Source: an uncultured bacterium (GTDB lineage: Bacteria > Patescibacteriota > Minisyncoccia > Phycocordibacterales > CAIZLB01). From it: a stretch of 64,000 nucleotides of DNA. Shown piece after piece: positions 1 through 64,000 of the stretch; the stretch's first letter is position 1; each line of letters starts with the position of its first letter. Location: assembly GCA_903864515.1 (NCBI GenBank), contig CAIPFZ010000018.1, positions 17,290 through 81,289 on the forward strand, read 5' to 3'. The notes under the pieces were generated by a model. The model did not search any database. It was given only the letters and a program-made list of their open reading frames with translations, and was not told the DNA's origin. Both the position numbers and the translations under genes were made by a program.

Positions 1-572
1 TACCAGGTTCAACGGCGGGATATTCTGGAGAAACATCTCAAGGTTATGGGGAATTCCAAGTTGGATCAAATTCCATATACATTCCAATGCCAAACGGTCA
101 CTCAACAATGTATGGATATGAATTTAAGACAGAATTCAATGTTGCCAGAAAGATATGGGACGCCAATAGCTACCGAGGAATTGGAAGAAACGCCGCTTTT
201 CCATTAATTCCAGGTGTATCTGTTGGTATATGTTCAAAGATAATCACTCAACTTAGAGGAATGGGTTATACAAATGGAGGAATTCCAGCTGTTGTACACT
301 TCGCTGGAGGACCAGATGTGCTAGTTAGAATTGATGACTCAGGAGATGACAGAAACATTTGCCCTAGAAATATTATTGATTTCTATATACCAAACTACAG
401 ATTTGCTACCGATTCATACAAATGGTTAGATGGTAGACCTCTTACGGGTATAGACGTGGCTCCAAACGCATCTCAACTAACAGGAACATCAATTAATAGT
501 ATTACTGGAATAAACTGGGGATATAAGTCACTATATGAGTATGACGCTGCAAACGGTGGTACTGTTGATTAA
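1..572 (+). CDS. hypothetical protein, 5'-truncated (frame open to window start)
   Basis: ORF 87..572 has no in-frame stop back to position 3, so the protein probably starts upstream of the window. No recognisable motifs. Sits immediately upstream of the T4SS-like cluster. Confidence 0.4.
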   Translation, partial: PGSTAGYSGETSQGYGEFQVGSNSIYIPMPNGHSTMYGYEFKTEFNVARKIWDANSYRGIGRNAAFPLIPGVSVGICSKIITQLRGMGYTNGGIPAVVHFAGGPDVLVRIDDSGDDRNICPRNIIDFYIPNYRFATDSYKWLDGRPLTGIDVAPNASQLTGTSINSITGINWGYKSLYEYDAANGGTVD

Positions 573-729
573 TATCAAATAAATAAAACACTCTCTTCAT
601 TATTAAAGTATTTTAGAATTTAGAATGAAGTAGGTAGGCCCTTGAATTACCACCACAAAAATAATAATTATAGATTATGTGTGTAAATAATTATTGTTTT
701 TATTCAATATGATATATAATTATCGATAA

Positions 730-3480
730 ATGAGCTTGATGAAATTTATAAACAACAAGACAGCTAAAAAAATCTTTGTGGTTGGGGTTTTGGTGTTGGG
801 GTTTTTAACGGTAAATATTTCAGACAACGGAATAATGAAGTCAGCGGGGGCCGTTACAGACGAGGAAGCATTATATTATGCAAACAATGAGCAGTATGGG
901 TACCTTGGAATGACGACAGGGGATCAAGTTAGATTATCCATGGCAATGCACAACACCTCAACTCTAGCCCTGAGTGTTAACGATATGGCTGGAGTATTTG
1001 GAACATACGGTTCATATCTAAAGGCTACAACAAACGGACAGAACAGTTCACACATAACCCCAGATCAAGTTGCTGGCACAATAACAGTCAACACAATACT
1101 AAGAAAGTTAAATGTTGACGTGTCTACAGACATAAAGGATCAAAATCTCATAGACCTTAAAAATTCAATATATCAATCAGTTATGAGCGTGTTGAGTGAC
1201 CAGGAGTGTATAGAAAACATGAAGAATGTACACAACATATCTCAAATATATGGTAGTCAAAATAACTATGAACTTATTACGGGCTGTGTAAAAAGAGTTA
1301 CAGATAACTCAGCAAATGCATTTGCCGAATACTACAAAAAAACAACGAGTGACCCAGTAAAATTAAAAAACAGGCTTCAAGCACTCGATAATCAGCAATC
1401 TGGTAATCAAAAAGCTTTAGCGGCTGCTCCTGGTGGAAATGAGGAAATATATTGTATTAAGTGGTTAGGGGGAGTAAGTATCCCAGGCTGTATTGCAATA
1501 CTTTCATATTTTATATTGTATTTAACCTCTTGGGTTCTTTTTGCGGCAGCTCTATTGTTTGATTTCACAATCAGTTACACACTATCAATGACTGATATTA
1601 TTGATGGTTTTACTTCTATACAATATGGCTGGGAGGTATTTAGAAACCTTATTAACCTGTTCTTTATATTAATATTAGTATTTATATCAATATCAACAAT
1701 ATTACAAGTTGATAGTTATGGATATAAAAAATTATTAGGAAAACTTGTTATAGCTGCAATATTGATAAACTTTAGCATGTTCTTTACTAAAGTAATAATT
1801 GACGCAAGTAATATTACCGCACTAGTCTTTTATAAGCAGATAATGGTTGATGCAAACAAAAAGAATATTGATACACCCAAGGCTGGGGACAACGTTGTAA
1901 GCTCGGCACTAACTTCTGCATCTGAGGCGGCTGGAGAATACAACAATTTATCTATGGGTATTATGGATGCGCTAGGCATGCAAACCATTTGGGGTGTTTC
2001 AAAGACAACGGGGGGTGGTACAACCGGTGGTTCAACAAAAGATGCAAATAATGACCCAGCAATTAGGTCAGCGAGTGCAGTAGCTGCTGCTGGTGGAGCT
2101 GGTCTTGGATTAAATCCATGGACAATGACACTGGTTGGTCTTGGGGGTTCTGTTTTTATACTATTTCTTTCATTCATTTTCTTGGCCGCATCATTTATGT
2201 TCTTAGCCAGAACTGTAATGTTAATAATGCTATTAGTAACCTCTCCAATAGCTTTTGCTGCAAATGTACTACCTCAAACAAAGAAACTGTCTGATAAGTG
2301 GTGGAGTAAATTAAATAGCGCTGTTTTATTTGCCCCTGTATACATGCTATTGATGTTTGTTACACTCAAAATGATTTGGGGTAGGAGTGACAAAGTAACA
2401 AATCTACTTTCAATGTTCTCAAACACTGATTCTGGTGCTATCAATTCAATATTCTTCTTCTTCCTACTATGTTTTCTACTGGTAATGTGTCTAACAGCAG
2501 CAGCCACAATTGGAACAATAGGCTCAAAAACAATGAGCAGTTGGGGGAAGAGTTTGGGAACAAAGGCGAAGAACTTTGCTATCAACAAAGCAACTTCACC
2601 TGTCAGCTACTTAGCAGACAAGGCATCAAAAAGCAGTATACTATCTAGACTACCCGGCGGAGGTATGATTCTTCAGGGTGCGGATAAGCTAGCACAATCA
2701 AAACTTGGTGGTGACTCAAGCTATAGATCAAGAGTGGACGCTGACAAGAAAACATATCAAACAAGAGGTGAATTAATCAAAAAAGCCAGAACGGGAGATT
2801 TAATTAGAAGGATGGGTGAAAGCGATGAGGAGTTTAATAAAAGAAAGAAAGATCAAGAAGGTGAGGGTAAGAAAGGACAAAGAGAATACTTGGGAATTAG
2901 TACAGCAAAAGGAGACAATCGCCTTGTTTCAAGTAGCTTTAATAAAGGTAAGCAAATGGCAATGCAGGAAATCATGAACAAAAGCCTGGCTGCAAAAACA
3001 GGTGCTTTCGTAGACATAGAAAACAAGGCTAAAAAGGATTCTTTTGCAGCCCTTAAACAAATATCTGAAAAACTTGAAGAGGCTGATGAGCACGGAGATC
3101 ACACAGAGGAGGCATTGAAGTTTATTGAAAAAATTGGAAAAGAAGGAGTTGAAAGTATGGATTTGAAGGACTTAACTAAAGTTATAGATGGATTATCTAA
3201 ACCATTCAACGATCTCACAGAACAAATTTTTCAAAACAACAAAGAGGCTCACGACCTGAGGAACAGAAGGAGTGACCCAAGTACCCCATCCACAGAATTG
3301 ATCGATATAGACAACAGACTTAGCGCTATAACCACCGACAATTTAACACATAGAAACAGGAGAGATGAATTGAGAGATATAATTAGCCTAATAGAGAAAC
3401 CTATCAACAGATGGCAAGAAAATGACGCGAGAAGTGGAACCAAGGCAGCTATCGAAGAGAATAAACCTGATAAAAAATAA
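730..3480 (+). CDS. VirB6/TrbL-like polytopic membrane protein of a T4SS-like system
   Basis: N-terminal signal/anchor, a ~240-aa extracytoplasmic domain, at least six hydrophobic helices (e.g. FILYLTSWVLFAAALLF, LGKLVIAAILINFSMFF, LFLSFIFLAASFMFLARTVMLIML), then a ~330-aa K/E-rich tail. This architecture is typical of VirB6/TrbL-family proteins. The VirB3-like and VirB4 genes follow in the same orientation. Confidence 0.55.
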   Translation: MSLMKFINNKTAKKIFVVGVLVLGFLTVNISDNGIMKSAGAVTDEEALYYANNEQYGYLGMTTGDQVRLSMAMHNTSTLALSVNDMAGVFGTYGSYLKATTNGQNSSHITPDQVAGTITVNTILRKLNVDVSTDIKDQNLIDLKNSIYQSVMSVLSDQECIENMKNVHNISQIYGSQNNYELITGCVKRVTDNSANAFAEYYKKTTSDPVKLKNRLQALDNQQSGNQKALAAAPGGNEEIYCIKWLGGVSIPGCIAILSYFILYLTSWVLFAAALLFDFTISYTLSMTDIIDGFTSIQYGWEVFRNLINLFFILILVFISISTILQVDSYGYKKLLGKLVIAAILINFSMFFTKVIIDASNITALVFYKQIMVDANKKNIDTPKAGDNVVSSALTSASEAAGEYNNLSMGIMDALGMQTIWGVSKTTGGGTTGGSTKDANNDPAIRSASAVAAAGGAGLGLNPWTMTLVGLGGSVFILFLSFIFLAASFMFLARTVMLIMLLVTSPIAFAANVLPQTKKLSDKWWSKLNSAVLFAPVYMLLMFVTLKMIWGRSDKVTNLLSMFSNTDSGAINSIFFFFLLCFLLVMCLTAAATIGTIGSKTMSSWGKSLGTKAKNFAINKATSPVSYLADKASKSSILSRLPGGGMILQGADKLAQSKLGGDSSYRSRVDADKKTYQTRGELIKKARTGDLIRRMGESDEEFNKRKKDQEGEGKKGQREYLGISTAKGDNRLVSSSFNKGKQMAMQEIMNKSLAAKTGAFVDIENKAKKDSFAALKQISEKLEEADEHGDHTEEALKFIEKIGKEGVESMDLKDLTKVIDGLSKPFNDLTEQIFQNNKEAHDLRNRRSDPSTPSTELIDIDNRLSAITTDNLTHRNRRDELRDIISLIEKPINRWQENDARSGTKAAIEENKPDKK

Positions 3481-3483
3481 CAT

Positions 3484-4281
3484 ATGATTAATTTTACAAA
3501 AACAGACTTAGAAAACAGACTTAAAACTCTTTCCAAGGAGATGCAAGATAAGTTGTTAATGTTAAGTTACGAGGACTATTTTAGAAACATAATAAATTAC
3601 AAAAACGTAAAAGATGACGAAATTTTTGATGCTGTAGGTTATGCAGCAAGAGTTGTTGCCCTCGGCTTCGCCTCCAAGCAAGAAATGTTTGATCTTATTT
3701 TGGAAGCGATAGGCGATGAAGATGAGGCTAGACATATTTTTGAAGAGATAGATAGAACAATACTTGTTCCAAATAATTTTCAAGGACTACAGCAAGATCA
3801 ACAAGAAACACCAAAAGCAGAAGTCTCGCAAGGCACATCAACTCAAGAAAACACAACAATCACAACAGAAACTGCAGAAGACATTCTTAAGGAAATTGAA
3901 AATCCAACACCGGCACCAGCATCCCTTCCAGTCTTTAAACCAGAACCTGTGATATCAACTCAAGCTCAAGCACCAGAATTAGCACCAACACAAGCGCCAC
4001 AGCAATCAACAATACAAACCCAGCAACCTATTCAAACAGAAATTCCACAGACAAATACTCCAATAAATCAAACGCAACCAACCCCAACCCAGTCAAACCC
4101 AGTATCAATGACAATGCCAACAAAAGAGCAGGTTGCGGCGCAACAAATGAATCAACCTCCCCAAGTACAAACAAACCCAAACAAAGAATCTCAACTTGAT
4201 TCCAAACTCACAGATGCAACAGCACAGCCTTTAAAATCAACATATTATAAAATAGACCCTTATAGAGAGCAATTAAAATAA
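3484..4281 (+). CDS. hypothetical protein with P/Q/T-rich low-complexity C-terminus
   Basis: Starts 4 nt after the VirB6-like stop. C-terminal half is a proline/glutamine/threonine-rich repeat (PTQAPQQSTIQTQQPIQTEIPQTNTP...). Confidence 0.4.
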   Translation: MINFTKTDLENRLKTLSKEMQDKLLMLSYEDYFRNIINYKNVKDDEIFDAVGYAARVVALGFASKQEMFDLILEAIGDEDEARHIFEEIDRTILVPNNFQGLQQDQQETPKAEVSQGTSTQENTTITTETAEDILKEIENPTPAPASLPVFKPEPVISTQAQAPELAPTQAPQQSTIQTQQPIQTEIPQTNTPINQTQPTPTQSNPVSMTMPTKEQVAAQQMNQPPQVQTNPNKESQLDSKLTDATAQPLKSTYYKIDPYREQLK

Positions 4282-4282
4282 A

Positions 4283-4612
4283 ATGACAGCAAATTCAATA
4301 GAAAGAAATAAAGAAAGATTTGATTCACTCCCTCAAGATTTTCAGCGGGCAATCAGGACAAGTGATTATGATCTAGAACTTGCAACAATAGCAAAAAAAT
4401 ACAAGCTTCATATTGATCAATCAGCCAACCTAGAAGAAACATTGGCAAAATTCATTTTTGGGGAGATAGAATCTTCAGATCTGATATCGGAAATGGAATC
4501 GAAAGTAAATATACCAAGAGATACAGCGGTTGAAATGGTGAAGGAAATAGATCAATTGATTATTACGCCCATCAGAAAAAACCTTCAAGATATTCAATCA
4601 AAGACAAGTTAG
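4283..4612 (+). CDS. hypothetical protein (T4SS cluster)
   Basis: Tightly packed (2 nt after previous stop), same strand. No motif recognised. Confidence 0.4.
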   Translation: MTANSIERNKERFDSLPQDFQRAIRTSDYDLELATIAKKYKLHIDQSANLEETLAKFIFGEIESSDLISEMESKVNIPRDTAVEMVKEIDQLIITPIRKNLQDIQSKTS

Positions 4613-4643
4613 ACTAAAACTTATGTAGATAAAATATTAAATT

Positions 4644-4680
4644 TTATCACAAAAGAAGACTTGAAATAATTGTCATGATA
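4644..4680 (+). promoter_or_regulatory. putative extended -10 promoter (TGaTATAAT) upstream of the VirB3-like gene
   Basis: The sequence ttgaaataattgtcatgatataattg contains TGATATAAT about 25 nt upstream of ATG 4697. Coordinates approximate. Confidence 0.3.
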
Positions 4681-4696
4681 TAATTGTTTTGACAAC

Positions 4697-5134
4697 ATGA
4701 GATATCAAACGCCACAATTTATTGAAGAGGATGAAAAACTATTTGGCCCCCTAACATTTAGGCAGTTTGTCTATTTAGTAGGGGGTCTTGGTATTTCATT
4801 TGTATTATACAAAACACTTCCTTTCTTGATTTCTCTATTAGTAATAATCCCAGTAATGATGACTTCAGTTGCTTTGGCATTTTACAAAGTAAATGAAAGG
4901 CCTTTTATTGATACATTAGAAGCTGCTTTCTTTTTTATGTTCTCCAACAGACTTTATACATACAAAAAAATAGACAAACCTATTAAACAGAGCATGGATG
5001 ATCAAAAGACAAGAATAGCACCTCAAATTAATCTGGGAGTCTCTAGTAGCAAACTAAAGGACTTAGCATGGAGTCTAGATATTAATGAAAAGACCAACAG
5101 CAGAGTTGGTGATAATCAAAAATTAAATATATAA
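4697..5134 (+). CDS. VirB3/PrgI-like small two-helix membrane protein
   Basis: 145 aa. N-terminal FRQFVYLVGGLGISFVLYKTLPFLISLLVIIPVMMTSVALAFY forms two TM helices. Lies directly upstream of the VirB4-type ATPase, as PrgI/VirB3 does in conjugative systems. Confidence 0.45.
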   Translation: MRYQTPQFIEEDEKLFGPLTFRQFVYLVGGLGISFVLYKTLPFLISLLVIIPVMMTSVALAFYKVNERPFIDTLEAAFFFMFSNRLYTYKKIDKPIKQSMDDQKTRIAPQINLGVSSSKLKDLAWSLDINEKTNSRVGDNQKLNI

Positions 5135-5141
5135 TTAAAAA

Positions 5142-5804
5142 ATGTCATCAAACGCATCTATAAACTCAAAACCAACTCAAGACTTTGTCCCAATTAAAGA
5201 GGTTAGGGATGGAGTTGTAATACTAAAGGATGGATCGATGAGAGCAGTTCTACTTGCTTCATCTATAAACTTTGCCCTGAAATCACAAGAGGAACAGCAA
5301 TCGGTACTTTATCAATTCCAAAACTTCTTAAATTCAATAAACTTCTCCATTCAGATATTCGTTCAATCAAGAAGACTGGATATTACACCTTATATCAACT
5401 TATTGGATGATAGAATTAAATTTCAATCTAGTGAGCTAATGAAGGTTCAAACAAGGGAATATATGGATTTTATTAGAAATCTAACAGAATCAGTAAATAT
5501 TATGACAAAGAGTTTCTTTGTTGTAATTCCATATTCACCTGCAATAATAAGTCAAAAAGGTGGTGTATTATCAGGTATTTTTGGTGGAAAGAAGGACAAG
5601 AAAGAATCTGACAATGAAGAGTTTTTACAATTTGAAGAATACAAGAGTCAATTACAACAAAGAGTTGACGTAGTAGAACAAGGACTTGCAAGATGTGGAG
5701 TTAGAGTTGCAGAACTTGGAACAGAAGAAATAATTGAGTTCTTCTACAAACTATTTAATCCAGGAACAGTAGAAAAACCAATCAACATGTCAGTAGACAG
5801 ATAG
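5142..5804 (+). CDS. hypothetical protein resembling a VirB4/TraC N-terminal domain (no NTPase motifs)
   Basis: The segment VPIKEVRDGVVILKDGSMRAVLLASSINFALKSQEEQ follows the pattern at the N-terminus of VirB4/TraC-family proteins. No Walker motifs. Sits between the VirB3-like and VirB4 genes. Confidence 0.4.
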   Translation: MSSNASINSKPTQDFVPIKEVRDGVVILKDGSMRAVLLASSINFALKSQEEQQSVLYQFQNFLNSINFSIQIFVQSRRLDITPYINLLDDRIKFQSSELMKVQTREYMDFIRNLTESVNIMTKSFFVVIPYSPAIISQKGGVLSGIFGGKKDKKESDNEEFLQFEEYKSQLQQRVDVVEQGLARCGVRVAELGTEEIIEFFYKLFNPGTVEKPINMSVDR

Positions 5805-5839
5805 AATTTTTATGCATTTTAGCGTACAATTAGAACAAC

Positions 5840-7687
5840 ATGAGTTTACTAGATTTTTTAAAAAAACAACCACAAGAAAGTTCTCCAATTAGTTCCATTC
5901 TACCAAAGGAAATTTATCAATCTGGTGTTTTGGAATTACAGGACATTATCGCACCGTCTGGCCTTAAGATAAGTCCAAAGACAATAAATCTTGGGGAAAA
6001 AATAGTTAGAACCTTCTTTGTTATATCTTATCCAAGATTTCTATCATCAAATTGGTTCTCTCCAATAATTAACCTAGATAAAGTCTTTGATATTTCTATT
6101 TTTGTACACCCAATAGATACATCTACAATATTAAGACAATTTACAAAAAAAGTTGCAGACATTGAAGTTGATATAAGTACAAGAGAAACAAAAGGATTGG
6201 TTAGAGATCCAAAACTTGATACCGCCTATCAAGATCTAGAAGAGCTCCGAGACAAGCTACAACAAGCACAGGAGAGACTTTTTGATGTAGGCCTATACCT
6301 TTCCATATATGGAGAGAATGAGCAGGAATTGGACAAAATTGAGTCTGAAATCAAATCAATACTTGAATCTAATCTTGTATTCATTAAACCCGCTCTATTT
6401 CAACAAGAACAAGGCTTTCAAAGTGTTCTTCCGATAGGTGAAGACAAGCTAGGTGTTCACTCAAAACTAAACTCAGAGCCATTGTCTAGTATTTTTCCTT
6501 TTATCTCTTTTGACCTTACATCCGATAAGGGAATTTTGTACGGAATTAATAGACACAACTCGAGTCTAATTCTTTTTGATAGATTTTCTCTAGAAAACTA
6601 TAACTCTGTTACTTTTGCTAAAGCAGGATCTGGTAAGTCATATCAAACAAAGCTAGAAATCATCAGATCCATGATGTTTGATACAGATGTCATAGTTCTT
6701 GACCCAGAGCGAGAATATGAATACCTTGCAGAAGCAACAGGAGGAAGATATTTCAATATTTCATTAACATCAGAACACCATATTAATCCCTTTGACTTAC
6801 CTGTACCAAGAGAAGGTGAATCTTCAGCGGATGTTTTAAGATCCAACATTATCAACCTTGTTGGTTTGTTTAGAATAATGCTTGGAGGACTTACACCAGA
6901 AGAGGATGCTGTTATGGACAGAGCAATCACTGAGACCTATGCCCTTAAGGATATTACTCCTGAATCTAATTTTGCTGCCGCTGAACCACCACTTATGTCA
7001 GACTTTGAGCTTGTTCTTGGTGGAATGGAAGGTGGAGAATCATTGGCTCAAAGATTAACTAAATATACCAAAGGAACATGGGCGGGTTTTATCAACAGAC
7101 CTTCAAATATTGATATCAACAAAAAATTTGTGGTCTTTTCACTTAGAGACATGGAAGAGGAATTGAAACCTGTTGCGATGTATATTGTTATGCACTACAT
7201 TTGGAATGCAATTAGAAAAGAATTAAAGAAGAGACTCTTGGTTATTGACGAGGCGTGGTATTTGATGAAGTCTGAGGACACAGCATCATTCCTTCTTGGA
7301 TTAGCTAAAAGAGGTAGAAAATATTATTTGGGTCTTGCGACAATTACACAAGACGTTGAAGACTTTCTAAAATCCCCTTATGGATTACCAATTATTTCCA
7401 ACTCTTCTATTCAAATCCTACTTAAACAATCTCCATCGTCAATTGATATTGTTCAAAAAACCTTTAATTTAACTGATGAGGAAAAATATCTTCTCCTTGA
7501 GTCAGATGTAGGAGAGGGAATGTTCTTCGCTGGACTTAAGCACGTGGCAATCAAAGTCATTGCATCGTATACAGAAAATCAGATTATTACATCAAAGCCA
7601 TCTGAGGTTTTGCAAATAAAGAAGGAAAAGGCTGAGTTGGCTGAGCAAAGAGCAACTGAGATGGAAAATCTAAAGAGAAGTATTTAA
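5840..7687 (+). CDS. virB4: VirB4/TrbE/CagE-family T4SS ATPase
   Basis: Walker A FAKAGSGKSY, Walker B/DEAW motif LLVIDEAWYLM, and the typical N-terminal VirB4 domain (IVRTFFVISYPRFLSSNWFSPIINLDKVFDISIFVHP). Confidence 0.8.
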   Translation: MSLLDFLKKQPQESSPISSILPKEIYQSGVLELQDIIAPSGLKISPKTINLGEKIVRTFFVISYPRFLSSNWFSPIINLDKVFDISIFVHPIDTSTILRQFTKKVADIEVDISTRETKGLVRDPKLDTAYQDLEELRDKLQQAQERLFDVGLYLSIYGENEQELDKIESEIKSILESNLVFIKPALFQQEQGFQSVLPIGEDKLGVHSKLNSEPLSSIFPFISFDLTSDKGILYGINRHNSSLILFDRFSLENYNSVTFAKAGSGKSYQTKLEIIRSMMFDTDVIVLDPEREYEYLAEATGGRYFNISLTSEHHINPFDLPVPREGESSADVLRSNIINLVGLFRIMLGGLTPEEDAVMDRAITETYALKDITPESNFAAAEPPLMSDFELVLGGMEGGESLAQRLTKYTKGTWAGFINRPSNIDINKKFVVFSLRDMEEELKPVAMYIVMHYIWNAIRKELKKRLLVIDEAWYLMKSEDTASFLLGLAKRGRKYYLGLATITQDVEDFLKSPYGLPIISNSSIQILLKQSPSSIDIVQKTFNLTDEEKYLLLESDVGEGMFFAGLKHVAIKVIASYTENQIITSKPSEVLQIKKEKAELAEQRATEMENLKRSI

Positions 7688-7720
7688 ATCAGTTGCAGGG
7701 AGGTATATTATATGTTTAAT

Positions 7721-7750
7721 AAAGAAGCTTTTTTAAAAAAAGGCTTTTTT
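7721..7750 (+). terminator. putative intrinsic terminator after virB4
   Basis: A/U-rich hairpin aaagaagcttttttaaaaaaaggctttttt followed by a T run. Confidence 0.3.
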
Positions 7751-7780
7751 ATTATCCTGTAGTCTGTTAATATATAGACA

Positions 7781-8260
7781 ATGAACGAAAGGCAAGCAGA
7801 AAGTCAATATAAACTATCAAACAAGAGAAATCCTGGTAGAAGTTCTGTTTTTAAAAAAAATGAAGAGGATGATTTTGAGGATGAAGATAGTATGTATTTA
7901 AATAGCGAAGATGAACCAGAGAAGAGGGTCTCAGTGAAAGCCTTTTTATTGTCTATAATTTTTGGCTTAGTTTTAGATGTAGTCAGCTTCTTTCTACCCA
8001 TCTTAGGTTGGTCTGTTGGCACCGTGTTAATAATTCTGTTATATTTTAAGCTTGGAGTTAAATTTCATTTTAAAAACTTAATGAAGTTTGGTGGTTGTAG
8101 CTTTATTGAATCAATTCCAGTCATAAACATGTTTCCAGCCTTTACTTTGGCTATAATTTTAAATGTTGGCCCAATGGTTTGGGGTGGAGAACAAGAAGGT
8201 GAAGAACCCTCCCAATCTGCACATAAAGTACAGAGGGCAATATCAATGATTAAAAAATAG
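7781..8260 (+). CDS. small membrane protein, acidic N-terminus plus 2-3 TM helices
   Basis: 159 aa. The first ~50 aa are D/E-rich, followed by hydrophobic helices (LLSIIFGLVLDVVSFFLPILGWSVGTVLIILLYF, MFPAFTLAIILNVGPMVW). Confidence 0.4.
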   Translation: MNERQAESQYKLSNKRNPGRSSVFKKNEEDDFEDEDSMYLNSEDEPEKRVSVKAFLLSIIFGLVLDVVSFFLPILGWSVGTVLIILLYFKLGVKFHFKNLMKFGGCSFIESIPVINMFPAFTLAIILNVGPMVWGGEQEGEEPSQSAHKVQRAISMIKK

Positions 8261-8334
8261 AATTTTTGTATTCTGTGTATAAATTCTAAACAAAAATTAG
8301 TTTACAATGTATAATTAATGATATAATTATTTAG

Positions 8335-9420
8335 ATGATTAAAATTAAAAAACAAAACTTAAGAAAAATCCTGATACTTACAGCTGTATTTTCATTTTTT
8401 GTTTTTAATCAAGATGAATACAATAGCCTATTGAAAAAGGCTGTTGCTCAAACAGGTGATGTATTGAATGTAGTTGACTCACCAATACCTGAACAAATAA
8501 AGGAAATCAAACAACAATTAGAGATTAGTGTCTCTCCAGAAACACCCAGACCAAATGAAGACGTGAATATAAACATTGAGGCTTATGGATTAGATCTAAA
8601 CTCAACTAATATACAATGGCTTATTAATGGCAAAGAACGATTAAGAGGAGATGGCGAAAAGAGATTTTCTTTTAATGTGGGTAGCGGAGGAGAAAGTAGG
8701 GTGGTGGTTAATGTTTTTCCAAAAAACCAACCTCAAATTTCAAGGAGTTTTGTCTTTAATCCATCAAATGTAGATTTATTATGGCAAGCTGAGACATATA
8801 CACCCCCTTTTTACAAAGGAAAAGCACTATTTTCACCTGAATCATCTGTAACACTGGTTGCTATACCAAATTTTACAAACGGCAACTCAAGAGTTAGCGA
8901 TTCAAATGTTGTATATAAATGGAGTATGGACAGAGAAGTGTTGGGTGATGATTCTGGATATGGTAAAAACTATTTAAAGTATAAATCAGACATAATAGAG
9001 TCAGAGAAGGAAATAGCGGTTGAAGCATACCCCTCTGGACAAGAATCAAGGAAAGGTGTCGGTAGTGCAACTCTTTCGGAGAAAAATTCCTTCGGACTAT
9101 TCTACGAAGACAACCCAACAAACGGCATAATGTTCAACTATTCTCTAACAAATCAAATAGACCTAGGTTCAAGGAGTGAATCAAAAATAAGCGTATTTCC
9201 ATATAATTTCACAACAAACAATAAAAGTTCTGGTCTACAATATACATGGTATGTAAATTCAGAGAAAATCAATATTCCAAGTAATACAAACACGGTGACA
9301 ATCAAGAGAAACAACAAGGAAAAGGTTGATTTAGCCAATGTTTTTGTTGATATATCAAACCCAACACATATAATGCAAACAACAAGAAGTGCTGTAGACT
9401 TTTTGTTCAAGAATAATTAA
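8335..9420 (+). CDS. secreted hypothetical protein (signal peptide)
   Basis: N-terminal KKQNLRKILILTAVFSFFVF is signal-peptide-like; the remainder is hydrophilic and N/S/T-rich. No catalytic motif. Confidence 0.45.
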   Translation: MIKIKKQNLRKILILTAVFSFFVFNQDEYNSLLKKAVAQTGDVLNVVDSPIPEQIKEIKQQLEISVSPETPRPNEDVNINIEAYGLDLNSTNIQWLINGKERLRGDGEKRFSFNVGSGGESRVVVNVFPKNQPQISRSFVFNPSNVDLLWQAETYTPPFYKGKALFSPESSVTLVAIPNFTNGNSRVSDSNVVYKWSMDREVLGDDSGYGKNYLKYKSDIIESEKEIAVEAYPSGQESRKGVGSATLSEKNSFGLFYEDNPTNGIMFNYSLTNQIDLGSRSESKISVFPYNFTTNNKSSGLQYTWYVNSEKINIPSNTNTVTIKRNNKEKVDLANVFVDISNPTHIMQTTRSAVDFLFKNN

Positions 9421-9517
9421 AAGGCCAAAGCGGTGGTATTGAATTATTACTGAATATTTTAAAAACTTTCCATAAATAAAATATACATCAAACATTATTT
9501 GTTGTATTATATTAATA

Positions 9518-10279
9518 ATGAATATTTTTAATCACGAAACTATTAATTTGAGTAAGAGAATTTTTTCTGGACTTATTATATTATCCTTGTTTTGTTACTC
9601 TTTCTTAATGTTTAGTTCACTAAACACTGTATTAGCGGCGGCGGATGATATGATAATAGATTTACCTCCGGTTAATGGAGTCCCTGATTCTGTTACTGTT
9701 CCACCCCTTACTGGAAACTTAACACCTGGATTAGACAGATTAGGTGATCAAGTACCAATCAGAACCGGCGCCCCACTACCCGGCGGAACACCGAACAACA
9801 ACTCCCCTGTAATCACCCCCAACCAACAACCCTTAGGAATGCTTGATCAAGATGGCCCCAATGTTTCTGAGGATTGTGGAATTTCTCCAACGAAAGGTAA
9901 ATGGAATTATTGTCTACTTGCACCTTTAAATGGCCTTATTGGTAAGCCGGGTACAAAAAAAAATACCTCTTCCTCCGGATCTACTGCTGTTGAAATATTT
10001 GATGTATCCGGAGGCTTAAGTCCATTCTTCTTCAAGGTATACAGAATTGGTGTAATGGCAGCTATTGCACTATCTATTGTAATGATATCTCTTGGAGGAA
10101 TTCAGCTGGCTACAACAGATTCAATATCCGGAACGGATTCTGGTAGAAAGAAGATCAACGCTGCTTTTGCTGGTCTGTTTATAGCCCTTTTCTCTTACGT
10201 TCTATTATATACAATCAACCCAGCCTTAGTTAATAACGGATCAGGAGATATATTTGATAAGCAAGAAATAAAGCCTTAA
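9518..10279 (+). CDS. secreted protein with C-terminal TM hairpin, possible pilin-like T4SS component
   Basis: Signal peptide, a proline-rich mature region, and a C-terminal pair of hydrophobic helices (IGVMAAIALSIVMISLGGIQLA ... AAFAGLFIALFSYVLLYTI) resembling the VirB2/TrbC pilin fold. Assignment is tentative. Confidence 0.35.
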   Translation: MNIFNHETINLSKRIFSGLIILSLFCYSFLMFSSLNTVLAAADDMIIDLPPVNGVPDSVTVPPLTGNLTPGLDRLGDQVPIRTGAPLPGGTPNNNSPVITPNQQPLGMLDQDGPNVSEDCGISPTKGKWNYCLLAPLNGLIGKPGTKKNTSSSGSTAVEIFDVSGGLSPFFFKVYRIGVMAAIALSIVMISLGGIQLATTDSISGTDSGRKKINAAFAGLFIALFSYVLLYTINPALVNNGSGDIFDKQEIKP

Positions 10280-10281
10280 AC

Positions 10282-11760
10282 ATGTCTAAAACAAAACTCA
10301 CAATATTAATATTAATAATACTAAGTATAGGTCTTGGTGTTCTGTCTGGTATATATTTCTATACAAAGAAAACAACAGAAAATATACCAGTCACTCCAAG
10401 CGACAGAACTATCTTTGGTGGTGTTGGGGGAGTTAGAACAGACCTACCAGCAGATAACACAAATAATACCAGCGATTCAGGAGGTGACATAATTGACAGA
10501 CCAACCTCAACAACAACACCTAAGGCAGATCTATTACGAATGATTTCTGCAGGACCAATATCGGGAGCTGATTTTGTAATAAGAGATATTATAGCTTCAA
10601 GCACACCATCAGTCTTTACAGGAACAACTACAACCTCTACTTCTTCAACTTCAAAATTAACTTCTACCAAGAAAGCTAAAACTGTTGTTATTAAACCTAA
10701 AATATTAGGTCAGGAAGAAAAAATCAGATACATAGAAAGAGGAACAGGAAAAATATATGAGACTGCCTCTTCAACTAGCAAATCAGAAAGAATAACAAAC
10801 TCCACCTATACAAGGATAAACGAGTCTTTCTTTGATAAAAAAGGTGACAACATACTACTCAGGGGATTATTGGGTAATTCAGATGTTATTCAAACCAGAC
10901 TTGGAACAGCATTCCTGGAAACAGCTACTTCAACAACTCAATCTCTTAAAACAAAAGAGCTTCCTTATAATTTATTATCAGTAGCAATGTCTCCAGAGAG
11001 AGATTATTTTGCATATTATATTGAACAAAAAGGTGTTGGGTCTTCCATTAACATAAGCAGACTTGATGGAACAGGAATATTTAATGTTTATAAATCACCA
11101 TTCAGGGAATGGCTGTTATCTTATCCAAATAAGGACACCCTGGTCTTAAATACAAAACCATCAACATACTCAGAAGGCTTTGCATACTCTATAAATATTA
11201 AAAACAAGGCTTTCAAAAGAATAACCGGTGGTCAAAAAGGTCTAACAACCCTAGTTTCACCAGACGGATTAAACGTTTTAGTTGGAGAAAGTATAGATGG
11301 ATCCATGAAACTTAGTATTTTGAACCTAAAAACACAATCTAGTAAGGATATTTATATAAGAACTCTACCTGAGAAGTGTGTATGGTCTCTTTTGGAGAAA
11401 AATACTCTGTTTTGTTCAGCCAGTGAATCAATTGTTTACGCACCATATCCAGACGCTTGGTATCAAGGTCTAGTTTTCTTTAATGATAATATTTGGAAAA
11501 TAAATACAGAAACATCTGAAAATAAGCTTCTTTATGTGGTTAAAGACTCAGTAAAAGATGGAATAGATGTAATTAATCCAAAACTAAGTAAAAATGAGGA
11601 TTACTTTATGTTCACAAATAAGAAAGATTTAAGTCTTTGGGGATTACAGATAGAAAAACCTCAAAAGCAGATGTCAACTTCTACAAAATCAACCAAAACA
11701 ACAATAATTAAGAATAGTACCAGCACAAAATCCACCTCAACAGCAACCTCAACCATCTAA
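10282..11760 (+). CDS. membrane-anchored S/T-rich hypothetical protein
   Basis: N-terminal TM anchor (LTILILIILSIGLGVLSGIYFY), S/T-rich linker, possible beta-rich C-terminal domain, S/T-rich tail. Confidence 0.45.
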   Translation: MSKTKLTILILIILSIGLGVLSGIYFYTKKTTENIPVTPSDRTIFGGVGGVRTDLPADNTNNTSDSGGDIIDRPTSTTTPKADLLRMISAGPISGADFVIRDIIASSTPSVFTGTTTTSTSSTSKLTSTKKAKTVVIKPKILGQEEKIRYIERGTGKIYETASSTSKSERITNSTYTRINESFFDKKGDNILLRGLLGNSDVIQTRLGTAFLETATSTTQSLKTKELPYNLLSVAMSPERDYFAYYIEQKGVGSSINISRLDGTGIFNVYKSPFREWLLSYPNKDTLVLNTKPSTYSEGFAYSINIKNKAFKRITGGQKGLTTLVSPDGLNVLVGESIDGSMKLSILNLKTQSSKDIYIRTLPEKCVWSLLEKNTLFCSASESIVYAPYPDAWYQGLVFFNDNIWKINTETSENKLLYVVKDSVKDGIDVINPKLSKNEDYFMFTNKKDLSLWGLQIEKPQKQMSTSTKSTKTTIIKNSTSTKSTSTATSTI

Positions 11761-11778
11761 TTAATAAGAATAAGGCAT

Positions 11779-11807
11779 AAAAAAACACACAATTGTGTGT
11801 TTTTTTA
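11779..11807. terminator. bidirectional intrinsic terminator (perfect palindrome with A/T flanks)
   Basis: The sequence aaaaaaacacacaattgtgtgttttttt lies between the convergent T4SS gene (+) and yidC (-). Confidence 0.55.
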
Positions 11808-11829
11808 TTGTATTAATAGTTATTATAGA

Positions 11830-12567
11830 CTATACACCCTTCTCTTCTAAATCTTTCTTAACTGTCTTTCTAAAATATACCTCTTGAGCAATTGCAAATA
11901 TGTTTGAAGTAATCCAGTACAGTGAGATAGCTGATGTTAAACTAAATGAGATAAGAAAAACTATTGCTGGCATTGTATATCTCATCTGAACATTCATACT
12001 CTTAGCAAATTCCTCTTGTTTTCCCATCTTACCTGTAGGTTTATATGCCGGAACAGAATATCTAATTTGTATAAATTGAGTTATACCAACAACCAGACTC
12101 AACCAGAAGTTCTTTTTTGTTATATCCAAAAAGCCTAAAAAGAAAGTGTTTACCGTTTGAGGGTTTGGAATAAAGCTATATAAAATATCAGCATTTATAT
12201 TAGGTAATCCAGATGTATAAAAGATACTAGCCAAAGATAAAATGATTGGTAGTTGAATTAACAACAAAACAATACCAGAAAAAGGGTTCAGTTTGTTTAC
12301 CTTATAAAATTCAAACATCTTTCTCGCTTGCTCCTCTCTATTGTTAGCATATTGTTCCTTTATTTTATTCAATTCAGGCTCAAGTGCCTTCATCTTTAAT
12401 TGAGTAACAACTGAACTCTTTGACAGGGGAATTAAAACAAACTTAACAATACAAGTAAAAACTATTACAGCCACTCCCAAATCAGCTCCTGGAGTGTGGT
12501 TTATTATATAAACCAAGCCATTATATAGGGGGTTGTAAAATGTTACACTAAAAAAATTTGATATCAT
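11830..12567 (-). CDS. yidC: YidC/Oxa1-family membrane protein insertase (short form)
   Basis: Characteristic YidC core with five TM helices and a conserved charged loop (KMKALEPELNKIKEQY). Sits in the canonical rpmH-rnpA-yidC order. Confidence 0.85.
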   Translation of the reverse strand: MISNFFSVTFYNPLYNGLVYIINHTPGADLGVAVIVFTCIVKFVLIPLSKSSVVTQLKMKALEPELNKIKEQYANNREEQARKMFEFYKVNKLNPFSGIVLLLIQLPIILSLASIFYTSGLPNINADILYSFIPNPQTVNTFFLGFLDITKKNFWLSLVVGITQFIQIRYSVPAYKPTGKMGKQEEFAKSMNVQMRYTMPAIVFLISFSLTSAISLYWITSNIFAIAQEVYFRKTVKKDLEEKGV

Positions 12568-12941
12568 TATCTTATTATATAATCTTTTAATAAAATTTGC
12601 TTCATATCATAAACAATATCTGAAAAGTCAGCTTTTATTGAACTTAACTTTGATAAAACCACAAAACAGGGTATTGAAACCTTTAAATCCTCTTTTTCAA
12701 GACTATTTATTGCCTCTAAAAATGCTTCTTTTAGCCTCCTTTTTGATCTATTTCTATCAACAGCCTTGATGAAGACCTTTTTCGATGAAATAAAAGACCC
12801 TCCAATTAACAAAGGGTTATTTTGACCTGTTTTTTCAGGTTTTTCTTCCATTGTTTTTAAAAGAAAAAAGCCTGAATTATAGGCTTTACCTTTTTTCATT
12901 ATAGAAGCAATTTGTAGGGAAGAGAGGCTTTTAATGGTCAT
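12567..12941 (-). CDS. rnpA: ribonuclease P protein component
   Basis: RNR-type motif KAVDRNRSKRRLKEAF. Lies between rpmH and yidC. Start is likely MTIKSL (12941) rather than the track start 12977. Confidence 0.75.
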   Translation of the reverse strand: MTIKSLSSLQIASIMKKGKAYNSGFFLLKTMEEKPEKTGQNNPLLIGGSFISSKKVFIKAVDRNRSKRRLKEAFLEAINSLEKEDLKVSIPCFVVLSKLSSIKADFSDIVYDMKQILLKDYIIR

Positions 12942-12985
12942 AAATGGCTTTATTCTAGGCGTTTTACACCAAATCAAGCAAATAA

Positions 12986-13120
12986 CTATACAGACAACTT
13001 CTTCCTTCCTTTTGCGCGACGAGCAGCTAAAACACGACGTCCACCGTGAGTGGCAGTTCTAACAAGAAAACCGTGTGTTTTTGCTCTCTTTCTTTTGTTT
13101 GGTTGATATGTTTGCGACAT
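12986..13120 (-). CDS. rpmH: 50S ribosomal protein L34
   Basis: Not on the ORF track (44 aa). The reverse strand translates to [44 protein letters not shown], a classic L34. Divergent from dnaA. Confidence 0.85.
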
Positions 13121-13220
13121 AACAAGGATATTACATCATTTTTGTTTTTTTGTAAACTCACCCGGGTGTTGTTTTTATTGAATCAAAAATCAAAATACAC
13201 TTTTAAAAATTGTAAATAAG

Positions 13221-13229
13221 TTATCCACA
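13221..13229 (+). promoter_or_regulatory. consensus DnaA box TTATCCACA upstream of dnaA
   Basis: Perfect 9-mer. The extended 13-mer TATCCACAGGTAT recurs at about 14949 between dnaA and dnaN. Confidence 0.6.
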
Positions 13230-13298
13230 GGTATCAACATACTTTTGGTTTTTCTTCAAGTTTCTTTTAAAAAAGCAGAGGGTATAATATTCATCAAT

Positions 13299-14633
13299 AT
13301 GGAGATAAAAAAACTATGGGATGGAGTTTTAGCACAAATGGAAATTGAGGTTTCAAGAGCTAATTTTTCAACATGGTTTAAGGATACATATATAAACAAG
13401 ATAGATAATGGAATAGTTTATCTAGCTGTTCCAAATACTTTTGCAAAAGAGTGGCTTTCTCAAAGATATCATAAAAAAATTCTAGAAATATTGAGAATGG
13501 AAGATGAAAATATTAGATCAATAGAATATGTAATAGCTGCACAAAAGAAGAAAAGGGAAGATGGAGGAGATGATGAATCATCTATAGGTAAGGATCTACC
13601 ATTAAGTGGCTTATTTATTAATCCGGAGGACAATTTAAACCCAAGATACACGTTTGAAAACTTTGTTGTTGGGCAATTTAATGAATTAGCTCACGCAGCT
13701 GCACAAGCTATTATCAAAAAGCCTGTTGCTTATAACCCTCTTTTTTACTATGGAAATACAGGATTAGGAAAAACACACTTAATGCAGGCTATTGGAAATC
13801 ACATCAAAAATCACAACAAGGAAAGAAGGGTTTTTTATGTTACATCCGAAAAATTTACAACAGACTATATAACATCGCTTCAATCTGGAAAAATAAATAA
13901 TTTTAAGGATAAATACAGAAAGTATGATGTTTTAATAATAGATGATATACAATTTCTATCAAACAAAGAAAAGACTCAGGAAGAACTCTTTCACTTGTTT
14001 AATCACTTGTATGACAACAATAAACAAATCATCTTTTCATCAGATGTTCACGTTAATTACCTGCCAAATATAGAAGATCGTTTAAAATCAAGGTTTATGG
14101 CTGGTATGATAATCGATATATCACCAGCAGATACGGAATCTAGAATGGCCATACTTAAAACAAAGGCTAGAATTAACAATTTTTCATTATCTAATGAAAT
14201 ATCCGCTTGTTTAGCAACCTCTGTTGGTGGAAGTATAAGAGAATTGGAAGGAATACTTAACACTGTAATATGCCAATCTCAATTAAAAGGAAGGGACTTA
14301 ACCCTATCTGAGGTTAAGCAACTTACAAAGAATTCCGGTAGACCGCATAAGAATGTATCAGTGAGGGACGTAGTTAGAGCTGTATCATCCTTCTATAATA
14401 TTGAGGAAGATGCTATATATAACAAAACAAGGCGCCAAGAGGTGGTTAAACCAAGGCAATTAACCATGTATATATTAAGAGAGTTCTACAACATTTCTCT
14501 ACCTTCAATTGGTCAAAAACTTGGGGGAAGAGATCACACAACGGTGATTCACTCATGTGAGAAGATTAAGAATGAACTCAAATTAAACTCAGAATTACAA
14601 TCTGAAATAAATCAGATTAAGGCGATGATTTAG
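13299..14633 (+). CDS. dnaA: chromosomal replication initiator DnaA
   Basis: AAA+ Walker A GNTGLGKTHL, DnaA signature region, C-terminal DNA-binding domain (LTMYILREF...IGQKLGGRDHTTVIHSCEKI). Start is likely MEIKKLW at 13299. Confidence 0.9.
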   Translation: MEIKKLWDGVLAQMEIEVSRANFSTWFKDTYINKIDNGIVYLAVPNTFAKEWLSQRYHKKILEILRMEDENIRSIEYVIAAQKKKREDGGDDESSIGKDLPLSGLFINPEDNLNPRYTFENFVVGQFNELAHAAAQAIIKKPVAYNPLFYYGNTGLGKTHLMQAIGNHIKNHNKERRVFYVTSEKFTTDYITSLQSGKINNFKDKYRKYDVLIIDDIQFLSNKEKTQEELFHLFNHLYDNNKQIIFSSDVHVNYLPNIEDRLKSRFMAGMIIDISPADTESRMAILKTKARINNFSLSNEISACLATSVGGSIRELEGILNTVICQSQLKGRDLTLSEVKQLTKNSGRPHKNVSVRDVVRAVSSFYNIEEDAIYNKTRRQEVVKPRQLTMYILREFYNISLPSIGQKLGGRDHTTVIHSCEKIKNELKLNSELQSEINQIKAMI

Positions 14634-15006
14634 TCATAAATCGGAAAACAGTCATCATACAAACTTAAGATAGGTGATTAACAAGAAAGGGGAGTGATAT
14701 AGAATATCACCTCTTTTTTTGTTTATACATATAAATAACTGTGCATAAGTATGTGTATAAGCTGTTGGTATTAATGTATTACAATGTTCAAAAGCTGTTG
14801 GTACCTGTGTATACCATGTTAACTATATGTATACTTATCAACATCACCCTAAAAGACATTATTTAAGCCACCGTTCAAAACACTGTCTCTTAGTTTGTCT
14901 TTTATAAAAAAAGAGGTAAATTAATAGTTATATCTAAAGATACACATATCCACAGGTATAGTAGTAATAAGCTTTTTTATTAATAAAGATATATAATTAA
15001 TACATT
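14634..15006. other. candidate oriC (dnaA-dnaN intergenic)
   Basis: Terminator-like hairpin after dnaA (about 14689-14721). Near-consensus DnaA boxes: rc TTATGCACA and rc TTATACACA around 14741-14755, and ATATCCACAGGTAT at about 14948-14961. Direct repeat agctgttggta twice. AT-rich tract next to the dnaN start. Confidence 0.5.
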
Positions 15007-16107
15007 ATGAAAATTGAATGCATCAGAGAAAGACTAGCAGAGGCTGTTACAAAAGCTGAGAAGATAACAAGTAAGAACACTTCACTACCTATACTTAGTT
15101 GTATTCTCTTAAGAGCTTCTGAAAATACATTATTTATAAATTCAACAAACTTAGATATTGGAATTGAAATTAAGATACCAGCAAAAGTTGAGGCTGATGG
15201 TTCGGTTGCTATACCAGGATCTATTCTAAACTCCTTTCTAAATAGTATTCCATCTGAGAAAACTGTAACTCTAGACTTGAGGGATGGTAATCTTTTGGTT
15301 TCAACTCCAAAGACGAATACCATCATTAAGATATACCCCAATGATGATTATCCAATAATACCAAAGGTTGATATGCAAAAATGTATCGAAATACCCGCAG
15401 AAAGCCTTATAAGCGGTATTAAGTCTGTTTGGTATAGTTCTGCCACATCAAGCATTAAACCAGAGCTCTCAAGTGTTTGTGTGACTCCTGATGACGGTAC
15501 TATTGTCTTCGTTGCAACTGATGGACTGAGGTTGGCAGAGAAAACTATAAAAATTAAAAATACACTGGATTTTTCTCAAGTTCTAATTCCAGTTAAGAAT
15601 GCTGTTGAAATAATTAGATTTTTTGAAGGTATTAACGAGAGTTTAAGTGTTGTTATTGAACAGAATCAAATAGCTGTATCTTATAATGATAATTATTTGG
15701 TCTCCAGAATTGTTGAAGGTAATTTTCCTAATTATAAAGCTATTATTCCAAAGGAGTTTGTTTCAGAGATTACCATTCTTAAACAGGATTTATTGAATTG
15801 TTTTAAAACAAGTTCTATTTTTAGTGATGCCTTTAATCACACTAAGTTTGTAATACACCCTGAGGAAAAGAATATTGAAGTTATTACAAAGAATAATAAC
15901 GTTGGAGAGAGTACTACTACAATACAGGGGGTTATAAGTGGAGAATCCTTGAGTATTAACTTCAATTATAAATATATAATGGATGCTTTGGTGTCAGTCA
16001 GCTCAGATAGTCTAACTCTCTCATTTAGTGGTGTTAATAAGCCTATGATAATGAAAGCTCAGGGAGAAGATAGTTTTCTCTACCTGCTGATGCCTATGAA
16101 TAAATAA
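15007..16107 (+). CDS. dnaN: DNA polymerase III beta sliding clamp
   Basis: Typical DnaN N-terminus (MKIECIRERLAEAVTKAEKITSKNTSLPILSCILL). Three-domain length and position after dnaA. Confidence 0.9.
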   Translation: MKIECIRERLAEAVTKAEKITSKNTSLPILSCILLRASENTLFINSTNLDIGIEIKIPAKVEADGSVAIPGSILNSFLNSIPSEKTVTLDLRDGNLLVSTPKTNTIIKIYPNDDYPIIPKVDMQKCIEIPAESLISGIKSVWYSSATSSIKPELSSVCVTPDDGTIVFVATDGLRLAEKTIKIKNTLDFSQVLIPVKNAVEIIRFFEGINESLSVVIEQNQIAVSYNDNYLVSRIVEGNFPNYKAIIPKEFVSEITILKQDLLNCFKTSSIFSDAFNHTKFVIHPEEKNIEVITKNNNVGESTTTIQGVISGESLSINFNYKYIMDALVSVSSDSLTLSFSGVNKPMIMKAQGEDSFLYLLMPMNK

Positions 16108-16108
16108 T

Positions 16109-16366
16109 ATGATAAATATAGGAGATTTATTAGGTGCTTATTCAAAAATTAAGAATCCATTGGATGATAAGAGGGTAATTGTTGATATTATAGAGAAAAA
16201 TTTTAATTTAAAGATTGAGGAAAATCAGGTTTTTTTCAGGAAAAACTTACTTATATTAAAAGTTAATTCTGTTCAAAAGAATTATTTACACATAAGAAGG
16301 GATGTTTTACTTAAAGCTGTAAAAGAATCGGTTCCAGATAGGTTTATAAATAACATAAATTTCTAA
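16109..16366 (+). CDS. DUF721/DciA-like small protein
   Basis: 85 aa with the pattern LGDLL...VLILKVNSVQKNYLHIRRDVLLKAVKE, resembling DUF721 proteins often found next to dnaA/dnaN. Confidence 0.4.
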   Translation: MINIGDLLGAYSKIKNPLDDKRVIVDIIEKNFNLKIEENQVFFRKNLLILKVNSVQKNYLHIRRDVLLKAVKESVPDRFINNINF

Positions 16367-16371
16367 AGCAA

Positions 16372-16405
16372 AAAACCTCCAGTGTTGGTGCTGGAGGTTT
16401 TTTTA
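16372..16405. terminator. bidirectional intrinsic terminator
   Basis: Hairpin cctccagtgttggtgctggagg flanked by A and T runs, between the convergent DciA-like (+) and PBP1A (-) genes. Confidence 0.7.
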
Positions 16406-16425
16406 AAAGAAATTAAACTCTTATT

Positions 16426-18897
16426 TTATTGAATTGAATATACAGCTGTGGCCTCTCTTTGATTTCCATTTGAATCCCTCTCAACAGCCTTTAATTCATC
16501 CTCAAAATCACTAGATGGTGTTTCTGCTGGTGTATATGAAAAAGTAAAAGGTGATTCTATTGATTTACCTATTGAAACATCGTTTACATAATATTCAACA
16601 GAAACAGTATTACTTTTAAGACCAGAGACAATAATTGGTTGTTTTTGTTTTTTGTTTATTATTGAGAAGTTAGATGGCTGAGTAATTTTAAATTGGTTAT
16701 TGTTTTGACCAGATGAATCTATACCTCCAGATACTAGTGTACTTTGGATTAAACCAGCAGCTTGTGAGCCCTGAGACCAATTTAATACACCAAACTCCCA
16801 GTTTCTAAATTGATCATCTGATGATGATAAACCTGGTATTCTTCCAGCTGGATCTTTTTTATCAACCCAGTATAATTCTGAGTGGACCTCATTACCTGGC
16901 CCCATCCACGCTCCGGTTAAGAATGGCTTAATACCCTTCTCAGAAGACTCAGGTGCATCAAAGTTCTCTACAGGAATTCTTGTTAATTGAAATTCCATTA
17001 GACTTTTCCAAAGTGGACCTACAATTCTTGCTGATGACTGTTGCACCATGGGTGTATTGTCATTATTTCCCATCCATGCGCCAATTACAATACTTGGAGT
17101 GTACCCTATCTCCCAAGCATCTCTAGAGTTGTTGGTTGTACCAGTTTTTAATGCCACAGCTCTTTCTCCAAAGGTGCTCGGTGCAAAGATTGAGGATCTT
17201 GCCTTTTTATCGGACAAAACATCATTAATTAGCTTTGCAGATTGTTCCGTTATAACTTGTTTTGATGAAACTTTCTCAGGGGCTTGTTCTAATATTTGCC
17301 CCTTATCGGTCTCAATTTTAAGTACAGAAATTAATGGAACCTTTTGTCCGTTGTTTGCAAACACACCATAAGCAGATGTCATATCCAGTGGTGAAACTTC
17401 ACCACCTCCAAGTACAAGTGTTAATCCGTATTGAGAAGCTGGGCCTAAATCATTAACACCCATGGCTGTTGCAGTTTTAATAGTGTCTTCAACGCCAGCT
17501 AAATAAAGAACCTTAACAGAGGGAATGTTTCTTGATTGAGCAAGTGCTGATCTGAAGTTCATTAAACCCTTAAAACCACCCTCGTAGTTTTGTGGTGTAT
17601 AACAACCTGGTTTTTCCTTATCTTTTTCATTTGTAAGTGGTGCACAATTTACATTAAACTCAGTCTGTACATCAAATAATGGTGTATCTGGTGTATAACC
17701 CTTCATAAAGGCTGTTGCGTAAGCAAAAGGCTTGAATGATGAACCTGGCTGTCTATGTGCTGTTGTAACATTAAAATTACCCTCATTCTCTTTGTCAAAA
17801 TAATCCTTAGAACCAACCATCATTAATATTTGACCTGTTCTTGGATCAACGGCCACAGAAGCTGCATTCTTTGCTTTGAATGCTGGACCATTTTTTGTTA
17901 CGTAATTATAAATTAAATCTTCAGACTTTTGTTGTAATTCATAATCAAGTGTTGTAATTATTTTTAGACCACCCTTTGCTAGTGTCTCTTCCCCATATTT
18001 TTCTAGTAAATAATCTTTAACATACATAACAAAATGAGGGGCTTTTATTCCAGCCATTGATTTTGGTTGAAATACAACCTTCTCTGCAATCGCTGTATTG
18101 TATTCTTCTTGCGTAATCATTTTTGCACCCAATGCTTTGTCTAGGACTAATTTCTTTCTTGCCTCTAATTTTGTTTTATTTTTTCCGTATGGAGAAAGAA
18201 CCGATGGTGATTGGGGTAGGGCAGCCAAATACGCTGATTCTGCAAGTGTTAACTCTGAAGACTTCTTGTTAAAGAAGAGGGAGCTAGCTTCTTCAATACC
18301 ATAAATGTTTCCTCCATAAGGAGCCTCATTTAGATACATGTTTAGAATAGTATCCTTGGAAGCAGTTCTTTCAAGTTTGATAGCAAGAATCCATTCCTTA
18401 ATTTTTCTAGTTATGTTTTTGTCTTGAGAAAGAAGTGAATTTTTAACAACTTGTTGTGTTATTGTTGATCCACCCTGACTAAACTTTAATGTAAAAATAT
18501 TAGCAAAAATAGCTCTTATAATTGAAGATACTTTAATTCCGCCATGATTGTAAAAATCAACATCTTCAATGGCTATAGTTGTTTTTTTAGCATAAGGAGA
18601 TATTTGATCAAATGGAGTTACGGTTCTTCTAACTTTTTCACTCAAATCATAAAGCATTATGTTACCTGTTCTGTCATAAATCTTTGCAGATTGTCCAAGT
18701 AGTCTATCGTCAAAAGATGATAAATCCGGTGTTTTTATAGTTGAAGCCCAAATTAAAAATATACCCACTAATATAACAGAGACAATTATTGATATGAGTA
18801 GCGCATTCTTTAGTATTAATTTTAAGCGCTTTTTGTTGTGTTTTGTTAACATTTTGTTTATTTGTTGATTTTGTTTATTGTACAACAAAAAACACAC
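16426..18897 (-). CDS. class A penicillin-binding protein (glycosyltransferase + transpeptidase)
   Basis: GT51 motifs (EDVDFYNHGG, QGGSTITQQ). Transpeptidase SxxK (SSFKPF) and KTGTT. N-terminal membrane anchor. Confidence 0.85.
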   Translation of the reverse strand: MCFLLYNKQNQQINKMLTKHNKKRLKLILKNALLISIIVSVILVGIFLIWASTIKTPDLSSFDDRLLGQSAKIYDRTGNIMLYDLSEKVRRTVTPFDQISPYAKKTTIAIEDVDFYNHGGIKVSSIIRAIFANIFTLKFSQGGSTITQQVVKNSLLSQDKNITRKIKEWILAIKLERTASKDTILNMYLNEAPYGGNIYGIEEASSLFFNKKSSELTLAESAYLAALPQSPSVLSPYGKNKTKLEARKKLVLDKALGAKMITQEEYNTAIAEKVVFQPKSMAGIKAPHFVMYVKDYLLEKYGEETLAKGGLKIITTLDYELQQKSEDLIYNYVTKNGPAFKAKNAASVAVDPRTGQILMMVGSKDYFDKENEGNFNVTTAHRQPGSSFKPFAYATAFMKGYTPDTPLFDVQTEFNVNCAPLTNEKDKEKPGCYTPQNYEGGFKGLMNFRSALAQSRNIPSVKVLYLAGVEDTIKTATAMGVNDLGPASQYGLTLVLGGGEVSPLDMTSAYGVFANNGQKVPLISVLKIETDKGQILEQAPEKVSSKQVITEQSAKLINDVLSDKKARSSIFAPSTFGERAVALKTGTTNNSRDAWEIGYTPSIVIGAWMGNNDNTPMVQQSSARIVGPLWKSLMEFQLTRIPVENFDAPESSEKGIKPFLTGAWMGPGNEVHSELYWVDKKDPAGRIPGLSSSDDQFRNWEFGVLNWSQGSQAAGLIQSTLVSGGIDSSGQNNNQFKITQPSNFSIINKKQKQPIIVSGLKSNTVSVEYYVNDVSIGKSIESPFTFSYTPAETPSSDFEDELKAVERDSNGNQREATAVYSIQ

Positions 18898-18937
18898 TTT
18901 TTATAGTGTGTAATCTGTTATTTTTAGATATCTTTAA

Positions 18938-19237
18938 TTAAAACAAATCCTCATCAACCGCCTCCTCATCTTCTTCATCTTCGTCAACTGCTGGAGCAAT
19001 GAACTCACCATCTTCATTTAACTCACCAAATGAACCAAAACCAAAAGGATCCTCACCCTCTTTCTCTGGGTCTATGATACCGTCTTCATCTGATAGTTCC
19101 TCTACTTCATCAAGCGGTACATCCAGTGGATCAACGTCTCCATCTCCAATGTCCTTATCATCTAATTCAGCATCCTCTATTGAATCATCACTAGCATCAT
19201 CGGTTGTTGTATCGTCCAAATCTAATTCGTCTGGCAT
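18938..19237 (-). CDS. highly acidic (D/E-rich) small protein
   Basis: 99 aa, about half D/E. Same orientation as flanking ruvC and PBP genes, with a terminator-like hairpin downstream (about 18886-18910). The overlapping S-rich ORF on + is the complement-strand artefact. Confidence 0.35.
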   Translation of the reverse strand: MPDELDLDDTTTDDASDDSIEDAELDDKDIGDGDVDPLDVPLDEVEELSDEDGIIDPEKEGEDPFGFGSFGELNEDGEFIAPAVDEDEEDEEAVDEDLF

Positions 19238-19344
19238 GTTTTTGTTTTTGATTAATTATTAAAACTTATTTGATATATTTATCATATCAATAGAAATATG
19301 CAAGTAAAACTGTGGATATTTATTAAAAAAATAAAATTATTATT

Positions 19345-19818
19345 TTAATATCGCAACAGAGCACAGCAAGCTAGGCCACAAGCTATTGCATCATATTCAT
19401 CGTCCGTAGCTTTTTTATCTATCTTTAAAATCAATTGAACCATCTTTGTCATTTGTTGTTTATCACTTTTTCCGTCACCAGTAACTGCAAGTTTTATTTC
19501 CATTGGATTAATTTCCTTAATATTTAATTTACTCTTTTTTGCGATATAAATTATAGTGCCTCTAGTCTCAGCAACTCTCATTGCTGTTTTTGTATTTTTG
19601 CTAAAGAACAATGTTTCTATCGCTAATACAAAAGGTGAATATGTATTAATTAATTCTTCAACCTTATTTCCAATCTCCAATAATCTATCTTCAAAAGGTA
19701 TTTTTGCATCTGTTTTAAAACATTCAGAGTACAAAAGAGAATCTTTTTGTCCACGCTCCTTTTCAATTATTGCAATACCTAATCTTTCATATCCAGGGTC
19801 TATTGATAGTATTTTCAT
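19345..19818 (-). CDS. ruvC: Holliday junction resolvase RuvC
   Basis: The N-terminus MKILSIDPGYERLGIAIIE and RNase H-fold length are typical of RuvC. Adjacent to ruvB. Confidence 0.85.
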   Translation of the reverse strand: MKILSIDPGYERLGIAIIEKERGQKDSLLYSECFKTDAKIPFEDRLLEIGNKVEELINTYSPFVLAIETLFFSKNTKTAMRVAETRGTIIYIAKKSKLNIKEINPMEIKLAVTGDGKSDKQQMTKMVQLILKIDKKATDDEYDAIACGLACCALLRY

Positions 19819-19844
19819 TGTTAATAAATAATTATTTTTCCAAC

Positions 19845-20924
19845 TTATGCAAATTTAATTTGTTTATCTTCCGGATAGTCAATTCCTAAGTGAGCATAGC
19901 CTTGTGGCGTTACCATTCTTCCCCTCGGTGTTCTTTCTATGAAACCAAGTTGAATTAAATATGGTTCACTAAATTCTTCAATTGTAGCTTCATCTTCTGA
20001 GAGAGAGGCGGAAATTGTTCCAAGTCCAACTGGCCCTCCGTCATACTTTTCTATAATTGTTGAAAGTATGGATCTGTCCATTGCTGTTAAACCCCTTCTG
20101 TCTATGGAAAGAAGAGATAGGGCTTCTTCCACAACCTCCTTATTCAATTGTTTTTTTAATACTTGAGAATAATCTCTACATCTCTTAAGTAGGTAGTTGG
20201 CAGTACGGGGAGTTGAACGGCTTCTTTTTGCAATCTCATCCACAGCTTCTTTGTTTATATCTAGATTTAAGATAGTAGCTGATCTTAAAACTATTTTCGA
20301 TATTTCCTCCTCCGTATAGAATTCTAGACGAAACACACCACCTGAAAATCTAGATCTAAGAGGGGATGAGACCATGGCTACTCTTGTTGTTGCTGAAATT
20401 AAGGTGAAAGGAGGTAGGTCTAATTGAATAGTTCTGGCTGAAGGGCCTTTTCCTATGATGATATCTATTTGGCCCGATTCCATAGCGGGGTACAGCACCT
20501 CCTCTACAGTTTTGTTTAGACGGTGGATTTCATCAATAAACAGTATGTCTCCAGGGGAAAGGTTGGTTAAAACTGAGGCAAGGTCTCCTACGCGCTCTAT
20601 AACGGGACCTGATGTGATTTTAATCTGAGAACCAGTCTCCTTTGCTATAAGGTGGGCGAGGGTTGTCTTTCCAAGGCCTGGTGGGCCATAAAACAATAAG
20701 TGCTCAGGTGGATGATTCCTACCCTTTGCTGCAGTAAGTAGTATTTTAAGATTGTTTTTAATCTGTTCTTGACCTATATATTCATCAAAATTGTTAGGCC
20801 TTAGCTCTTGATCCAGGACTTTATCCCCGGTTTTTTCCAAAACCTCGTCAGTTACAGGGTTATTTAAGGAGATATCTCCTGTGTTTATATTAAAATCTTG
20901 TGTCATTTTGTTATTTTTACACAT
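19845..20924 (-). CDS. ruvB: Holliday junction branch-migration ATPase RuvB
   Basis: Walker A GPPGLGKTTLA, RuvB AAA+ core and C-terminal winged helix. Start may be MTQDF (20906). Confidence 0.9.
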   Translation of the reverse strand: MCKNNKMTQDFNINTGDISLNNPVTDEVLEKTGDKVLDQELRPNNFDEYIGQEQIKNNLKILLTAAKGRNHPPEHLLFYGPPGLGKTTLAHLIAKETGSQIKITSGPVIERVGDLASVLTNLSPGDILFIDEIHRLNKTVEEVLYPAMESGQIDIIIGKGPSARTIQLDLPPFTLISATTRVAMVSSPLRSRFSGGVFRLEFYTEEEISKIVLRSATILNLDINKEAVDEIAKRSRSTPRTANYLLKRCRDYSQVLKKQLNKEVVEEALSLLSIDRRGLTAMDRSILSTIIEKYDGGPVGLGTISASLSEDEATIEEFSEPYLIQLGFIERTPRGRMVTPQGYAHLGIDYPEDKQIKFA

Positions 20925-20953
20925 TTTAACTCTTAATCAGTATAATAACCGCT

Positions 20954-21045
20954 TGACATAAAAAAATAAGTATGCTACGATACTTGTGAGGGTGAAACAA
21001 GCTTGTCAGATGATATTGACATGCTAAAATAGGTTTTTGTAATAG
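20954..21045 (+). promoter_or_regulatory. two sigma70-like promoters upstream of the ncRNA candidate
   Basis: TTGACA (20954-20959) + 17 nt + TACGAT. TTGACA (21016-21021) + 17 nt + GTAATA. Both point toward 21091. Confidence 0.35.
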
Positions 21046-21090
21046 AAGTACAAAAAGGGATTTATCTTTGTGTTATTCTTTCGAATAAAA

Positions 21091-21261
21091 CAGCTCCTTA
21101 AATCTCTAAGCGATACAACCTTTGCGGGTCTATCGGTTTTTCTTAAAGGACGTTCTGGTGCGGGCTTTATGCCACGTTCCTGGTGCTATCCTTAAAGAAC
21201 TATCGGGCTTTAGGTCTTAGGACTTAAAGCATCGCTTAGAGATTTAAAGTGCTGTTTTTTT
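21091..21261 (+). ncRNA. structured ncRNA candidate with 6S RNA (SsrS)-like architecture
   Basis: A ~23-bp closing stem (CAGCUCCUUAAAUCUCUAAGCGAU ... AUCGCUUAGAGAUUUAAAGUGCUG) encloses ~120 nt with internal helices (UCUUAAAGGA/UCCUUAAAGA) and a central asymmetric region. It ends in a T7 run and has no ORF. It lies between ruvB and pilB. Confidence 0.4.
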
Positions 21262-21447
21262 ATTATCAATTTTTACTTAAATAAATTGATAAGATAACAA
21301 TACCTGCGAGGTCATTCTAAGTCAACGGAGATTTGCACAGTTTTTTGTTTTAAGATTAAATATAAAAAATGTCAAACTTTGTTGTTTTTTTGTTTATATT
21401 TTTATCTATTTGATAAATTATTTTACAATAGATATTTTGTATAAAAT

Positions 21448-23163
21448 TTATACAAGATTAGTCTCTTCCAAAACATCATCCTTTTTAAGGTCTATCACTC
21501 TCTCTAATTCATCAAATGATGTTATTCCTTGTAAAACCTTTACTACACCATCTTGTCTCATATCCAAAAAACCCTGCTTCTTGGCTACAGATTTAATTTC
21601 TCTTTCACTTGGATTTTCTCTGACTATTTTTTCAATTGACGCATCCGTTAGTATTAATTCGTGAATTCCTATTCTGTCAAAGTATCCTGTGTTGTTACAA
21701 GACTCACAACCTACCGGCATACAGATTTCAGTTGGCTTTTGAATAAACTCTTTTCCTTCCTCCATATCTTTGATTGAATCCAAAACATCATTAACCAAAT
21801 CAATTCTCTCCGTTGGTATTGGAATTCTTTTTTTACACTTTTCACACAGAACTCTAACTAGTCTTTGGGCTATAGCCGCATGAATTGCAGAGGTTAGTGT
21901 TTTTGGGTCTGCACCTAAGTCAATTAGTCTAGTAAATGTTCCAGCTGCGTTGTTGGTGTGAAGAGTTGAAAAAACGAGGTGACCAGTTAATGCGGCATTT
22001 ATTGCAGTTATTGCAGTTTCAGCGTCTCTAATTTCTCCAACCATTATAATGTCAGGGTCTTGTCTCATTGCGGATTTAAGGCCTGCTTCAAAAGTATATC
22101 CTTTAGATTCTTCAACTTGAGTTTGTACAATTCCTGGAAGGTGATATTCAACAGGGTCTTCAATTGTAATTATTTTATATTCTGGACTAGAAACTTCTCT
22201 TAAAAAGGCGTAAAGGGTTGTTGTTTTTCCAGATCCTGTTGGTCCGGTTGTTAAAATAAGGCCATTTGGTCTAGCTATTTCCTTCCTTATTGCTTCAAGG
22301 AAGCGTTTTGACATACCAAGCTTATCCATTGTAACCATTATGGACTCTGGGTTAAGAATACGCATAACAACAGACTCTCCATATGATCCTGGAATTGTTG
22401 ATGTTCTTATTTCAATATCTGTGTTCTTTACTTTTACTGTAAATCTACCATCTTGAGCGTTTGATTTAATGTTTAACTTAAGTCCAGATAATAATTTGAT
22501 ACGGGAAAGTGTTAATTCATAAGTCTCTTTATCAAATTCAGAGACGGTTGTTAAGACACCATCAATTCTGTATCGCAGTCTTGCTTTTAATTCACCAACT
22601 TCAATGTGAACGTCAGAAGATTTTGTAGAGAGTGCCCCCGCCATAACAATTGAAAGCATTTTTGATACTCGGTGGGTTTTCTTCATTTCCAAAGCTTCTT
22701 TTATCCATAGAGCAATATCCTCAAGGTTTTTTGTTCTTTGAACAAGGTCCTCAATCTCTTCGTTTGAAATATCCAACGAACCCGCCTCTGTTTCAGAAGC
22801 AAAGGAAATATCCTTATATCTCTCCCAAGCTTTTTCTAGGCTGTGAATTGATGCAATAAAAAGAGTGGGCCTGTATCCATTTCTCTCTAGGGTGTCTAAA
22901 ACATCCTTAGTTTCAGGGCTTTCTGGTGAATGAACTGCAATGGATATCTTTGTTCCAACTATATCAAATATTGCAACCTTGCTTTCTTTGGCTGTTTTCT
23001 CTTCTATAAGTTTAAGTCCATCTGAATTAATGGATACTGTAGTTAGGTCAATGTAAGATATATTGTACTTTTCCGCTAGAATTTGCATTGAAGCCTCTTC
23101 TTCATCAAGAAGAAGTTTTTTCATTCTTGCGTTTTGTTTGTCTTCGTCAAAGTGGATGGTCAT
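21448..23163 (-). CDS. pilB: type IV pilus assembly / type II secretion ATPase (PilB/GspE family)
   Basis: Walker A GPTGSGKTTTLYAF, Asp/His boxes, tetracysteine motif (CEKCKK...CESCNNTGY), N-terminal GSPII_E_N-like domain. Confidence 0.85.
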   Translation of the reverse strand: MTIHFDEDKQNARMKKLLLDEEEASMQILAEKYNISYIDLTTVSINSDGLKLIEEKTAKESKVAIFDIVGTKISIAVHSPESPETKDVLDTLERNGYRPTLFIASIHSLEKAWERYKDISFASETEAGSLDISNEEIEDLVQRTKNLEDIALWIKEALEMKKTHRVSKMLSIVMAGALSTKSSDVHIEVGELKARLRYRIDGVLTTVSEFDKETYELTLSRIKLLSGLKLNIKSNAQDGRFTVKVKNTDIEIRTSTIPGSYGESVVMRILNPESIMVTMDKLGMSKRFLEAIRKEIARPNGLILTTGPTGSGKTTTLYAFLREVSSPEYKIITIEDPVEYHLPGIVQTQVEESKGYTFEAGLKSAMRQDPDIIMVGEIRDAETAITAINAALTGHLVFSTLHTNNAAGTFTRLIDLGADPKTLTSAIHAAIAQRLVRVLCEKCKKRIPIPTERIDLVNDVLDSIKDMEEGKEFIQKPTEICMPVGCESCNNTGYFDRIGIHELILTDASIEKIVRENPSEREIKSVAKKQGFLDMRQDGVVKVLQGITSFDELERVIDLKKDDVLEETNLV

Positions 23164-23210
23164 GATGATATTTTATACTGTTTTTGGAGAATGCGCCATA
23201 AATAATTAAA

Positions 23211-23239
23211 TTGACGAACTACATTGATGGGGATACAAT
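23211..23239 (+). promoter_or_regulatory. sigma70-like promoter for the proline-rich protein gene
   Basis: TTGACG + 17-nt spacer + TACAAT, about 30 nt upstream of ATG 23269. Confidence 0.4.
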
Positions 23240-23268
23240 TAGTGTATTGTTAAAATAATATAAATATA

Positions 23269-25833
23269 ATGAACGAAAATCCTCCACAACCAACATCATC
23301 AGAAAGTCAAACAGGTGACAACATAAAACGCAGGGGAGTTTTAAGTGAGGTGTTAGAGAAGGTGAATGACAAGGATTCTAATAATTACGATTCTGTTTCA
23401 GCTTCAGGTGTTGGGGGTGAAGAAGAAGATTATATAAAGACTGAACACACCTATGATCAACATGGTGAGGTTGGTTTAAAAAAAGGAAGTATATCAAAAA
23501 CAGGAAATACAGACCCCGGTTTTGGATTGGTCCCTGGTGAATATTTATCAAAGCAAAATTCCTCTCTCAGTCTTGAAGGAAGTCATGATTTTTCTGACCC
23601 AAATGATTCTATGCAGGATGTTGACAGTTGGACTAGAAGCTCAAGGGCTTCTGATAGATATCAAGGACAGAAGGATGGTCTATCAAACTTGAGGCATGAA
23701 ATGAATCCAGAAGAAGATGAGCCTGAGGATATATATATGGATCCAAAAAATGTTTATGATCTAAAAGGAAGGAGAGTTGGAGGGAAGTTTAATACAGCTC
23801 CGCTTGATAATGAAAGTGAAGGTGAAGGATTGTTGTCAAAGGATCATGAGGGTGATGGCGTAGAACCAGGAAGTGTCAGTGTAAAGACTGAACAAAAAAT
23901 TGATGAAACACAAGAAACTTTGGCAGATACCCCACTTCCAGTTGAGGAAAAGGAGCCTGCAAAACCTAAAAAGACAAAATCACCAGAACCAGTAATTCCT
24001 CCAGAGGAACCCCCACTTCCACCAATGCCACCTTCAACACCAGAACCAAGGGTATTTCCAGAGACGCCAGAGTCTTCAGTAGCACCAGAACCACCAAGAC
24101 CACCAGAACCTCCTGTACCACCAATGCCGCCTTCATTTCCAGAGCGGGGTGATTTAACTCCACCACCACCATTCCCACAAGGAGGGTCTACCCCTCCACC
24201 TCTTCCAGAGGTTGCTCCAATGCCCGAAAGAACTCCTATGATTCCTCCATCTCTACCAAGAAATCCTGGAGCTACACCACCTCCACTTCCAAGACCTGAA
24301 GTGTCTATGCCTGAAAGAATTCCCATGAATCCTCCAGTTATTCCTGGTCCTGAAAATCCTATTCCAAATTCTAACGTACCAGAAAATGATAATTCTTTAC
24401 TAGGTAAAATCAACAGGGAAAACAGACTTACAATAGAGGCTGGTAATTCCATGGATCTAGGAAGTGAGATTGGTTGGCTCAGAAGTGCTTTTAATAAGTT
24501 GAGTATAAAAATGGGTTGGACTAAGGATATCGTTAATTATGTAAAATTAAATACAATAGACAAGGCCAGTATGGTCTTTGATACTTACGGAAATGACAGT
24601 CTGATTATAAGAAAAAAGAGAGAAATTGCTCGTCTTGATGCTGTAATACAAAGGGAAACTGATAACCCTACGGGTGAAAGAATGGCAAGAGAGAATGCTA
24701 ACAAAATAGAAGAGTCTATTAGAGAGGCTGAGGCTCGCGGGGATCAAAATATGGTAAGAGCTCTAATACTGGCAAAAAATGATGTTGTTGAAAACGGGGT
24801 AAACAGAAGAGGTCATCTCCAAGCAGAAAGAAACGCTTTGAATGAACAACTTGCAAGATATAATGAAAGAAAGATTTCAATAGTTGATAACTTTATTGCA
24901 AGTACTGAAATACAGACAGAAAGAATTAGAACAGCAGACAGATATCATGAAAATATTGCCAACTTAAGAACTATAAACACGGAGACAAATAGAATGTTAA
25001 GTGTCATAGCTGAAACAGATAGTCAAATAATAAGTTTGAAAAAGGCATTAGCTTCAACAAGAGATAGGGTAGATAAAGCTGAAATTAATGATGCTATCAG
25101 AGCATATGAATCACTCGCAAAACAAAGTAAGTTTAAGCTTAGTCAGTATGAATCCATTGGACATAGACTCGGTAGCTTTATAGAACTTACAGACAAGAGA
25201 ACAAAAAGATTCGATGATGTAAGAGACAGGTATGTAGGAGAAAGGAATATTTCACAAACTAATATTAATAATGGTGGTGTAACAAGAGCGTTCGTGCCAG
25301 CAAGTCCAGCGGGGCCAGCTAGACCTGCACCTACACCTGCGCCAGTCTCTCCTGCTACAAGAACGGGCCCAGCTGCACCTAGACCAACTCCTCCAGCGCC
25401 TGCGTCTCCAACACCAAGGTCTACCCTCGAGCCAACACCTACACCTTCAGCACCAGAATCAACAACCCCAGAACCTGAGCCGACACCCGATGTTGTAGAA
25501 AACCCAGAGTTGAAAAAAAGACGAACAGATAAAATCAAGGTTATAAATGATGCAGCAGAGAGGTTCCGTACGGCTTTTAGGAGTGAAAATAAGTCTGATG
25601 CAGCTGATCTTTCAACAATTCAAATGGCTAAAAATTTAGTTCCCGCATTGCGTGGATTCTTGAAGGACGGAGACTTTACTCAAGATGAAATTGAATTGTT
25701 TAAAAAAGCTGGAGAAAATATTGTTAATTTTATAGCTCAGACTGAAAAAGACGGCAATATTATTACAAACGACAATAGACAGTTTATGAAAATGGGAGGC
25801 AAGGTTTTTAAACAAATAAAAGAAATACAATAA
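23269..25833 (+). CDS. large proline-rich repeat / coiled-coil protein
   Basis: 854 aa. Acidic N-terminal region. Degenerate proline-rich repeats (TPPPLPxxxxMPERxPMxPP) also visible as ~84-bp DNA repeats around 24017-24340. Central coiled-coil-like region. Second PAPTP-rich stretch. Divergent from pilB. Confidence 0.5.
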   Translation: MNENPPQPTSSESQTGDNIKRRGVLSEVLEKVNDKDSNNYDSVSASGVGGEEEDYIKTEHTYDQHGEVGLKKGSISKTGNTDPGFGLVPGEYLSKQNSSLSLEGSHDFSDPNDSMQDVDSWTRSSRASDRYQGQKDGLSNLRHEMNPEEDEPEDIYMDPKNVYDLKGRRVGGKFNTAPLDNESEGEGLLSKDHEGDGVEPGSVSVKTEQKIDETQETLADTPLPVEEKEPAKPKKTKSPEPVIPPEEPPLPPMPPSTPEPRVFPETPESSVAPEPPRPPEPPVPPMPPSFPERGDLTPPPPFPQGGSTPPPLPEVAPMPERTPMIPPSLPRNPGATPPPLPRPEVSMPERIPMNPPVIPGPENPIPNSNVPENDNSLLGKINRENRLTIEAGNSMDLGSEIGWLRSAFNKLSIKMGWTKDIVNYVKLNTIDKASMVFDTYGNDSLIIRKKREIARLDAVIQRETDNPTGERMARENANKIEESIREAEARGDQNMVRALILAKNDVVENGVNRRGHLQAERNALNEQLARYNERKISIVDNFIASTEIQTERIRTADRYHENIANLRTINTETNRMLSVIAETDSQIISLKKALASTRDRVDKAEINDAIRAYESLAKQSKFKLSQYESIGHRLGSFIELTDKRTKRFDDVRDRYVGERNISQTNINNGGVTRAFVPASPAGPARPAPTPAPVSPATRTGPAAPRPTPPAPASPTPRSTLEPTPTPSAPESTTPEPEPTPDVVENPELKKRRTDKIKVINDAAERFRTAFRSENKSDAADLSTIQMAKNLVPALRGFLKDGDFTQDEIELFKKAGENIVNFIAQTEKDGNIITNDNRQFMKMGGKVFKQIKEIQ

Positions 25834-25837
25834 AAAA

Positions 25838-26152
25838 ATGAATTCAACACTCAACAACAATTCAAATCCGCTAACAGCTGATGAAATAAGTAAGCTTCAC
25901 GGGGAAGAACTTAAGCAGGCTTTGGCTCAAAAACTACAAGGATACAAAGATGGTATTGCAGAGATTGATGCTTCACTTAAGGATATTTGCGAAAAAGTGG
26001 AAGCTATGCCAGATGTTGATAAGGCTAAAGCAAAAGCAGAAGATGATGCAGCGATAGCTGAAATTGAGAAACAATTGGATACTGATTTAAATGATGCAAT
26101 TCTTGAACTTGGTACCTCAGATGAGATTTTGAGCGATATTAAAGAAGAATAA
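25838..26152 (+). CDS. small acidic helical protein
   Basis: 104 aa, starts 5 nt after the previous stop. Followed by a terminator hairpin (about 26187-26219). Confidence 0.4.
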   Translation: MNSTLNNNSNPLTADEISKLHGEELKQALAQKLQGYKDGIAEIDASLKDICEKVEAMPDVDKAKAKAEDDAAIAEIEKQLDTDLNDAILELGTSDEILSDIKEE

Positions 26153-26268
26153 CTTTCATTCTCAGTCAGGTACAATATGTCTATTGCAAAACAAGGCCTA
26201 AAAACCTTGTTTTGTTTTTGTTAAATAAAGTATATAATACGAATATTATCTAAATTCAGAAAATATCA

Positions 26269-26811
26269 ATGTATAAGAAAACATCATACTCCCTTGAAGA
26301 TACTAAAAAATTTGCAGAGTTTGTTTTAGATCAGGTTCTAAAAGAAAGAAAAGAAAAGATGAATTCAGAAGAGTCTTTGTTGGCCTTGGTTCTAGTACTA
26401 AAAGGAGATCTTGGTTCTGGAAAAACAGCGTTCACAAAATTTATAGGAGAATTATTGGGTGTTTCAGAGGAAGTAACTAGTCCAACGTTTTCTATAGAAA
26501 AAAGATATAAAACATCAATTGAAAACAGGGAGAAGTTTGGAATTGAAACTTTGATTCACATAGATGCGTTTAGATTGGAATCAGGGAATGAAATATTAGC
26601 TATCGATTTTGAAGAAACTCTAAAAGACCCAAAAAACCTAATCTGCTTTGAGTGGCCAGAAATGGTTTCTGATATCGGTATTCTCCCACAAGATGCGCCT
26701 ATTATTGAGTTTGAATTTGTCGATGAAAACACAAGAAACATGTTTTTTAGTCCATCCATAAACACAGTGGAATTGATAGATAGGGATAGTACAACTGAGG
26801 TTGAGGAATAA
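26269..26811 (+). CDS. tsaE: tRNA threonylcarbamoyladenosine biosynthesis protein TsaE-like (P-loop)
   Basis: LKGDLGSGKTAFTKFIGELLGVSEEVTSPTFSI matches the TsaE/YjeE P-loop and SPTF motif. C-terminal extension. Confidence 0.65.
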   Translation: MYKKTSYSLEDTKKFAEFVLDQVLKERKEKMNSEESLLALVLVLKGDLGSGKTAFTKFIGELLGVSEEVTSPTFSIEKRYKTSIENREKFGIETLIHIDAFRLESGNEILAIDFEETLKDPKNLICFEWPEMVSDIGILPQDAPIIEFEFVDENTRNMFFSPSINTVELIDRDSTTEVEE

Positions 26812-26860
26812 TAAATCAACACTTAAATTAGGTTTGTATAAGGTTCAACCCTCACTCTAA

Positions 26861-29404
26861 ATGGGGTATAATGTGTTTGAAGTGAAAAAAACACCAACAA
26901 AAGATAATGGTATAAGAGAAGATAAAAAGAGTACGTCTAAAAAAGAAGTAATAAATAAAACTTTAGTACTATTGGACTCTCACGCAATAATTCACAGGGG
27001 ATACCACGCCCTGCCTGATTTTGCTACATCCAAGGGTGTACCAACAGGAGCAATTTATGGGCTCTCCTCTATGCTCATTGGAATAATTGAAAAATTTAAT
27101 CCAGATTATATTGTCGCTTGTTATGATCTCCCTCAACCAACATATAGACATGAAGCTTATAAGGATTATAAAGCTGGAAGAAAAAAGAGTGATGATGAGT
27201 TGGTAGATCAATTAAAGTCATCTAGAAAGATATTTGAGAATTTTAACATTCCAATGTTTGATAAACCTGGGTTTGAAGCAGATGATATGCTCGGAACTAT
27301 TGTGGAGCAGACAAAAGATATTAAGGGCTTGAAGGTTATTATTGCATCTGGAGATATGGATACATTGCAGCTTGTTCGCGATAAAGAAGTTCAAGTCTTT
27401 ACTCTAAAAAAAGGAATAAAGGACACTGTTACATACGATGAAGATGCTGTTGTGGAGCGTTTTGGCTTTCATCCAGAATTTCTTCCGGATTATAAAGGTT
27501 TGCGAGGTGATACATCGGATAATATTATTGGAATCTCTGGAATTGGTGAAAAAACAGCAACAACTTTGATTTCTCACTTTCATACAATAGAAAAAATATA
27601 TGAGACTCTAAAAAAGGAGGGTGGTCCAAATGAAATTAAAAAACTTGGAATTACAGATAGAATTATTGACTTACTTGAAAAGGGTGAAGATGAAGCTGTG
27701 TTTAGCAAAATGCTTGCAACAATAAGAAGAGATGCTCCAATCAATTTTGAGCTTCCTGATAAAACATGGAAAGATTCTTTTGATATAAATAAAGCTGAGC
27801 AAATTTTTGATGAATTTGAATTTAGAACCCTTGGTAATAGATTAAAAAATATTATGGGTAGGAATGGGGTTGATATATCTAACTCAAATTCTGGTTCAGG
27901 AGGATTGTTTGGAGAGGAAAAAGGTGGGGGTACGGTTGTTGTTGAGAGCCACAGCGAACCAGAGGAAAATATTACAGAGGAACAGAAAACAAAAGTTTGT
28001 ATTGCTCTTTGGGTCTTAAATTCCAGTTTAACAAACCCAACATATGAAGATGTTCTAAAATACACAAAATCCAAAAAATATGAACAAATAGAGAAATATC
28101 TTTTAGGTGAAATTGAAAAGCAAGGTTTGAGTAGGGTTTTAAAGGAAATTGAATGGCCTCTTGTTCCAGTTGTTTCCAAGATGGAAGAGGACGGAATATT
28201 GCTTGATAAAAAATATTTAAAGAAGTTATCAGAAGACTATCACAAAGAATTAAGTAGATTAGAATCTGAGATTTGGAAAATGGCCGGTAGAGAATTTAAT
28301 GTCGATTCACCAAAACAATTGGGTGTTGTTATTTTTGATGAAATGAATCTCGGGGAAGGAATGGGTTCGAAGCGTCTTAAAAAAACAGCAGGAGGTGCAC
28401 GTTCCACAAAGGAATCGGAATTAGAAAAGCTTAAGGGGGTTCATCCAATAATTGATAAAATATTAGAATATAGAGAATTAGCAAAGCTTCTTTCAACATA
28501 CATTGATCCATTACCACTCCTCACTGATTCAAAAGATAGATTGCACGCAAAGTTTTTACAGGCCGGTACAACAACAGGTAGGATGTCGTCTCAAAATCCG
28601 AATATTCAAAATATTCCAACTAAAACAGATTTGGGAAGAAAGGTTAGAGGTGGATTTATTGCAGAAAAGGGTTCTGTGTTGTTGTCTTTTGATTATTCTC
28701 AGATTGAACTTAGAATTGCTGCAATAATGTCCGGTGATGAAAATCTAATAGAAATATTTAAAAAAGGAGAAGATGTTCATACAGGGGTTGCGTCAAGGGT
28801 TTTTGGAGTAAAAGAAAGCGAGGTTACAAAAGACATGAGAAGACAAGCTAAGGTTATTAACTTTGGAATTCTTTATGGAATGGGGGTTAATGCTCTTAAG
28901 ACCAATCTTGGAAGTACAAAAGATGAAGCCCAAACATTTTATAATGAATACTTTAAAACATTTAGTAGTGTTGCAGAATTTCTAGAGGAAACTAAAAGAT
29001 TTGCTGAACAAAATGGTTATACAGAGACTCTGTTTGGCCGTAGAAGATACTTTGAAGGTATTAGGTCTAAACTACCATTCATTAGAGCTGCCGCTGAGCG
29101 TATGGCTATTAACGCCCCAATACAGGGAGGTGAGGCGGATATAATAAAGATTAGTATGAGAAAAATTTATGATTATATAAATGATTCAAAAAATAAAGAG
29201 GTTTATGGTAGGGTTAAGATGCTTTTGCAAGTTCATGACGAATTGGTGTTTGAAGTTGAAGATAATAAAGAGTTTATAAAGAAAATATCTAAAAAAATTC
29301 AAGATATTATGCAGGATATCTTGACTGATGAGCAGTCAAAGGGGGTGCCAATTGTAACATCGTCAAATATTGGATTAAATTGGGGAGAAATGGAGGCTCA
29401 ATAA
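26861..29404 (+). CDS. polA: DNA polymerase I
   Basis: 5'-3' exonuclease/FEN domain at the N-terminus. Family A polymerase motifs: motif A (LLSFDYSQIELRI), motif B (RRQAKVINFGILYGMG), motif C (LQVHDELVFE). Confidence 0.9.
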   Translation: MGYNVFEVKKTPTKDNGIREDKKSTSKKEVINKTLVLLDSHAIIHRGYHALPDFATSKGVPTGAIYGLSSMLIGIIEKFNPDYIVACYDLPQPTYRHEAYKDYKAGRKKSDDELVDQLKSSRKIFENFNIPMFDKPGFEADDMLGTIVEQTKDIKGLKVIIASGDMDTLQLVRDKEVQVFTLKKGIKDTVTYDEDAVVERFGFHPEFLPDYKGLRGDTSDNIIGISGIGEKTATTLISHFHTIEKIYETLKKEGGPNEIKKLGITDRIIDLLEKGEDEAVFSKMLATIRRDAPINFELPDKTWKDSFDINKAEQIFDEFEFRTLGNRLKNIMGRNGVDISNSNSGSGGLFGEEKGGGTVVVESHSEPEENITEEQKTKVCIALWVLNSSLTNPTYEDVLKYTKSKKYEQIEKYLLGEIEKQGLSRVLKEIEWPLVPVVSKMEEDGILLDKKYLKKLSEDYHKELSRLESEIWKMAGREFNVDSPKQLGVVIFDEMNLGEGMGSKRLKKTAGGARSTKESELEKLKGVHPIIDKILEYRELAKLLSTYIDPLPLLTDSKDRLHAKFLQAGTTTGRMSSQNPNIQNIPTKTDLGRKVRGGFIAEKGSVLLSFDYSQIELRIAAIMSGDENLIEIFKKGEDVHTGVASRVFGVKESEVTKDMRRQAKVINFGILYGMGVNALKTNLGSTKDEAQTFYNEYFKTFSSVAEFLEETKRFAEQNGYTETLFGRRRYFEGIRSKLPFIRAAAERMAINAPIQGGEADIIKISMRKIYDYINDSKNKEVYGRVKMLLQVHDELVFEVEDNKEFIKKISKKIQDIMQDILTDEQSKGVPIVTSSNIGLNWGEMEAQ

Positions 29405-29453
29405 ATAAACAGACTGAAAACTGAATATATAATATAAAATAAATAAAAACAAA

Positions 29454-30182
29454 ATGCTTTATTTAATCTACGGAACAAATACAAACAAGGTACGAGCAAA
29501 ACAGAGGGAGCTTGTTGCTATTATGCAGAGTAAACAACCTAATGTTTCTTTGTATAGGGTTACTACAGAAAATTGGAAGGACTCATCTTTGGAAGAATTA
29601 TTGGGAAGTCAGGGTTTATTTTTAGCAAAGTATATTGTGACACTGGATAAGTTGTTGGAAGATAAGGAAATTGGATCGGAAATTATCGGTTTGCTGGAGG
29701 AAATGAAGGGAAGTGATCATGCTTGGATAATTTTAGAAGACAAGGTCTCCACCCCCAATCTTAAAAAGATAGAAAAGTTTGCATATAAGGTTTTTGATTT
29801 CAATGAATCTGTTGGTTCGCAAGCTGGAACTGAGAAAAAACGTCCACTTGCATTTGATTTTGCCGAGCAATTTGCTGGAAAAAATAAAGTTGGGGCGTGG
29901 GGTGAGTTTATTAAACTAAAGGACGCCGAGCTTGCAGGGGAGGAAATACACGGGGTTTTGTGGTGGCAAATGAAGTCAGTCTTTCTGGCAAAGTTCTGCA
30001 AAAATGCTGAAGAATCAGGTTTGACGCCATACTCATTTCAGAAGGCCTTGAGATTATCTAAGGGGTGGGAGCTTAAGGAATTAAACATTCTGTTGGATAA
30101 ATTGGTTCAAATATATCACGAGGCCCACAGAGGAAATGGAGATTTAATGGTGGAAATGGAAGGAATGTCACTGGGACTTTAA
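29454..30182 (+). CDS. DNA polymerase III delta subunit-like (short)
   Basis: N-terminus MLYLIYGTNTNKVRAKQRELVA resembles the HolA start. Directly downstream of polA. Short for HolA, so tentative. Confidence 0.4.
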   Translation: MLYLIYGTNTNKVRAKQRELVAIMQSKQPNVSLYRVTTENWKDSSLEELLGSQGLFLAKYIVTLDKLLEDKEIGSEIIGLLEEMKGSDHAWIILEDKVSTPNLKKIEKFAYKVFDFNESVGSQAGTEKKRPLAFDFAEQFAGKNKVGAWGEFIKLKDAELAGEEIHGVLWWQMKSVFLAKFCKNAEESGLTPYSFQKALRLSKGWELKELNILLDKLVQIYHEAHRGNGDLMVEMEGMSLGL

Positions 30183-30239
30183 TATTAGCCACATCACCTT
30201 TTTGGCTCATTTTGAAACTTAATAAAAAATAATCAAAAT

Positions 30240-30296
30240 ATCGTAACTTTATAAAGTTACGATATTTTTGCTAAACTTTATAAAGTTTGATATGAT
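30240..30296 (+). promoter_or_regulatory. promoter with palindromic operator(s) upstream of the HTH-Fic gene
   Basis: -35 TTGCTA (30268-30273), 17-nt spacer, -10 TATGAT (30291-30296). The spacer is the perfect 16-bp palindrome AAACTTTATAAAGTTT (30273-30288). An extended 24-bp perfect palindrome ATCGTAACTTTATAAAGTTACGAT (30240-30263) lies just upstream. Confidence 0.5.
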
Positions 30297-30329
30297 GGTC
30301 TTGGTTTACTTATTTTACCAAACAAGTCT

Positions 30330-31283
30330 ATGAATATATCTAAAAAACTAGAAACAATACAAAAGACACTGGGTTTAACCCAAACCAAGCTTGCTGGGCA
30401 ACTTGGTGTTTCTTTCCCTACCCTTAACAGTTGGATTATTGGTAAAAGTATTCCTAGATTAAAAAAAGAAAAGATAATCAATGATTTGTTTCTAGAGGTT
30501 ACCGGCCAAAAGCAAATTCCAGAAGATGAATTAAATAAAAAAAGAAAAATTTTGCAGTATAAAACACTCGGGTATAAAAGCGTTTTGCGTGAAATTATAG
30601 ATAATCCCGACATTAGAGATCAGTTCATTCTAAAATTGACATATCACAGCAATGGTATTGAAGGTAGCACCTTAACTGAACCTGATACTGCTAATATACT
30701 GTTTAATAATATTGCTATATCTGAAAAAACATTAATGGAGCATATGGAAGCCAAAAATCATCAAACTGCTTTGTTGTATTTGTTTGATTATCTACTACAA
30801 AAGCAAAAGATAAATGAAGATCTGATACTTAAACTACACGGTATTTTAATGAATGGGATAATACCAAATGCTGGGGTGTATCGTAATCACGCTGTCAGAA
30901 TTGTTGGTGTAAACTTACCAACCTCAAACTATCTAAGTATTAAGAAAAATATTCAAGAATTGATAAGGTTTTCCGATGATTTTCTAAGTAAAAAAGATTT
31001 TAATATAATTTCTTTCTCGGCTATATTTCATAGCAAGTTTGAACAAATTCACCCCTTTTCTGATGGAAATGGAAGAATTGGACGTTTGCTTTTAAATGCC
31101 TTTTTACTTAAAGACAATATGGCGCCGGCTGTCATTAGACAAGAAAAGAAGCAGTTATATTATACATACTTATATAAATCTCAAATTAAAGAGGAATACA
31201 GTCAGTTTGAAGACTATCTTTGTGATGCAATCATGGCGGGCTTTACAATCTTAGAAAGAGAAGATGGGGAGTGGTATCTTTAA
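30330..31283 (+). CDS. Fic-family protein with N-terminal XRE-type HTH domain
   Basis: N-terminal HTH (LGLTQTKLAGQLGVSFPTLNSWIIG). Canonical Fic motif HPFSDGNGRIGR. Confidence 0.8.
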   Translation: MNISKKLETIQKTLGLTQTKLAGQLGVSFPTLNSWIIGKSIPRLKKEKIINDLFLEVTGQKQIPEDELNKKRKILQYKTLGYKSVLREIIDNPDIRDQFILKLTYHSNGIEGSTLTEPDTANILFNNIAISEKTLMEHMEAKNHQTALLYLFDYLLQKQKINEDLILKLHGILMNGIIPNAGVYRNHAVRIVGVNLPTSNYLSIKKNIQELIRFSDDFLSKKDFNIISFSAIFHSKFEQIHPFSDGNGRIGRLLLNAFLLKDNMAPAVIRQEKKQLYYTYLYKSQIKEEYSQFEDYLCDAIMAGFTILEREDGEWYL

Positions 31284-31345
31284 AATCTAAACAGACCAAA
31301 AAAAGGGGGGGTGCCTAATGCGTATTCTTTATTGATGGCAAAATT

Positions 31346-31420
31346 GTCCGCTCGGTAGGAATCGAACCTACGACCCTCTGCTTAAAAGGCAGGTGCTCTA
31401 CCGACTGAGCTACGAGCGGA
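31346..31420 (-). tRNA. tRNA-Lys (anticodon TTT)
   Basis: Reverse strand reads TCCGCTCGTAGCTCAGTCGGTAGAGCACCTGCCTTTTAAGCAGAGGGTCGTAGGTTCGATTCCTACCGAGCGGAC. Cloverleaf with anticodon loop CTTTTAA. CCA not encoded. Confidence 0.85.
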
Positions 31421-31511
31421 TATATTTGATGTAAATTAGGTACGAAATACTTATTCAGCTTTCTTGTACGTATTATCAAATAATGTTAAAACTATATCAA
31501 AAAAACAAGAA

Positions 31512-32117
31512 ATGTCTAATGCTAATAACGAAAAAACTAAAAAAGACCATAATTTAATGGGTACTTCAAATAAAAAAGCTATAAATAAGCTTAGTTTTAA
31601 CGCCGTTGTTGTTTTGCCTGACATAAGAAGTGCCCATAATGTCGGGTCTGTTTTTAGGACGGCCGATGCTGCTGGGGTAAAAAGAATATATATATCTGGT
31701 TATACTCCAACACCATTGAATAAATTTAATAAACCCCAACCCCAAATTGCTAAGACTGCCTTGGGGGCAGAAAAGACTATTGCGTGGGAATATTTTGAAA
31801 GTCACATTACTTTATTAAATAAATTAAAAAAAGAAGGCTTTAAAATTATTGCAGTAGAGCAGACAAATAATTCAATAAATTATAAGAGTTTAAGTCTGGA
31901 GGGTTTGTTTAATGATGTAAACAAAAAAACTATAGATAAAAAGACTGGAGCGGAGGGTTTGCCCATAGCTTTTGTTTTTGGAAATGAGGTTCTAGGGCTG
32001 CCTAAAAAGATTTTAGATAAGGTTGATGTTTGTATTGAGTTACCAATGAATGGAATGAAAGAATCATTAAATGTTTCAGTAACAGCTGGAATTGTCTTGT
32101 TTCAATATTTAGTTTGA
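31512..32117 (+). CDS. SpoU/TrmH-family RNA 2'-O-methyltransferase
   Basis: SPOUT motifs AVVVLPDIRSAHNVGSVFRTADAAGV, VFGNEVLGLP, and ELPMNGMKESLNVSVTAGIVLFQ. Start uncertain (31464, 31512 or 31557). Confidence 0.7.
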   Translation: MSNANNEKTKKDHNLMGTSNKKAINKLSFNAVVVLPDIRSAHNVGSVFRTADAAGVKRIYISGYTPTPLNKFNKPQPQIAKTALGAEKTIAWEYFESHITLLNKLKKEGFKIIAVEQTNNSINYKSLSLEGLFNDVNKKTIDKKTGAEGLPIAFVFGNEVLGLPKKILDKVDVCIELPMNGMKESLNVSVTAGIVLFQYLV

Positions 32118-33133
32118 TGATTCTCACAATAGTGAGTACTTCTGCCTCCAACTACAATTCTTTTGATTGTATATTTTAAGACTTCTTTTGTCTTGCCTGT
32201 TTCTGTCTTGCTTAACCTCTTGCATTCCGTTTTGCTGCACAACTCTCCCTTCTTTCTATAAACATTGTGCTGTTCTTGAAAAGATCCTTTTTCTCCATCT
32301 ATATTTCTATAATCAGACATTGAGTCTCCTCCAAAGTCTATTCCATTTGTTAAAACAGTTAAAATGGATTGAAAAAGTTTTTTAAGCGCATGTTGCGGAA
32401 TGTTTCTAACAATACTTTCTGGGTGAATATTTGAAAGCCAAAGTGCTTCATCGGAATAAATATTACCAATACCTGCAATTATTGTTTGATCCAATAGTAC
32501 TGTCTTAATTTTACCATTTGGTTTTTTATTAATTTGATCTTTAAATATTTCAAAATTAAATTCCTTGTTTAAAGGCTCTGGTCCAAGATGGGCTAAATCA
32601 GAGGAGTGAAATAATTTATCTGTTTTTATAACAGTAACTTTTGCAAACTTTCTAGTGTCAGATAAGACTAGTTTGCACCTCTCAGTGAATTCTGATTTTT
32701 TATGCAGTAAACTGAGGCTAAAAACAAGCCTTATGTGAGAATTGAATGGATCGTTCAAGGCTTGATTGTTAGTATTTGTTGGTTTCCATGGGTCATCTGA
32801 CTTAATGGATGTGGCTTTACTCCTTGTTTTTGAGGAAATGCTTGTATTTGTATATTCTCCAAACATTAAGTGACCAGTCATTTTCATGTGAATAAGAATA
32901 GTTTCCTTGTTGTCTAGATTTATTAAAATATTTTTTGCTCTACGTTCTGCATTTATAATTTTTGCTCCAATAATTCTGTTTTTGAATTCTGTGAAAAACT
33001 TCGGATCTTTAATATTCTCCTTCGATTTATAATATGGACTATTATAAATACTCCAGACATCAATTATCTTTGCGCCTTTTACTTTTTTATTTAAACCATT
33101 AACGGTTGTTTGTACTTCTGGTAATTCTGGCAT
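32102..33133 (-). CDS. mutM: formamidopyrimidine-DNA glycosylase (Fpg/Nei family)
   Basis: N-terminal MPELPEV, H2TH region, C-terminal zinc-finger cysteines (CSKTECK...HYCENHQ). Contains an insertion relative to typical Fpg. Convergently overlaps the trmH end by 16 nt. Confidence 0.75.
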   Translation of the reverse strand: MPELPEVQTTVNGLNKKVKGAKIIDVWSIYNSPYYKSKENIKDPKFFTEFKNRIIGAKIINAERRAKNILINLDNKETILIHMKMTGHLMFGEYTNTSISSKTRSKATSIKSDDPWKPTNTNNQALNDPFNSHIRLVFSLSLLHKKSEFTERCKLVLSDTRKFAKVTVIKTDKLFHSSDLAHLGPEPLNKEFNFEIFKDQINKKPNGKIKTVLLDQTIIAGIGNIYSDEALWLSNIHPESIVRNIPQHALKKLFQSILTVLTNGIDFGGDSMSDYRNIDGEKGSFQEQHNVYRKKGELCSKTECKRLSKTETGKTKEVLKYTIKRIVVGGRSTHYCENHQTKY

Positions 33134-33203
33134 TTTTGACGATTACTGTATCTTGAATAATAAAGAAATGTGGTGAGATGGTGGGGGGGGAGAAAAAAGG
33201 AGT

Positions 33204-33821
33204 TTAACTCAATACTTTAAGAGTTGCTTTAAGTATTGTACTTATGTCCTTCGTGTCTCTAATTTCCTTGGAAACATTCTCAAGCGCTTCTCTTGCTTCG
33301 CGCTGAGTATAACCTAATGCCTTAAGTGCTTCAAGTGCCTCCACTTCAATACCCCTATTTTGTTTGTTGTTTGATATTATTCCACCCTCAATTGAATCGT
33401 CATCCATATCACCCAATATCTTACCTTTTAATTCCATAACAATCTTTTCTGCGATTTTCTTACTTATCCCAGATACATTTGTTAAGTATGAAATATCTTG
33501 AGAGACAATAGCTTGTCTAAGATTTTGAGTATTAGCAAGTCCTAAAATATTCAAAGCAGATTTAGGCCCTATACCAGAAACACTAAGCAGGAGATTGAAA
33601 AAGTCTAATGAGTTTTTGTTTTTGAAGCCGTAGAGGTCTATTGCATCATCTTTGACAACGGTGTGAATCCAGATATCGACATGAGAAATACCTTCTGTTT
33701 CTGCAATAAAATCAGGGGTGGTGTAAACTTTATAACCCACACCGTTTTGATCGTTTCCTGTGTTTACGATCAAAAACTTCAAATCCCTATAAATAATGTC
33801 TCCTTTTAGGTATCCAATCAT
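33204..33821 (-). CDS. ruvA: Holliday junction DNA helicase RuvA
   Basis: OB-fold N-terminus (MIGYLKGDI), two HhH motifs (SVSGIGPKSALNIL, NVSGISKKIAEKIV), C-terminal RuvB-interaction domain. Confidence 0.85.
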   Translation of the reverse strand: MIGYLKGDIIYRDLKFLIVNTGNDQNGVGYKVYTTPDFIAETEGISHVDIWIHTVVKDDAIDLYGFKNKNSLDFFNLLLSVSGIGPKSALNILGLANTQNLRQAIVSQDISYLTNVSGISKKIAEKIVMELKGKILGDMDDDSIEGGIISNNKQNRGIEVEALEALKALGYTQREAREALENVSKEIRDTKDISTILKATLKVLS

Positions 33822-33923
33822 GTGCGCATTATAGCATATTTTATTATGGTGATTTGGTAAAAGTGATATATTTTATTGTGTAGTTGTCAAAAAACAACTT
33901 TTCTGCTATTGTTTGCAATACAT

Positions 33924-34184
33924 ATGCCAATAACCCAATCAGCAAAAAAAGCACTTAGAGGCTCAGAGAGAAAGAGAGTTGTTAATGTTCGTCGTAAGAA
34001 GAAGGTAGACATAGCTGTTAAGGCTGTTAAGACTCTTACTTCAACAGACAAAGCTACTGCTCAAACAGCTCTATCTAAGGCTTACAAGGAATTAGACAAG
34101 GCTGCAAAGAACGGTCTTATAAAGAAAGGCGCAGCAGACAGAAAGAAGTCAAGATTAAGTAAAATGGTTAAGAAGTTAAGTTAA
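33924..34184 (+). CDS. rpsT: 30S ribosomal protein S20
   Basis: MPITQSAKKALRGSERKRVVNVRRKKKVDIAVKAV is a classic S20. Start at 33924 (internal Met of track ORF 33876). Confidence 0.85.
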   Translation: MPITQSAKKALRGSERKRVVNVRRKKKVDIAVKAVKTLTSTDKATAQTALSKAYKELDKAAKNGLIKKGAADRKKSRLSKMVKKLS

Positions 34185-34205
34185 TTAAATAGATTAATTT
34201 ATCAA

Positions 34206-34236
34206 CAAAAAATACCTCATCTGAGGTATTTTTTGT
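34206..34236. terminator. bidirectional intrinsic terminator
   Basis: The sequence aaaaaatacctcatctgaggtattttttg is a 9-bp stem with A/T flanks, between rpsT (+) and the convergent membrane protein (-). Confidence 0.65.
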
Positions 34237-34244
34237 TGAGGGGA

Positions 34245-34946
34245 TTAAATAAGGGGGTCTTGCTTAAGATCCTTTGGATCTACATCATCAATATTCTTAT
34301 TATCTCCCAGTATTGTAGGGTGTTCTTTAACAATCGGCTCTGTTGTTAAGGGGACTGCGTTTCCATCCTTCTTTACCAATATGTGATGATGGGGGTTTGG
34401 TCCATTTTCTTCCTTCTGCTCCTCCTCCAATATTAGTTCCATAATAACGTCCTTAACTCTTTGAGGATTAGAAATCTGTTCAAAGAAGAATTTATTATCC
34501 TTTCCTGCAGTTTGTATCTCTATTACTCCATAATTGAAAAAAGTCGGTATTAAACCTTGAACTTTATAAGAAACGTCTTGTATTTTATCCAATTGTAATT
34601 CAGCAACTCTTCTGTTGAAAAAACCAGTCTGTAAACTGTCCACAACCCTCTCTGTTGTGACAATCCAGTTGTCTAGCGTATACATCGTAATTACATAAAA
34701 TAGCCAAAACCATAGGAATAGATAATAGGTAATCCAAAGAAAGGAGTAGATTGCTATTAAGTCATATTTAACAATTATAGAGCTAAAAGCAACTAGAAAA
34801 ACAAAGGGTAGGAATACAAAAAAGCCAATAAGTAGTATTTTTGCGGTAAGAGTAATCCAGTGTCTGTGTAAAACGAGAATAACATCTTCCTCCTCCTCTT
34901 TTCCCTCAAAAAACCAATTGTGTTTTTTTAATATTACTTTAGGCAT
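34245..34946 (-). CDS. membrane protein with bacterial PH (bPH_2/YdbT-like) domain
   Basis: Two N-terminal TM helices, then a domain ending ...VIEIQTAGKDNKFFFEQISNPQRVKDVI, typical of DUF304/bPH_2. Confidence 0.45.
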   Translation of the reverse strand: MPKVILKKHNWFFEGKEEEEDVILVLHRHWITLTAKILLIGFFVFLPFVFLVAFSSIIVKYDLIAIYSFLWITYYLFLWFWLFYVITMYTLDNWIVTTERVVDSLQTGFFNRRVAELQLDKIQDVSYKVQGLIPTFFNYGVIEIQTAGKDNKFFFEQISNPQRVKDVIMELILEEEQKEENGPNPHHHILVKKDGNAVPLTTEPIVKEHPTILGDNKNIDDVDPKDLKQDPLI

Positions 34947-34948
34947 GA

Positions 34949-35218
34949 TTATTGTGTTTTTTGTTTAAAATTATTTAAGATGACACTATTTTCCTTTATG
35001 AAAGTACTTTCACTTCCAAACATTTTTTTAAAGTCTATTTGAGTAAAGAGCATGAAGCTAAGCATACTGAGAATGATGGATCCGGCTAAAAATACAGCCA
35101 CAATTTTCTTTGGCCAAGATGTAATGCCATATTTAAGAAGGTGATACACTATAAAGAAAGCGCCCAACCAATACACAGCTAGGTATATTACTGGGATTGA
35201 AAGCATTATCTTGTTCAT
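34949..35218 (-). CDS. small membrane protein
   Basis: 89 aa with three hydrophobic segments. Immediately upstream of 34245..34946. Confidence 0.35.
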   Translation of the reverse strand: MNKIMLSIPVIYLAVYWLGAFFIVYHLLKYGITSWPKKIVAVFLAGSIILSMLSFMLFTQIDFKKMFGSESTFIKENSVILNNFKQKTQ

Positions 35219-35345
35219 GGAAGTATTTTATCACAGATAAAAATCTTTTGCCTTGAATGCCTATTGTTCTTGATTGGCTTATGTGCCAAATTCTTTAATG
35301 GGGTAGGCGTATGCTAATTGCAGTAATTAGACCTATCTTATAAAT

Positions 35346-35420
35346 TGGTGCTCCCGGTAGGAATCGAACCTACATTTTAACTTCCGCAAAGTCATGTCCT
35401 ATCCATTGAACGACGAGAGC
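35346..35420 (-). tRNA. tRNA-Arg with anticodon GCG (unusual)
   Basis: Reverse strand reads GCTCTCGTCGTTCAATGGATAGGACATGACTTTGCGGAAGTTAAAATGTAGGTTCGATTCCTACCGGGAGCACCA. Anticodon loop TTGCGGA gives GCG. D-arm and T-arm are near-identical to the tRNA-Arg(TCT) at 41012, supporting Arg identity. CCA encoded. Confidence 0.7.
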
Positions 35421-35447
35421 AATACCATAAAAAGTACCACAGATTTG

Positions 35448-35930
35448 CTAAAAACCCAAATTTTCTAGTATAAGTTGAGAAAGTGACTCCTCCATCTCCT
35501 TTTCAAGTAGATTATACAACAAAAAATCTCTAATCTCATGAGTCTCTATTCCATCAATTGGAATTATCAATAATGGGACAAGTGACTTTCTAGACTTAAT
35601 TAAAAGCTGAGACATTCTACCGTGTTCCTCATTATCTTGAACCCAAAATGACTCAAGAGTAGCGTAAGGGTAGAGTTTGTTACCAATTCTAACTCCCATT
35701 CTATTTAATTCAAATATAGTTAATTTAGGATGTCTAGACCCTACAATAGCAAGAGATATACCAATAACTATTAAAAGAATTCCAAATAGATAATTACCAA
35801 ATATAATAGAAAGAAAGGATGCTGTAACAATTAGTATTCCAAGAGACCAATACCAGTCTTTACTTTTCTCACGATGCTCATGCTCGTAAGTTTCCCAGGT
35901 TATTGATTTGACTTGTGATTCATCGTTCAT
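35448..35930 (-). CDS. hypothetical membrane protein
   Basis: Two TM helices near the N-terminus (LGILIVTASFLSIIFGNYLFGILLIVIGISLAIVG), then a soluble domain. Confidence 0.4.
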   Translation of the reverse strand: MNDESQVKSITWETYEHEHREKSKDWYWSLGILIVTASFLSIIFGNYLFGILLIVIGISLAIVGSRHPKLTIFELNRMGVRIGNKLYPYATLESFWVQDNEEHGRMSQLLIKSRKSLVPLLIIPIDGIETHEIRDFLLYNLLEKEMEESLSQLILENLGF

Positions 35931-35974
35931 AATTAAAATAATTATATCACTCGATTAATGATATTGCTATATCA

Positions 35975-36519
35975 TTAAAATTTATCTTGAAACGGAATAT
36001 CTATAAGCTTCTCGTACTTCCCACCAGAAATCTTTTTTTCATATACTCTTATAAAAGAAACTTTAAATTTAGGTAGTTTTAACAATTTGTCTTTCGCCCC
36101 TTCCTTTACTAATAATAGTTCTTGAGATGTCATCCCCCATGACGTTCCAGCTAGTGTGAGGTGAAAATGATAATTAGCACCCTCAAAATATTTTTTAGTT
36201 AATTCGTCACCAGGCTTAATTGTATTCATAAGTATTTTATGAAGGTCTGATAATTCCCTTGTGGGTGAAGGGGTTAGAAAGACAACGTTTTCTCCAAAAT
36301 TACCAACATCAACCATTGATATGTGAAAATTAGGATAACCCTGAACTGCTTTTTTAACAGAAGAAATCCAGCCCTTATCTTCAGATAATCCACCTTGAGC
36401 TTTAACTGTAATGTGAGGCTCTACCATTAGGGGACTTTATTGTTTGGAAAACTTTTTTGAAAGCTCACAATCTTTTCTTTAATATCATCTGGTAATGGAA
36501 TTCCAATAAAATACTGCAT
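35975..36519 (-). pseudogene. 2H phosphoesterase (LigT/ThpR-like) gene disrupted by a 1-nt frameshift
   Basis: The downstream part (35975..36427) carries both H-x-T/S-x motifs (HITVKAQG, HFHLTLAG). A 30-codon ORF at 36430..36519 encodes MQYFIGIPLPDDIKEKIVSFQKSFPNNKVP, the typical LigT N-terminus, in another frame. One extra C in the cccc run at about 36424-36431 would join them into one ~180-aa protein. Confidence 0.55.
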
Positions 36520-36715
36520 TTTAGTTTAATTAATTTGATGCTTTAATATTTAGATAAACAGGATAACCCTCACATATCAAGTCTTCAATGGGTACATATT
36601 AACATGTTTAAACTAAGTTGTCTGAGATGTGTGTTTTGCGATTATCTAGTTAATTTTAAGTATTCTTGTTAATATATTCACCAGAGACAGTAAACCATCA
36701 ACCTGAAAGGAAAAA

Positions 36716-37087
36716 ATGAAAACGTTTTTGTACAGACTGATATCAATTAGGAACGGAAACAAGGATGGGGTGTGGGTTTTGGGAGGAACCCTCTATTACC
36801 ATCATCAACTTCTCCTCGTGATAGAGGCTGATGATGCAGAACAAGCAGCAAAAGCTTTGGGTACTAAGATTGTTGGTTCGTTTGATCGTTCGCGTGCAAA
36901 TCTTCCAACGGTGTATTACACTGGTATTTCTCATGAAAACCAAGATCGTGCTTCCAATCACAAAGAAGGGTGTTTCTTTCTGTCACTTAAGGAATTGGAG
37001 CCGGGTGATGAATCTACGCATCCTGACTTAGTTGAGAAGACACACCTCAAGGTTACAGCACCAAGAGCAGTGCGGGTTGTCGCCTGA
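36716..37087 (+). other. GC-rich (~45%) segment open in several frames; unidentified structured RNA or foreign gene
   Basis: Three overlapping ORFs on both strands (36716-37087 +, 36743-36961 -, 36831-37031 +). G/C-ending codons are atypical for this genome. Followed by a strong hairpin and tRNA-Ser. I could not match it to tmRNA, RNase P RNA or SRP RNA by eye. Confidence 0.3.
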
Positions 37088-37115
37088 TTTACACAAACAA
37101 CCTGTATAAACAACA

Positions 37116-37142
37116 GCCCCGTCGCACTTCGTGCGACGGGGC
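37116..37142. terminator. strong GC-rich hairpin (12-bp stem, UUCG loop)
   Basis: The sequence gccccgtcgcacTTCGtgcgacggggc. On the minus strand it is followed by a U-rich tract, so it can terminate tRNA-Ser; it may also terminate the upstream GC-rich unit. Confidence 0.55.
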
Positions 37143-37164
37143 TAAGTCATGTTTATTGTATCGG

Positions 37165-37252
37165 CGGAGGAGGTGAGATTCGAACTCACGGTCCCCGTAA
37201 AGAGACTCTTGTTTTCAAGACAAGTGCATTAGACCACTCTGCCACTCCTCCG
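37165..37252 (-). tRNA. tRNA-Ser (anticodon TGA)
   Basis: Reverse strand reads GGAGGAGTGGCAGAGTGGTCTAATGCACTTGTCTTGAAAACAAGAGTCTCTTTACGGGGACCGTGAGTTCGAATCTCACCTCCTCCG. Long variable arm. Anticodon loop CTTGAAA. Confidence 0.85.
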
Positions 37253-37374
37253 TGTTTGTCATATTAGCAAAAATAAGGAAAAAAACAATAGACCACTTAA
37301 ACTATTAATTCTAAGTGATGTTTAATCAGTTTAATTAGCCATAAATCATTCTTTTTGCTAGACTAACTGTACTT

Positions 37375-38253
37375 ATGAATAAAGCTGTCTCTGAAATTAA
37401 AAAGAGAATAATAGGCCTAGATTTTGGCTCAAAAAGAATTGGAGTTGCTCTTTCTGATGAGCTTGGTTTGTTGGCTTTTCCTTTGTGTGTGGTGCCAGGT
37501 TTTGGACATGACACAGATAAAAGAGAGGAGAGAATGAGTCAAACAGAAAAGGAAGTATTATCGATATTAAAAGAGAAGGAGATTGATACTGTAATAATTG
37601 GACATTCCGTTGATCTGAAGGGTTTTGATAATACAATAATGACGGACGCTAGAATATTTGGTTCAAAACTTGAGAGCTACGGCTTTAAGATAGTTTATGA
37701 GCCAGAACTATTTTCAACTGTCCAAGCGACAAAAATTCAAGGAGAGAACAAAAACGCTGACGCATCTGCAGCTGCTATCATTTTACAAAGTTATTTAGAT
37801 AGAATAAAATTTAAAAATATGAATACACAATCACAAGATTTGGGAACAAGTTCCGATAATTTAAACAATACAGAATCGACAGAAGCTCCAAAGGGTGAAT
37901 CAAAGAGTGAAGTAAAAAGCACACCAGAATATATAACAATTGATGATTTTATTAAGGTAGAAATTAAGATTGGTGAAATTATGACCGCTGAGACAGTTGA
38001 AGGTTCTGATAAGTTATTAAAGCTCTCAGTGGACTTTGGTGAAGAAAAACCAAGGCAGGTTTTGTCTGGAATTGCTAAATATGTTGAAATAGAAGAGTTG
38101 ATAGGAAAAAAATTTCCCTTTGTCACAAATCTTGCACCTAGGAAGATGATGGGACAAGAAAGTCAGGCTATGATTTTGGCAGGAAGTCATGAGAATGATC
38201 TTGCTCTACTTAATCCAAGTAAGGATTTACCGAATGGAACGAAGTTAAAATAA
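37375..38253 (+). CDS. ruvX: RuvX/YqgF pre-16S rRNA nuclease fused to a C-terminal Trbp111/CsaA-type tRNA-binding domain
   Basis: N-terminal IIGLDFGSKRIGVALSDELG ... DTVIIGHSVDLKG ... ASAAAIILQSYLD gives the YqgF RNase H-like fold. The C-terminus DFIKVEIKIGEIMTAETVEGSDKLLKLSVDFGEEKPRQVLSGIAKYVEIEELIGKKFPFVTNLAPRKMMGQESQAMILA is a canonical OB-fold tRNA-binding (Myf) domain. Confidence 0.75.
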   Translation: MNKAVSEIKKRIIGLDFGSKRIGVALSDELGLLAFPLCVVPGFGHDTDKREERMSQTEKEVLSILKEKEIDTVIIGHSVDLKGFDNTIMTDARIFGSKLESYGFKIVYEPELFSTVQATKIQGENKNADASAAAIILQSYLDRIKFKNMNTQSQDLGTSSDNLNNTESTEAPKGESKSEVKSTPEYITIDDFIKVEIKIGEIMTAETVEGSDKLLKLSVDFGEEKPRQVLSGIAKYVEIEELIGKKFPFVTNLAPRKMMGQESQAMILAGSHENDLALLNPSKDLPNGTKLK

Positions 38254-38327
38254 AAGTAAATTAAAGTTATTTAATTTTACACAAATAATCATAACAAAAT
38301 CTTTTTGTTATGATAGAATAGTAGTAC

Positions 38328-39452
38328 ATGTCACATTTAGATTTTCTAAATAAATATTTTCCAACACCACATTATCTGGAGATGTCACACGCTGGTGTGG
38401 ATATTAGTTCATCGTCTGTTCACGTGTCTGAATTGATTAGAACATCTAAGGGGTTGAGACTGAAATATTGTGCTGAAGAAAATCTCGCTTCTCCAATTCT
38501 TCCAAATGAATCTTTAATTTCTAACAAAAATCTGATTGAAGTCATGAAGAATATTCAAAAGAAGTATAAGTTAAAGTTTGTTGAAGTCTCTATTCCGGAG
38601 GAAAAAGCGTATTTGTTTACAATAGAGGTGGTTGATGGAACAAAGGAAGAAATTAGAAATAGAATAGAGATGCACCTTGAAGAAAACGTTCCAATATCTA
38701 TAGATGACGCTGTGTTTGATTACCATAGAATAAAGAAAAATGAAAATACGGGTATGCAGTTTTTGGCCGTATCTGTTGTTCCTACGGTTGTTATAAATGA
38801 ATATATAGAACTATTTGAATCATGTGGAATGTTTCCAATATCCTTTTTGATTGAAAACCAGGCGCTATCAAGAGCTATTGTTAAGAGGGGAGACAGAGAA
38901 AATTATCTTATAATAAACGTTGGTCACAAGAGTACTGTACTCTCTATTGTAAATGATGAAACTGTGCAGTTTACATCTACAATAACCCTTGGATCTGAGG
39001 ATTTTACTAATGCAGTAATGCAGGCGACATCTTTTGATAAAGATCAATCTTCTGTCTTAAAGTATGAAAAAGGATTCTCAAGGGATAAAGAAAATGAAGT
39101 TATATCAAACGCTTTAATTGGTACAGCAAATATATTGGTCAGTGAAATTAGAAAGGTTCTTATGTACTGGAATGGTATGAATAGTTCCAAGATAATTGAA
39201 AACAGTATATCTGAATTATCTAGGCAAGTACCCCAATCTTCTGTTGGTGTAAAAAAAGTATTGATTGCAGGAAAGGAGGCTGGTATTTCTGGATTCAGAG
39301 ATTTCTTGGCAATTTCACTTAAAACGCCGGTTGAAATTGCAAATGTGTGGACAAACATACTGTCCTTTGAAGATAGTATTCCAGATATATCCATGAAGGA
39401 ATCATTAAGTTACGGCGTTTCCTTTGGGCTAGCTTTATTAAAAGATCAATAA
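38328..39452 (+). CDS. pilM: type IV pilus assembly protein PilM-like (actin-like ATPase fold)
   Basis: ~370 aa cytoplasmic protein, followed in operon order by single-TM PilN-like and PilO-like genes. Assignment by gene order, size and composition. Confidence 0.55.
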   Translation: MSHLDFLNKYFPTPHYLEMSHAGVDISSSSVHVSELIRTSKGLRLKYCAEENLASPILPNESLISNKNLIEVMKNIQKKYKLKFVEVSIPEEKAYLFTIEVVDGTKEEIRNRIEMHLEENVPISIDDAVFDYHRIKKNENTGMQFLAVSVVPTVVINEYIELFESCGMFPISFLIENQALSRAIVKRGDRENYLIINVGHKSTVLSIVNDETVQFTSTITLGSEDFTNAVMQATSFDKDQSSVLKYEKGFSRDKENEVISNALIGTANILVSEIRKVLMYWNGMNSSKIIENSISELSRQVPQSSVGVKKVLIAGKEAGISGFRDFLAISLKTPVEIANVWTNILSFEDSIPDISMKESLSYGVSFGLALLKDQ

Positions 39453-39453
39453 A

Positions 39454-40005
39454 ATGTTACATCTATTAACTGAATCACAAAAGAATAAGGTGACAAAGGA
39501 ATACAAGATGAGACTTGTTATTGTTGTATCTTGGATGATCATCTTTATATCCCTTACTGGTATGGCATTAACTCTGCCGATTTATTTAATATCAGTAAGT
39601 AAGATTAATCATATTAAAAACGATAATCAAAGTAAGGAAAACTCAACTAAGGCTCTTCGTGATCAGAATTTTCAAGATAAGATTAAGCAGGTTAATTCTA
39701 GCTTGGGTGCACTTAAGATGTTTGTAGGTGTACCGTCTCCCAGGAATACTTATCTAAAGATAGTCGACAGCTTGCCTGAAGGTGTATATATAGACAGGTA
39801 TACTTACGGATTAATAGACGATAGTTCCGCATCAATTAGTATAAGTGGCGTGGCACCAGATAGAGAGAGACTGCTTGAGCTTCAAAATAAATTAAAATCA
39901 AATAGTGAATTTAGTGGTATTAATATTCCAATTACCGGTTTTACCAAGAAAAAAGATTTAAGTTTCTCGTTAAATTTCAATTTAATTAGAGTTATTAAAA
40001 AATAA
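39454..40005 (+). CDS. pilN: PilN-like bitopic membrane protein
   Basis: Short cytoplasmic N-terminus, one TM (LVIVVSWMIIFISLTGMALTLPIYLI), periplasmic-type domain. Start codon overlaps the pilM stop. Confidence 0.5.
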   Translation: MLHLLTESQKNKVTKEYKMRLVIVVSWMIIFISLTGMALTLPIYLISVSKINHIKNDNQSKENSTKALRDQNFQDKIKQVNSSLGALKMFVGVPSPRNTYLKIVDSLPEGVYIDRYTYGLIDDSSASISISGVAPDRERLLELQNKLKSNSEFSGINIPITGFTKKKDLSFSLNFNLIRVIKK

Positions 40006-40007
40006 TC

Positions 40008-40553
40008 ATGTCCAAAAGAACTATTAGCACATTAATTATATCCGTAACCCTAGCAACCATCTCTATTGCAGGATATTTTTACACTGTAACTTATGTTGGA
40101 GGTATGGGTAGTAGTTTAAGTGATATGTATGCTAAATCAGTAGAATTAAAGAAGGAAGAAGAAAGTCTAAGTTCAATTCAGCGTGTAGCTCAGAATGCTG
40201 ACCAAAGAAACGCCGAGCTGTCTAAGTATATTGTTCCTTCTGGAAATGAGGGTTCTATACAGTTTGTTCAAACAATAGAGAATTTAGCTGAAAGTTTTGG
40301 ATTGACTTATAATACGAACTCAATTGAAATTGTATCCGATGAAAAATTAGCAAAGCTTGATAAGGAATATTTAAGTATTAAAGAGACATTAAATGGATCA
40401 AGTAAATCAATTGCTGGGTTTGTAGAAAAGATTGAGACATTACCCTTAAACACCAAGATTAGAAGTTATTCAGTGACAAAGACTGCGGGATCTAAGGGGA
40501 CTTCAACGGTCGAACAATTAGATATAGAAATATTGGTTATTAAAGAAAAATAA
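40008..40553 (+). CDS. pilO: PilO-like bitopic membrane protein
   Basis: One N-terminal TM, a coiled-coil segment, then an alpha/beta domain. Position after pilN. Confidence 0.45.
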   Translation: MSKRTISTLIISVTLATISIAGYFYTVTYVGGMGSSLSDMYAKSVELKKEEESLSSIQRVAQNADQRNAELSKYIVPSGNEGSIQFVQTIENLAESFGLTYNTNSIEIVSDEKLAKLDKEYLSIKETLNGSSKSIAGFVEKIETLPLNTKIRSYSVTKTAGSKGTSTVEQLDIEILVIKEK

Positions 40554-40554
40554 T

Positions 40555-40956
40555 ATGAAAATAGAAATGGGAAAACTCGGCAGTAGTTTAAAAAGAATGT
40601 ATATATTTGGTAGTCATCCCATCTTAGACTGGCAAAGGATTATTGTAGTGAGCGTTTTGCTTATAACTGCAATATTTGTCTGGAGCTATTTCTTTTATTT
40701 TTCCGTAAAATCTGATTTTGGAAATAGTCTAGTTAATGTATCTGAATATGTTCCTGTAAAAGATAAAGAAGCAGAAATCAAGGAGGTTGTTTATAAATAC
40801 AAAGTAAAGGAGTTCTTGTGGACAGGTGGAACAAGTACAGCTGTGGTGAGTGATGATCTGAATGTTGGTACTAGTAGTAATGTGAACAAGGGTGGCACCA
40901 CTACTACTGCTGGAGTTGTTTCTACTAGTACCGGTTCAAGTGCTAATGTGAGATAA
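40555..40956 (+). CDS. small membrane protein with S/T/G-rich tail (possibly PilP-like)
   Basis: One TM (IIVVSVLLITAIFVWSYFFYF). C-terminal low-complexity GTSTAVVSDDLNVGTSSNVNKGGTTTTAGVVSTSTGSSANV. Confidence 0.35.
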   Translation: MKIEMGKLGSSLKRMYIFGSHPILDWQRIIVVSVLLITAIFVWSYFFYFSVKSDFGNSLVNVSEYVPVKDKEAEIKEVVYKYKVKEFLWTGGTSTAVVSDDLNVGTSSNVNKGGTTTTAGVVSTSTGSSANVR

Positions 40957-41011
40957 ACCGGGGTGATCAAGAGGGCTGGTAAAATTTTAAAAATATGCTA
41001 TTGTACTTGCA

Positions 41012-41083
41012 TGCTCTTGTAGTTCAATGGATAGAACTGCGGACTTCTAAGCCGTTAATGTAGGTTCGATTCCTACCGAGAGC
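41012..41083 (+). tRNA. tRNA-Arg (anticodon TCT)
   Basis: GCTCTTGTAGTTCAATGGATAGAACTGCGGACTTCTAAGCCGTTAATGTAGGTTCGATTCCTACCGAGAGCA. Anticodon loop CTTCTAA. Followed by a terminator hairpin at about 41092-41119. Confidence 0.8.
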
Positions 41084-41190
41084 ACAACAGATAAAGCGCC
41101 CAGAAGGGCGTTTTTGTTTTAAGGCGACGTTGCAAATATGGTTTATGGATAACAATAAAAGCATGGAGTTTATCTCCATGCTTTTATTTT

Positions 41191-41266
41191 TGGTGGGCGA
41201 TAAGGGACTCGAACCCCTGACCTTCTCAGTGTAAATGAGTTGCTCTACCAACTGAGCTAATCGCCC
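41191..41266 (-). tRNA. tRNA-Val (anticodon TAC)
   Basis: Reverse strand reads GGGCGATTAGCTCAGTTGGTAGAGCAACTCATTTACACTGAGAAGGTCAGGGGTTCGAGTCCCTTATCGCCCACCA. CCA encoded. Terminator hairpin downstream at about 41157-41185. Confidence 0.85.
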
Positions 41267-41318
41267 TCACTTGGTTCTCATAATATATACTATTATTGAA
41301 ATAATATCAATATCAAGT

Positions 41319-42152
41319 ATGATAACGGTAATGTTGTCTATAATATATCAAGATAAGGACGTTTTAATCATAAATAAGCCTGCAGGCATTATGGTTCACG
41401 GTGATGGTAAATCACAAGAAAAAACCTTGTGTGACTTTGTGGAGGAGGAATTTCCTGAGACTAAAGATGTTGGTGAGCCTATGATGATTGGTAGGGGGCC
41501 TAATAAAGAACCTACAATTCTAAGAAGACCGGGTATTGTTCATAGATTGGATAAAGAAACTTCTGGTGTTATGGTGGTGGCTAAAAATCAGCCAGCCTTT
41601 GAAATACTCAAAAAACAATTTCAAGATCATGTAATTAAGAAAACATACAATACTTTTGTGTGGGGTGCTGTTAAGGAAGATGAGGGGGTTATTGATAGAC
41701 ACATAGGAAGAAGTAAGGGGGACTTTAGAAAATGGAGCGCACAACGTTTTTCACGTGGTGAGTTGAGACCTGCTGTGACTGAATATAAAGTATTAAAGAG
41801 ATTTGACGGTGATCCTGTAATGAAACGTGGGGCGATAATGGTTGGTAAAGGTAATTCAAAAATACCACTAGTGTTTACTCTTGTTGAGGTTCATCCACTA
41901 ACTGGAAGGACACATCAGATCAGGGTTCATTTTAAAGCAATTAATCATCCTGTTGTTGGGGATAGTTTGTATGCTGAGAATCATCCGTATGCTCTAGGTT
42001 TTGCTCGCCTAGCGCTTCACGCAAGAAAATTAAAATTAATTTTACCAGTAGATGCTCTTGTGGATAATGAAGGAGATATAAGTGGAAAGATGAGTGAATT
42101 TGAGGCAGAGCTTCCGGTGGATTTCAAAAAAGCCACAGATGCTTTATTATAA
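41319..42152 (+). CDS. RluA-family pseudouridine synthase
   Basis: Catalytic motif HRLDKETSGVMVVAK. Entry motif IINKPAGIMVHG. Start likely 41319 or 41331. Confidence 0.8.
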   Translation: MITVMLSIIYQDKDVLIINKPAGIMVHGDGKSQEKTLCDFVEEEFPETKDVGEPMMIGRGPNKEPTILRRPGIVHRLDKETSGVMVVAKNQPAFEILKKQFQDHVIKKTYNTFVWGAVKEDEGVIDRHIGRSKGDFRKWSAQRFSRGELRPAVTEYKVLKRFDGDPVMKRGAIMVGKGNSKIPLVFTLVEVHPLTGRTHQIRVHFKAINHPVVGDSLYAENHPYALGFARLALHARKLKLILPVDALVDNEGDISGKMSEFEAELPVDFKKATDALL

Positions 42153-43300
42153 TGATAATGAAGAATAGAACTAAAGGACTCCGAACTTGGATTGAAATAG
42201 ATAAGAAATCAGTTCTGAATAACTTAAAATCATTTCGAGGTCTAGTTGGAGATGGTGTGAAAATAATGTCTGTTGTTAAATCTAATGCTTATGGACATGG
42301 TCTTTGGGATTTTTCAAATACAATTATGAAGGATAAGAACCTTGATTGGTTTGGTGTTGATTCTGTCGTTGAAGGCCTTACCCTGAGAAAAGAGGGAGTT
42401 AAGAAACCAATTCTTGTTCTCGGATATGTCCTTCCAGAGATGTTGAAAATTGCACAAGAGAACGATTTGAGTATTGCTGTATCCTCAATGGAAACTATCA
42501 AGGAAATTTTAAGGACTAAATTTAGAGGTAAGTTAAAAATTCATTTGAAATTGGATACTGGTATGCATAGGCATGGTTTTAATCGATTCCAAAAAACTGA
42601 AGTTTTGTCGGCTTTAAGGGGTGTCCTCTCTAAGGTAGAGATTGAAGGTATTTTTACTCATTTTGCATCTGCAAAAGATCCAAGTGATAGGAATTATACT
42701 AATGGGCAGATTAGGGAGTTCACAGAGTGGGTAAATTTTTTATCAAAAGAATTAAATATACATCCAATAAGACATGCGTCAGCAACAGGAGGAAGTCTAA
42801 TTTATGAAAATGCTCGTTTCGATATGATTAGAGTTGGAATTGGAATGTATGGACTGTGGCCATCCGAAGAATCAAAGAAGTATAAAAGTAGAACGATAAA
42901 GATAAGCCCCGTTTTATCTTGGAAAACAATTGTCGCAGAAATTAAAATGATTAAAAAGGGGGAGGGGGTTGGTTATGATCTATCTGAAAGGGTAAATAAG
43001 GATACAAAAATAGCTATTCTTCCAATTGGCTATTGGCACGGATTCCCCAGGGGCCTTTCCCGTGTTGGCTGTGTCTATATAGGGGGAGTTGCCTGTAAGG
43101 TCTTGGGTAATGTGTGTATGGATATAATAATGGTAGATGTTTCAATGGTGCCGGGAATAAGGGTTGGTGACGAGGTTGAAATAATTGGAAGGAGTGATAA
43201 AAGCAAAAATAGTTTGTTAAATATGGCTAAATTGGCAAATATGTCCATTTACGAGCTTGTTACTAGAATCAACCCCCTAATTAAACGGATAGTTATTTAG
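42152..43300 (+). CDS. alr: alanine racemase
   Basis: PLP-lysine motif VVKSNAYGHG near the N-terminus. Length and C-terminal beta domain fit Alr. Confidence 0.85.
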   Translation: MIMKNRTKGLRTWIEIDKKSVLNNLKSFRGLVGDGVKIMSVVKSNAYGHGLWDFSNTIMKDKNLDWFGVDSVVEGLTLRKEGVKKPILVLGYVLPEMLKIAQENDLSIAVSSMETIKEILRTKFRGKLKIHLKLDTGMHRHGFNRFQKTEVLSALRGVLSKVEIEGIFTHFASAKDPSDRNYTNGQIREFTEWVNFLSKELNIHPIRHASATGGSLIYENARFDMIRVGIGMYGLWPSEESKKYKSRTIKISPVLSWKTIVAEIKMIKKGEGVGYDLSERVNKDTKIAILPIGYWHGFPRGLSRVGCVYIGGVACKVLGNVCMDIIMVDVSMVPGIRVGDEVEIIGRSDKSKNSLLNMAKLANMSIYELVTRINPLIKRIVI

Positions 43301-43366
43301 TTTAACCAACAGGAAGACAGGTCCCTGGATTTGCAAAAACAGAGTATCTCTGCTATATTGCTCCCT

Positions 43367-43873
43367 ATGACAGCAGCTATAAAAACAGTTAAAAAGGATA
43401 TTAAAGTGGCTAAAACAGATGCTACTAGAAAGGATTTTGATATGCGCGTAGGTGATACGGTTAAGGTGTATCAAAAAATTCAAGAAAAAGGTAAGACTCG
43501 TCTTCAGGTTTTTGAAGGGCTTGTTCTTGCTAGAAAGCACGGAAGTGAAGCTGGCGGTACTTTTACCGTTAGAAAGGTTTCTGGAGGCTATGGGGTAGAA
43601 AGAATCTTCCCATTGTATTCACCTAATATTGATAAGATAGAAGTTACAAAGCGTGCTAAGGTTCGTCGTGCTAAACTTTACTATATTAGAGACAAGGCGG
43701 CTAAAGAAATTAGTAAGAGAATGAAGATGGAAATGACAAAGCGTGATTCATCTCATTTAACTAAAGCAGAGGCTGCAAGATTAGAAGCGGAGGAGGCAGC
43801 TGCAGCAGCACTAGCTGAGCCGGAGGTAGAGGTGGTAGAGGCAACAACAGAAGACACAACAGCTACAGCATAA
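43367..43873 (+). CDS. rplS: 50S ribosomal protein L19 with acidic/Ala-rich C-terminal extension
   Basis: [59 protein letters not shown] is the L19 core. Terminator hairpin at about 43906-43942. Confidence 0.85.
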
Positions 43874-43965
43874 TTTAAATAAGACAGGCGCCACAGTGGT
43901 GTATAAAAACAAGACCAGTAAGATGGTCTTGTTTTGTTGTTTGCTTTTATGCATAATATACCAAT

Positions 43966-44052
43966 GCGCGAGTGTTGAAACTGGTAGACAAGCATCCTTG
44001 AGGTGGATGTGCCCGTAAGGGCGTGGAGGTTCAAGTCCTCTCTCGCGCACCA
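43966..44052 (+). tRNA. tRNA-Leu (anticodon GAG)
   Basis: GCGCGAGTGTTGAAACTGGTAGACAAGCATCCTTGAGGTGGATGTGCCCGTAAGGGCGTGGAGGTTCAAGTCCTCTCTCGCGCACCA. Long variable arm. CCA encoded. Confidence 0.85.
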
Positions 44053-44339
44053 AAATTAAATTGACCAAAGAGCTCTGAATGACTACCGATGGATATTACT
44101 GTTAGTATCATACTGTTATTATCCCTTTCATAGATTAATAGTAAATCTGGGCGAATATGGCACTCATAAAAACCTGAGTATTCACCATTTAGTTTGTGGT
44201 TTTTAAATCTCGGAGCTAAGACTTTTCCAGAAGTTAAAATGTTAATAACATAATTGATTTCAAATTCTGTATATCTTCCTGACAATAAGACTTTCTCTAA
44301 TTGTTTTTTAAAATTGTTGGTATAATATATCCTATACAT
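44031..44339 (-). CDS. yafQ: type II toxin, YafQ/RelE family mRNA interferase
   Basis: GEYSGFYECHIRPDLLLIYERDNNSMILTVISIGSHSELFG matches the YafQ core (G.W.G.R..H...DW.LIY......L.L.RTGTH..LF). The last 7 codons overlap the 3' end of tRNA-Leu on the opposite strand. Confidence 0.75.
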   Translation of the reverse strand: MYRIYYTNNFKKQLEKVLLSGRYTEFEINYVINILTSGKVLAPRFKNHKLNGEYSGFYECHIRPDLLLIYERDNNSMILTVISIGSHSELFGQFNFGARERT

Positions 44340-44393
44340 AGTGCACAGAATATCATTTACACACCAAAGAAAACCCGAAGAAAATATAAATTT

Positions 44394-44690
44394 TTACCTA
44401 TTTAGGATATCATCCAACATTTCCTCGCTTGTTGCAAATCCCTTGCCACTCTTCTTTGCTTCTGCAACTTCCTTTTTCAACAACTCGTAATTTAAGAGTT
44501 TCTTACCTTTGATGGTTGAAGGAAAGAAGGGGATGGACTCACTTGTAACAACCTCCTTGAGAAAGAGTTTGATTCCAGAGGAAAGATCTAGTCCAATGTC
44601 CTTAAGTACATTTGATGCTTTTTCTTTCAAATCTTCCTCTATCCTGATTTGTATAGTTGTTTGAATGCTCATATGGGAAGTATAATGCAT
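44394..44690 (-). CDS. dinJ: type II antitoxin, DinJ/RelB family (RHH)
   Basis: IQIRIEEDLKEKASNVLKDIGLDLSSGIKLFLKEVVTSESIPF matches the DinJ N-terminal ribbon-helix-helix. Directly upstream of yafQ on the same strand. Start likely MSIQTT (44672). Confidence 0.7.
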   Translation of the reverse strand: MHYTSHMSIQTTIQIRIEEDLKEKASNVLKDIGLDLSSGIKLFLKEVVTSESIPFFPSTIKGKKLLNYELLKKEVAEAKKSGKGFATSEEMLDDILNR

Positions 44691-44784
44691 TTGTCATTAC
44701 ATTGTCAACTCACCGGTCTGCCCCCTTTTTTTTATTAAGTAAGTGTTTATGGCCTTTAGTTTTTAATTTTGTTAATATTGTGGT

Positions 44785-45750
44785 ATGGAAAATAATGTAA
44801 ATGATAATATCGCAAAAGTAACGGATCCAATAATAAAACGAAACAATCTACGGTTTTCAAAATATGATCAGGAGGTGGTCACTCCAATATGGGTCCAAGC
44901 AATTTTTAAATTATACGGATATTTTCAAATCTTTTCAGCCGTCTCCTCAATTATTGTACCTATGGTGGGAGGTGTCCTGCTTGGTGTTTTGGCAGCCGCT
45001 TTAGGTGGGGGAAGAGATAGCTTTTTTGAAGCTTTTAAATTATATGGTTATTTGGTAGTTGGGGTTATACCAGCTGCGGTTTTGGCCTATGGCTTTCTAA
45101 GAAATAGAAAATGGATTATAACCTGCCTAGGTCTCCAGCTCGCGTCGTCATTGTTTTTCTATGTAACTGGTATTATTGGCGGTAAGTCGTATCAAAATGA
45201 ATTATTATCAACATCTTTTTTTTCATCGATGATGATTTTATTCATGGCTATACCAGTTATCGTTATCGTTATTGCAATAATTTATCGAAATACCCTAAGT
45301 GGAAAGTTCTTTGCAATAACTCCTGTTTTGTTAATGGTACTGTCTATGGCCGGTGCGCAGTATTATACTAATGATACTGTTAAGAATAATTCAAACCAAA
45401 ATATGCAGACTGAAGTAAATACTGATCGTTTTGATACAAAGACATCTTCAGGATTAAATTCTACTTCTACTACTTCTACTACTACTGCCGTCATGGGTAA
45501 AAATGTCGATAAAAAATCAGGTGTAATAAAGGGTATTAAGATTAATCCCAAAGTGGATAATAGTATTTTAGATAGCGAGGATATAAGTATGCTTAAATAT
45601 ACAATTGAAAATGAACCAATTGGTAAAACCAGGGAGGCTTGCGTAGATTATGCCACCCAATATTTTCAAAAAGGATCTTCTCCCGAAGCAAAAGCAGAGG
45701 GTGTTGCTCTTGTAAACGCCTGTGTTTATTATATGGAGGGAGGTAAATAA
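44785..45750 (+). CDS. hypothetical polytopic membrane protein
   Basis: Several TM helices, S/T-rich stretch, soluble C-terminal domain. Confidence 0.4.
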   Translation: MENNVNDNIAKVTDPIIKRNNLRFSKYDQEVVTPIWVQAIFKLYGYFQIFSAVSSIIVPMVGGVLLGVLAAALGGGRDSFFEAFKLYGYLVVGVIPAAVLAYGFLRNRKWIITCLGLQLASSLFFYVTGIIGGKSYQNELLSTSFFSSMMILFMAIPVIVIVIAIIYRNTLSGKFFAITPVLLMVLSMAGAQYYTNDTVKNNSNQNMQTEVNTDRFDTKTSSGLNSTSTTSTTTAVMGKNVDKKSGVIKGIKINPKVDNSILDSEDISMLKYTIENEPIGKTREACVDYATQYFQKGSSPEAKAEGVALVNACVYYMEGGK

Positions 45751-45771
45751 AGATTGTTGTCTATTATTCTT

Positions 45772-47094
45772 CTATTTAATTTTCCCCTTGAATTCCTCTG
45801 AAATAGTAATCTCAGTAAATACATCTTCTTTTTTGAAATATGAAGATAGGTGCTTAACGGCCTTGTCATAGTCAGCCCTTATAACCCCCTCTAGATATTC
45901 ACTTAATTTTTTTACACTCCTTCCGGATGCAATTTCTCGCTCTGCTGATTCTGCAATATCGCCACTTAAGAATTCACTGGCTAGTGTTCTTTCTATGATA
46001 ATTTTTCTTTCTCTCTCACAATCTTCTCTATATTCTCCTTTGACGAATCTGTCTATGGTGTCCCAAATTATGTTTTCAGCGTCTATTATATTCTCAGGTG
46101 CAACCTTAACCCAAATATTTTGAGAAATATATTTTGGATTCTTAAAGAAATTAACTCCAACTCCGTAGCACCAACTATTATCGTGTCTAAGTCTTCTAAA
46201 CAATACTTCCCGAAGTATCGTAGTAATCAAACCCAAAGTCTCTTCATCTGATTTTTTAAGCTCAAGAACCCTGTCTATCTCCAAAACCGCCTGTTTATTA
46301 TCAGTTCTTCCAATTTCTGCGTAGGTTTTTACCCATCTTTTTTCCTGAGGAAGATTTATTTTAGAAGGTATTTTAAAAGATGGACGTGCTTTTCCACTTG
46401 GTAACAGATCAATTTTATCCTTTATTTCCCTGACGATGGATTCATTAACTACTCCAGTTAGAATTATAATAGAATTCTCTCTAGTATAATTTTTGTGTGC
46501 TGATAAAATATCTGTCTTTGATATTTTTGCAACAGTATCAATCCAACCTAAAGGGGATGACATTCTACTTTTCTCAGGTATATCATTATAAAGATTTTTA
46601 CTCCATTTCTTTAGATATGCTATGTATTTATCGTTCAACAAATAATCCCAACCTTCTTGAGTTATTACCTTTCTTTCATGTTCAATATCCTCGTCTTTAA
46701 CAAGAGGTTTAAATATTAAATGATACATGCCCTCTATCGCAGGATTTGATTTTTGAGGTAGGAACTTACAAATATAGCAGGTGTCTGTAAAACGAGTGTG
46801 GGCATTTAGTGAATCAAGAAGATATTCCTTTGAAAACAAATCGATTGTCTTCTTGTTGCCATATAAGTCATTACCATCAAAAACAATATGTTCCAGGAAA
46901 TGGGCGGTACCTTCAGATCCTACCTTGTCATCTTGCGCACCGTGTTTAATCATCCATTTCAAAAAAGTACAGTTTGCCCAAGGCAGAGGTCTAGTATAAA
47001 TATCAACACCCTTGTAGGTTTGCTTTTTATAATCATATGGGTCAAAAGCTAATTTGGGAATTTTCAATGTCTCTTTTTGTTCTTTTTTGCTCAT
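45772..47094 (-). CDS. M16-family (pitrilysin/insulinase-like) zinc peptidase
   Basis: Inverted zinc-binding motif HFLEH in GTAHFLEHIVFDG near the N-terminus. Length fits a single M16 unit. Confidence 0.65.
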   Translation of the reverse strand: MSKKEQKETLKIPKLAFDPYDYKKQTYKGVDIYTRPLPWANCTFLKWMIKHGAQDDKVGSEGTAHFLEHIVFDGNDLYGNKKTIDLFSKEYLLDSLNAHTRFTDTCYICKFLPQKSNPAIEGMYHLIFKPLVKDEDIEHERKVITQEGWDYLLNDKYIAYLKKWSKNLYNDIPEKSRMSSPLGWIDTVAKISKTDILSAHKNYTRENSIIILTGVVNESIVREIKDKIDLLPSGKARPSFKIPSKINLPQEKRWVKTYAEIGRTDNKQAVLEIDRVLELKKSDEETLGLITTILREVLFRRLRHDNSWCYGVGVNFFKNPKYISQNIWVKVAPENIIDAENIIWDTIDRFVKGEYREDCERERKIIIERTLASEFLSGDIAESAEREIASGRSVKKLSEYLEGVIRADYDKAVKHLSSYFKKEDVFTEITISEEFKGKIK

Positions 47095-47149
47095 GTTGGT
47101 ATGATATCATTATATCGATTTATTAAAAGCTTTAAATTAAACACAAAAC

Positions 47150-47788
47150 ATGGCACTTTATACAGGAAAAGGAGATGGGGGAACAACAAAGACTTTTGGA
47201 TGCGATCAAAGAATTTCAAAGAGTTCTGAGGTGGCGGAGGCGCTAGGGTCTCTTGATGAAATCAATTCATTTTTGGGTTTAATTAAAATTAAAGCAGGGG
47301 AGTTAAAGCGAGATGCCAATAACTCATCAAACAAAGAAGGTGGCAATATTTTAATATTAGGAAAGGGTTTTAATGAAATAATTGAGGGTGTTCAGCAAAA
47401 TCTCTTTATAATTCAAGCTGAGGTTGCTGGGTCTGATATGACAATTAGTGAGAGTAAACTAAGGGAGTGCGAAGAGTATGTTGATGAAGCTGAAAGACTA
47501 CTACCTCCAATAAAAACTTTCTTTGTCTCTGGTGGAACAGAGTTGGCGGTTCTTTGTGATATATCAAGAACTATAGTTAGAAGGGCAGAGAGAAGGGTTG
47601 TTGCGATTGTTGATACACAACGCGTTACATTATCTCAAGAAGCTAGCTCAGAAAATCACAGTAGCGCTTCATCAGTTGGGCCCTGGACTCTCGCTTATCT
47701 TAATCGCCTATCTTCACTATTCTACGTTATGGCTAGATTAGCAAACCATTTTATGGGTATTTCGGAAGGTGCGCCATCTTATAAATAG
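47150..47788 (+). CDS. PduO-type ATP:cob(I)alamin adenosyltransferase family protein
   Basis: N-terminal MALYTGKGDGGTTKTFG matches the PduO-type ATR signature (iYTktGDkGeTsl). Helical bundle length fits. Confidence 0.6.
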   Translation: MALYTGKGDGGTTKTFGCDQRISKSSEVAEALGSLDEINSFLGLIKIKAGELKRDANNSSNKEGGNILILGKGFNEIIEGVQQNLFIIQAEVAGSDMTISESKLRECEEYVDEAERLLPPIKTFFVSGGTELAVLCDISRTIVRRAERRVVAIVDTQRVTLSQEASSENHSSASSVGPWTLAYLNRLSSLFYVMARLANHFMGISEGAPSYK

Positions 47789-47847
47789 TGTATTATCATA
47801 AAACAAAATATTAATTATCACACATTCACCTTATTTAACTTATAAAA

Positions 47848-49137
47848 ATGTCGCCACAATTAACATCAAAACAATATTCAAGATTAGCAACCCTGACAAT
47901 TGGCGTCATTGGCATACTATTCTTTGTGGCTGTGACCTCATTTGTAATATACGGAGTAGGAAATTTTATAATTGCTTGGCTTGGTAATAACAAGACAGCT
48001 TTCAGCTTGAGTGAAATGGATTCTATATCGGCGGGTGATGCTAATATATTAAGTGTAGTACAGAGTTTTGTTGGAAAATCACCTTCTACAGATATAGCAT
48101 CCACTTCAACTGCAATTTTAAACACTACACCCCTTAATGTAAGTACCTCCACATCATCCTCAAGTCTTCCTTATTCAGATATTCAATATGTGATATTTTC
48201 ATTGGACGGCTCAAGGTCTATTAATATGTGGAATGAGACTCGTCAATTTTCAAAAGATATGGAATTAAAGGGGAAGCCAATTCATTTCACATATTTTATT
48301 AATCCAATATATTTAATTACGAGAGAAATGGCTAAGGGTGCATATTTTCCACCAAGAGAATCTCCAGGAAAATCTTTAATTGGTTATGGAAATAATGGCT
48401 ACGATATTAAGCAGAGAGTAGAGCAAATTAACTCTGCTTTTTTGGAGGGTCATGAAATTGGTTCACATAATGTGGGTCACTTTAATGGTTCAAGGTGGAG
48501 TAAGGATGAGTGGCTTCAAGAATTTAATTCTTTTGATTCTGTGATAGCGAATGTGCAAAAAAATAACAAGGATATAGTAATTCCACCTTGGAGTTTTAAT
48601 TCGTCAGACATTGTTGGATTTAGAGCACCTGAACTTGGGGTTAATAGCAGTATGTATAAAGCTTTGGCAGAAAAGAAATATCTTTATGATTCAAGTGGTA
48701 TGGGAATGCCAAGTAAGTATCCGGTAAAAGATCAAAACGGTATTTGGCATATAGGATTAGGAATAATTAAGGTAAAAAATTTACATTCCAGTATAAGTAA
48801 CCCAAAATCTCAAAAAGCTGGAAAAAATTATTATGTCCTTTCTATGGATTATAATTTTTGGATGTATCAATCTAATGTCAGAAATGTAGCAAAGAAGGGT
48901 ACCCCACTTTGGAATAGTTTTTTTAGCGAGATGAAGGATGCGTATCTAAATTACTTCAATAGTAATTATGAAGGTAATCACGCACCAGTTGTAATTGGTC
49001 ACCATTTCTCAACATGGAATGACGGTGTTTATTGGGAGGTTATGAAATCTTTTGCTGAAGATGTTTGCGGAAAGCCTAAGGTTAAGTGTGTGACATTTAA
49101 GGAGTATGTAAATTATTTGAATTCTGTTGCTAAGTAA
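47848..49137 (+). CDS. membrane-anchored polysaccharide deacetylase-like (NodB/CE4-like) protein
   Basis: N-terminal TM. Candidate NodB motifs FSLDGS, HEIGSHNVGH, GFRAPELG. Assignment is tentative. Confidence 0.4.
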   Translation: MSPQLTSKQYSRLATLTIGVIGILFFVAVTSFVIYGVGNFIIAWLGNNKTAFSLSEMDSISAGDANILSVVQSFVGKSPSTDIASTSTAILNTTPLNVSTSTSSSSLPYSDIQYVIFSLDGSRSINMWNETRQFSKDMELKGKPIHFTYFINPIYLITREMAKGAYFPPRESPGKSLIGYGNNGYDIKQRVEQINSAFLEGHEIGSHNVGHFNGSRWSKDEWLQEFNSFDSVIANVQKNNKDIVIPPWSFNSSDIVGFRAPELGVNSSMYKALAEKKYLYDSSGMGMPSKYPVKDQNGIWHIGLGIIKVKNLHSSISNPKSQKAGKNYYVLSMDYNFWMYQSNVRNVAKKGTPLWNSFFSEMKDAYLNYFNSNYEGNHAPVVIGHHFSTWNDGVYWEVMKSFAEDVCGKPKVKCVTFKEYVNYLNSVAK

Positions 49138-49284
49138 TTGGATGGTTTGACCAGCGGGGTGGGGTGGGTGTCAAAAGTGATGAGGTTAAAAGCTGAGGTT
49201 TAAAAACTCGTCAAAAGACAATATTTGTGATATATATAGTGGGCGTCCGTTGATATTTAATCATTCAACTGATGCCAAGCGTAT

Positions 49285-49359
49285 GGTGCCTATAGTTTAG
49301 TGGTAAAACTCCGGTTTGTGGAACCGGTATCGAGAGTCCGATTCTCTCTAGGCACCCCA
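49285..49359 (+). tRNA. tRNA-His (anticodon GTG) with encoded G-1
   Basis: GGTGCCTATAGTTTAGTGGTAAAACTCCGGTTTGTGGAACCGGTATCGAGAGTCCGATTCTCTCTAGGCACCCCA. The extra 5' G pairs with the discriminator C. CCA encoded. Confidence 0.85.
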
Positions 49360-49361
49360 TA

Positions 49362-49616
49362 ATGTTCACCGTCTACATTCTAGAATGTTCGGATAAAACC
49401 CTATATGTTGGCTGTACTAATGATCTTGAAAAAAGACTCAATCAGCACAATAATTTAAAATCTGGTGCTCACTATACAAAAATAAGAAGGCCGGTTTTTT
49501 TGAAATATTCTGAAAATTTTGAAACCCTACTTGAGGCCAGAGGGAGGGAGGCTGAGATAAAGAGATTTACAAAAGCGAAGAAGTTGGAACTAATCAATTC
49601 TTCCATCGAACACTAA
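49362..49616 (+). CDS. GIY-YIG nuclease superfamily small protein
   Basis: YILECSDKTLYVGCTNDLEKRLNQHN is the GIY-YIG motif. Starts 3 nt after tRNA-His. Confidence 0.75.
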   Translation: MFTVYILECSDKTLYVGCTNDLEKRLNQHNNLKSGAHYTKIRRPVFLKYSENFETLLEARGREAEIKRFTKAKKLELINSSIEH

Positions 49617-49667
49617 TCTCTTTGGCGAGTAACTTATTTTAATAATTTGTAGTACAATAATGGAATT

Positions 49668-50267
49668 ATGGATCCTGTAGTGCTTTTAAATCATATTCTT
49701 GGTTTTGCTTCGTACTTTAGATACCCCCTGGTTGCTGTTGGAACTATTTTTGAGGGGCCTATCATAATGATTGCCGCGGGATTTCTGTACAGGACTGGTT
49801 TCTTTGAGTTAGTCCCTCTTTTTATAGCCATAGTAATTGGAGATTTGATTGGGGATGTAATATGGTATGTTGCTGGAAGATATTTTGCGCATCCAATTTT
49901 GAGTAAAAAAGGAAAGTTTGTTGGAATAACTCCAGAGCGATTTGAAAAGATTAATGATTTGTTTTCAAGATATCATGAGAGAATACTTATATTTTCTAAG
50001 TTAACGCTTGGTTTAGGTTTTGCGGTTGGTGTCTTGGTTGCGGCGGGAATGGCAAAGGTGTCCTTTAAAAGATATATGATTATAAATATAATAGGAGAAT
50101 TTTTCCTTGTCTCAGCTTTGATGTCCATTGGATATTTCTTCGGGCAAGTTTATTTGAATATTTCCAGCAATCTAAAAATAGGCTTTTTGATTACCGTTGC
50201 GGTTGTTATTTTAACCGCCTTCTATCTTTTCTCTCGCTATATAAACAAGAAAAGTAAGGAGCTATAA
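49668..50267 (+). CDS. DedA/SNARE-associated family membrane protein
   Basis: VAVGTIFEGPIIMIAAGFLYRTGFF and the overall 4-5 TM layout are typical of DedA. Confidence 0.65.
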   Translation: MDPVVLLNHILGFASYFRYPLVAVGTIFEGPIIMIAAGFLYRTGFFELVPLFIAIVIGDLIGDVIWYVAGRYFAHPILSKKGKFVGITPERFEKINDLFSRYHERILIFSKLTLGLGFAVGVLVAAGMAKVSFKRYMIINIIGEFFLVSALMSIGYFFGQVYLNISSNLKIGFLITVAVVILTAFYLFSRYINKKSKEL

Positions 50268-50300
50268 AGTAAGTCAAAGTAATTTATAATACAAAATAAG

Positions 50301-51014
50301 ATGCTATCTTTCATTATTCCAACATTAAACGAAGAAAAAACAATTGAGAACACCCTTAAATCAATTAATTCTTTTGTGGGTGATAAGGAAATAATAATAT
50401 CGGATGGTAAAAGTAGGGATAAAACAATTGAGATTGCTAAAAAGTATACTGATAAAATTATAGTTCACGATGGTTTAACTAGACAAAATATTGCTCAAGG
50501 TAGAAATGCTGGAGCAAGAGAATCTATTGGAGAATATATTATATTTATTGATGCTGATGTAATCATTCCTGATATAAATGGTTTTATAAAAAAAGCCGAG
50601 GGATATTTTAAGTCAGACAAGAATTTGGTTGCAATAACGGCGGGGTGTGTTGTTTTGAAGGATGTGGCAAATATTTGGGATATTATAATATTCAAGATTT
50701 TGGCATGGTACTTTTCTTTTCTTAATTATATTGGTTTTGGTGCTGCTGGGGGAGAGTTTCAAATGATTAAAAGAGACGCCTTTCTAAAGGTTAAGGGTTT
50801 TGATGAAGATATTGCTGTTAGTGAAGATATGGATTTGTTTTGGCGATTAGCAAAAATTGGTAAAACTAAACTACCTTTAGGTTTTAATGTTTATCATACT
50901 GGTAGAAGGGCTCATAAAATTGGTTGGCCGAGATTGCTGTGGCAATGGATTTCAAACACTATTACGGTTTTTTTCTTTAAAAGATCAGATGGGGAATGGA
51001 AGGAAATTAGATAG
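50301..51014 (+). CDS. family 2 glycosyltransferase
   Basis: N-terminal FIIPTLNEEKTI, then IIISDGKSRDKT and a DxD-type FIDADVII, give the GT-A fold. Confidence 0.7.
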   Translation: MLSFIIPTLNEEKTIENTLKSINSFVGDKEIIISDGKSRDKTIEIAKKYTDKIIVHDGLTRQNIAQGRNAGARESIGEYIIFIDADVIIPDINGFIKKAEGYFKSDKNLVAITAGCVVLKDVANIWDIIIFKILAWYFSFLNYIGFGAAGGEFQMIKRDAFLKVKGFDEDIAVSEDMDLFWRLAKIGKTKLPLGFNVYHTGRRAHKIGWPRLLWQWISNTITVFFFKRSDGEWKEIR

Positions 51015-51070
51015 TTCTATATGTTTGTGTATAATATGTGTATTAATATTGATAGAAATAATAAATAAAA

Positions 51071-52474
51071 ATGAGAGATTTAAAATTGTTTCCTGAACCT
51101 GTATCGCTAAGAAAATTAATTGGTCCAAGCTTTGTCATCCTTGCATTAGGGCTTGGTTCTGGGGAAGTTATACTGTGGCCTTATTTGGCAGCAAACTATG
51201 GTTTGGGTATTGCTTGGGGAGCAATTCTTGGAATCACATTTCAATACTTCTTAAATATGGAAATTGAGAGGTATGCTCTAGTTAAGGGAGAGAGTGTTTT
51301 TGTTGGTATTCATAAAATATTTAAACCAGCAGTCTATTGGTTTATTATTTCAACCTTCATAGGATTTGGACTTCCGGGAATTGTTGCTGCGTCAGCCCAG
51401 GTAATATCTACTGTTTTAGGGATAGAGAGTTTTAAGTGGGTTGCTATGATCTTGTTGCTTGTAATAGGTCTGATTCTAAGTACGGGAAAAACGGTATATG
51501 GAATGATGGAGACTCTCACAAAAATAATTCTAGGTGTTGCTGTGCCATTCTTGTTTCTACTTGCGATTTTTATAAGTACACAGACGGATTGGATTGCGTT
51601 GATGAACGGTTTGATTGGAAAGGGGGATGGATTTTGGTTTTTGCCAACCGGAATAAGTATGGCAACATTCTTGGCTGCGTTTGCCTACTCTGGAGCGGGA
51701 GGTAATTTAAATTTAACTCAGTCAATTTATATAAAGGAAAAAGGATATGGAATGGGTGTTTATTCTCAAAAGATTGCAAGCCTCTTCTCCAAGCATAAGG
51801 AGACTGAAATTGTTCTAGATGGAACTGATTGTGCAGCAACAGTTGAAGACGTAAGTCGCTTCAAAAAATGGTGGAAGTTAATCAGTATTGAACATGCTTT
51901 TGTGTTTTGGTTTCTAGGTCTTATTTCTATGATGTTTTTGATGATTCTCTCTTATGCCACAACACATGGTCTTGCGGGTAATGCACAAGGAATTAGTTTT
52001 GTAATTAAGGAGGGTTTGATTATTGGTCAAACAACGTATCCAATTATAGGAACACTGTTTTTGATTGCGGTGTCTGTAATGTTGTTTCAAACACAATTGG
52101 GAATTATGGATTCAACGTCTCGTATTATGGCAGAGAACTTAGCGATTAAAAAATTGCGTGGTAAAAAAGATGGAAAGATTAATCTATCAAAACTATATTA
52201 TTCATTTGTCTGGGCACAAATAGCTTTTGGAATAATATTATTCATATTTAATATATATGAGCCAAAGACATTAATAATACTAGGGGCTGTAATTAATGCC
52301 TTTGCGATGTTTGTGCATCTAGCTCTAGTTTTCTGGCTAAATCACTCTGTTTTACCAAAGGTCTTTCGTCCAAGTTGGCCAAGAAAAATAATTATAGGAA
52401 TAATTTTTGCTTTCTTTGGAATATTTAGTTTCTTTGTCTTATGGAGTAATGTTCTTAAAAACTGGTTTTTCTAA
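51071..52474 (+). CDS. Nramp-related polytopic transporter with non-canonical metal-site motif
   Basis: 11-12 TM helices. The N-terminal LIGPSFVILALGLGSGEVILWPYLAANYG parallels the Nramp LGPAF...DPGN region, but with GSGEV in place of DPGN. Confidence 0.4.
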   Translation: MRDLKLFPEPVSLRKLIGPSFVILALGLGSGEVILWPYLAANYGLGIAWGAILGITFQYFLNMEIERYALVKGESVFVGIHKIFKPAVYWFIISTFIGFGLPGIVAASAQVISTVLGIESFKWVAMILLLVIGLILSTGKTVYGMMETLTKIILGVAVPFLFLLAIFISTQTDWIALMNGLIGKGDGFWFLPTGISMATFLAAFAYSGAGGNLNLTQSIYIKEKGYGMGVYSQKIASLFSKHKETEIVLDGTDCAATVEDVSRFKKWWKLISIEHAFVFWFLGLISMMFLMILSYATTHGLAGNAQGISFVIKEGLIIGQTTYPIIGTLFLIAVSVMLFQTQLGIMDSTSRIMAENLAIKKLRGKKDGKINLSKLYYSFVWAQIAFGIILFIFNIYEPKTLIILGAVINAFAMFVHLALVFWLNHSVLPKVFRPSWPRKIIIGIIFAFFGIFSFFVLWSNVLKNWFF

Positions 52475-53667
52475 ATGGAGGGTGTTGTAGATGTTGCAGA
52501 GCTTGCTGTTGATGTTGCTGGCATTGTGGTTGTTGTTGCAAAACTCAAGAACTCTTGAATTGTCATTTTCTCTGTAAAGATATCATTTGCATTATCTACG
52601 CCAATGTATCTAAAATGCCATGGTTCATAAATGTAGCCCGTCTCCTTTTGTTTTTTATCAGGATAGCTCATTATAAAACCGTATTTATAACTATTCTTGG
52701 CCATCCATTTTCCTTCCTTGCTGTATGCAAATTTTGGACTAACTCCAGCGTAGTGAATGCTTTTTCCTGTTACGTCTATTGTTGTTCCAAGTTGATGTTC
52801 AGAGTGTCCAGCTTCTGCAATTCCAGATTTAGCTGAGGGTCCGCTCTTGTTTATCCACATTGAATATAAAAATTTTTGCATATCCGCACTTCTATATGAA
52901 GACGTGATTGCAATATCTAGATTCTCCTCTTTTGCGTCGGATATCATTTCATTTAAATGTCTTGTAATTCTATTTGAGACACACATAACTCCAATAGTTT
53001 TGATATCTTTTGAAACCCTAACCAAATCCTGAGGAATATAATCAAGTGGAACTGCTGTTGATCTGTTTAAGTTTTCAAATACCTTGTCAAAATCACTTTT
53101 TATTAAATCATTTTCTTCAATTATCCTAACTGATGTTGGACAAAGTTCTTTAAACATAAGATCGTTTATCGCCATTTTGGTTGATGAATCTAACTCTCCG
53201 GTTACAGGAAGACTTAACTTGGTCTGTACTATTTTTAGGTTCTTTTGAGTATTTGGTCCAAAATATCCTGTGGTTGAATTTTTTGTCTTGTCAACTGTTA
53301 AGGATTTTAAGATGATTTGTAGGACCTTAACATCATTACCCTTAGACCCTAGCTTTAATATTCTGTTGAACTCTCCATTCTCTTGCCAAACCTTTACTGC
53401 ATTTATGGATACAATAGATGATGAGCTTTTGTTTAATACGCTGGCAGCGGTACTACTTGCGTTTAGTATGTATATTTCTGGGGAGTAGGGTGTTGTTATT
53501 GCATAAAGTGGTTTGGAATCAAATACCTGACTTGAAAGGGTGAGATAAACTAACAGGAGACTGATTCTAATCACTATTCTTGATTTGGGGATATCTAAGG
53601 TCATGTTATTATATTTAGGTAGTATACTATATGTATCATGAATTTTGCTAACAAAAAACCAAATCAT
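52471..53667 (-). CDS. M15B/VanY-type D,D-carboxypeptidase with peptidoglycan-binding domain
   Basis: PG_binding_1-like segment (GSKGNDVKVLQIILKSL...GYFGPNTQKNLKIVQ). M15 motifs SSYRSADMQ and GHSEHQLGTTIDV. Confidence 0.7.
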   Translation of the reverse strand: MIWFFVSKIHDTYSILPKYNNMTLDIPKSRIVIRISLLLVYLTLSSQVFDSKPLYAITTPYSPEIYILNASSTAASVLNKSSSSIVSINAVKVWQENGEFNRILKLGSKGNDVKVLQIILKSLTVDKTKNSTTGYFGPNTQKNLKIVQTKLSLPVTGELDSSTKMAINDLMFKELCPTSVRIIEENDLIKSDFDKVFENLNRSTAVPLDYIPQDLVRVSKDIKTIGVMCVSNRITRHLNEMISDAKEENLDIAITSSYRSADMQKFLYSMWINKSGPSAKSGIAEAGHSEHQLGTTIDVTGKSIHYAGVSPKFAYSKEGKWMAKNSYKYGFIMSYPDKKQKETGYIYEPWHFRYIGVDNANDIFTEKMTIQEFLSFATTTTMPATSTASSATSTTPSI

Positions 53668-54006
53668 TTATTTAAATCATTTACTTACGCTTGGAAGGGG
53701 ATTAAACACGTGTTTAAGAACGAAAGAAACTTTAGGATACACATTATAATATCAGTACTTGTATTGTTTTTTGCTGTATATTTTAGAATAGAGGCAATTG
53801 AAATCGCTATTCTAATAATTTCAATATCAATGGTGTTGGTGGCTGAAATGATAAATAGCGCAATTGAATATACTTGGGATAAACTGGAGCCTAATCATCA
53901 TCCTGTTGTTGGGGTTATAAAAGATACTATGGCGGGATCTGTATTGTTAACATCCTTCGCTGCGGTTGTGGTGGGACTAATCATTATATTTAGAAATTTA
54001 ATTTAG
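53638..54006 (+). CDS. dgkA: diacylglycerol/undecaprenol kinase DgkA family
   Basis: Three TM helices with conserved AEMINSAIE and D..AG (VIKDTMAGSV) motifs. Confidence 0.75.
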   Translation: MNFANKKPNHLFKSFTYAWKGIKHVFKNERNFRIHIIISVLVLFFAVYFRIEAIEIAILIISISMVLVAEMINSAIEYTWDKLEPNHHPVVGVIKDTMAGSVLLTSFAAVVVGLIIIFRNLI

Positions 54007-54023
54007 TCATAAGATAAACAGCA

Positions 54024-54590
54024 ATGAATTCACCACTACTTTTATGGGCAGGTAAGATAGATTTAAATATAATTGATTTCATTACAACATCTGTTACTCC
54101 ATTTGGAGTGAGGTTATCTTTGTTTTTAAGTAATCTTGGTAGCCCACAGTCCTTCTTGTTGTTATTGATTGCTTCCGCTATGATTTTCTGGCTATTCAAA
54201 AAGCCATACTCATTAATTCAGTTTTTTGTAACACTAGGTGCAGGAATGTTGTCTGTTTATTTATTAAAGATTTTAATTGCTAGACCAAGGCCAATAGGGG
54301 CGCTTTTTGATATTGGTGGATATTCATTTCCAAGTGGACACGCAACAATTGCAACAATCTTCTCTGCTTTAATTATTTTTGCATATAAAAATCATATTAA
54401 GAATATATTCCTGAGGTCAATTTTTGTATTGGTCCTGTCTATTTTGGCCCTAGCTGTATCATTTAGCAGGGTCTATTTATCAGTTCATTACTTAAGTGAT
54501 GTTGTTGTAGGTATTTTGCTTGGCTTATTGATATCATCTTTGTCCGTATTTATATTTGAGAACTTATTCAAAAGGGAGGAGTTAATATAG
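54024..54590 (+). CDS. PAP2-family phosphatase (BcrC-type undecaprenyl-PP phosphatase-like)
   Basis: PAP2 motifs KILIARPRP, PSGHAT, SRVYLSVHYLSDVVVG. Confidence 0.75.
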   Translation: MNSPLLLWAGKIDLNIIDFITTSVTPFGVRLSLFLSNLGSPQSFLLLLIASAMIFWLFKKPYSLIQFFVTLGAGMLSVYLLKILIARPRPIGALFDIGGYSFPSGHATIATIFSALIIFAYKNHIKNIFLRSIFVLVLSILALAVSFSRVYLSVHYLSDVVVGILLGLLISSLSVFIFENLFKREELI

Positions 54591-54640
54591 ATCAGCGGAT
54601 TCTGCTGTTTATTTTACTAAATCACCCACTGGGTGATACA

Positions 54641-55465
54641 ATGATTTTTATGAATATATTTCACGCAATAATTTTAGGTATAGTTGAGGGAATTACTGAG
54701 TTTTTGCCAATATCATCAACCGGACACATGATATTAACCTCAAAAGTATTAGGGATACAAGAGACTGATTTTTTAAAGACATTTGAGATAGTTATTCAAT
54801 TAGGGGCAATACTTGCTGTTGTTGCTCTGTATTTTAAGAGATTAATAACCTCAATGGATACTATTAAAAAGGTAATTGTAGCCTTTATACCAACGGCTAT
54901 TATAGGATTGATATTTCACGATTTAGTAAAAGCATATTTACTTGGAAGTACATTGGTCGTCTCTATATCTTTGATTGTAGGAGGAATCATAATTATTTGG
55001 TTTGAAAAAACAAATCAGAAGAAGCAATTATCTCAGGCGCAAACAGCTGTTGGGGGAGAGGTTGGGAAGAGTTTGAATATTGATATTAGTTATATGCAAT
55101 CAATTAAGATTGGTTTTTATCAGTCAATCGCTATGATTCCTGGAGTCTCAAGATCTGCTGCAACAATAATTGGCGGTCAAATCTCAGGTCTGTCTAGAAT
55201 AGCCATTGTTGAATTTTCTTTTCTTTTGGCAATACCTACCATGTTTGCAGCATCCTTTCTGGATTTATATAAGGGGGTAGGGCACATTGGATCAAATGAA
55301 GTAATGCTTTTGGTGGTGGGTTTTGTTACAGCGTTTATTGTGGCATTCATAGCAATTAAGAGTTTCATAAACTATATTCAAAAACATAGCTTTATAGGCT
55401 TTGCTGTTTATAGAATTATAGTTGGTGTTTTGTTCCTGATTTTGCTAGCTTTCTCTGTTTTGTAA
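54641..55465 (+). CDS. uppP: undecaprenyl-diphosphatase UppP/BacA
   Basis: Signature GIVEGITEFLPISSTGHMIL, second conserved region PGVSRSAATIIGG. 8 TM. Confidence 0.85.
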   Translation: MIFMNIFHAIILGIVEGITEFLPISSTGHMILTSKVLGIQETDFLKTFEIVIQLGAILAVVALYFKRLITSMDTIKKVIVAFIPTAIIGLIFHDLVKAYLLGSTLVVSISLIVGGIIIIWFEKTNQKKQLSQAQTAVGGEVGKSLNIDISYMQSIKIGFYQSIAMIPGVSRSAATIIGGQISGLSRIAIVEFSFLLAIPTMFAASFLDLYKGVGHIGSNEVMLLVVGFVTAFIVAFIAIKSFINYIQKHSFIGFAVYRIIVGVLFLILLAFSVL

Positions 55466-55561
55466 TTTTTACTTAGTGTGGCTGGTGTAATAAAAAGTTA
55501 TCCCCACCCCACCCATCCCCAAATCCACTCACTATGTTAAAATTAAACCACGCCCACTCTG

Positions 55562-57511
55562 GTGTGGTTTAATTTAATAATCAAAAAATCAAATAATTAT
55601 ATGAGTAGATTAACAATAGAAGGTAAGGTGGGGATTGCTGTAGTAGCGGTTCTCACAATAGCCTTCTCTATTTTTTTAACAAACAACGCTCAAGCACAAG
55701 CAAGTAGGACGGGTAGACCAGATGTTGTAATACAAACAACAGTAGCAACATCAACTGATTTCTCTAAATCATCTGTATACATAACAGGAGCCTCAGGAAG
55801 AGACTACATCACTCCGTTTGCTGGATTTGGCGTCTCCATGCTTCCTGACTCCTGCTACGCATATAACAACATAAGTGCTGATATACAGAAGATAACATAC
55901 GTATTAAGTACACAGATAAAGGAAATGGTTGATCTGTATAGCTCTAACTCATGTAATACACAAACCACACTCTCTCCAACATGCACCAGCTACCTAGACT
56001 CAATAAATAACCTAACTCTGACCTATGCAACATACCAAGTAGAGGGTCTAAAGCAAGCAAGTGAGAAGACAAGACTATGTAATACTGACAACACAAGAAA
56101 GACTGGAGTATCTCCAAGAACATACTATGGAATAGATGTTGTTGCGCTAACATATGCATCAGTAAGAGACGCATATGTAAACAAGAGTTATAGAAGTCAT
56201 ACTACACTTCTAAATAATGTGAACAGTAACCTGACAAGCAAGATGAATGTTGCCATAAGGTCTGATAAGTTCACTGATAAAGTTACATCATCTTCAACAC
56301 TACGTACTCTTGCATATAACACATTCAAGAATCCATCACAGACACCTGAACCAAGATCAAGAGTACTCCCAGCTACACCAAGTACATCACTGAGTGTTCC
56401 AAATGCATTCCTATTCTTTGGACAAACAGATAATGTAACAAACAGGCAAATTGCTGCTATTCCATTTAATTCACTACAAGAATATGTAAATGCATACAAC
56501 GCCAACAAGACAAGATTTGCTGATATATACAACCCAATCAACAGAACACTAATTGACCAAGGTGAGAATGTACTCATGAATATTAACAGGAAGATTGAAC
56601 TAAGACTTCCACCAAGAGAGGTACTACCAGAACCTGTTGCTGTTGCAACAACATCAACTGACCAAGTACTGCCTGCTACACAGAAGGCAAGCGTGATTAA
56701 CTCTATTGGTAACTGGTTTGGTGGTATATGGAGCGCTATAGCTGACTTCTTTGGTTATATGTTCTGGGGGGAGAAGGCGGAGGCGGCACCTAGAGCTGGA
56801 AAGGATTCTCGTCTCCTTGTTGGTCCGAGTGGAAGTGGAGCAAGCGGAAGTGGGGAGAGTTTTGATGAGAAGATGTATAAACAGCTATGTCCCGCATTGC
56901 CTAATCCGGTGCCGAAGCAGAAGTTGGTGGCGGTGCCTAGTGATAATAAAGAAGAGGAGGAAGTATTCTTTAAAAATCTTCTTGTGAAGAGTCCCGGTAT
57001 CAAGCAGGCAACAGAATATGTTACAGGTGAACACTTTGGAACACCGACCCTTGGCGATGCAGAGATTGAACATATAATAAATAAAAGTTATTTCGATCAC
57101 AACACATCTTCATTCAGTGGTCGTATTACCGGAAGTGAAACTCCACCTAAGAAGCCAGAGGACGTAAGGAAAGAAATTGAAGATAGGACTAAGGAGCCTT
57201 ACACTTACGGTAGTGGTCCGATGGTAGTAGACCTATCAAAACCTACTAATCCATATAATTGTTTAAGAGATTTTGATACGCATGAAACTGTTGACTGGAG
57301 TCAATACTTTCACCCTATGTCGTCTTCATTCTATGATTCACTTAAAATTACAGTGAGGGCTGTTGTTGCAGGAACCGAGCAAATAGCTACCGAGACATTT
57401 AGCACAAAGAAAACTAGGGAAGCTGAAGTTCTTAATAATTTTGAAAGATATGAAACTTTGGCTACTAATTTACAGGTTGAGTTCGTTAATCGTGCTAACA
57501 AGAGGAAGTAG
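55562..57511 (+). CDS. secreted S/T-rich hypothetical protein
   Basis: The TM/signal segment GIAVVAVLTIAFSIFLTNNAQA follows an internal Met (MSRL). S/T/N-rich, cysteine-containing N-terminal region, acidic C-terminal half. The track start coordinate appears to coincide with a GTG codon. Confidence 0.45.
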   Translation: MWFNLIIKKSNNYMSRLTIEGKVGIAVVAVLTIAFSIFLTNNAQAQASRTGRPDVVIQTTVATSTDFSKSSVYITGASGRDYITPFAGFGVSMLPDSCYAYNNISADIQKITYVLSTQIKEMVDLYSSNSCNTQTTLSPTCTSYLDSINNLTLTYATYQVEGLKQASEKTRLCNTDNTRKTGVSPRTYYGIDVVALTYASVRDAYVNKSYRSHTTLLNNVNSNLTSKMNVAIRSDKFTDKVTSSSTLRTLAYNTFKNPSQTPEPRSRVLPATPSTSLSVPNAFLFFGQTDNVTNRQIAAIPFNSLQEYVNAYNANKTRFADIYNPINRTLIDQGENVLMNINRKIELRLPPREVLPEPVAVATTSTDQVLPATQKASVINSIGNWFGGIWSAIADFFGYMFWGEKAEAAPRAGKDSRLLVGPSGSGASGSGESFDEKMYKQLCPALPNPVPKQKLVAVPSDNKEEEEVFFKNLLVKSPGIKQATEYVTGEHFGTPTLGDAEIEHIINKSYFDHNTSSFSGRITGSETPPKKPEDVRKEIEDRTKEPYTYGSGPMVVDLSKPTNPYNCLRDFDTHETVDWSQYFHPMSSSFYDSLKITVRAVVAGTEQIATETFSTKKTREAEVLNNFERYETLATNLQVEFVNRANKRK

Positions 57512-57562
57512 GGGTATTAAAAGTAGAAATATGTAAGGTATATTCAAAAAGCGGACACGAAA

Positions 57563-58390
57563 GTGTCCGCTTTTTGTGTGTACCACTCTCATAAGCAACC
57601 CCATATACACACCTCGCCCATCAATCATTTAACCCAAAATTGTGCTATACTTAGCTCTATGAATAAAGAAAACAATTTTCAAATATTTAAGTCTAGTTTT
57701 GTGATAGGTATTGCAATACTTTTGTCAGCCATGGTTGGCGCATACTCTTTCTATAGCATAAAAGCCATGGATGATTCAGTTACCGTAACCGGCTCTGCTA
57801 GAAAGAGTGTAGTTTCAGATCAAGCAAAATGGTCAGTTAACTTTATGAGACCGGTTACCCTTGATACAGTAAAGGATGGATATACTAAAATGGATAGTGA
57901 CTTAAAAATAGTTACTGCATTCTTTATAAAAAATGGATTTACAGAAGCTGATTTGAAGATAACACCGGTTCTAATGAATGAAGTGTATGAAAATAATCCA
58001 AATTCTTCAGTTAAGAAATATAATTTGATTCAAACAATTAGCGTATCATCAGGTGATGTTAAGAAAATTGATTTAATGTCAAAGGGGGTAAGAGATTTGG
58101 TTTTGAGCGGAGTGGTTATTTCTCCTCAAAATCCTGAATATTATTTCTCAGGTCTACAAGATATAAAGGTTAGTTTATTACCTGAAGCATTAAAGGATGC
58201 AAAAGCAAGAGCAGATGCAATTGTTAAGCTCGCTGGAAGCTCTGTTGGAAAAATAAAATCAGCTGGTGCTGGTGTGGTTCAAGTTATGTCTTCAGGAACT
58301 AATGATGTCTCTGACTATGGATCATATGACACTTCAACAATAGAGAAGGATGTGATGGTTACAGTTAAAGCATCGTTTCAAATTAAATAA
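57563..58390 (+). CDS. SIMPL-domain (DUF541) protein, membrane-anchored
   Basis: The TM segment FVIGIAILLSAMVGAYSFY follows an internal Met; the track ORF has ~30 codons of likely leader. Segments VTVTGSARKSV...DQAKWSVNF and ALKDAKARADAIVKLAGSSVGKI follow the SIMPL pattern. Confidence 0.5.
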   Translation: MSAFCVYHSHKQPHIHTSPINHLTQNCAILSSMNKENNFQIFKSSFVIGIAILLSAMVGAYSFYSIKAMDDSVTVTGSARKSVVSDQAKWSVNFMRPVTLDTVKDGYTKMDSDLKIVTAFFIKNGFTEADLKITPVLMNEVYENNPNSSVKKYNLIQTISVSSGDVKKIDLMSKGVRDLVLSGVVISPQNPEYYFSGLQDIKVSLLPEALKDAKARADAIVKLAGSSVGKIKSAGAGVVQVMSSGTNDVSDYGSYDTSTIEKDVMVTVKASFQIK

Positions 58391-58404
58391 ATTTCAAATA
58401 AAAG

Positions 58405-59352
58405 ATGATTCTACTTCGAGGAACTGATATAAGAGATGGTAAAAGAGAAAACTTACGCTCTAGAATTAATGACATAAAAGAAAAAGAGGGGGATAAGTTT
58501 ATTCCTCCAACTCTAGTAATATTTCAAATTGGGGACAATGCGTCTTCTACTGTTTATATTGGGCAAAAGAAAAAGTTTGCAGAATATGTTGGCGCTTTGG
58601 TTTTGCACATTAATCTTCCTGAGTATGTAAGTGAATCTGATTTAATTGCAGAAATAAATAATTATAATATGGACGATTCAGTTCATGGAATAATTGTTCA
58701 ATTACCACTACCAAGACATTTATCAGTTCACAATATCACAAATGCTATTGATTATAGAAAAGATGTTGATGGATTGAGTAGTACTAGTCTTGGTCTTCTT
58801 GTTCAGAGGAATTTTAAATTAGATAATGATGTAATTAAAGGAGGTGAGAGTATGGATAAGTTTAAAAACCTAGATTTTAAAGGCTTTATTCCAGCTACAG
58901 CTAAGGGGGTAATCACTTTACTCGATGAGTATGGTATTGAGGTTGAGGGTAAATCGGTTTGTGTGATTGGACGTTCTGTTCTTGTTGGTAAACCAATCTC
59001 ACTTGTTATGCTTGCAAAAAATGCAACTGTAACAATCTGTCACTCCAGAACCGCTAATTTAAATGAGATTACTAAACGATCAGATATTTTAATATCAGCA
59101 ATTGGAAAGCCTGGATTTATCGATAAAACTTTTGTTAGAGAAAATCAAATTTTAATTGATATTGGTATTACATCTGTTGATGTAAAAACTGGAGAAGGAG
59201 AAAATGTTAGAAAAGTTTGTGGTGATTTTGATTTTGAAAAAATAAAAGATGCTGTTGAAGCGATAACTCCAGTTCCAGGTGGAGTTGGTCCGCTCACTGT
59301 TGTATCTCTTTTTGAAAATTTATTTGAATCTTTTCACAATTCTCTGCTATAA
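58405..59352 (+). CDS. folD: bifunctional methylenetetrahydrofolate dehydrogenase/cyclohydrolase
   Basis: Motifs GIIVQLPLP, ATAKGVITLL, and VIGRSVLVGKPISLVM (NADP Rossmann), with the C-terminal PVPGGVGPLTV. Confidence 0.8.
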   Translation: MILLRGTDIRDGKRENLRSRINDIKEKEGDKFIPPTLVIFQIGDNASSTVYIGQKKKFAEYVGALVLHINLPEYVSESDLIAEINNYNMDDSVHGIIVQLPLPRHLSVHNITNAIDYRKDVDGLSSTSLGLLVQRNFKLDNDVIKGGESMDKFKNLDFKGFIPATAKGVITLLDEYGIEVEGKSVCVIGRSVLVGKPISLVMLAKNATVTICHSRTANLNEITKRSDILISAIGKPGFIDKTFVRENQILIDIGITSVDVKTGEGENVRKVCGDFDFEKIKDAVEAITPVPGGVGPLTVVSLFENLFESFHNSLL

Positions 59353-59359
59353 TGTATTT

Positions 59360-60349
59360 ATGGCAATCAAAAAAGATATTACAAAAACTAATGAGTCCAC
59401 AAAAATTCTAGAACTAAATTCATTATTAAAAATTGTTTCAATTTTATTCATATTATCATTAACGGTTTTGACGGTTTATTATATTTCAGGAGAGAAGAGG
59501 GGTAAAATGGCGGATCAAAATTTAATTGTTGTTTCTGGTCATGGAGAAATGAATGTTAAACCAGATACTACAAAGTTCACAATTTCTGTAACTGAGTCAG
59601 GTAGAGATGTTAAATCATCTCAGGAAGCAACAACAAATAAAATAAATGCTGCTATTGTTATTTTAAAACAAAATGGAGTGTTGGATAAAAATATTAAAAC
59701 ATTAAATTTTAATACTTATCCAAAATATAGTTCCAAGACATCTGCTTGCGCTACAGAGCCTGTAGTTATTAAAAATAAGGCAACATCAGTTTCCAATACT
59801 AAGGGGGCGGCGACATCAACTGCAGTTAAGTCTGCAGCACCTGTTGCTGCAACAAAGGTTGCGGGTGGTAAGGCGGGCGTTACTATTGCACCAGTTCTGT
59901 CTTCAGTTACGAATCCATCACCTTGTGTAGAAAGAACATCAGAGATTGTTGGGTATGAGACAACCCAATCTATTGAAGTAAAAATTACAGACATAAGTAG
60001 GAATCCAGATTTGGCAGGCGTAGTTGTTTCTGCAGTAGGGAAGGTTGGTGTTCAAACAAGTGAGGTGACAAATTTTGTGGATAATCTAGACAAGACAAAG
60101 CAAATTGTAAGAGATCAAGCTATACAAAAGGCGAGAGTTCAAGCAGAAGATATAGCAAGGTCCTTGGGGGTTAAACTTGGTAAGGTAACATCTTTTTCTG
60201 AAAATTCTAATGGAGGATATCCATATCCTATGATGATGAGTTCTAAAATGGCTGAAATGGCTGAAACAGCTGATTCAGCAGTCGCTAACTTGCCAGTTGG
60301 AGAAAATAAGATAACATCTGATGTTAATGTGACTTATAGTATAAGATAG
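59360..60349 (+). CDS. SIMPL-domain (DUF541) protein, membrane-anchored
   Basis: Start taken as MAIKKDI (59360), right after the folD stop; the track ORF from 59279 overlaps folD. TM segment, then NLIVVSGHGEMNVKPDTTKFTISV...AIQKARVQAEDIARSLGVKLGKV, the canonical SIMPL pattern. Confidence 0.6.
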   Translation: MAIKKDITKTNESTKILELNSLLKIVSILFILSLTVLTVYYISGEKRGKMADQNLIVVSGHGEMNVKPDTTKFTISVTESGRDVKSSQEATTNKINAAIVILKQNGVLDKNIKTLNFNTYPKYSSKTSACATEPVVIKNKATSVSNTKGAATSTAVKSAAPVAATKVAGGKAGVTIAPVLSSVTNPSPCVERTSEIVGYETTQSIEVKITDISRNPDLAGVVVSAVGKVGVQTSEVTNFVDNLDKTKQIVRDQAIQKARVQAEDIARSLGVKLGKVTSFSENSNGGYPYPMMMSSKMAEMAETADSAVANLPVGENKITSDVNVTYSIR

Positions 60350-60383
60350 TCCTTATTCGGATTTAGGGGGACGATAGTGTGTT

Positions 60384-60412
60384 AAAAAGAGGCCTTGAAG
60401 AGGTCTCTTTTT
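60384..60412 (+). terminator. intrinsic terminator after the SIMPL gene
   Basis: The sequence aaaaagaggccttgaagaggtctcttttt is an 11-bp stem with a 7-nt loop and a U-run. Confidence 0.55.
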
Positions 60413-60480
60413 GTTGAATTTGTGGATATATCTGCTTTTATCCGCATAGCGCCTCTTTTTGTGTCAAAATAGCCAGAATG

Positions 60481-60509
60481 TTGACATTTAACCCTTTTGG
60501 CTATATACT
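60481..60509 (+). promoter_or_regulatory. near-consensus sigma70 promoter upstream of secE
   Basis: TTGACA (60481-60486), 17-nt spacer, TATACT (60504-60509), about 60 nt upstream of the secE ATG. Confidence 0.5.
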
Positions 60510-60568
60510 TCTAAACGTTAAAATAACATCTAGAGCGCCCGAAAGGGTGTTTTAAAATACCAAAATAT

Positions 60569-60757
60569 ATGTCAATAAAACAATATATAAGTGATACAAA
60601 ATCAGAAATGAAGCATGTTAGTTGGCCAACAAGAAAGCAGACTATTGTTTACACAACACTAGTTATTGTTGTCTCACTTATCGTGGCTTTATATGTTTCT
60701 GGTCTTGATACCGTCTTTACAAGCTTGTTCAAAAGCCTTGTATTACGTTCATTTTAA
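60569..60757 (+). CDS. secE: preprotein translocase subunit SecE
   Basis: 62 aa with a single C-terminal TM (IVYTTLVIVVSLIVALYVSGL). Canonical position immediately upstream of nusG. Confidence 0.7.
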   Translation: MSIKQYISDTKSEMKHVSWPTRKQTIVYTTLVIVVSLIVALYVSGLDTVFTSLFKSLVLRSF

Positions 60758-60777
60758 AAGTTAATTTTTAAATAACA

Positions 60778-61320
60778 ATGTCAAAACAAGAACAAGGAGA
60801 GAGGAATTGGTATGCAATTCACACATACGCTGGATATGAAAACGCTGTTATGAGAAATCTTAAGCAGCGTATTGAGTCATTGTGTATGGATGATCGTATA
60901 TTCAATGTAATCGTACCTACAGAAAAGAAGATCAAGATAAAGGGTAGTAAGAGAATTGAAGAGGATGAGAAAATATACCCAGGATATATCTTGGTGGATA
61001 TGATCGTAAATGATGATACATGGTATATGGTGAGAAACACACCAAGAGTTACAGGTTTTGTTGGTTCTGGTACAACCCCAGTTCCTCTTGATAAGAAAGA
61101 GGTTGAGGAGTTGTTTAGAAGAATGTCTAATGACAACATTAAACACACTATTAATCTTGCTATAGGAGACCTTGTTAAGGTGGCTGACGGTCCATTTAAG
61201 GACTTAGAAGGCAAGGTGTCAGAGGTTGATACAGATAGAGGAAAGGTTAGAGTCCTTGTATCAATGTTCGGTCGTGAGACACCTGTTGAGCTAGACTTCT
61301 TGCAAGTTAAGTCAATATAG
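60778..61320 (+). CDS. nusG: transcription termination/antitermination factor NusG
   Basis: NGN domain (WYAIHTYAGYENAV...KIYPGYILVDM). C-terminal KOW (GDLVKVADGPFKDLEGKVSEVD). Confidence 0.85.
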   Translation: MSKQEQGERNWYAIHTYAGYENAVMRNLKQRIESLCMDDRIFNVIVPTEKKIKIKGSKRIEEDEKIYPGYILVDMIVNDDTWYMVRNTPRVTGFVGSGTTPVPLDKKEVEELFRRMSNDNIKHTINLAIGDLVKVADGPFKDLEGKVSEVDTDRGKVRVLVSMFGRETPVELDFLQVKSI

Positions 61321-61406
61321 GGTATTTTATAAGAACTTGGCCAGATACGCCTGCGCTTCTCTCGCGGATTGTGGCCATAAATAAAGACAATAATTAAATA
61401 ATATTT

Positions 61407-61832
61407 ATGGCAAAAAAAATAATAAAATCATTAAAATTACAAATTCCTGCTGGAAAGGCAAATCCTGCTCCACCGGTAGGTCCTGCACTTGGTCAGGCTG
61501 GTGTTAACATTGGAGAATTCGTAAAGAGATTCAATGATGCAACAGCTTCTATGGCAGGGGATATTGTACCTGTAGTTATCTCAGTTTTTGAGGATAGAAC
61601 TTTTGACTTTGTTCTAAAGACTCCTCCAGCAGCTTCTCTTGTTTTGAAGGCAATCGGGGTTGAGAAAGGATCAAGTCACCCAAACACAAAGAAGGTTGGA
61701 AAGATCACAAAAGCTCAAGTTAAGGCAATTGCTGAGAGAAAGATGCCTGATCTAAACTCAAAAGATATAGAGGGGGCAATGAAGATGGTTGAAGGAACAT
61801 GTGCATCTCTTGGAATTGACGTTATAGCTTAA
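61407..61832 (+). CDS. rplK: 50S ribosomal protein L11
   Basis: [43 protein letters not shown] is the canonical L11 N-terminal domain. Followed by a terminator hairpin (about 61882-61910). Confidence 0.9.
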
Positions 61833-61945
61833 TCTACGCTATCAAATAAAATAGATTAGAAATAATAAATTTTAACAAAATCCTCATGGAAAAACCGTGA
61901 GGCTTTTTGTTTGTCATTATTTTATTGCATGCTAATATAACAAAC

Positions 61946-63736
61946 ATGAACAAAGTCATTACTGATGCAATATTTAAGGTTGTTGGAGATGAAAATTCCG
62001 CAAGCTTTTTGATGGGTAAAAATCTATTGGATAGACCTGGAGACTTGTCACACGGTGATTACTCAACAAATGTTGCAATGATTTTAGCACCAAAACTTGG
62101 CGTTAAACCTATTGAATTAGCAAATCAAATTATGCAAAAACTTCAGGCGTCTATTGCAGAAGGTGTTTTGACCGGAATTGAGAAAGTTGAAGTTGCGGGT
62201 CCTGGATTTATTAATTTTTACCTTTCTCAATCTACGTCATTAGAGTTGATAAAAGAGATATTAAGTGAGGATAAGGGTGGAGATAATTATGGAAAAACAA
62301 ACCTACATGGTGGAAAGAAGATGATTTATGAATATACAGATCCAAATCCATTTAAGCAATTTCATATTGGGCACCTTATGTCGAATGCAATAGGTGAATC
62401 CCTAGCAAGACTTGGTGAGTGGTCTGGGGGAGATGTTAAAAGATATTGTTATCAAGGGGATGTTGGTAGGCATGTTGCTTTTACATTCTATGGTTTTGAT
62501 TTGCTGAAAAAAGAAGAGGGAATAGAATGGCCTAGTGAAAATCTGTCACTCAGTGAAAAGGTGGCATTTCTTGGTAAGATATACGCTAAGGGTGCAACTC
62601 ATTTTAAAGATCACGAGGAAGATGAATCTATTGTGCAAGAAATAAATAAGAAGATTTATAACAAATCTGATAATGAGCTGAACGCATTGTATGACTTGGG
62701 AAAGAAATGGAGCATGGATCACTTTGAGGAAATTTATAAAATGCTTGGAACAAAATTTAATGAATATTTCTTTGAGAGCGATAGTTCTGTTGTTGGTTTG
62801 GAAGAGGTTAAAAAAGGATTAAAGAGTGGAATATTTGAAGAAAGTGAGGGCGCTGTAATATTCAAAGGGGAAAATTATGGATTAAATACTCGTGTATTTA
62901 TTAATAAATTTGGATTACCTACATATGAAGCAAAGGAAGTTGGCCTTGCGTTACTTAAATACAATAAAGATCCATATGAAGTTTCTTTTACAATTACAGC
63001 TAATGAGCAAGATAATGTATTAGCAGTCTCATATAAAGCTATTGAGCAAATATATCCTGAAATTGCAAAGAAGAATGTTCACCTTTCACATGGAATGTTA
63101 AAACTTACCACAGGGAAGATGTCTTCAAGAACTGGCGATGTTATTACAGGTGAATCAATGTTACATGATATGACTGAGATGGCTCTTTCTAAAATGGAGG
63201 AGCGAGAGATACCTGAAGAGGAGAGAAAGGAAATTGCACAGCAAATTGCTGTATCTGCAATTAAGTACACAATACTTAGACAAACAATTGGAAAAGATAT
63301 AATATTTGACCCACAAAAATCTCTATCATTTGAAGGTGATTCTGGTCCTTATTTGCAATACTCATGTGTGCGTGCAAAATCTGTGTTAAATAAGGCAAAA
63401 AATAATGGTATTGAAATTGATCTAGACAAGATTGAAATAGAAAATCTTAAGGATTTTAAAATATGCCAATTAGGTTGGGCTGGTGGAAAGCTAGAGAAAA
63501 TGTTAGTCAGATTTCCTGAGGTATTAATAAGATCTGAGGTAGAACGTGCTCCACATTATGTGAGTCAGTACCTATTGGATGTTGCGTCTGAATTTAACTC
63601 TTTTTATGCCAATACACAGATTGTTGTAGAAGGGGATTTCCTAACTCCTTATAAAGTTGGATTAACAAAGGCGACACTTATTGTCTTAACGAATGGATTG
63701 AACGTTCTGGGTATAGAGGTGCCAAGTAGGATGTAG
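61946..63736 (+). CDS. argS: arginine--tRNA ligase
   Basis: Class I HIGH motif (FHIGHLMSNAIGESLARL). ArgRS-type KMSK variant (GKMSSRTGD). C-terminal DALR-like anticodon-binding region. Start likely MNKVITD at 61946. Confidence 0.8.
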   Translation: MNKVITDAIFKVVGDENSASFLMGKNLLDRPGDLSHGDYSTNVAMILAPKLGVKPIELANQIMQKLQASIAEGVLTGIEKVEVAGPGFINFYLSQSTSLELIKEILSEDKGGDNYGKTNLHGGKKMIYEYTDPNPFKQFHIGHLMSNAIGESLARLGEWSGGDVKRYCYQGDVGRHVAFTFYGFDLLKKEEGIEWPSENLSLSEKVAFLGKIYAKGATHFKDHEEDESIVQEINKKIYNKSDNELNALYDLGKKWSMDHFEEIYKMLGTKFNEYFFESDSSVVGLEEVKKGLKSGIFEESEGAVIFKGENYGLNTRVFINKFGLPTYEAKEVGLALLKYNKDPYEVSFTITANEQDNVLAVSYKAIEQIYPEIAKKNVHLSHGMLKLTTGKMSSRTGDVITGESMLHDMTEMALSKMEEREIPEEERKEIAQQIAVSAIKYTILRQTIGKDIIFDPQKSLSFEGDSGPYLQYSCVRAKSVLNKAKNNGIEIDLDKIEIENLKDFKICQLGWAGGKLEKMLVRFPEVLIRSEVERAPHYVSQYLLDVASEFNSFYANTQIVVEGDFLTPYKVGLTKATLIVLTNGLNVLGIEVPSRM

Positions 63737-63843
63737 GTTTGTATGTGTTTTAGGGATATGTGAAAGCTATCATCAAACCTGATTTATGCTTATAATATAT
63801 ATGTATAGTTTTTATTATACTTTATTAATTATCAAATTATAAA

Positions 63844-64000
63844 ATGTTATTTACAAATTCAAGGTTTAGTAAGATTTCAGTTTCTGTTTTGATGGTATCC
63901 TTCTCTTTGTTATCTTGGAAGGTATCATCTGCAGAAGATGGATATTGGGCTTTTAATAAATTACCTGTAACTCCAAATTATTTAACAGCATCTAGTGATG
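63844..64000 (+). CDS. secreted hypothetical protein, 3'-truncated at window end
   Basis: MLFTNSRFSKISVSVLMVSFSLLSWKVSSAEDGYW is a signal-peptide-like N-terminus. The ORF runs off the window. Confidence 0.3.
   Translation, partial: MLFTNSRFSKISVSVLMVSFSLLSWKVSSAEDGYWAFNKLPVTPNYLTASSD

Follow-up and report, generated by a model that had tools for sequence, protein, structure and literature searches.

The gene cluster described here is, with high probability, a core chromosomal, origin-proximal type IV secretion system (T4SS) of the Patescibacteria clade (Paceibacteria/Parcubacteria-type), which is derived from MPF-FATA systems and uncoupled from DNA transfer. It fills positions 1-11760 of the window, by which we mean the whole 64,000-nt stretch of DNA that was analysed, and according to the ORF listing consists of eleven closely packed ORFs that all lie on the plus strand with spacers of 1-157 nt. 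The ten or more co-oriented, tightly spaced genes reported by the first-pass annotation are thus borne out, but not the overlaps of a few nucleotides that it also described: adjacent ORF ends and starts (3480/3484, 4281/4283 and 10279/10282) abut with gaps of 1-3 nt and without overlap. The cluster and its downstream border contain the following features:

1..572, plus strand: C-terminal ~190 aa of a larger secreted protein ('upB'), cut at the window start
730..3480, plus strand: extended VirB6-like polytopic membrane protein, 916 aa (weak TrbL match, topology, gene position)
3484..4281, plus strand: cytoplasmic protein, 265 aa (no hydrophobic segment; alignment of positional orthologues)
4283..4612, plus strand: short paralogue of the preceding protein, 109 aa (the same ~100-aa helical domain alone)
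4697..5134, plus strand: PrgI/VirB3-like two-helix membrane protein, 145 aa (PF12666)
5142..5804, plus strand: TrsD-like protein, 220 aa (N-terminal positions of VirB4 models)
5840..7687, plus strand: VirB4 ATPase core, 615 aa (NCBIfam NF045971, PDB 4AG5, Walker A/B)
7781..8260, plus strand: small polytopic membrane protein, 159 aa (transmembrane segments)
8335..9420, plus strand: triple Ig/FnIII-like anchored protein, 361 aa (AlphaFold2 and Foldseek)
9518..10279, plus strand: VirB2-like T4SS pilin family protein, 253 aa (PF18895 in orthologues, orthologue profile)
10282..11760, plus strand: TolB-like beta-propeller anchored protein, 492 aa (AlphaFold2 and Foldseek)
11777..11808, no strand: palindromic, A/T-flanked hairpin of 14 pairs, a terminator-like site

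Reading frame 3 is already open at nt 3 of the window, which means that the first ORF is cut off by the window edge, and the cluster extends upstream beyond the window start. At the other end, the hairpin sits where the last cluster ORF (ending at 11760) and yidC (minus strand, ending at 11830) converge with their 3' ends, and is probably a bidirectional terminator that marks the 3' boundary of the cluster. A promoter scan of the window gave nothing above shuffled expectation and therefore no operon start is assigned.

Placement by profile HMMs puts the ATPase of the cluster in the VirB4 family. The protein scores 362 bits against NCBIfam NF045971 (conju_CD1110, cutoff 325), covering model positions 178-733 of 752, matches Pfam P-loop_TraG at 3.9e-25, and has its nearest solved structure in PDB 4AG5, the C-terminal domain of a Thermoanaerobacter VirB4 (2e-38). 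Both nucleotide-binding motifs are intact, Walker A being AKAGSGKS at residue 260 and Walker B LLVIDEAW at residue 466, which includes the DEAW motif of the first-pass annotation. An FtsK/HerA ATPase was considered and rejected, as the DUF87/HerA central domain reaches only 27.7 bits (residues 259-321) compared to 362 bits (residues 23-570), and the NCBIfam CedB model gives 39.6 bits, far under its cutoff of 700. The search returned at least 8000 homologues of VirB4, and the best 120 of these are all at least 80% identical to it; their source names read Parcubacteria, Paceibacterota, Taylorbacteria or simply 'bacterium', and every named lineage belongs to the Patescibacteria, which agrees with the likeness to clusters of small-genome episymbionts suggested earlier. 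The best curated family, CD1110, is one of Clostridioides, and the nearest plasmid VirB4s are those of Firmicutes and Actinobacteria (28-35% identity), where the genes follow the same order of PrgI, then VirB4, then a hydrolase. Judged by similarity, the window protein appears to group with the Patescibacteria VirB4s and to have a monoderm, MPF-FATA affinity.

The VirB4 core comes without the usual N-terminal domain, and the ORF at 5142-5804 is a stand-alone homologue of just this domain of full-length VirB4. It matches positions 99-233 of VirB4_plasma (4.4e-12), positions 2-109 of CD1110 and the N-terminal part of Pfam TraC_F_IV, as well as NCBIfam TrsD NF041427 at 8.5e-7, which is under the cutoff of that model. 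A frameshift or pseudogene lesion does not account for the split, since the two-ORF layout is kept among 43 relatives, of which 42 have TrsD called as an ORF of its own (~210 aa) and all 43 give a tblastn match. In the comparison with the relative L003, synonymous codon changes number 218 in VirB4 and 169 in dnaA, and amino-acid changes 4 and 24, respectively, and thus the ratio of synonymous to amino-acid changes in VirB4 is eight times that in dnaA. Over the 43 loci the median identity is 79% for VirB4, 57% for DnaA and 43% for YidC, the VirB4 value being somewhat inflated because the loci were picked by VirB4 similarity. These numbers are an indication that VirB4 evolves more slowly than DnaA and is under strong purifying selection.

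Together with the PrgI/VirB3-like and VirB6-like proteins, VirB4 and TrsD are predicted to form part of a translocon in the cytoplasmic membrane. The VirB3/PrgI-like two-helix protein recognised in the first reading of the sequence is confirmed by PF12666 (41.1 bits, gathering score 27) and by two adjacent hydrophobic helices, and all 43 loci encode it, with a median identity of 46%. The proposed VirB6/TrbL-like protein with a charged tail stands as regards its topology, in which a signal/anchor helix is followed by a variable ectodomain of 200 aa, a bundle of transmembrane segments spanning residues 240-592 (7-8 hydrophobic segments in the protein) and a charged cytoplasmic tail of 324 aa (19% K+R and 16% D+E over about 320 aa), but its match to Pfam PF04610 TrbL (E=1.5e-3, 18.8 bits) does not reach the gathering score of 25.9. 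Per-member Pfam scans revealed TrbL matches in 6 of 42 VirB6-like orthologues (E<0.01, weak, best 1.6e-4). The tail of these 42 proteins is 231-615 aa long and ~33% charged in all of them, and the length of the ectodomain varies between 0 and 307 aa. Comparison of the orthologue profile with the PDB returned only coiled-coil noise from the tail, and a tblastn search of 72,556 plasmids with the transmembrane region gave no match. We therefore speak of a VirB6-like protein, a putative VirB6 homologue by sub-threshold profile matches, topology and gene position. The small membrane protein at 7781-8260, for which no convincing match was found in Pfam or the PDB, has 2-3 hydrophobic segments and an acidic cytoplasmic N-terminus and evolves fast, its positional orthologues (110-230 aa) having P-x-G and E-x-IP motifs in common.

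Two ORFs that the first-pass annotation had not identified can now be assigned, namely TrsD in front of VirB4 and the 253-aa VirB2-like pilin (PF18895). In the latter protein a signal peptide precedes a Pro-rich extension of ~85 aa, and residues 128-239 towards the C-terminus make up a two-helix pilin domain. By itself it has no Pfam match at E<=0.01; PF18895 (T4SS_pilin) is matched by 35 of its 43 positional orthologues (best 4.7e-10), and residues 128-239 score 84.5 bits (3e-28) against an orthologue profile from which the window sequence was left out. Searching the six-frame ORFs of the whole window with a pilin-domain HMM detected 9518-10279 alone. The pilin domain carries an extension of 127 aa on its N-terminal side here and of 150-340 aa on its C-terminal side in relatives, which is unlike classical VirB2 and for this reason the protein may act as an anchor in the membrane instead of polymerising as a pilin. 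Domain profiles found no SLT, CHAP or NlpC domain, and thus no VirB1-like hydrolase, in 1-11760; a few relatives, L001 among them, have such hydrolases at the pilin position.

The two proteins on either side of the pilin gene, both present in 43 of 43 loci, were modelled with AlphaFold2. The 361-aa protein combines an N-terminal membrane anchor with three tandem Ig/FnIII-like beta-sandwich domains (mean pLDDT 88.8), and the top Foldseek matches of the model are Hoc (3shs, 3.6e-10) and FnIII tandems of fibronectin and titin. The 492-aa protein likewise begins with a membrane anchor, followed by an S/T-rich linker and a TolB-like beta-propeller (mean pLDDT 85.9); Foldseek retrieved TolB (4pwz, 1.1e-8) and other propellers, and a profile search of the PDB retrieved TolB at 0.05. 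Being of the size of TcpC, the 361-aa protein had been a candidate for a VirB8/TcpC-like part, and was rejected because its model consists of three Ig/FnIII sandwiches and contains no NTF2 fold. No VirB8-like component (NTF2-fold; PrgL, TcpC, TraM) was found in the cluster with these two proteins modelled. The upB piece at the opposite end is 92% identical to the C-terminus of a 641-aa homologue in L003 (2890-4815), and in relatives, positional orthologues of ~550 aa are encoded upstream of VirB6. Members of this family combine a signal peptide and a conserved, Cys-rich N-domain with a C-terminus that is variable, a layout that makes them candidate surface adhesins. No convincing Pfam or PDB family match was obtained for upB, and among 39 orthologues an F5/8-type-C lectin domain occurs in four, an Ig-like domain in one and DUF4141 in two.

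The uncharacterised products of the cluster had been described as secreted or membrane proteins, and this holds for several of them but not for those of 3484-4281 and 4283-4612, which are without a hydrophobic segment and cytoplasmic. The 265-aa protein is built of an N-terminal helical domain of ~100 aa, a P/Q/T-rich disordered linker with 'ILxxIExP' and a DPYRE motif at the extreme C-terminus, and the 109-aa protein can be aligned with it and with its orthologues. A phmmer search yielded 1319 clusters at 50% identity, many with 2-3 tandem copies, and DPY[RHK] lies within 10 residues of the C-terminus in 27 of 30 sampled family members. No convincing Pfam or PDB match and no described family was found for this DPYRE family.

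The order VirB6-(g04)-PrgI-TrsD-VirB4-g09-(pilin)-g11-yidC-(rnpA)-dnaA-dnaN, in which g04 stands for 4283-4612, g09 for the Ig-like protein (8335-9420) and g11 for the propeller protein (10282-11760), is identical in all 43 loci with full flanks. In the window, yidC, rnpA, rpmH, dnaA and dnaN follow immediately downstream of the cluster, and a perfect DnaA box and a DnaA-box cluster are found alongside the locus; GC skew across the 64 kb is without a clear origin signal. Inheritance of the cluster is strictly vertical and collinear beside dnaA, and the identical order next to yidC-rnpA-rpmH and dnaA-dnaN in 43 of 43 loci marks a core locus and not an ICE, which settles the question of core or accessory raised at the outset. 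This, together with the lack of mobility genes in the window, upholds the initial view that we are not dealing with a plasmid or ICE transfer module: as already stated in the first reading, no relaxase, T4CP/VirD4, VirB11 or integrase was detected by Pfam in any ORF of at least 120 aa in the whole 64-kb window. A T4CP gene could be located elsewhere in the genome outside the 64 kb, as is reported for most Patescibacteria (PMC12102498).

A T4SS of this clade has been described by Quinonero-Coronel et al. 2025 (Microb Genom, PMC12102498), whose survey of 3,035 Patescibacteria genomes reports the same architecture, the missing relaxase and the proximity to dnaA. Our locus shares with it the MPF-FATA-affine VirB4, the separate TrsD, the PrgI/VirB3 homologue, a putative VirB6 homologue, a VirB2-like pilin beside virB4, the absence of relaxase and T4CP nearby, and the position next to dnaA, dnaN and rnpA that is reported for Paceibacteria and Microgenomatia (PMC12102498). 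It differs in having a single pilin gene, whereas arrays of 2-11 pilin genes are common in Saccharimonadia and Microgenomatia, and in lacking a VirB1-like hydrolase in the cluster. MPF-FATA accessory profiles (PrgF, TrsJ, Gbs1347, Gbs1350 and Orf17) are matched in some Patescibacteria (PMC12102498); the Ig-like anchor, the propeller anchor, the small polytopic protein, the DPYRE family and two upstream secreted proteins are not named as components in the available portions of PMC12102498 and PMC10633639. Wang et al. 2023 described the T4SS locus SEML1_0006-0019 of the Saccharibacterium Southlakia epibionticum and found by Tn-seq that it is essential for epibiotic growth (PMC10633639), and the same is true of its pilins (PMC10633639, PMC12857230). 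With the Tn-seq data and the phylum-wide survey, the literature has moved beyond the earlier description of such clusters as noted but uncharacterised (PMC10633639, PMC12102498). In the cultivated Microgenomatia strain OT8, tubular connections run from parasite to host and host RNA is acquired (bioRxiv 10.64898/2026.06.21.733656). The data on essentiality and the imaging data come from classes other than Paceibacteria, namely Saccharimonadia and Microgenomatia.

Among Gram-positive systems, the locus resembles the MPF-FATA T4SSs of CD1110/CTn2, pCW3 (Tcp) and pCF10 (Prg) in that the trusted cutoff of NF045971 is reached, PrgI lies directly upstream of VirB4 and a polytopic VirB6-like protein further upstream, and the architecture is that of a single membrane without VirB7, VirB9 and VirB10. 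Conjugative MPF-FATA systems, however, encode a relaxase, MobC, a VirD4-type T4CP and a large SLT/CHAP hydrolase (L083) and reside on mobile elements, as exemplified by a Clostridium perfringens plasmid with relaxase and type IV coupling protein beside VirB4, whereas here VirB4 is split into TrsD and core, a pilin is present and the genes form a fixed chromosomal core block. Lack of a relaxase is a feature shared with Bordetella Ptl, Brucella VirB, Helicobacter ComB and archaeal Ced, and lack of a dedicated coupling protein with the first three, yet those three are diderm MPF-T-type machines with VirB7-10, and homology to any of the four was detected for VirB4 alone. As the type of system was already published in 2023-2025, the locus is a real but ordinary example of it.

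But what would such a system transport? We suggest that VirB4/TrsD hexamers would dock on VirB3 and VirB6 and power the extraction and polymerisation of pilin into a tube or short pilus, which the Ig-like and propeller proteins may help to cross the cell wall and which would connect epibiont and host so that macromolecules are transferred on contact, other than by conjugation. As to the direction, we lean tentatively towards uptake, with the apparatus serving as a conduit or 'feeding tube' by which host nucleic acid (RNA/DNA) or other macromolecules enter the epibiont. ComB of Helicobacter and Ced of Sulfolobales are T4SS-related importers of DNA and operate in this same direction. Nucleotide synthesis is generally missing in Patescibacteria. 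A relaxase and T4CP for exporting DNA substrates are absent from the 64-kb window, and a purifying selection on VirB4 that exceeds that on DnaA fits a housekeeping, growth-limiting role. Moreover, strain OT8 combines host RNA uptake with tubular connections (bioRxiv 10.64898/2026.06.21.733656), and in S. epibionticum the T4SS is essential while competence is dispensable (PMC11665869, PMC12857230). The latter finding weakens the link to DNA uptake by competence that the first-pass annotation had considered, as deletion of comEC abolishes competence and leaves the cells viable (PMC12857230). Then again, the CedB match is far below its cutoff (39.6 bits versus 700), and the cluster is without an evident nuclease, nucleic-acid-binding protein or channel-forming host-membrane protein.

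Ranking next, and in our judgement rather unlikely, is the export of effector proteins, possibly including the DPYRE protein, into or onto the host in order to subvert it. T4SS substrates typically carry C-terminal signals, and a largely disordered cytoplasmic family with a conserved motif at the extreme C-terminus is encoded inside the operon in nearly all relatives. However, this protein could equally well play a structural part as an adaptor, the conservation and repetition of its N-domain recall a scaffold, and the cluster encodes no toxin, enzyme or effector-like domain. Wang et al. favoured protein export or 'an alternative capacity' in view of the absent coupling protein and relaxase (PMC10633639), and protein-secreting T4SSs that do without a T4CP are known in Ptl and Brucella VirB (PMC12102498).

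It is improbable that the locus merely builds an organelle for adhesion, in which VirB4 and the pilin would assemble a fibre, the Ig-like, propeller and lectin-bearing upstream proteins would be adhesins, and nothing would be translocated. The pilin gene, the location of the Ig-like and propeller proteins outside the cell and the variable C-termini of the upB family with their occasional F5/8-type-C lectin domains are in line with this idea, and fast evolution of the VirB6 ectodomain, the pilin and the small membrane protein is compatible with adaptation to host surfaces. Against it, VirB4/TrsD are extremely conserved and the VirB6-like protein has a large, conserved tail in the cytoplasm, both of which suggest more than fibre assembly, and type IV pili, which serve adhesion and motility in Saccharibacteria (PMC12857230), are encoded apart in the same 64 kb, where the PilB gene (21448-23163, minus strand) and PilM/PilN (38328-40005) were seen as first annotated under PilB and PilMNO. 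Finally, an ordinary conjugative element (ICE or integrated plasmid) or its decaying remnant, to which the otherwise usual home of this VirB4 family on Firmicutes conjugative plasmids and ICEs might point, is effectively refuted by the absence of relaxase, T4CP, integrase and repeats from the 64-kb window, the same place and order next to dnaA in 43 of 43 genomes, the eightfold higher ratio of synonymous to amino-acid changes of VirB4 over dnaA, a GC content that resembles the surroundings, and the conserved VirB4/TrsD split without pseudogene lesion.

Returning to the uptake of host material, one may speculate further that the accessory set travelling with VirB4, TrsD, VirB3 and VirB6 constitutes a lineage-specific, wall-spanning 'feeding' apparatus, in which the motor, slower in its evolution than DnaA, would import host macromolecules such as RNA and the DPYRE protein would act as a cytoplasmic receptor or adaptor in place of VirD4. 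This set would comprise the cytoplasmic, multi-domain DPY(R/H/K)E family with its disordered linker, the small polytopic protein, the triple Ig-like and the TolB-like propeller anchors, the long-extension pilin-domain proteins and the upstream Cys-rich secreted protein with its swappable lectin-like ends. Taken as a whole, this proposal is unlikely.

Patescibacteria account for much of bacterial diversity, and the way in which they obtain resources from their hosts is a major open question, the T4SS being among the few machines proven essential for epibiotic growth. The locus described here leaves that picture of the Patescibacteria T4SS unchanged. It adds a clean example from the Paceibacteria, the least-studied large class, a quantitative indication that constraint on VirB4 is tighter than that on DnaA, and a definite set of partner proteins that are conserved and as yet without names, of which two have confident folds; this set may guide structural and genetic work.

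[quoted passage not shown]

T4SS components with profile matches
730-3480, + strand: VirB6-like protein; weak TrbL/VirB6 match (E=1.5e-3), under the gathering score
4697-5134, + strand: PrgI/VirB3-like protein; PF12666, 41 bits against a gathering score of 27
5142-5804, + strand: TrsD-like protein; matches TrsD, and full-length VirB4 models over their N-terminal ~130 positions only
5840-7687, + strand: VirB4 ATPase; NCBIfam NF045971 'VirB4-like conjugal transfer ATPase, CD1110 family', 362 bits (cutoff 325); Pfam P-loop_TraG, 3.9e-25

In VirB4 both Walker motifs are intact (A, AKAGSGKS; B, LLVIDEAW). Hydrophobic segments number 7-8 in the VirB6-like protein, which also has a tail of 324 aa, 35% of whose residues are charged; a charged tail of 231-615 aa is kept in 42/42 orthologues, in which the N-terminal ectodomain ranges from 0 to ~300 aa. 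Residues ~30-228 of this ectodomain (window 730-1420) have no detectable similarity to positions 4955-5583 of L003, the homologous locus of the nearest relative, where the gene appears as two ORFs of 100 aa and 676 aa; either the region is hypervariable or the L003 MAG suffers from an assembly or frameshift problem. The profile matches, Walker motifs and hydrophobic segments bear out the first-pass annotation of a conjugation-like VirB6/VirB3/VirB4 cluster, apart from three points. Neighbouring genes described as overlapping abut instead; two of the uncharacterized proteins, all taken to be secreted or membrane-bound, have neither signal peptide nor transmembrane helix; and the first ORF stays open up to the window edge. 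Nucleotides 1-572 encode the C-terminal end of a protein whose gene begins upstream, sharing 92% identity with the terminal part of a 641-aa L003 ORF, and the cluster is therefore cut by the window edge.

Database homologues of VirB4 number at least 8000; the best 120 share at least 80% identity without exception and have lengths of 589-709 aa; the sources named among these 120 are Parcubacteria, Paceibacterota, Taylorbacteria and Pacebacteria, the others being generic 'bacterium' entries. A scan of one genome per species yielded 544 loci, of which 80 were kept, from MAGs labelled Taylorbacteria, Zambryskibacteria, Campbellbacteria, Paceibacterota and others. All 43 loci having full 10-kb flanks are strictly collinear: VirB6-like, (a protein with the domain of 4283-4612), PrgI, TrsD, VirB4, small membrane protein, the 8335-9420 protein, pilin-family protein(s), the 10282-11760 protein, yidC (-), (rnpA, -), dnaA and dnaN. 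Upstream of VirB6, relatives carry two more conserved genes, preceded by ksgA, one encoding ~300 aa with an N-terminal anchor and the other ~550 aa with a signal peptide. The latter family, to which nucleotides 1-572 belong, combines a conserved Cys-rich N-domain with variable C-termini, and 4/39 members contain F5/8-type-C lectin domains.

The ORF at 9518-10279 belongs to the VirB2-like pilin family, since 35/43 of its positional orthologues match PF18895 T4SS_pilin (best 4.7e-10) and an orthologue profile built without the window sequence matches its residues 128-239 with 84.5 bits (3e-28). It is the only pilin-family gene in the window. Its product carries a 127-aa N-terminal extension composed of a signal and a Pro-rich stretch; orthologues in relatives instead have C-terminal extensions of 150-340 aa, which in a few cases include SLT, CHAP or NlpC hydrolase domains. 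At the same position between the orthologues of 8335-9420 and 10282-11760 (homologous loci L001, L008, L009, L011 and L013) some relatives have a tandem pair of pilin-domain genes, and a few proteins match SLT, CHAP, NlpC/P60 or 3D hydrolase domains; a 474-aa protein of L013 has two pilin domains, and a 451-aa SLT-annotated gene of L001 bears a pilin domain too. These domain combinations suggest that the VirB2-like hairpin may also act as a membrane anchor.

Folds could be assigned to two of the remaining partners by AlphaFold2. The 8335-9420 protein is modelled as an N-terminal helix followed by three beta-sandwich domains (87-sequence alignment, pLDDT 88.8), with Hoc and the FnIII tandems of fibronectin and titin as best structural matches. 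In the model of the 10282-11760 protein (96 sequences, pLDDT 85.9), a disordered S/T-rich linker joins an N-terminal helix to a beta-propeller, whose best matches are TolB proteins both in the structure search and in profile comparison with the PDB. For 7781-8260 there is no family match; its product is a small polytopic membrane protein in which the motifs P-x-G and E-x-IP are weakly conserved. Finally, 3484-4281 and 4283-4612 encode cytoplasmic paralogues with a common ~100-aa helical domain, the former being extended by a P/Q/T-rich linker, an 'ILxxIExP' motif and a DPYRE motif at the extreme C-terminus. Proteins with this helical domain form a large family (1319 clusters at 50% identity) for which Pfam and the PDB yielded no relative. 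Its members contain one to three domain copies, often two or three in tandem, and a disordered linker; the extreme C-terminal DPY(R/H/K)E motif is almost invariant, DPY[RHK] lying within the last ten residues in 27/30 sampled members. A gene of this DPYRE family stands between VirB6 and VirB3 in the 43 loci examined.

The cluster lies in the replication-origin region of a chromosome. The minus-strand genes yidC, rnpA and rpmH follow downstream, and after them come dnaA and dnaN; the L34 gene rpmH (12986-13120, - strand) completes the canonical rpmH-rnpA-yidC/dnaA-dnaN origin arrangement. The last T4SS gene and yidC converge on a perfect 14-bp A/T-rich palindrome at 11777-11808, likely a bidirectional terminator. 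There is a perfect DnaA box at 13221-13229, just upstream of dnaA, and four boxes with one mismatch cluster in the dnaA-dnaN spacer (14740-14954). This arrangement together with the boxes points to a probable oriC ~3 kb beyond the last T4SS gene; over the whole window the DnaA-box count is not significantly above that of shuffled sequences, and GC skew shows no clear switch. The remaining ORFs of at least 120 aa in the 64 kb encode housekeeping proteins (e.g. PBP1, RuvABC, PolA, Fpg, alanine racemase, L19, NusG, L11 and ArgRS) or type IV pilus proteins (PilB, PilM and PilN), or lack a Pfam family, and Pfam searches of ORFs of this size detected no T4CP, relaxase, VirB11 or integrase domain. 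GC content is 31-40% across the window.

Type IV pilus loci
21448-23163, - strand: PilB
38328-40956, + strand: PilM, PilN and probable PilO, plus a small S/T-rich ORF

Divergent from pilB lies an 854-aa Pro/Glu/Ser-rich ORF without family (23269-25833, +), whose local GC (0.40) and AT skew exceed those of the surroundings. Elsewhere, a single ORF (37375-38253, +) joins a RuvX (YqgF) Holliday-junction-resolvase-like domain to a C-terminal tRNA_bind domain; SIMPL/DUF541 paralogues of 275 and 356 aa stand on either side of folD (57563-60349, +), the second, called from a GTG start, overlapping the folD 3' end by ~70 nt; and, amid housekeeping genes, an ORF (30330-31283, +) encoding a Fic/DOC domain and an HTH at the N-terminus adjoins a tRNA gene (31347-31419).

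L003 is the nearest relative, yet DNA identity to it is just ~79% across the region, and its proteins differ widely in their conservation.

Divergence from L003
Protein identity above 89%: VirB4 99.35%, DnaA 94.6%, YidC 94.3%, TrsD 92.6%, DnaN 89.6%
Protein identity of 80-84%: PrgI 84%, 8335-9420 protein 82%, 10282-11760 protein 80%
Protein identity of 47-66%: VirB6-like 66% (ectodomain unalignable), pilin 63%, small membrane protein 61%, 3484-4281 protein 47%
virB4 (window 5840-7687, L003 10001-11848): 218 synonymous codon changes, 4 amino-acid changes
dnaA: 169 synonymous, 24 amino-acid changes
yidC: 77 synonymous, 14 amino-acid changes
dnaN: 122 synonymous, 38 amino-acid changes

Over the 43 loci, median identity is 79% for VirB4, 62% for TrsD, 57% for DnaA, 47% for DnaN and 43% for YidC; the choice of loci by VirB4 similarity somewhat inflates the VirB4 median, but the gap to the other genes is large all the same. 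VirB4 seems to change at a slower pace than the replication initiator DnaA, and the identities and codon counts argue that the motor is under constraint of housekeeping grade or stronger. Judging by the same comparisons, the surface-exposed parts of the system, in contrast to the motor, diverge quickly.

Among plasmid-borne VirB4s, the closest come from Firmicutes and Actinobacteria (28-35% identity). On a Clostridium perfringens plasmid the order is MobC, relaxase, DUF3801, VirD4, two small proteins, PrgI, full-length VirB4 (783 aa) and SLT hydrolase. Plasmid and window share the PrgI-then-VirB4 core, but the window lacks any DNA-processing genes and the hydrolase, its VirB4 is split into TrsD and core, and a pilin is added. 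The first-pass finding is real and its interpretation essentially right; this type of system, however, and the window's combination of features are already described in the literature (PMC10633639, PMC12102498). In Southlakia epibionticum the T4SS locus SEML1_0006-0019 is essential for epibiotic growth and has an unusual Gram-positive-like composition with essential pilins and no recognizable coupling protein or relaxase (Wang et al. 2023, PMC10633639). A survey of 3,035 Patescibacteria genomes found a monophyletic VirB4 clade nested in MPF-FATA, with TrsD as commonest partner, PrgI/VirB3, VirB6 and VirB2-like pilins near virB4, relaxases almost absent and T4CP homologues mostly encoded elsewhere; in Paceibacteria and Microgenomatia the locus lies close to dnaA, dnaN, rnpA, ksgA and rpmH (Quinonero-Coronel et al. 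2025, PMC12102498). A 2025 review treats the Patescibacteria systems as a new T4SS category (PMC12857230), and a 2024 perspective called their function 'completely unknown' (PMC11665869). In a cultivated Microgenomatia strain host RNA is acquired and tubular connections, which may be T4SS pili as has been suggested, run from parasite to host (2026 preprint, bioRxiv 10.64898/2026.06.21.733656).

But what would such a system do? Its parts list, folds and topologies, fixed chromosomal position and selection pattern are established here. From established T4SS biology, VirB4, its missing N-domain supplied by TrsD, would dock on VirB3 and VirB6 at a single membrane and energize pilin extraction and assembly and/or substrate passage, and the anchored proteins of Ig-like and propeller fold, together with the secreted ones encoded upstream, would be in a position to cross or remodel the wall and contact the host. 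We tentatively favour import of host macromolecules, in keeping with the absence of export-type DNA-processing or coupling genes, the housekeeping-grade constraint and the fact that in Saccharibacteria competence is dispensable and the T4SS essential. Export of effectors, for which the DPYRE protein is a candidate substrate, is somewhat less likely; a role in adhesion only seems improbable, and conjugation most improbable of all. To these considerations on import and its rivals our analysis adds points for which we found no description in the published accounts cited here, and which we regard as leads rather than discoveries: the folds assigned to two partners that are conserved throughout, the recognition of the DPYRE-tailed family and the comparison of constraint on VirB4 and DnaA.

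Follow-up and report, generated by a model that had tools for sequence, protein, structure and literature searches.

A conserved structured RNA gene adjoining ruvB in Parcubacteria, with an architectural resemblance to 6S RNA

Here, we describe the gene, strand, structure, promoter, and synteny of a structured RNA that is encoded between ruvB and pilB in an uncultured member of the Parcubacteria group. The window, i.e., the entire stretch of 64,000 nucleotides that was analyzed, harbors the RNA on the plus strand at positions 21085-21262, which almost certainly represent a genuine RNA gene. The RNA belongs to a family that is not yet catalogued and is distributed over several candidate phyla of the Parcubacteria group. 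The breadth of this distribution, the best promoter of the 64-kb window, and the presence of invariant modules indicate that it is very probably an abundant housekeeping RNA. Taken together, the features of the locus may be explained by a new, stable, and highly expressed protein-binding sRNA whose leading mechanism would be that of a 6S-like RNA polymerase decoy, an account that we put forward as a whole only tentatively.

There is abundant evidence for a structured RNA at this locus. The original prediction, which was made from the sequence of the window, postulated an unannotated non-coding RNA of about 170 nt with its own transcription between ruvB and pilB, and is borne out by fold stability (z = -9), covariation, and a promoter. 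The minimum free energy of the plus strand at 21085-21262 is -76.7 kcal/mol, compared with -40.6 ± 4.0 kcal/mol for 200 shuffled sequences, none of which folds as well (z = -9.0). The covariation check on orthologous regions suggested along with the prediction revealed compensatory changes, i.e., changes on both sides, at 42 of 52 pairs among 59 homologs. In the same alignment, 93.9% of the cells pair, compared with 80% in shuffled and 39-52% in slid controls, and none of 500 shuffles reaches any of these measures. Conservation and covariation over more than 150 loci place the element far beyond chance. The matches to the covariance model of the family (R1) have a length of 143-192 nt, with a median of 177 nt.

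The strand is equally clear. G·U pairs (600) far outnumber A·C pairs (98), which argues that the RNA is made from the strand opposite to ruvB, and R1 scores 172.8 bits on the plus strand of the window but 59.9 bits on the minus strand. This asymmetry and the model scores rule out a structure on the ruvB strand, such as an element in its 5' untranslated region.

Table 1. Features of the RNA locus, given as positions in the 64-kb window
Feature	Position	Strand	Details
Conserved structured RNA	21085..21262	+	Full match to covariance model R1
ruvB	19845..20924	-	Pfam RuvB_N, AAA_lid_4, RuvB_C; divergent from the RNA, 5' end interlocked with the RNA promoter
pilB-type type IV pilus/secretion ATPase	21448..23163	-	Pfam T2SSE, MshEN; convergent with the RNA
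Vestige of the ancestral ruvB start codon	20957..20959	-	Inside the -35 box; TTGACAT = ATGTCAA on the opposite strand
Main RNA promoter	20953..20981	+	TTGACA (20953-20958), 17-nt spacer, extended -10 element TGC-TACGAT (20973-20981)
Inferred transcription start	near 20988	+	From promoter position
Second, tandem promoter-like site	21003..21030	+	TTGTCA-16-TGCTAAAAT; 10/12 matches in consensus scan, with TG
Inferred 5' leader, ~100 nt	20988..21086	+	Hairpin 21027-21063 (inverted repeat I3), then T-rich stretch
P1, 5' strand (closing helix)	21087..21114	+	Inner 15 nt AAAUCUCUAAGCGAU (21100-21114), family consensus AAAUCUCUAAGCAAU
P2, small variable optional hairpin	21118..21129	+	On the 5' junction strand
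P3, long irregular hairpin	21133..21206	+	Invariant motifs AAGGACGUUCUGGU (21146-21159) and CUGGUGCUAUCCU (21180-21192)
P4, optional hairpin	21207..21230	+	On the 3' junction strand; conserved base CUUU/AAAG; helix 4
P1, 3' strand (closing helix)	21231..21258	+	Inner part AUCGCUUAGAGAUUU, family consensus AUUGCUUAGAGAUUU, invariant
T7 run	21255..21261	+	Directly after and partly within the closing helix; intrinsic-terminator-like 3' end in the subclade
Predicted start of product RNA			AUUGCUUAGAG...; inner 3' strand of P1

The two ends of the RNA are joined by a closing helix (P1), whose inverted-repeat arms (21084-21114 and 21231-21261) comprise 31 nt each, are 90% complementary, and lie 116 nt apart, in agreement with the predicted pairing of the 5' segment with a distant reverse complement. 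Among the 59 homologs, the 24 pairs of P1 are 97% paired and show both-side changes at 20 pairs; the outer part of the helix covaries, its inner pairs are nearly invariant, and the inner 15 bp are sequence-invariant throughout the family. The closing stem had been described as imperfect but is in fact a near-perfect helix of 25-30 bp that is not broken by bulges and contains no more than one 2x2 mismatch.

The long hairpin P3 contains three conserved internal loops and a variable apical hairpin. The predicted pairing of UCUUAAAGGA with UCCUUAAAGA is real and constitutes its lower part. By contrast, GUUCUGGUG and GUUCCUGGUG, which had been interpreted as imperfect repeats that could form an open bubble, turned out to be the two strands of a conserved helix. 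The invariant motifs of P3 pair with each other, forming AGGA/UCCU, an internal loop of C versus UA, and a helix with a terminal CUGG/CUGG whose strands are joined via tandem U·G/G·U pairs (U76·G106 and G77·U105 in 53/59 sequences each; G78-C104 in 59/59). Helices 2 and 3, both part of P3, are 92-94% paired and show both-side changes at 14 of 18 pairs, and the module of AGGAC/UAUCCU and CUGG/CUGG is located at a fixed distance of 12-13 nt from the junction.

What comes closest to a bubble is the junction between P1 and P3, but an open junction is not supported: in most members, both of its strands form covarying hairpins. At the position of P2, 87/100 loci have a hairpin of 4 bp or more (median z of -2.45), although its sequence is unrelated between loci, and the hairpin is absent in 11/100; the 5' junction strand measures 0-3 nt in loci L037 and L091, and only a few short variants, among them L066 and L070, keep it open (9-10 nt). 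P4, which 95/100 loci have and 5 lack, is 89% paired and shows both-side changes at 7 of 9 pairs; its gap to P1 is 0-1 nt, so that coaxial stacking is likely. The usual fold is a four-way junction, with a conserved multi-helix interior of about 115 nt.

Every invariant nucleotide is part of a helix or an internal loop, namely in the 15 innermost base pairs of P1, at the base of P4, and in the module of P3. The hairpin loops, which are variable tetraloops, and the linkers all vary, and the complementarity among the loops of P2, P4, and P3 does not exceed that of permuted controls, providing no indication of kissing interactions. This distribution of conserved positions suggests an interaction with protein rather than pairing with mRNA, and the RNA probably works by binding a protein. 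A trans-acting sRNA that pairs with mRNAs, with one strand of the P1 core serving as a seed after opening or processing, is very unlikely. It would fit the independent transcription of the gene from a promoter of its own, and a constraint on a single 15-nt strand would also explain the invariance of both strands of P1. However, there is no conserved single-stranded region in the RNA, the putative seed is hidden within a highly stable helix, and matches to the core elsewhere in the window occur at chance level (4 found, 3.8 expected). Likewise, trans targets of the conserved motifs within the 64-kb window are not above chance.

The RNA adjoins ruvB in all related Parcubacteria genomes examined. 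It is present in all ruvB-anchored loci with room for it, and 108 loci were found by the RNA pattern alone. Among the loci found by pattern, a divergent ruvB is located within 700 nt of the RNA in each of the 100 that have room for the gene, and pilB is situated downstream and convergent in 96 of 98 loci with room, in 90 of these at a distance of at most 700 nt. Twelve pattern-only matches from metagenomes that lack ruvB were rejected as unrelated; some are chance matches, and some represent another family of perfect palindromes. The neighboring genes are ruvB, ruvC, and pilB; there is no candidate for a partner protein among them and no gene for a reverse transcriptase in the annotated neighborhood. 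Both the count of the 21-mer arm, which occurs only at its two sites in the 64-kb window (chance expectation 0), and the search with R1 identify the RNA as single-copy in the window. It is absent from viral contigs, and no tandem repeats were found.

It is extremely improbable that the RNA represents a cis-acting or mobile element of a known kind, such as a riboswitch or leader, a self-cleaving ribozyme, a retron RNA, a MITE/REP palindrome, or a terminator. The long terminal inverted repeats, the usual four-way junction, and the T-run that follows the element in the window would fit such an origin, but there is neither an Rfam match to a ribozyme or riboswitch nor a reverse transcriptase nearby. 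An element that is single-copy and always occupies the same locus is not mobile; the single copy in the 64-kb window, the adjacent ruvB in 100/100 loci, and the absence from viral contigs exclude a MITE/REP element. A riboswitch or other cis-acting leader is excluded because pilB is convergent in 96/98 loci, so that no gene on the same strand follows the RNA, and because the asymmetry of G·U and A·C pairs eliminates the ruvB strand. A plain intrinsic terminator is incompatible with the conserved multi-helix interior and with a run of at least five T in only 18/100 loci.

The RNA is apparently transcribed away from ruvB, from a near-perfect promoter of the sigma-70 type with an extended -10 element. 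A scan of both strands of the 64-kb window finds no perfect TTGACA-16..18-TGnTAnnnT site besides this promoter (0.3 expected). A promoter of the form TTGACA-N16-18-TGnTAnnnT occurs in 93/98 homologous loci, in all cases with TGn; the reverse strand has one in 3/98 loci, and shuffled sequences have one in about 8/98. Of the two TTGACA-17 promoters that had been predicted, the upstream one (TTGACA-17-TACGAT, with TG) is conserved, whereas the second is better read as TTGTCA with a 16-nt spacer. Depending on the locus, 3 to 123 nt separate the -10 box from the conserved RNA, and the 5' leader is probably removed by processing.

The prediction of an intrinsic terminator holds for the window, where the T7 run is present, but not for the family: at least five T follow P1 in 18/100 loci (compared with a background of 4.6%), and the feature is restricted to a subclade. 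The primary transcript would thus carry a leader of variable length and usually lack a terminator, and the mature RNA may be either cut out or protected by P1, whose 25 or more base pairs join both ends. Together with the A-run at 21087-21090, the T7 run makes the element resemble a terminator also on the minus strand.

The promoter is interlocked with the 5' end of ruvB. In 72/91 loci, the ATG that overlaps the -35 box opens the RuvB frame (M-S-S/R/T/I ... LDQTLRP..YIGQ); in the window, the same ATG is vestigial and followed by a stop after 8 codons (MSSGYYTD), and the present start of ruvB is at 20924. The reversed TGC-TA region reads TAGCAT and lies 12 nt upstream of the ruvB ATG in 43/91 loci. 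The -35 box and the ruvB start codon share bases, which represents an unusually tight coupling of a non-coding gene and a repair gene. This overlap would account for the absolute synteny with ruvB and suggests that the two promoters cannot be occupied simultaneously. An anchored alignment of the region downstream of the RNA's -10 box revealed no conserved -35 box for a ruvB promoter. The core of P1 was considered as a ruvB promoter (with TTGCTT as the -35 box) but rejected, because inspection by eye found no -10 box at the right spacing.

The tight arrangement of the locus raises the possibility that the function resides in DNA or in transcription itself, with a strong promoter across the start of ruvB and the convergence on pilB controlling both genes by occlusion, interference, or antisense effects, and with a fold that serves mostly stability or termination. 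Such an explanation is unlikely. It is in line with the ruvB ATG in the -35 box, the TAGCAT upstream of ruvB, and the divergent arrangement that is kept in 100/100 loci, and also with a weaker promoter-like site on the ruvB strand past the 3' end of the RNA in close relatives (21325 to 21297 in the window) and the terminator-like appearance of the element in both directions in the subclade of the window. However, interference or termination could do without the invariant internal-loop module of P3, its fixed spacing, and the compensatory changes at 42 pairs. Moreover, the anchored alignment shows no conserved -35 box that could serve ruvB past the -10 box of the RNA, and the promoter-like sites on the minus strand are weak (5/6, without TG) and occur in 22/100 loci, mostly close relatives.

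The RNA matches none of the families of Rfam 15, in agreement with its classification as unannotated; the Rfam search proposed along with the original prediction yielded no family, 6S or other. At gathering score, there was no match in the window and 20 homologous loci. At E<=10, three slices were searched, i.e., 561 nt of the window and the divergent members L070 (181 nt) and L063 (206 nt), and matches were listed down to 8-14 bits; they comprised only chance matches, such as those to some miRNA models and to rliE, the latter with 21 bits against a gathering score of 90. Membership in the 6S family, as originally suspected, is not supported, because none of the 6S or 6S-like covariance models scores on these slices even at E<=10. 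There were also no Rfam matches to SRP RNA, RNase P RNA, tmRNA, or tRNA, and ARAGORN detected no tRNA or tmRNA in 20800-21500. The RNA resembles orphan motifs of candidate phyla, for example the LOOT motif of uncultivated Patescibacteria, which likewise is probably trans-acting and has a long, hairpin-type architecture with conserved internal loops. The RNA differs from LOOT in its synteny with ruvB and in the absence of an Rfam match at any threshold, which would cover LOOT if it is included in release 15. Searches of the literature on non-coding RNAs of the candidate phyla radiation and Patescibacteria, including a paper reporting 224 motifs, yielded no description of the RNA and no mention of 6S RNA together with the candidate phyla radiation. 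In the single paper found in which "6S RNA" occurs alongside "Patescibacteria", it denotes SRP RNA. Since Rfam-based annotation misses about half of the 6S genes in lactic acid bacteria (PMC8414754), the failure of a model to match is weak negative evidence.

The likeness to 6S RNA survives solely as an architectural resemblance. Like 6S RNA, the RNA is 143-192 nt long, its ends are paired in a closing stem, and an apical stem is located across the junction (P1 and P3, both covarying). Both have a strong promoter of their own (here possibly in tandem), and the RNA is predicted to be abundant, like 6S RNA. The apical arm of both contains internal loops, with the conserved module of the RNA located about two helical turns from the junction, and a hairpin on the 3' junction strand is also present in 6S RNA of the Firmicutes (6S-1 type) (PMC8414754, PMC8876501). 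A further shared trait is sequence conservation in the junction-proximal part of the closing stem's 5' strand, from which 6S RNA templates its product RNA; in lactic acid bacteria, this concerns the first 11 positions of the product RNA (PMC8414754). Even the synteny with a recombination-related AAA+ ATPase gene has a parallel in lactic acid bacteria, where 6S RNA is associated with rarA (PMC8414754) instead of ruvB. Individual sequences were also inspected by eye for an alternative hairpin of the 6S type, in which the 3' strand of P1, once freed, would pair with the 3' junction strand. The window, L030, and L066/L070 could plausibly form it, but it is not plausible for L006, L076, and L072 and is thus not conserved.

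The RNA differs from 6S RNA in several respects. In 6S RNA, the central bubble is mostly unstructured, and its open 5' strand contains the start site of the product RNA (PMC8876501, PMC8414754), whereas the 5' side of the central region in the RNA usually forms a stable, covarying hairpin or is missing. The helical arms of 6S RNA are interrupted by small bulges and internal loops (PMC8876501), whereas P1 is near-perfect and 97% paired, with 15 invariant inner base pairs; such a perfect 25-30-bp helix is more reminiscent of an RNase III substrate than of an arm of 6S RNA. Known product RNAs of 6S have GG at positions 4/5 or 5/6 (PMC8414754), whereas the product RNA predicted from the invariant candidate template (the inner 5' strand of P1) lacks GG. 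A precedent is provided by Ms1 of Actinobacteria, which is lineage-specific, is missed by the 6S model, occupies a 6S-like niche, and was found via synteny. Ms1 is described as structurally related to 6S RNA and as binding the core of RNA polymerase and not the holoenzyme (PMC9130861); Rfam showed no sequence similarity between Ms1 and the RNA.

If the RNA binds a protein, the single most likely client would be the RNA polymerase holoenzyme, for which the RNA may act as a 6S-like decoy. P3 would correspond to the upstream duplex and carry the conserved module at the spacing of a -35 box, the melted region would be represented by the junction, and the conserved inner part of P1 would serve as the downstream duplex and as template for a short product RNA (AUUGCUUAGAGAUUU). 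A 6S-like mode of action fits the size and shape of the RNA, the hairpin on the 3' junction strand, the conserved candidate template, and the very strong promoter. It is possible that the RNA works like 6S RNA, although this is doubtful.

The RNA may also be part of a ribonucleoprotein that is unrelated to RNA polymerase, a possible but likewise uncertain explanation. In this case, the invariant P1/P4 helix and the P3 module would be read by a protein with specificity for RNA duplexes or junctions, processing of the RNase III type within P1 would define the ends, and the client might be tied to the neighboring recombination genes. The occurrence of invariant sequence in a perfect duplex and in internal loops, the near-perfect P1 of 25-30 bp, unlike the arms of 6S RNA, and the lack of a match to any 6S model are consistent with such a particle, as are the usual four-way junction, which allows P1 to stack on P4, and the absolute linkage to ruvB (100/100); processing is suggested by the variable length of the leader together with the lack of a terminator. 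However, ruvB, ruvC, and pilB do not include a candidate partner gene, and the linkage could be explained by the overlap of the promoter with the start of ruvB. Moreover, the junction varies, with 11% of the members lacking P2 and 5% lacking P4, which makes the recognition of the four-way junction as such unlikely. It is very unlikely that the RNA is the subunit or regulator of a ribonucleoprotein specific for Parcubacteria, with an invariant duplex and a mostly four-way fold resembling a Holliday junction that would be read by a duplex or junction binder. This binder could conceivably be the RuvAB/RuvC machinery, whose gene start lies within the promoter of the RNA, and the abundance of the RNA would then be coupled to recombination or repair.

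A strong promoter, a variable leader, and a long, near-perfect flanking helix around a structured core are also characteristic of the processing stalks of rRNA operons and of other stable RNAs that RNase III excises. The RNA shares the promoter, the leader, and the long helix around the core with these stalks but differs in the invariant sequence of the inner half of its helix, which suggests that this half is part of the functional RNA and is not discarded.

Parcubacteria and other bacteria of the candidate phyla radiation have tiny genomes, and we know of almost no regulatory RNAs that have been characterized in these lineages. Covariance model R1 could serve to annotate the RNA gene in metagenome-assembled genomes. 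If the RNA is the 6S equivalent of these bacteria, promoter mimicry would extend to an RNA that is built quite differently, in which the closing helix is perfect and a junction replaces the bubble; if it is not, it would mark an unknown ribonucleoprotein in a major part of uncultivated bacterial diversity.

The structured RNA proposed for the strip between ruvB and pilB (ruvB-side RNA; 21085-21262, plus strand) is confirmed and much strengthened by its folding energy, its conservation, and the covariation of its helices. The arms of the inverted repeat lie where the original prediction had placed them (21084-21114 and 21231-21261; 31 nt, 90% complementary, 116 nt apart), with a T7 run at 21255-21261. 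The plus strand of 21085-21262 has a minimum free energy of -76.7 kcal/mol, compared with -40.6 ± 4.0 kcal/mol in shuffled sequences (z = -9.0); the good fold of the reverse strand (-66 kcal/mol) is expected because the element is a set of helices. No further copies of the arm sequence were found elsewhere within the 64-kb window, and no tandem repeats, tRNAs, or tmRNAs were found at the locus. Two ORFs without Pfam match adjoin the flanking genes, one of 854 aa (23269-25833, plus strand) next to pilB and one of 99 aa (18938-19237, minus strand) next to ruvC.

From 59 homologs aligned with plain MAFFT, RNAalifold yielded a consensus of 50 pairs, of which 42 show compensatory changes. With this consensus plus two pairs as the tested structure (52 pairs), 93.9% of the cells were paired, as opposed to 80.2% in column shuffles and 39-52% with slid partners; 42 of the 52 pairs changed on both sides, and none of 500 shuffles matched any of the five covariation measures. 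The excess of G·U over A·C pairs (600 vs. 98 in 100 loci) and the scores of the covariance model R1, which were higher in sense than in antisense orientation throughout (e.g., 172.8 vs. 59.9 bits), indicate that the RNA is encoded on the strand opposite ruvB. Because the hairpins vary in length, a conserved reading frame is ruled out, in agreement with the predicted absence of coding potential.

Features of the ruvB-side RNA locus (window positions)
Feature	Position	Strand	Description
ruvB	19845-20924	-	flanking gene, followed by ruvC
RNA promoter	20953-20981	+	TTGACA-type with extended -10
Second promoter-like site	21003-21030	+	TTGTCA-16-TGCTAAAAT
P1	21087-21114 / 21231-21258	+	closing helix, 25-30 bp, nearly uninterrupted
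P2	21118-21129	+	small hairpin, 5' junction strand
P3	21133-21206	+	long irregular hairpin
P4	21207-21230	+	hairpin, 3' junction strand; conserved CUUU/AAAG base adjoins P1
pilB-type ATPase	21448-23163	-	other flanking gene

RuvB relatives place the window within the Parcubacteria group of Patescibacteria; the labelled ones include Taylor-, Yonath-, Vogel-, Nomura-, Campbell-, and Zambryskii-bacteria, which are separate candidate phyla in the NCBI ranking. In searches with nhmmer and blastn, most of 80 loci had the element upstream of ruvB and on the strand opposite to it, at identities from 99% down to less than 68%, and R1 matched every locus for which upstream sequence was at hand. A scan of metagenome contigs with the two conserved arm sequences alone as query returned at least 120 loci; among the matches listed, the RNA was present in 108 of 120, ruvB was divergent and at most 700 nt away in all 100 RNA-bearing loci with room, and pilB was convergent and downstream of the RNA in 96 of 98. 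No copy was found in viral contigs. In two loci (L036, L038), pilB has been relocated to the opposite side of ruvB and the RNA-ruvB pair is unbroken, so that the RNA is more tightly linked to ruvB than to pilB. The remaining 12 pattern matches were rejected as unrelated sequences. Near-perfect palindromes of ~170 nt that belong to an unrelated family (UGAAAGCCUUCUAUCUCUAAGCCCGGG...CCCGGGCUUAGAGAUAGAAGGCUUUCA; -83 to -143 kcal/mol) are present in four metagenome contigs, one labelled human gut (L083 2018-2191, L112 1085-1256, L118 3889-4060, L148 3691-3862); they match the search pattern by chance, through its 10-nt arm.

The common fold is a four-way junction. The outer part of P1 covaries freely; its inner 15 bp (AAAUCUCUAAGCAAU / AUUGCUUAGAGAUUU) are nearly invariant. 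In P3, a lower part of constant length and variable sequence leads into an invariant module and then into a variable apical hairpin; the module comprises AGGA/UCCU, a C facing UA, and a 7-bp helix whose end is CUGG/CUGG with tandem U·G/G·U. The imperfect repeats GUUCUGGUG/GUUCCUGGUG, originally read as a possible 6S-like bubble, are really the opposing strands of the CUGG helix. P2 forms a hairpin of at least 4 bp in 87 of 100 loci, with unrelated sequences, and is missing in 11; P4 was found in 95 of 100. Some members are three-way junctions (L037, L091) or rods with an internal loop of ~10 x 8 nt (L066, L070). The hairpin loops are variable tetraloops, and no loop-loop complementarity was found among them. 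Invariant nucleotides occupy duplex or internal-loop contexts at constant spacing, and all loops and linkers are variable, a sequence pattern from which we take the RNA to be recognised by a protein rather than to pair with mRNAs. A base-pairing small RNA is an improbable alternative, given this variability of loops and linkers and given that sites complementary to the conserved motifs are not in excess within the window.

An RNA-strand promoter (TTGACA, at least five and mostly six of six positions; 16-18 nt; TAnnnT) was found upstream in 93 of 98 loci, each time accompanied by an extended -10 TG, compared with 3 of 98 on the other strand and ~8 of 98 in shuffles; the anchored alignment gives the consensus cTTGACAtaaaaa...TaTGcTAnnnT. 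Within the 64-kb window, no other site on either strand reaches the quality of this promoter (0.3 expected). It corresponds to one of the two promoters originally claimed; the other fits TTGTCA-16-TGCTAAAAT better than TTGACA-17. The claimed intrinsic terminator is real for the subclade of the window but is no feature of the family, as at least five T follow P1 in just 18 of 100 loci (background, 4.6%). Since the spacing between the -10 box and the conserved RNA is variable as well (3-123 nt), processing probably generates the ends, and P1 is its likely signal. In a long-leader subclade (window, 20988-21086; L039, L125, L013, L016, L007), a leader hairpin followed by a T-rich motif (e.g., GCGATTATCTCTTT; GGGATTTATCTTTG in the window) resembles a terminator or attenuator between promoter and RNA body. 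An A-run precedes P1 (21084-21094) and a T-run follows it (21251-21264), so that in the window's subclade only, the element also resembles a minus-strand intrinsic terminator for pilB.

The overlap of the RNA promoter with the ruvB start codon is an unusual feature. At 72 of 91 loci, the sequence context of the promoter, CTTGACAT, corresponds to ATGTCAAG on the complementary strand, and the ATG contained in it is the ruvB start codon (e.g., L010, L073, L155); the -35 hexamer and the ruvB start share bases (20953-20962 in the window), and the RuvB N-termini begin with M-S-S/R/T/I and continue into LDQTLRP..YIGQ. In the window, the old ATG (complement of 20957-20959) opens a frame that stops after 8 codons; ruvB now starts at 20924. 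Because an ATG within the -35 box leaves no room for a ruvB promoter between the ruvB start and the RNA promoter, the former must overlap the RNA promoter or sit further upstream on its own strand, within the RNA gene or past it. Read in reverse, the TGC-TA region gives TAGCAT 12 nt upstream of the ruvB ATG in 43 of 91 loci; as a ruvB -10 box this would mean a very short leader, and no matching conserved -35 box was seen in the anchored alignment. Past the RNA 3' end, weaker promoter-like sites are found mainly in close relatives. One on the ruvB strand, TTGACT-17-TATTGT (21297-21325, minus), lies just past the RNA 3' end, recurs at that position in the closest relatives, and, if active, would cause antisense transcription over the whole RNA gene toward ruvB. 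The overlap suggests that the RNA and ruvB promoters cannot be occupied simultaneously, and it alone could explain the absolute RNA-ruvB synteny. That the locus is a transcription-interference module for ruvB seems unlikely to us.

Neither the window nor 20 further loci matched any Rfam 15 family at gathering score, in line with the predicted lack of annotation, and short slices of three divergent members gave only chance matches at E ≤ 10 (rliE with 21 bits, where the gathering score is 90, and some miRNA models). Literature searches found no description of a 6S RNA or of the ruvB-side RNA in the candidate phyla radiation. The RNA is a new family that is widespread in Parcubacteria and was found neither in Rfam 15 nor in the literature searched. 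Mobile repeat, leader, retron, and plain terminator were each rejected in membership tests, and a known cis or mobile element is improbable. Membership in the 6S family, originally raised as one possibility, was not borne out at either threshold; because even in lactic acid bacteria about half of the 6S genes escape Rfam-based annotation (PMC8414754), the lack of a model match is not conclusive by itself.

6S RNA is a ~200-nt rod with an unstructured central bubble, on whose open 5' strand the product RNA (the short transcript that RNA polymerase makes on 6S RNA as template) starts; its arms are interrupted by bulges, the apical one contains a "-35-like" region, the bubble has a 3'-side hairpin in Firmicutes, and the first 11 nt of the product RNAs are conserved, with GG at 4/5 or 5/6 (PMC8876501, PMC8414754). 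Features of the ruvB-side RNA that fit are its size and two-arm shape, the conserved module that its apical arm carries 18-24 nt away from the junction, the hairpin formed by the 3' junction strand, a strong promoter with variable precursor ends, and 15 invariant nucleotides exactly at the would-be template position. By contrast, it lacks covariance-model similarity, its 5' junction strand is either missing or, in most members, folded into a stable hairpin, its closing helix is nearly uninterrupted instead of bulged, and the predicted product AUUGCUUAGAGAUUU lacks GG. The 6S interpretation is only partly supported overall, and the RNA may work like 6S; a 6S-like decoy of RNA polymerase is a tentative reading, and so is a part of an unrelated ribonucleoprotein, possibly processed by RNase III. 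The signature of recognition by protein, the lack of excess targets, and the exceptional promoter point to an abundant housekeeping RNA, and the family bears on both RNA biology and the biology of the candidate phyla radiation.

Follow-up and report, generated by a model that had tools for sequence, protein, structure and literature searches.

Morons, the extra genes described from phages, are defined by a promoter and a terminator of their own and by a deviant GC content (PMC3594210, Cumby et al. 2012). In cellular genomes, the 3' flanks of tRNA genes are general insertion hotspots, at which genomic islands and islets of atypical composition vary from lineage to lineage (PMC4891358). Here we analyse a locus that recalls both systems. 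It lies in a stretch of 64,000 nucleotides from a Patescibacteria (CPR) genome, referred to below as the window; all coordinates without further specification are those of the window, and loci on other contigs are numbered with the prefix L.

A block of raised GC content at 36716-37145 is, very probably, a self-contained single-gene cassette that this genome has acquired horizontally. In the mechanism we propose, an extended -10 promoter followed by a short leader with a Shine-Dalgarno sequence would drive expression of a 123-aa protein, and a 13-bp GC-rich hairpin would end its mRNA; read in the opposite direction, the same hairpin would terminate the transcript of a convergent tRNA-Ser(UGA) gene. 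Together with a LigT-like gene, the cassette would occupy a slot at the 3' side of this tRNA gene, the contents of which differ per lineage, and the slot would behave like the morons and islets accumulating at tRNA genes.

The likeness to phage morons is considerable: the cassette also consists of a single gene with a predicted promoter-like element, a terminator and deviant GC, it is extra DNA relative to related genomes and its family occurs in different contexts. Unlike a moron, it is situated outside any recognisable prophage; phage genes are absent from the slot segment and its vicinity, and a tblastn search of phage and plasmid collections gave no match. With tRNA-gene islands the slot shares the position at the 3' side of a tRNA, the variability between lineages and the atypical composition, whereas it is only about 1.2 kb long and has neither an integrase nor a repeat of the tRNA 3' end. 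None of this should surprise a specialist in genome evolution; the locus is of interest as what appears to be a whole cassette, from promoter to terminator, that moves from one unrelated context to another.

A protein-coding gene in the GC-rich block

The GC content of the block is 45.3%, compared with 34.9% across the 64-kb window (z = 2.9), a level reached by only 1.7% of 430-bp windows. The preliminary description of this DNA had estimated about 45% against about 33%, and the computed profile is indeed not flat. A peak of 300-bp-window GC at 36900-37300 is partly due to the tRNA-Ser gene and the hairpin themselves; the ORF alone (36716-37087) has a GC content of 0.446 versus 0.349 for the window. 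The longest stop-free stretches in the six frames of the block measure 123, 68, 36, 40, 79 and 61 codons, so four of the six frames are open for at least 60 codons, which is true of only 2% of 430-bp windows. The presence of several open frames had been noticed correctly, but their reading as a hallmark of RNA does not hold, since multi-frame openness is what locally higher GC yields in an AT-rich genome. Only one frame, with a start codon and homologues, is a full ORF.

This ORF is a protein-coding gene on the plus strand (36716-37087), with an ATG at 36716 and a TGA stop codon at 37085-37087. Its product is a soluble protein of 123 amino acids (13.7 kDa, pI 7.0), for which 17 homologues of 104-125 aa were found, 50-66% identical over the full length (E 1e-17 to 1e-63). 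Since every homologue begins with MKTFLY, the ATG at 36716 is the start; for the same reason the JGI gene call P0001, 105 aa long and beginning at V18, was rejected as too short. FDRS and LKELExxD are among the motifs that are invariant in the family alignment.

Codon alignments of the window gene with four homologous genes exhibit the periodicity of coding sequence. Differences are distributed over the three codon positions as, for example, 27/32/73 or 33/28/69, the third position changing about twice as often as positions 1 and 2. Synonymous sites are saturated (pS 0.67-0.83), pN amounts to 0.22-0.29 and dN/dS to 0-0.2. AlphaFold2, run with a small alignment, returned a model with six strands and short helices (pLDDT 85.9, pTM 0.77).

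Structured non-coding RNA, whether of a new type or a divergent form of tmRNA, RNase P RNA or SRP RNA, had been considered for the same block, its ORFs being mere by-products of GC content. Raised GC, the four frames open for at least 60 codons and a stable hairpin at the 3' end would all be compatible with it. However, at the Rfam gathering threshold tRNAs alone pass in the whole window, and in E-value mode (E <= 10) the best non-tRNA candidates in 36450-37300 reach 12-23 bits against gathering scores of 35-88, that is, chance level. The 372 nt of 36716-37087 fold no better than dinucleotide shuffles (MFE z -0.59 on the plus and -0.25 on the minus strand). By the standard that the preliminary description itself had set, RNA of either kind is refuted by the confident, full-length protein homologues and the codon-periodic substitution, which conserves the protein despite saturation of the synonymous sites. 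The confident AlphaFold2 model also speaks against RNA, which is almost certainly the wrong explanation. To tmRNA (RF00023), RNase P RNA and bacterial small SRP RNA the block is alike only in its GC richness and its tRNA neighbour; it differs in having no covariance-model match and in evolving as a protein.

The block is thus an ordinary protein-coding gene and no new RNA class, which removes a false lead and illustrates that a small protein gene of foreign origin can give an "RNA-like" composition signal when the genome is AT-rich. A small foreign ORF had also been among the options of the preliminary description, and it is the one that the data favour: the codon usage is atypical and relatives hold other genes in the same slot.

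Codon usage and origin of the gene

As a host reference, we took 50 long ORFs of the window, which have a GC content of 0.351 +/- 0.026 and a GC3 of 0.27 +/- 0.037. The corresponding GC1/GC2/GC3 values of the 123-aa gene are 0.57/0.38/0.39, confirming that its codon endings are atypical of the neighbouring genes. Back-translation of the protein with host codon usage yields a GC of 0.395 +/- 0.014 and a GC3 of 0.272 +/- 0.038, and the observed GC (about 0.446) and GC3 (0.39) are reached in a fraction of 0.0005 and 0.002 of the simulations, respectively. Since host codons leave the GC below that observed, the GC excess is due in roughly equal parts to codon usage foreign to the 35%-GC host and to amino-acid composition (GC1 0.57). 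The homologues agree in GC with the genomes they belong to (37-45%), and the codon usage of the 123-aa gene resembles that of the 39-47% GC genomes carrying homologues.

A native, vertically inherited gene, GC-rich through its amino-acid composition only and lost in relatives, would account for the high GC1 (0.57) and for a host-codon back-translation that already stands at 0.395 against the genome mean of 0.349. It would not account for GC and GC3 values above the host-codon expectation. Moreover, all three related lineages examined are without the gene and have other genes at the slot, and besides an identical copy nothing closer than 66% is present among 5.8 billion clusters. We consider vertical descent quite unlikely and prefer horizontal acquisition. 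As the nearest homologue is 66% identical, no donor was identified.

Elsewhere in the window, sequence richer in GC than the block is present only at 23269-25833 and 55601-57511 on the plus strand, where 430-bp windows reach 0.51. Both regions sit in large ORFs (854 and 636 aa) that have no Pfam domain and an ordinary GC3 of 0.24 and 0.31; they probably encode large, compositionally biased CPR proteins. Among the other long ORFs of the window, just one has a GC3 as high as 0.39: a 242-aa ORF at 29454-30182 (plus strand), also lacking a Pfam match, which may be another foreign gene.

Promoter-like element and leader

Upstream of the gene we found a putative promoter at 36645-36675 (plus strand). 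It comprises an extended -10 element TGtTAATAT, with TG at 36667-36668 and TAATAT at 36670-36675, and a conserved motif TCTAG(T/C)TA at 36645-36652. Both the pattern TGnTAnnAT and the motif ahead of it can be aligned across homologous loci whose upstream genes are otherwise unrelated. A simple sigma-70 consensus scan did not call this element, its -35 region being poor, and its activity as a promoter is inferred. The 5' untranslated leader would then extend from 36676 to 36715, with the Shine-Dalgarno sequence AGGA at 36708-36711, 4 nt ahead of the ATG. The leader CAGAnAnnAAACCATCAACCnGAAAGGA is conserved in the window, L001, L010 and L016.

The extended -10 element and the leader are kept in the closer loci (L001, L010, L016 and partly L008) and not in all nine loci aligned. 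Genes located upstream of the homologues vary and include TPM phosphatase/LemA, AHSA1, RNase R-like, RarA and RelB/YafQ genes, among others. A conserved upstream partner gene was considered and rejected, as no relationship exists between the small upstream ORFs of L005 and those of L008. Judged from these alignments, promoter-like element, leader, ORF and hairpin appear to be conserved together in the closer loci, across unrelated contexts.

A hairpin between convergent genes

Downstream of the gene lies a GC-rich hairpin (37114-37144), supported by a terminator scan of the minus strand, by folding energy and by covariation. Its stem, AGCCCCGTCGCA(C) UUC (G)UGCGACGGGGCU at 37115-37143, is perfect over 12-13 bp. 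The preliminary description had reported a 12-bp stem closed by a UUCG loop; the stem stands, while the canonical tetraloop does not, the loop in the window having lost one base of the cUUCGg present in homologous copies. Folding gave minimum free energies of -30.7 kcal/mol for the 75-nt intergenic piece (z -6.6 versus shuffles) and of -35.4 kcal/mol (z -6.1).

In L001, L005, L010/L017 and L016, too, the gene is followed by a homologous hairpin, with a cUUCGg loop except in L016, which has GAAU. In the alignment of five sequences, 91% of cells are paired and five of the 14 pairs have changed on both sides, that is, by compensatory changes; this register is far better than any slid register. 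The stem therefore co-varies. At the remaining loci, other terminator-like hairpins with T runs are located 3' of the gene.

Past the hairpin, the minus strand reads UUGUUUAU, in agreement with a terminator of tRNA-Ser, and the terminator scan gave its match on this strand, with the stem followed by TTGTTTAT. The plus strand continues after the stem with AAGTCATGTTTATTGT, in which the U tract is interrupted (AAGUCAUGUUUAUUGU); homologous copies carry GATTTTATTTTAT at this place. Because of this interruption, termination of the mRNA may be inefficient. Judging from its sequence and position, the hairpin probably terminates transcription in both directions, that of the 123-aa mRNA and that of the convergent tRNA-Ser. 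It shares with bidirectional intrinsic terminators a GC-rich perfect stem between convergent units, here U-rich on the minus side and kept by compensatory changes in homologous loci; it differs from them in the interrupted plus-strand U tract and the loop that is one base short.

A variable slot at the 3' side of tRNA-Ser(UGA)

The convergent tRNA-Ser(UGA) gene, identified by ARAGORN and Rfam (63.7 bits), occupies 37163-37251 on the minus strand, 76 bp past the stop codon of the 123-aa gene, and the block does abut a tRNA-Ser gene as the preliminary description had stated. We compared this region with contigs of the closest relatives, whose proteins are 73-77% identical to those of the window. 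In blastn searches, 33000-35974 and 37159-39500 align to L018, L020 and L022 at 74-86% nucleotide identity, and nothing aligns in between. The segment at 35975-37158 thus has no counterpart in close relatives, and its right edge lies 4 bp ahead of the tRNA-Ser 3' end, where synteny resumes at 37159.

In the window, the slot holds the LigT-like gene, the 123-aa gene and the hairpin. The same place is taken by a short-chain dehydrogenase gene (adh_short) in L018-L021 and by a 221-aa ORF, DUF4349 and NlpC/P60 in L022 and L023; all six loci have other genes between the 160-aa gene and tRNA-Ser, and neither the 123-aa gene nor the LigT-like gene is among them. Since relatives align on both sides and differ between them, the slot at the 3' side of tRNA-Ser(UGA) is hypervariable within the lineage. 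The presence of three cargo sets across related lineages bears out the earlier suggestion of an integration hotspot at tRNA-Ser, documented here base by base in an uncultivated Patescibacteria lineage. The slot is flanked by host genes (bPH_2, tRNA-Arg, RuvX fusion, PilM). Its downstream neighbour encodes a fusion of RuvX with a tRNA-binding domain that is typical of Patescibacteria, with homologues from Paceibacterota, Taylorbacteria and Patescibacteria.

How did the segment arrive? Apart from the LigT-like and the 123-aa genes, 35975-37158 carries no gene, neither integrase nor recombinase. No second copy of the tRNA-Ser 3' 27-mer (<=3 mismatches) is present in the 64 kb, nor is there a relevant direct repeat in 34000-39500. 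With no integrase, att-like repeat, phage gene or phage/plasmid match, the term moron applies by analogy only, and the comparison made above places the cassette beside morons as an analogue rather than among them as a member. As to the route of acquisition, the slot segment would at best be an island remnant, or may have been acquired by homologous recombination. The LigT-like gene has a host-like GC content of 0.34, hence the segment did not arrive recently as a single uniform piece.

The LigT-like gene (35975-36519, minus strand) encodes a 2H phosphoesterase (Pfam 2_5_RNA_ligase2, 9.6e-14) and is split. A 30-aa ORF at 36427-36519, which resembles the missing N-terminal strand of the fold, and a 150-aa ORF at 35975-36427 overlap in TAATG. 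The split represents either a frameshifted pseudogene or a sequencing error. L004 is identical to the window across this stretch and hence has the same split.

Positions 1-1694 of L004 correspond to 35539-37230 of the window and, at their beginning, to 3534-3933 of L018: the first 300 nt are 100% identical to L018, and what follows is 100% identical to the window. The switch occurs inside a 31-nt stretch common to L004, L018 and the window (about 35837-35867 in the latter). L004 is either a product of very recent recombinational transfer, into another lineage, of the segment with the LigT-like and 123-aa genes or a chimeric metagenome contig. We therefore did not accept it as proof of recent transfer, chimeric assembly explaining the pattern equally well.

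Recurrent association with tRNA-Ser

Next to homologous genes elsewhere, tRNA-Ser genes occur repeatedly. In four contexts, no more than 300 bp separate the gene from a convergent tRNA-Ser downstream of it, namely in the window (UGA), L003 (UGA), L010/L017 (GCU) and L016, where the neighbour is a truncated tRNA-Ser-like end at the contig edge. In three more, tRNA-Ser lies within 1.3-5.2 kb: L001 (GGA), L005 (CGA), with a Rep and serine-recombinase element between the homologue and the tRNA, and L008/L011 (GCU). There is no tRNA within 4 kb of the gene in L007. Six of the eight tRNAs in the non-window loci are tRNA-Ser, which would be very unlikely by chance if about 10% of tRNA genes are tRNA-Ser, a share that we assume. 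The anticodon of the partner varies by locus and does not track the protein tree.

The simplest reading of this linkage is that the gene was repeatedly inserted, or retained, at the 3' flanks of tRNA genes. The same counts, tRNA-Ser at no more than 300 bp in four contexts and at 1.3-5.2 kb in three more, and six of eight non-window tRNAs, could also be expected if the protein were functionally tied to tRNA-Ser, as a binding or modifying factor or as a regulator sharing the terminator, so that the adjacency persists. Such a tie is very improbable: the protein has no known RNA-binding or enzymatic domain, the anticodon differs between loci off the protein tree, L007 lacks a tRNA within 4 kb, and the general attraction of insertions to tRNA 3' flanks explains the linkage more simply (PMC4891358). 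Insertion or retention remains our preferred reading. It is a long shot that this orphan family is specifically and repeatedly placed at tRNA-Ser 3' flanks of varied anticodons, through an integrase-less insertion route or because the protein, maybe with an unsolved fold, acts on tRNA-Ser or seryl-tRNA.

Several peculiarities of these loci were recorded along the way. Between the terminator of the gene and the intact tRNA-Ser, L003 (6385-6525) and L016 (2636-2775, minus strand) contain an element of about 130 nt, absent from the window, which starts like the 3' end of a tRNA-Ser (GCGGAaGAGG.../GCGGAAACGGAGGGATTCGAA), has an acceptor-like 5' half at its other end and forms a stable fold (z -5.9 and -2.7). 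It matches no Rfam family; an att remnant, a pseudogene derived from a tRNA and a small RNA resembling a tRNA are all conceivable.

In L008 (3961-4048) and L011 (5961-6048, minus strand), both from Saccharibacteria, there is a tRNA of the Ser type with a long variable arm, scoring 56 bits to the tRNA model. Its loop TTACTAA gives the anticodon ACU, with A34, and a normal tRNA-Ser(GCU) is present in the same locus. An A34 anticodon ACU is unusual for bacteria.

In L005, 2486-7562 comprises a REP_ORF2-G2P rolling-circle initiator, three small ORFs and an ORF for a large serine recombinase that runs into the tRNA. This block has the appearance of a small replicon integrated beside the 3' end of tRNA-Ser; a search for att repeats in L005 found none.

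A rare protein family

The family was found in Patescibacteria and has very few members: a profile searched against 1.84 billion representatives gave 14 proteins at E < 1e-10 (about 14 clusters). In the GTDB set, one species genome, a Saccharibacteria MAG, has a clear copy, and a second, weak match of 28% identity belongs to a Polyangiaceae MAG.

Searches of the 18 family members against Pfam, NCBIfam and PADLOC gave no significant or recurrent match, and PHROGs returned only phrog_14649, of unknown function there, at E about 0.005 for five of the 18. A profile search of PDB by sequence detected no relative (best E-value 0.14), and Foldseek found nothing similar to the model in PDB or BFVD. 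A 230-aa phage tail-module protein in L013 and L014 shares KxFLYR and FDRSRAGLPT with the family; it was rejected, as these loci had been picked by that very pattern and hhalign assigned the pair a probability of 4%.

According to the model, the 123-aa protein is likely to be a soluble alpha/beta protein. Homologues are located in the neighbourhood of HEPN/MNT, RelB/YafQ, PemK, AbiEii and PIN genes and of Rep with serine recombinase. Because the family is very rare, patchy and single-gene, and resides in variable regions rich in toxin-antitoxin and mobile elements, we tentatively suggest, as a guess that could well be wrong, that, instead of being a housekeeping enzyme, the protein may be a binding protein with a dispensable accessory role or one in conflict. 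As an orphan with a confident model, no structural match and an unexplained linkage to tRNA-Ser, it is a modest candidate for follow-up.

Two homologues carry additional sequence. One has a C-terminal extension of 130 aa without known domains. In the other, at 3-890 of L024, the homologue continues after KAPGTSSAG in frame into a complete guanylate kinase domain, the only fusion seen in the family.
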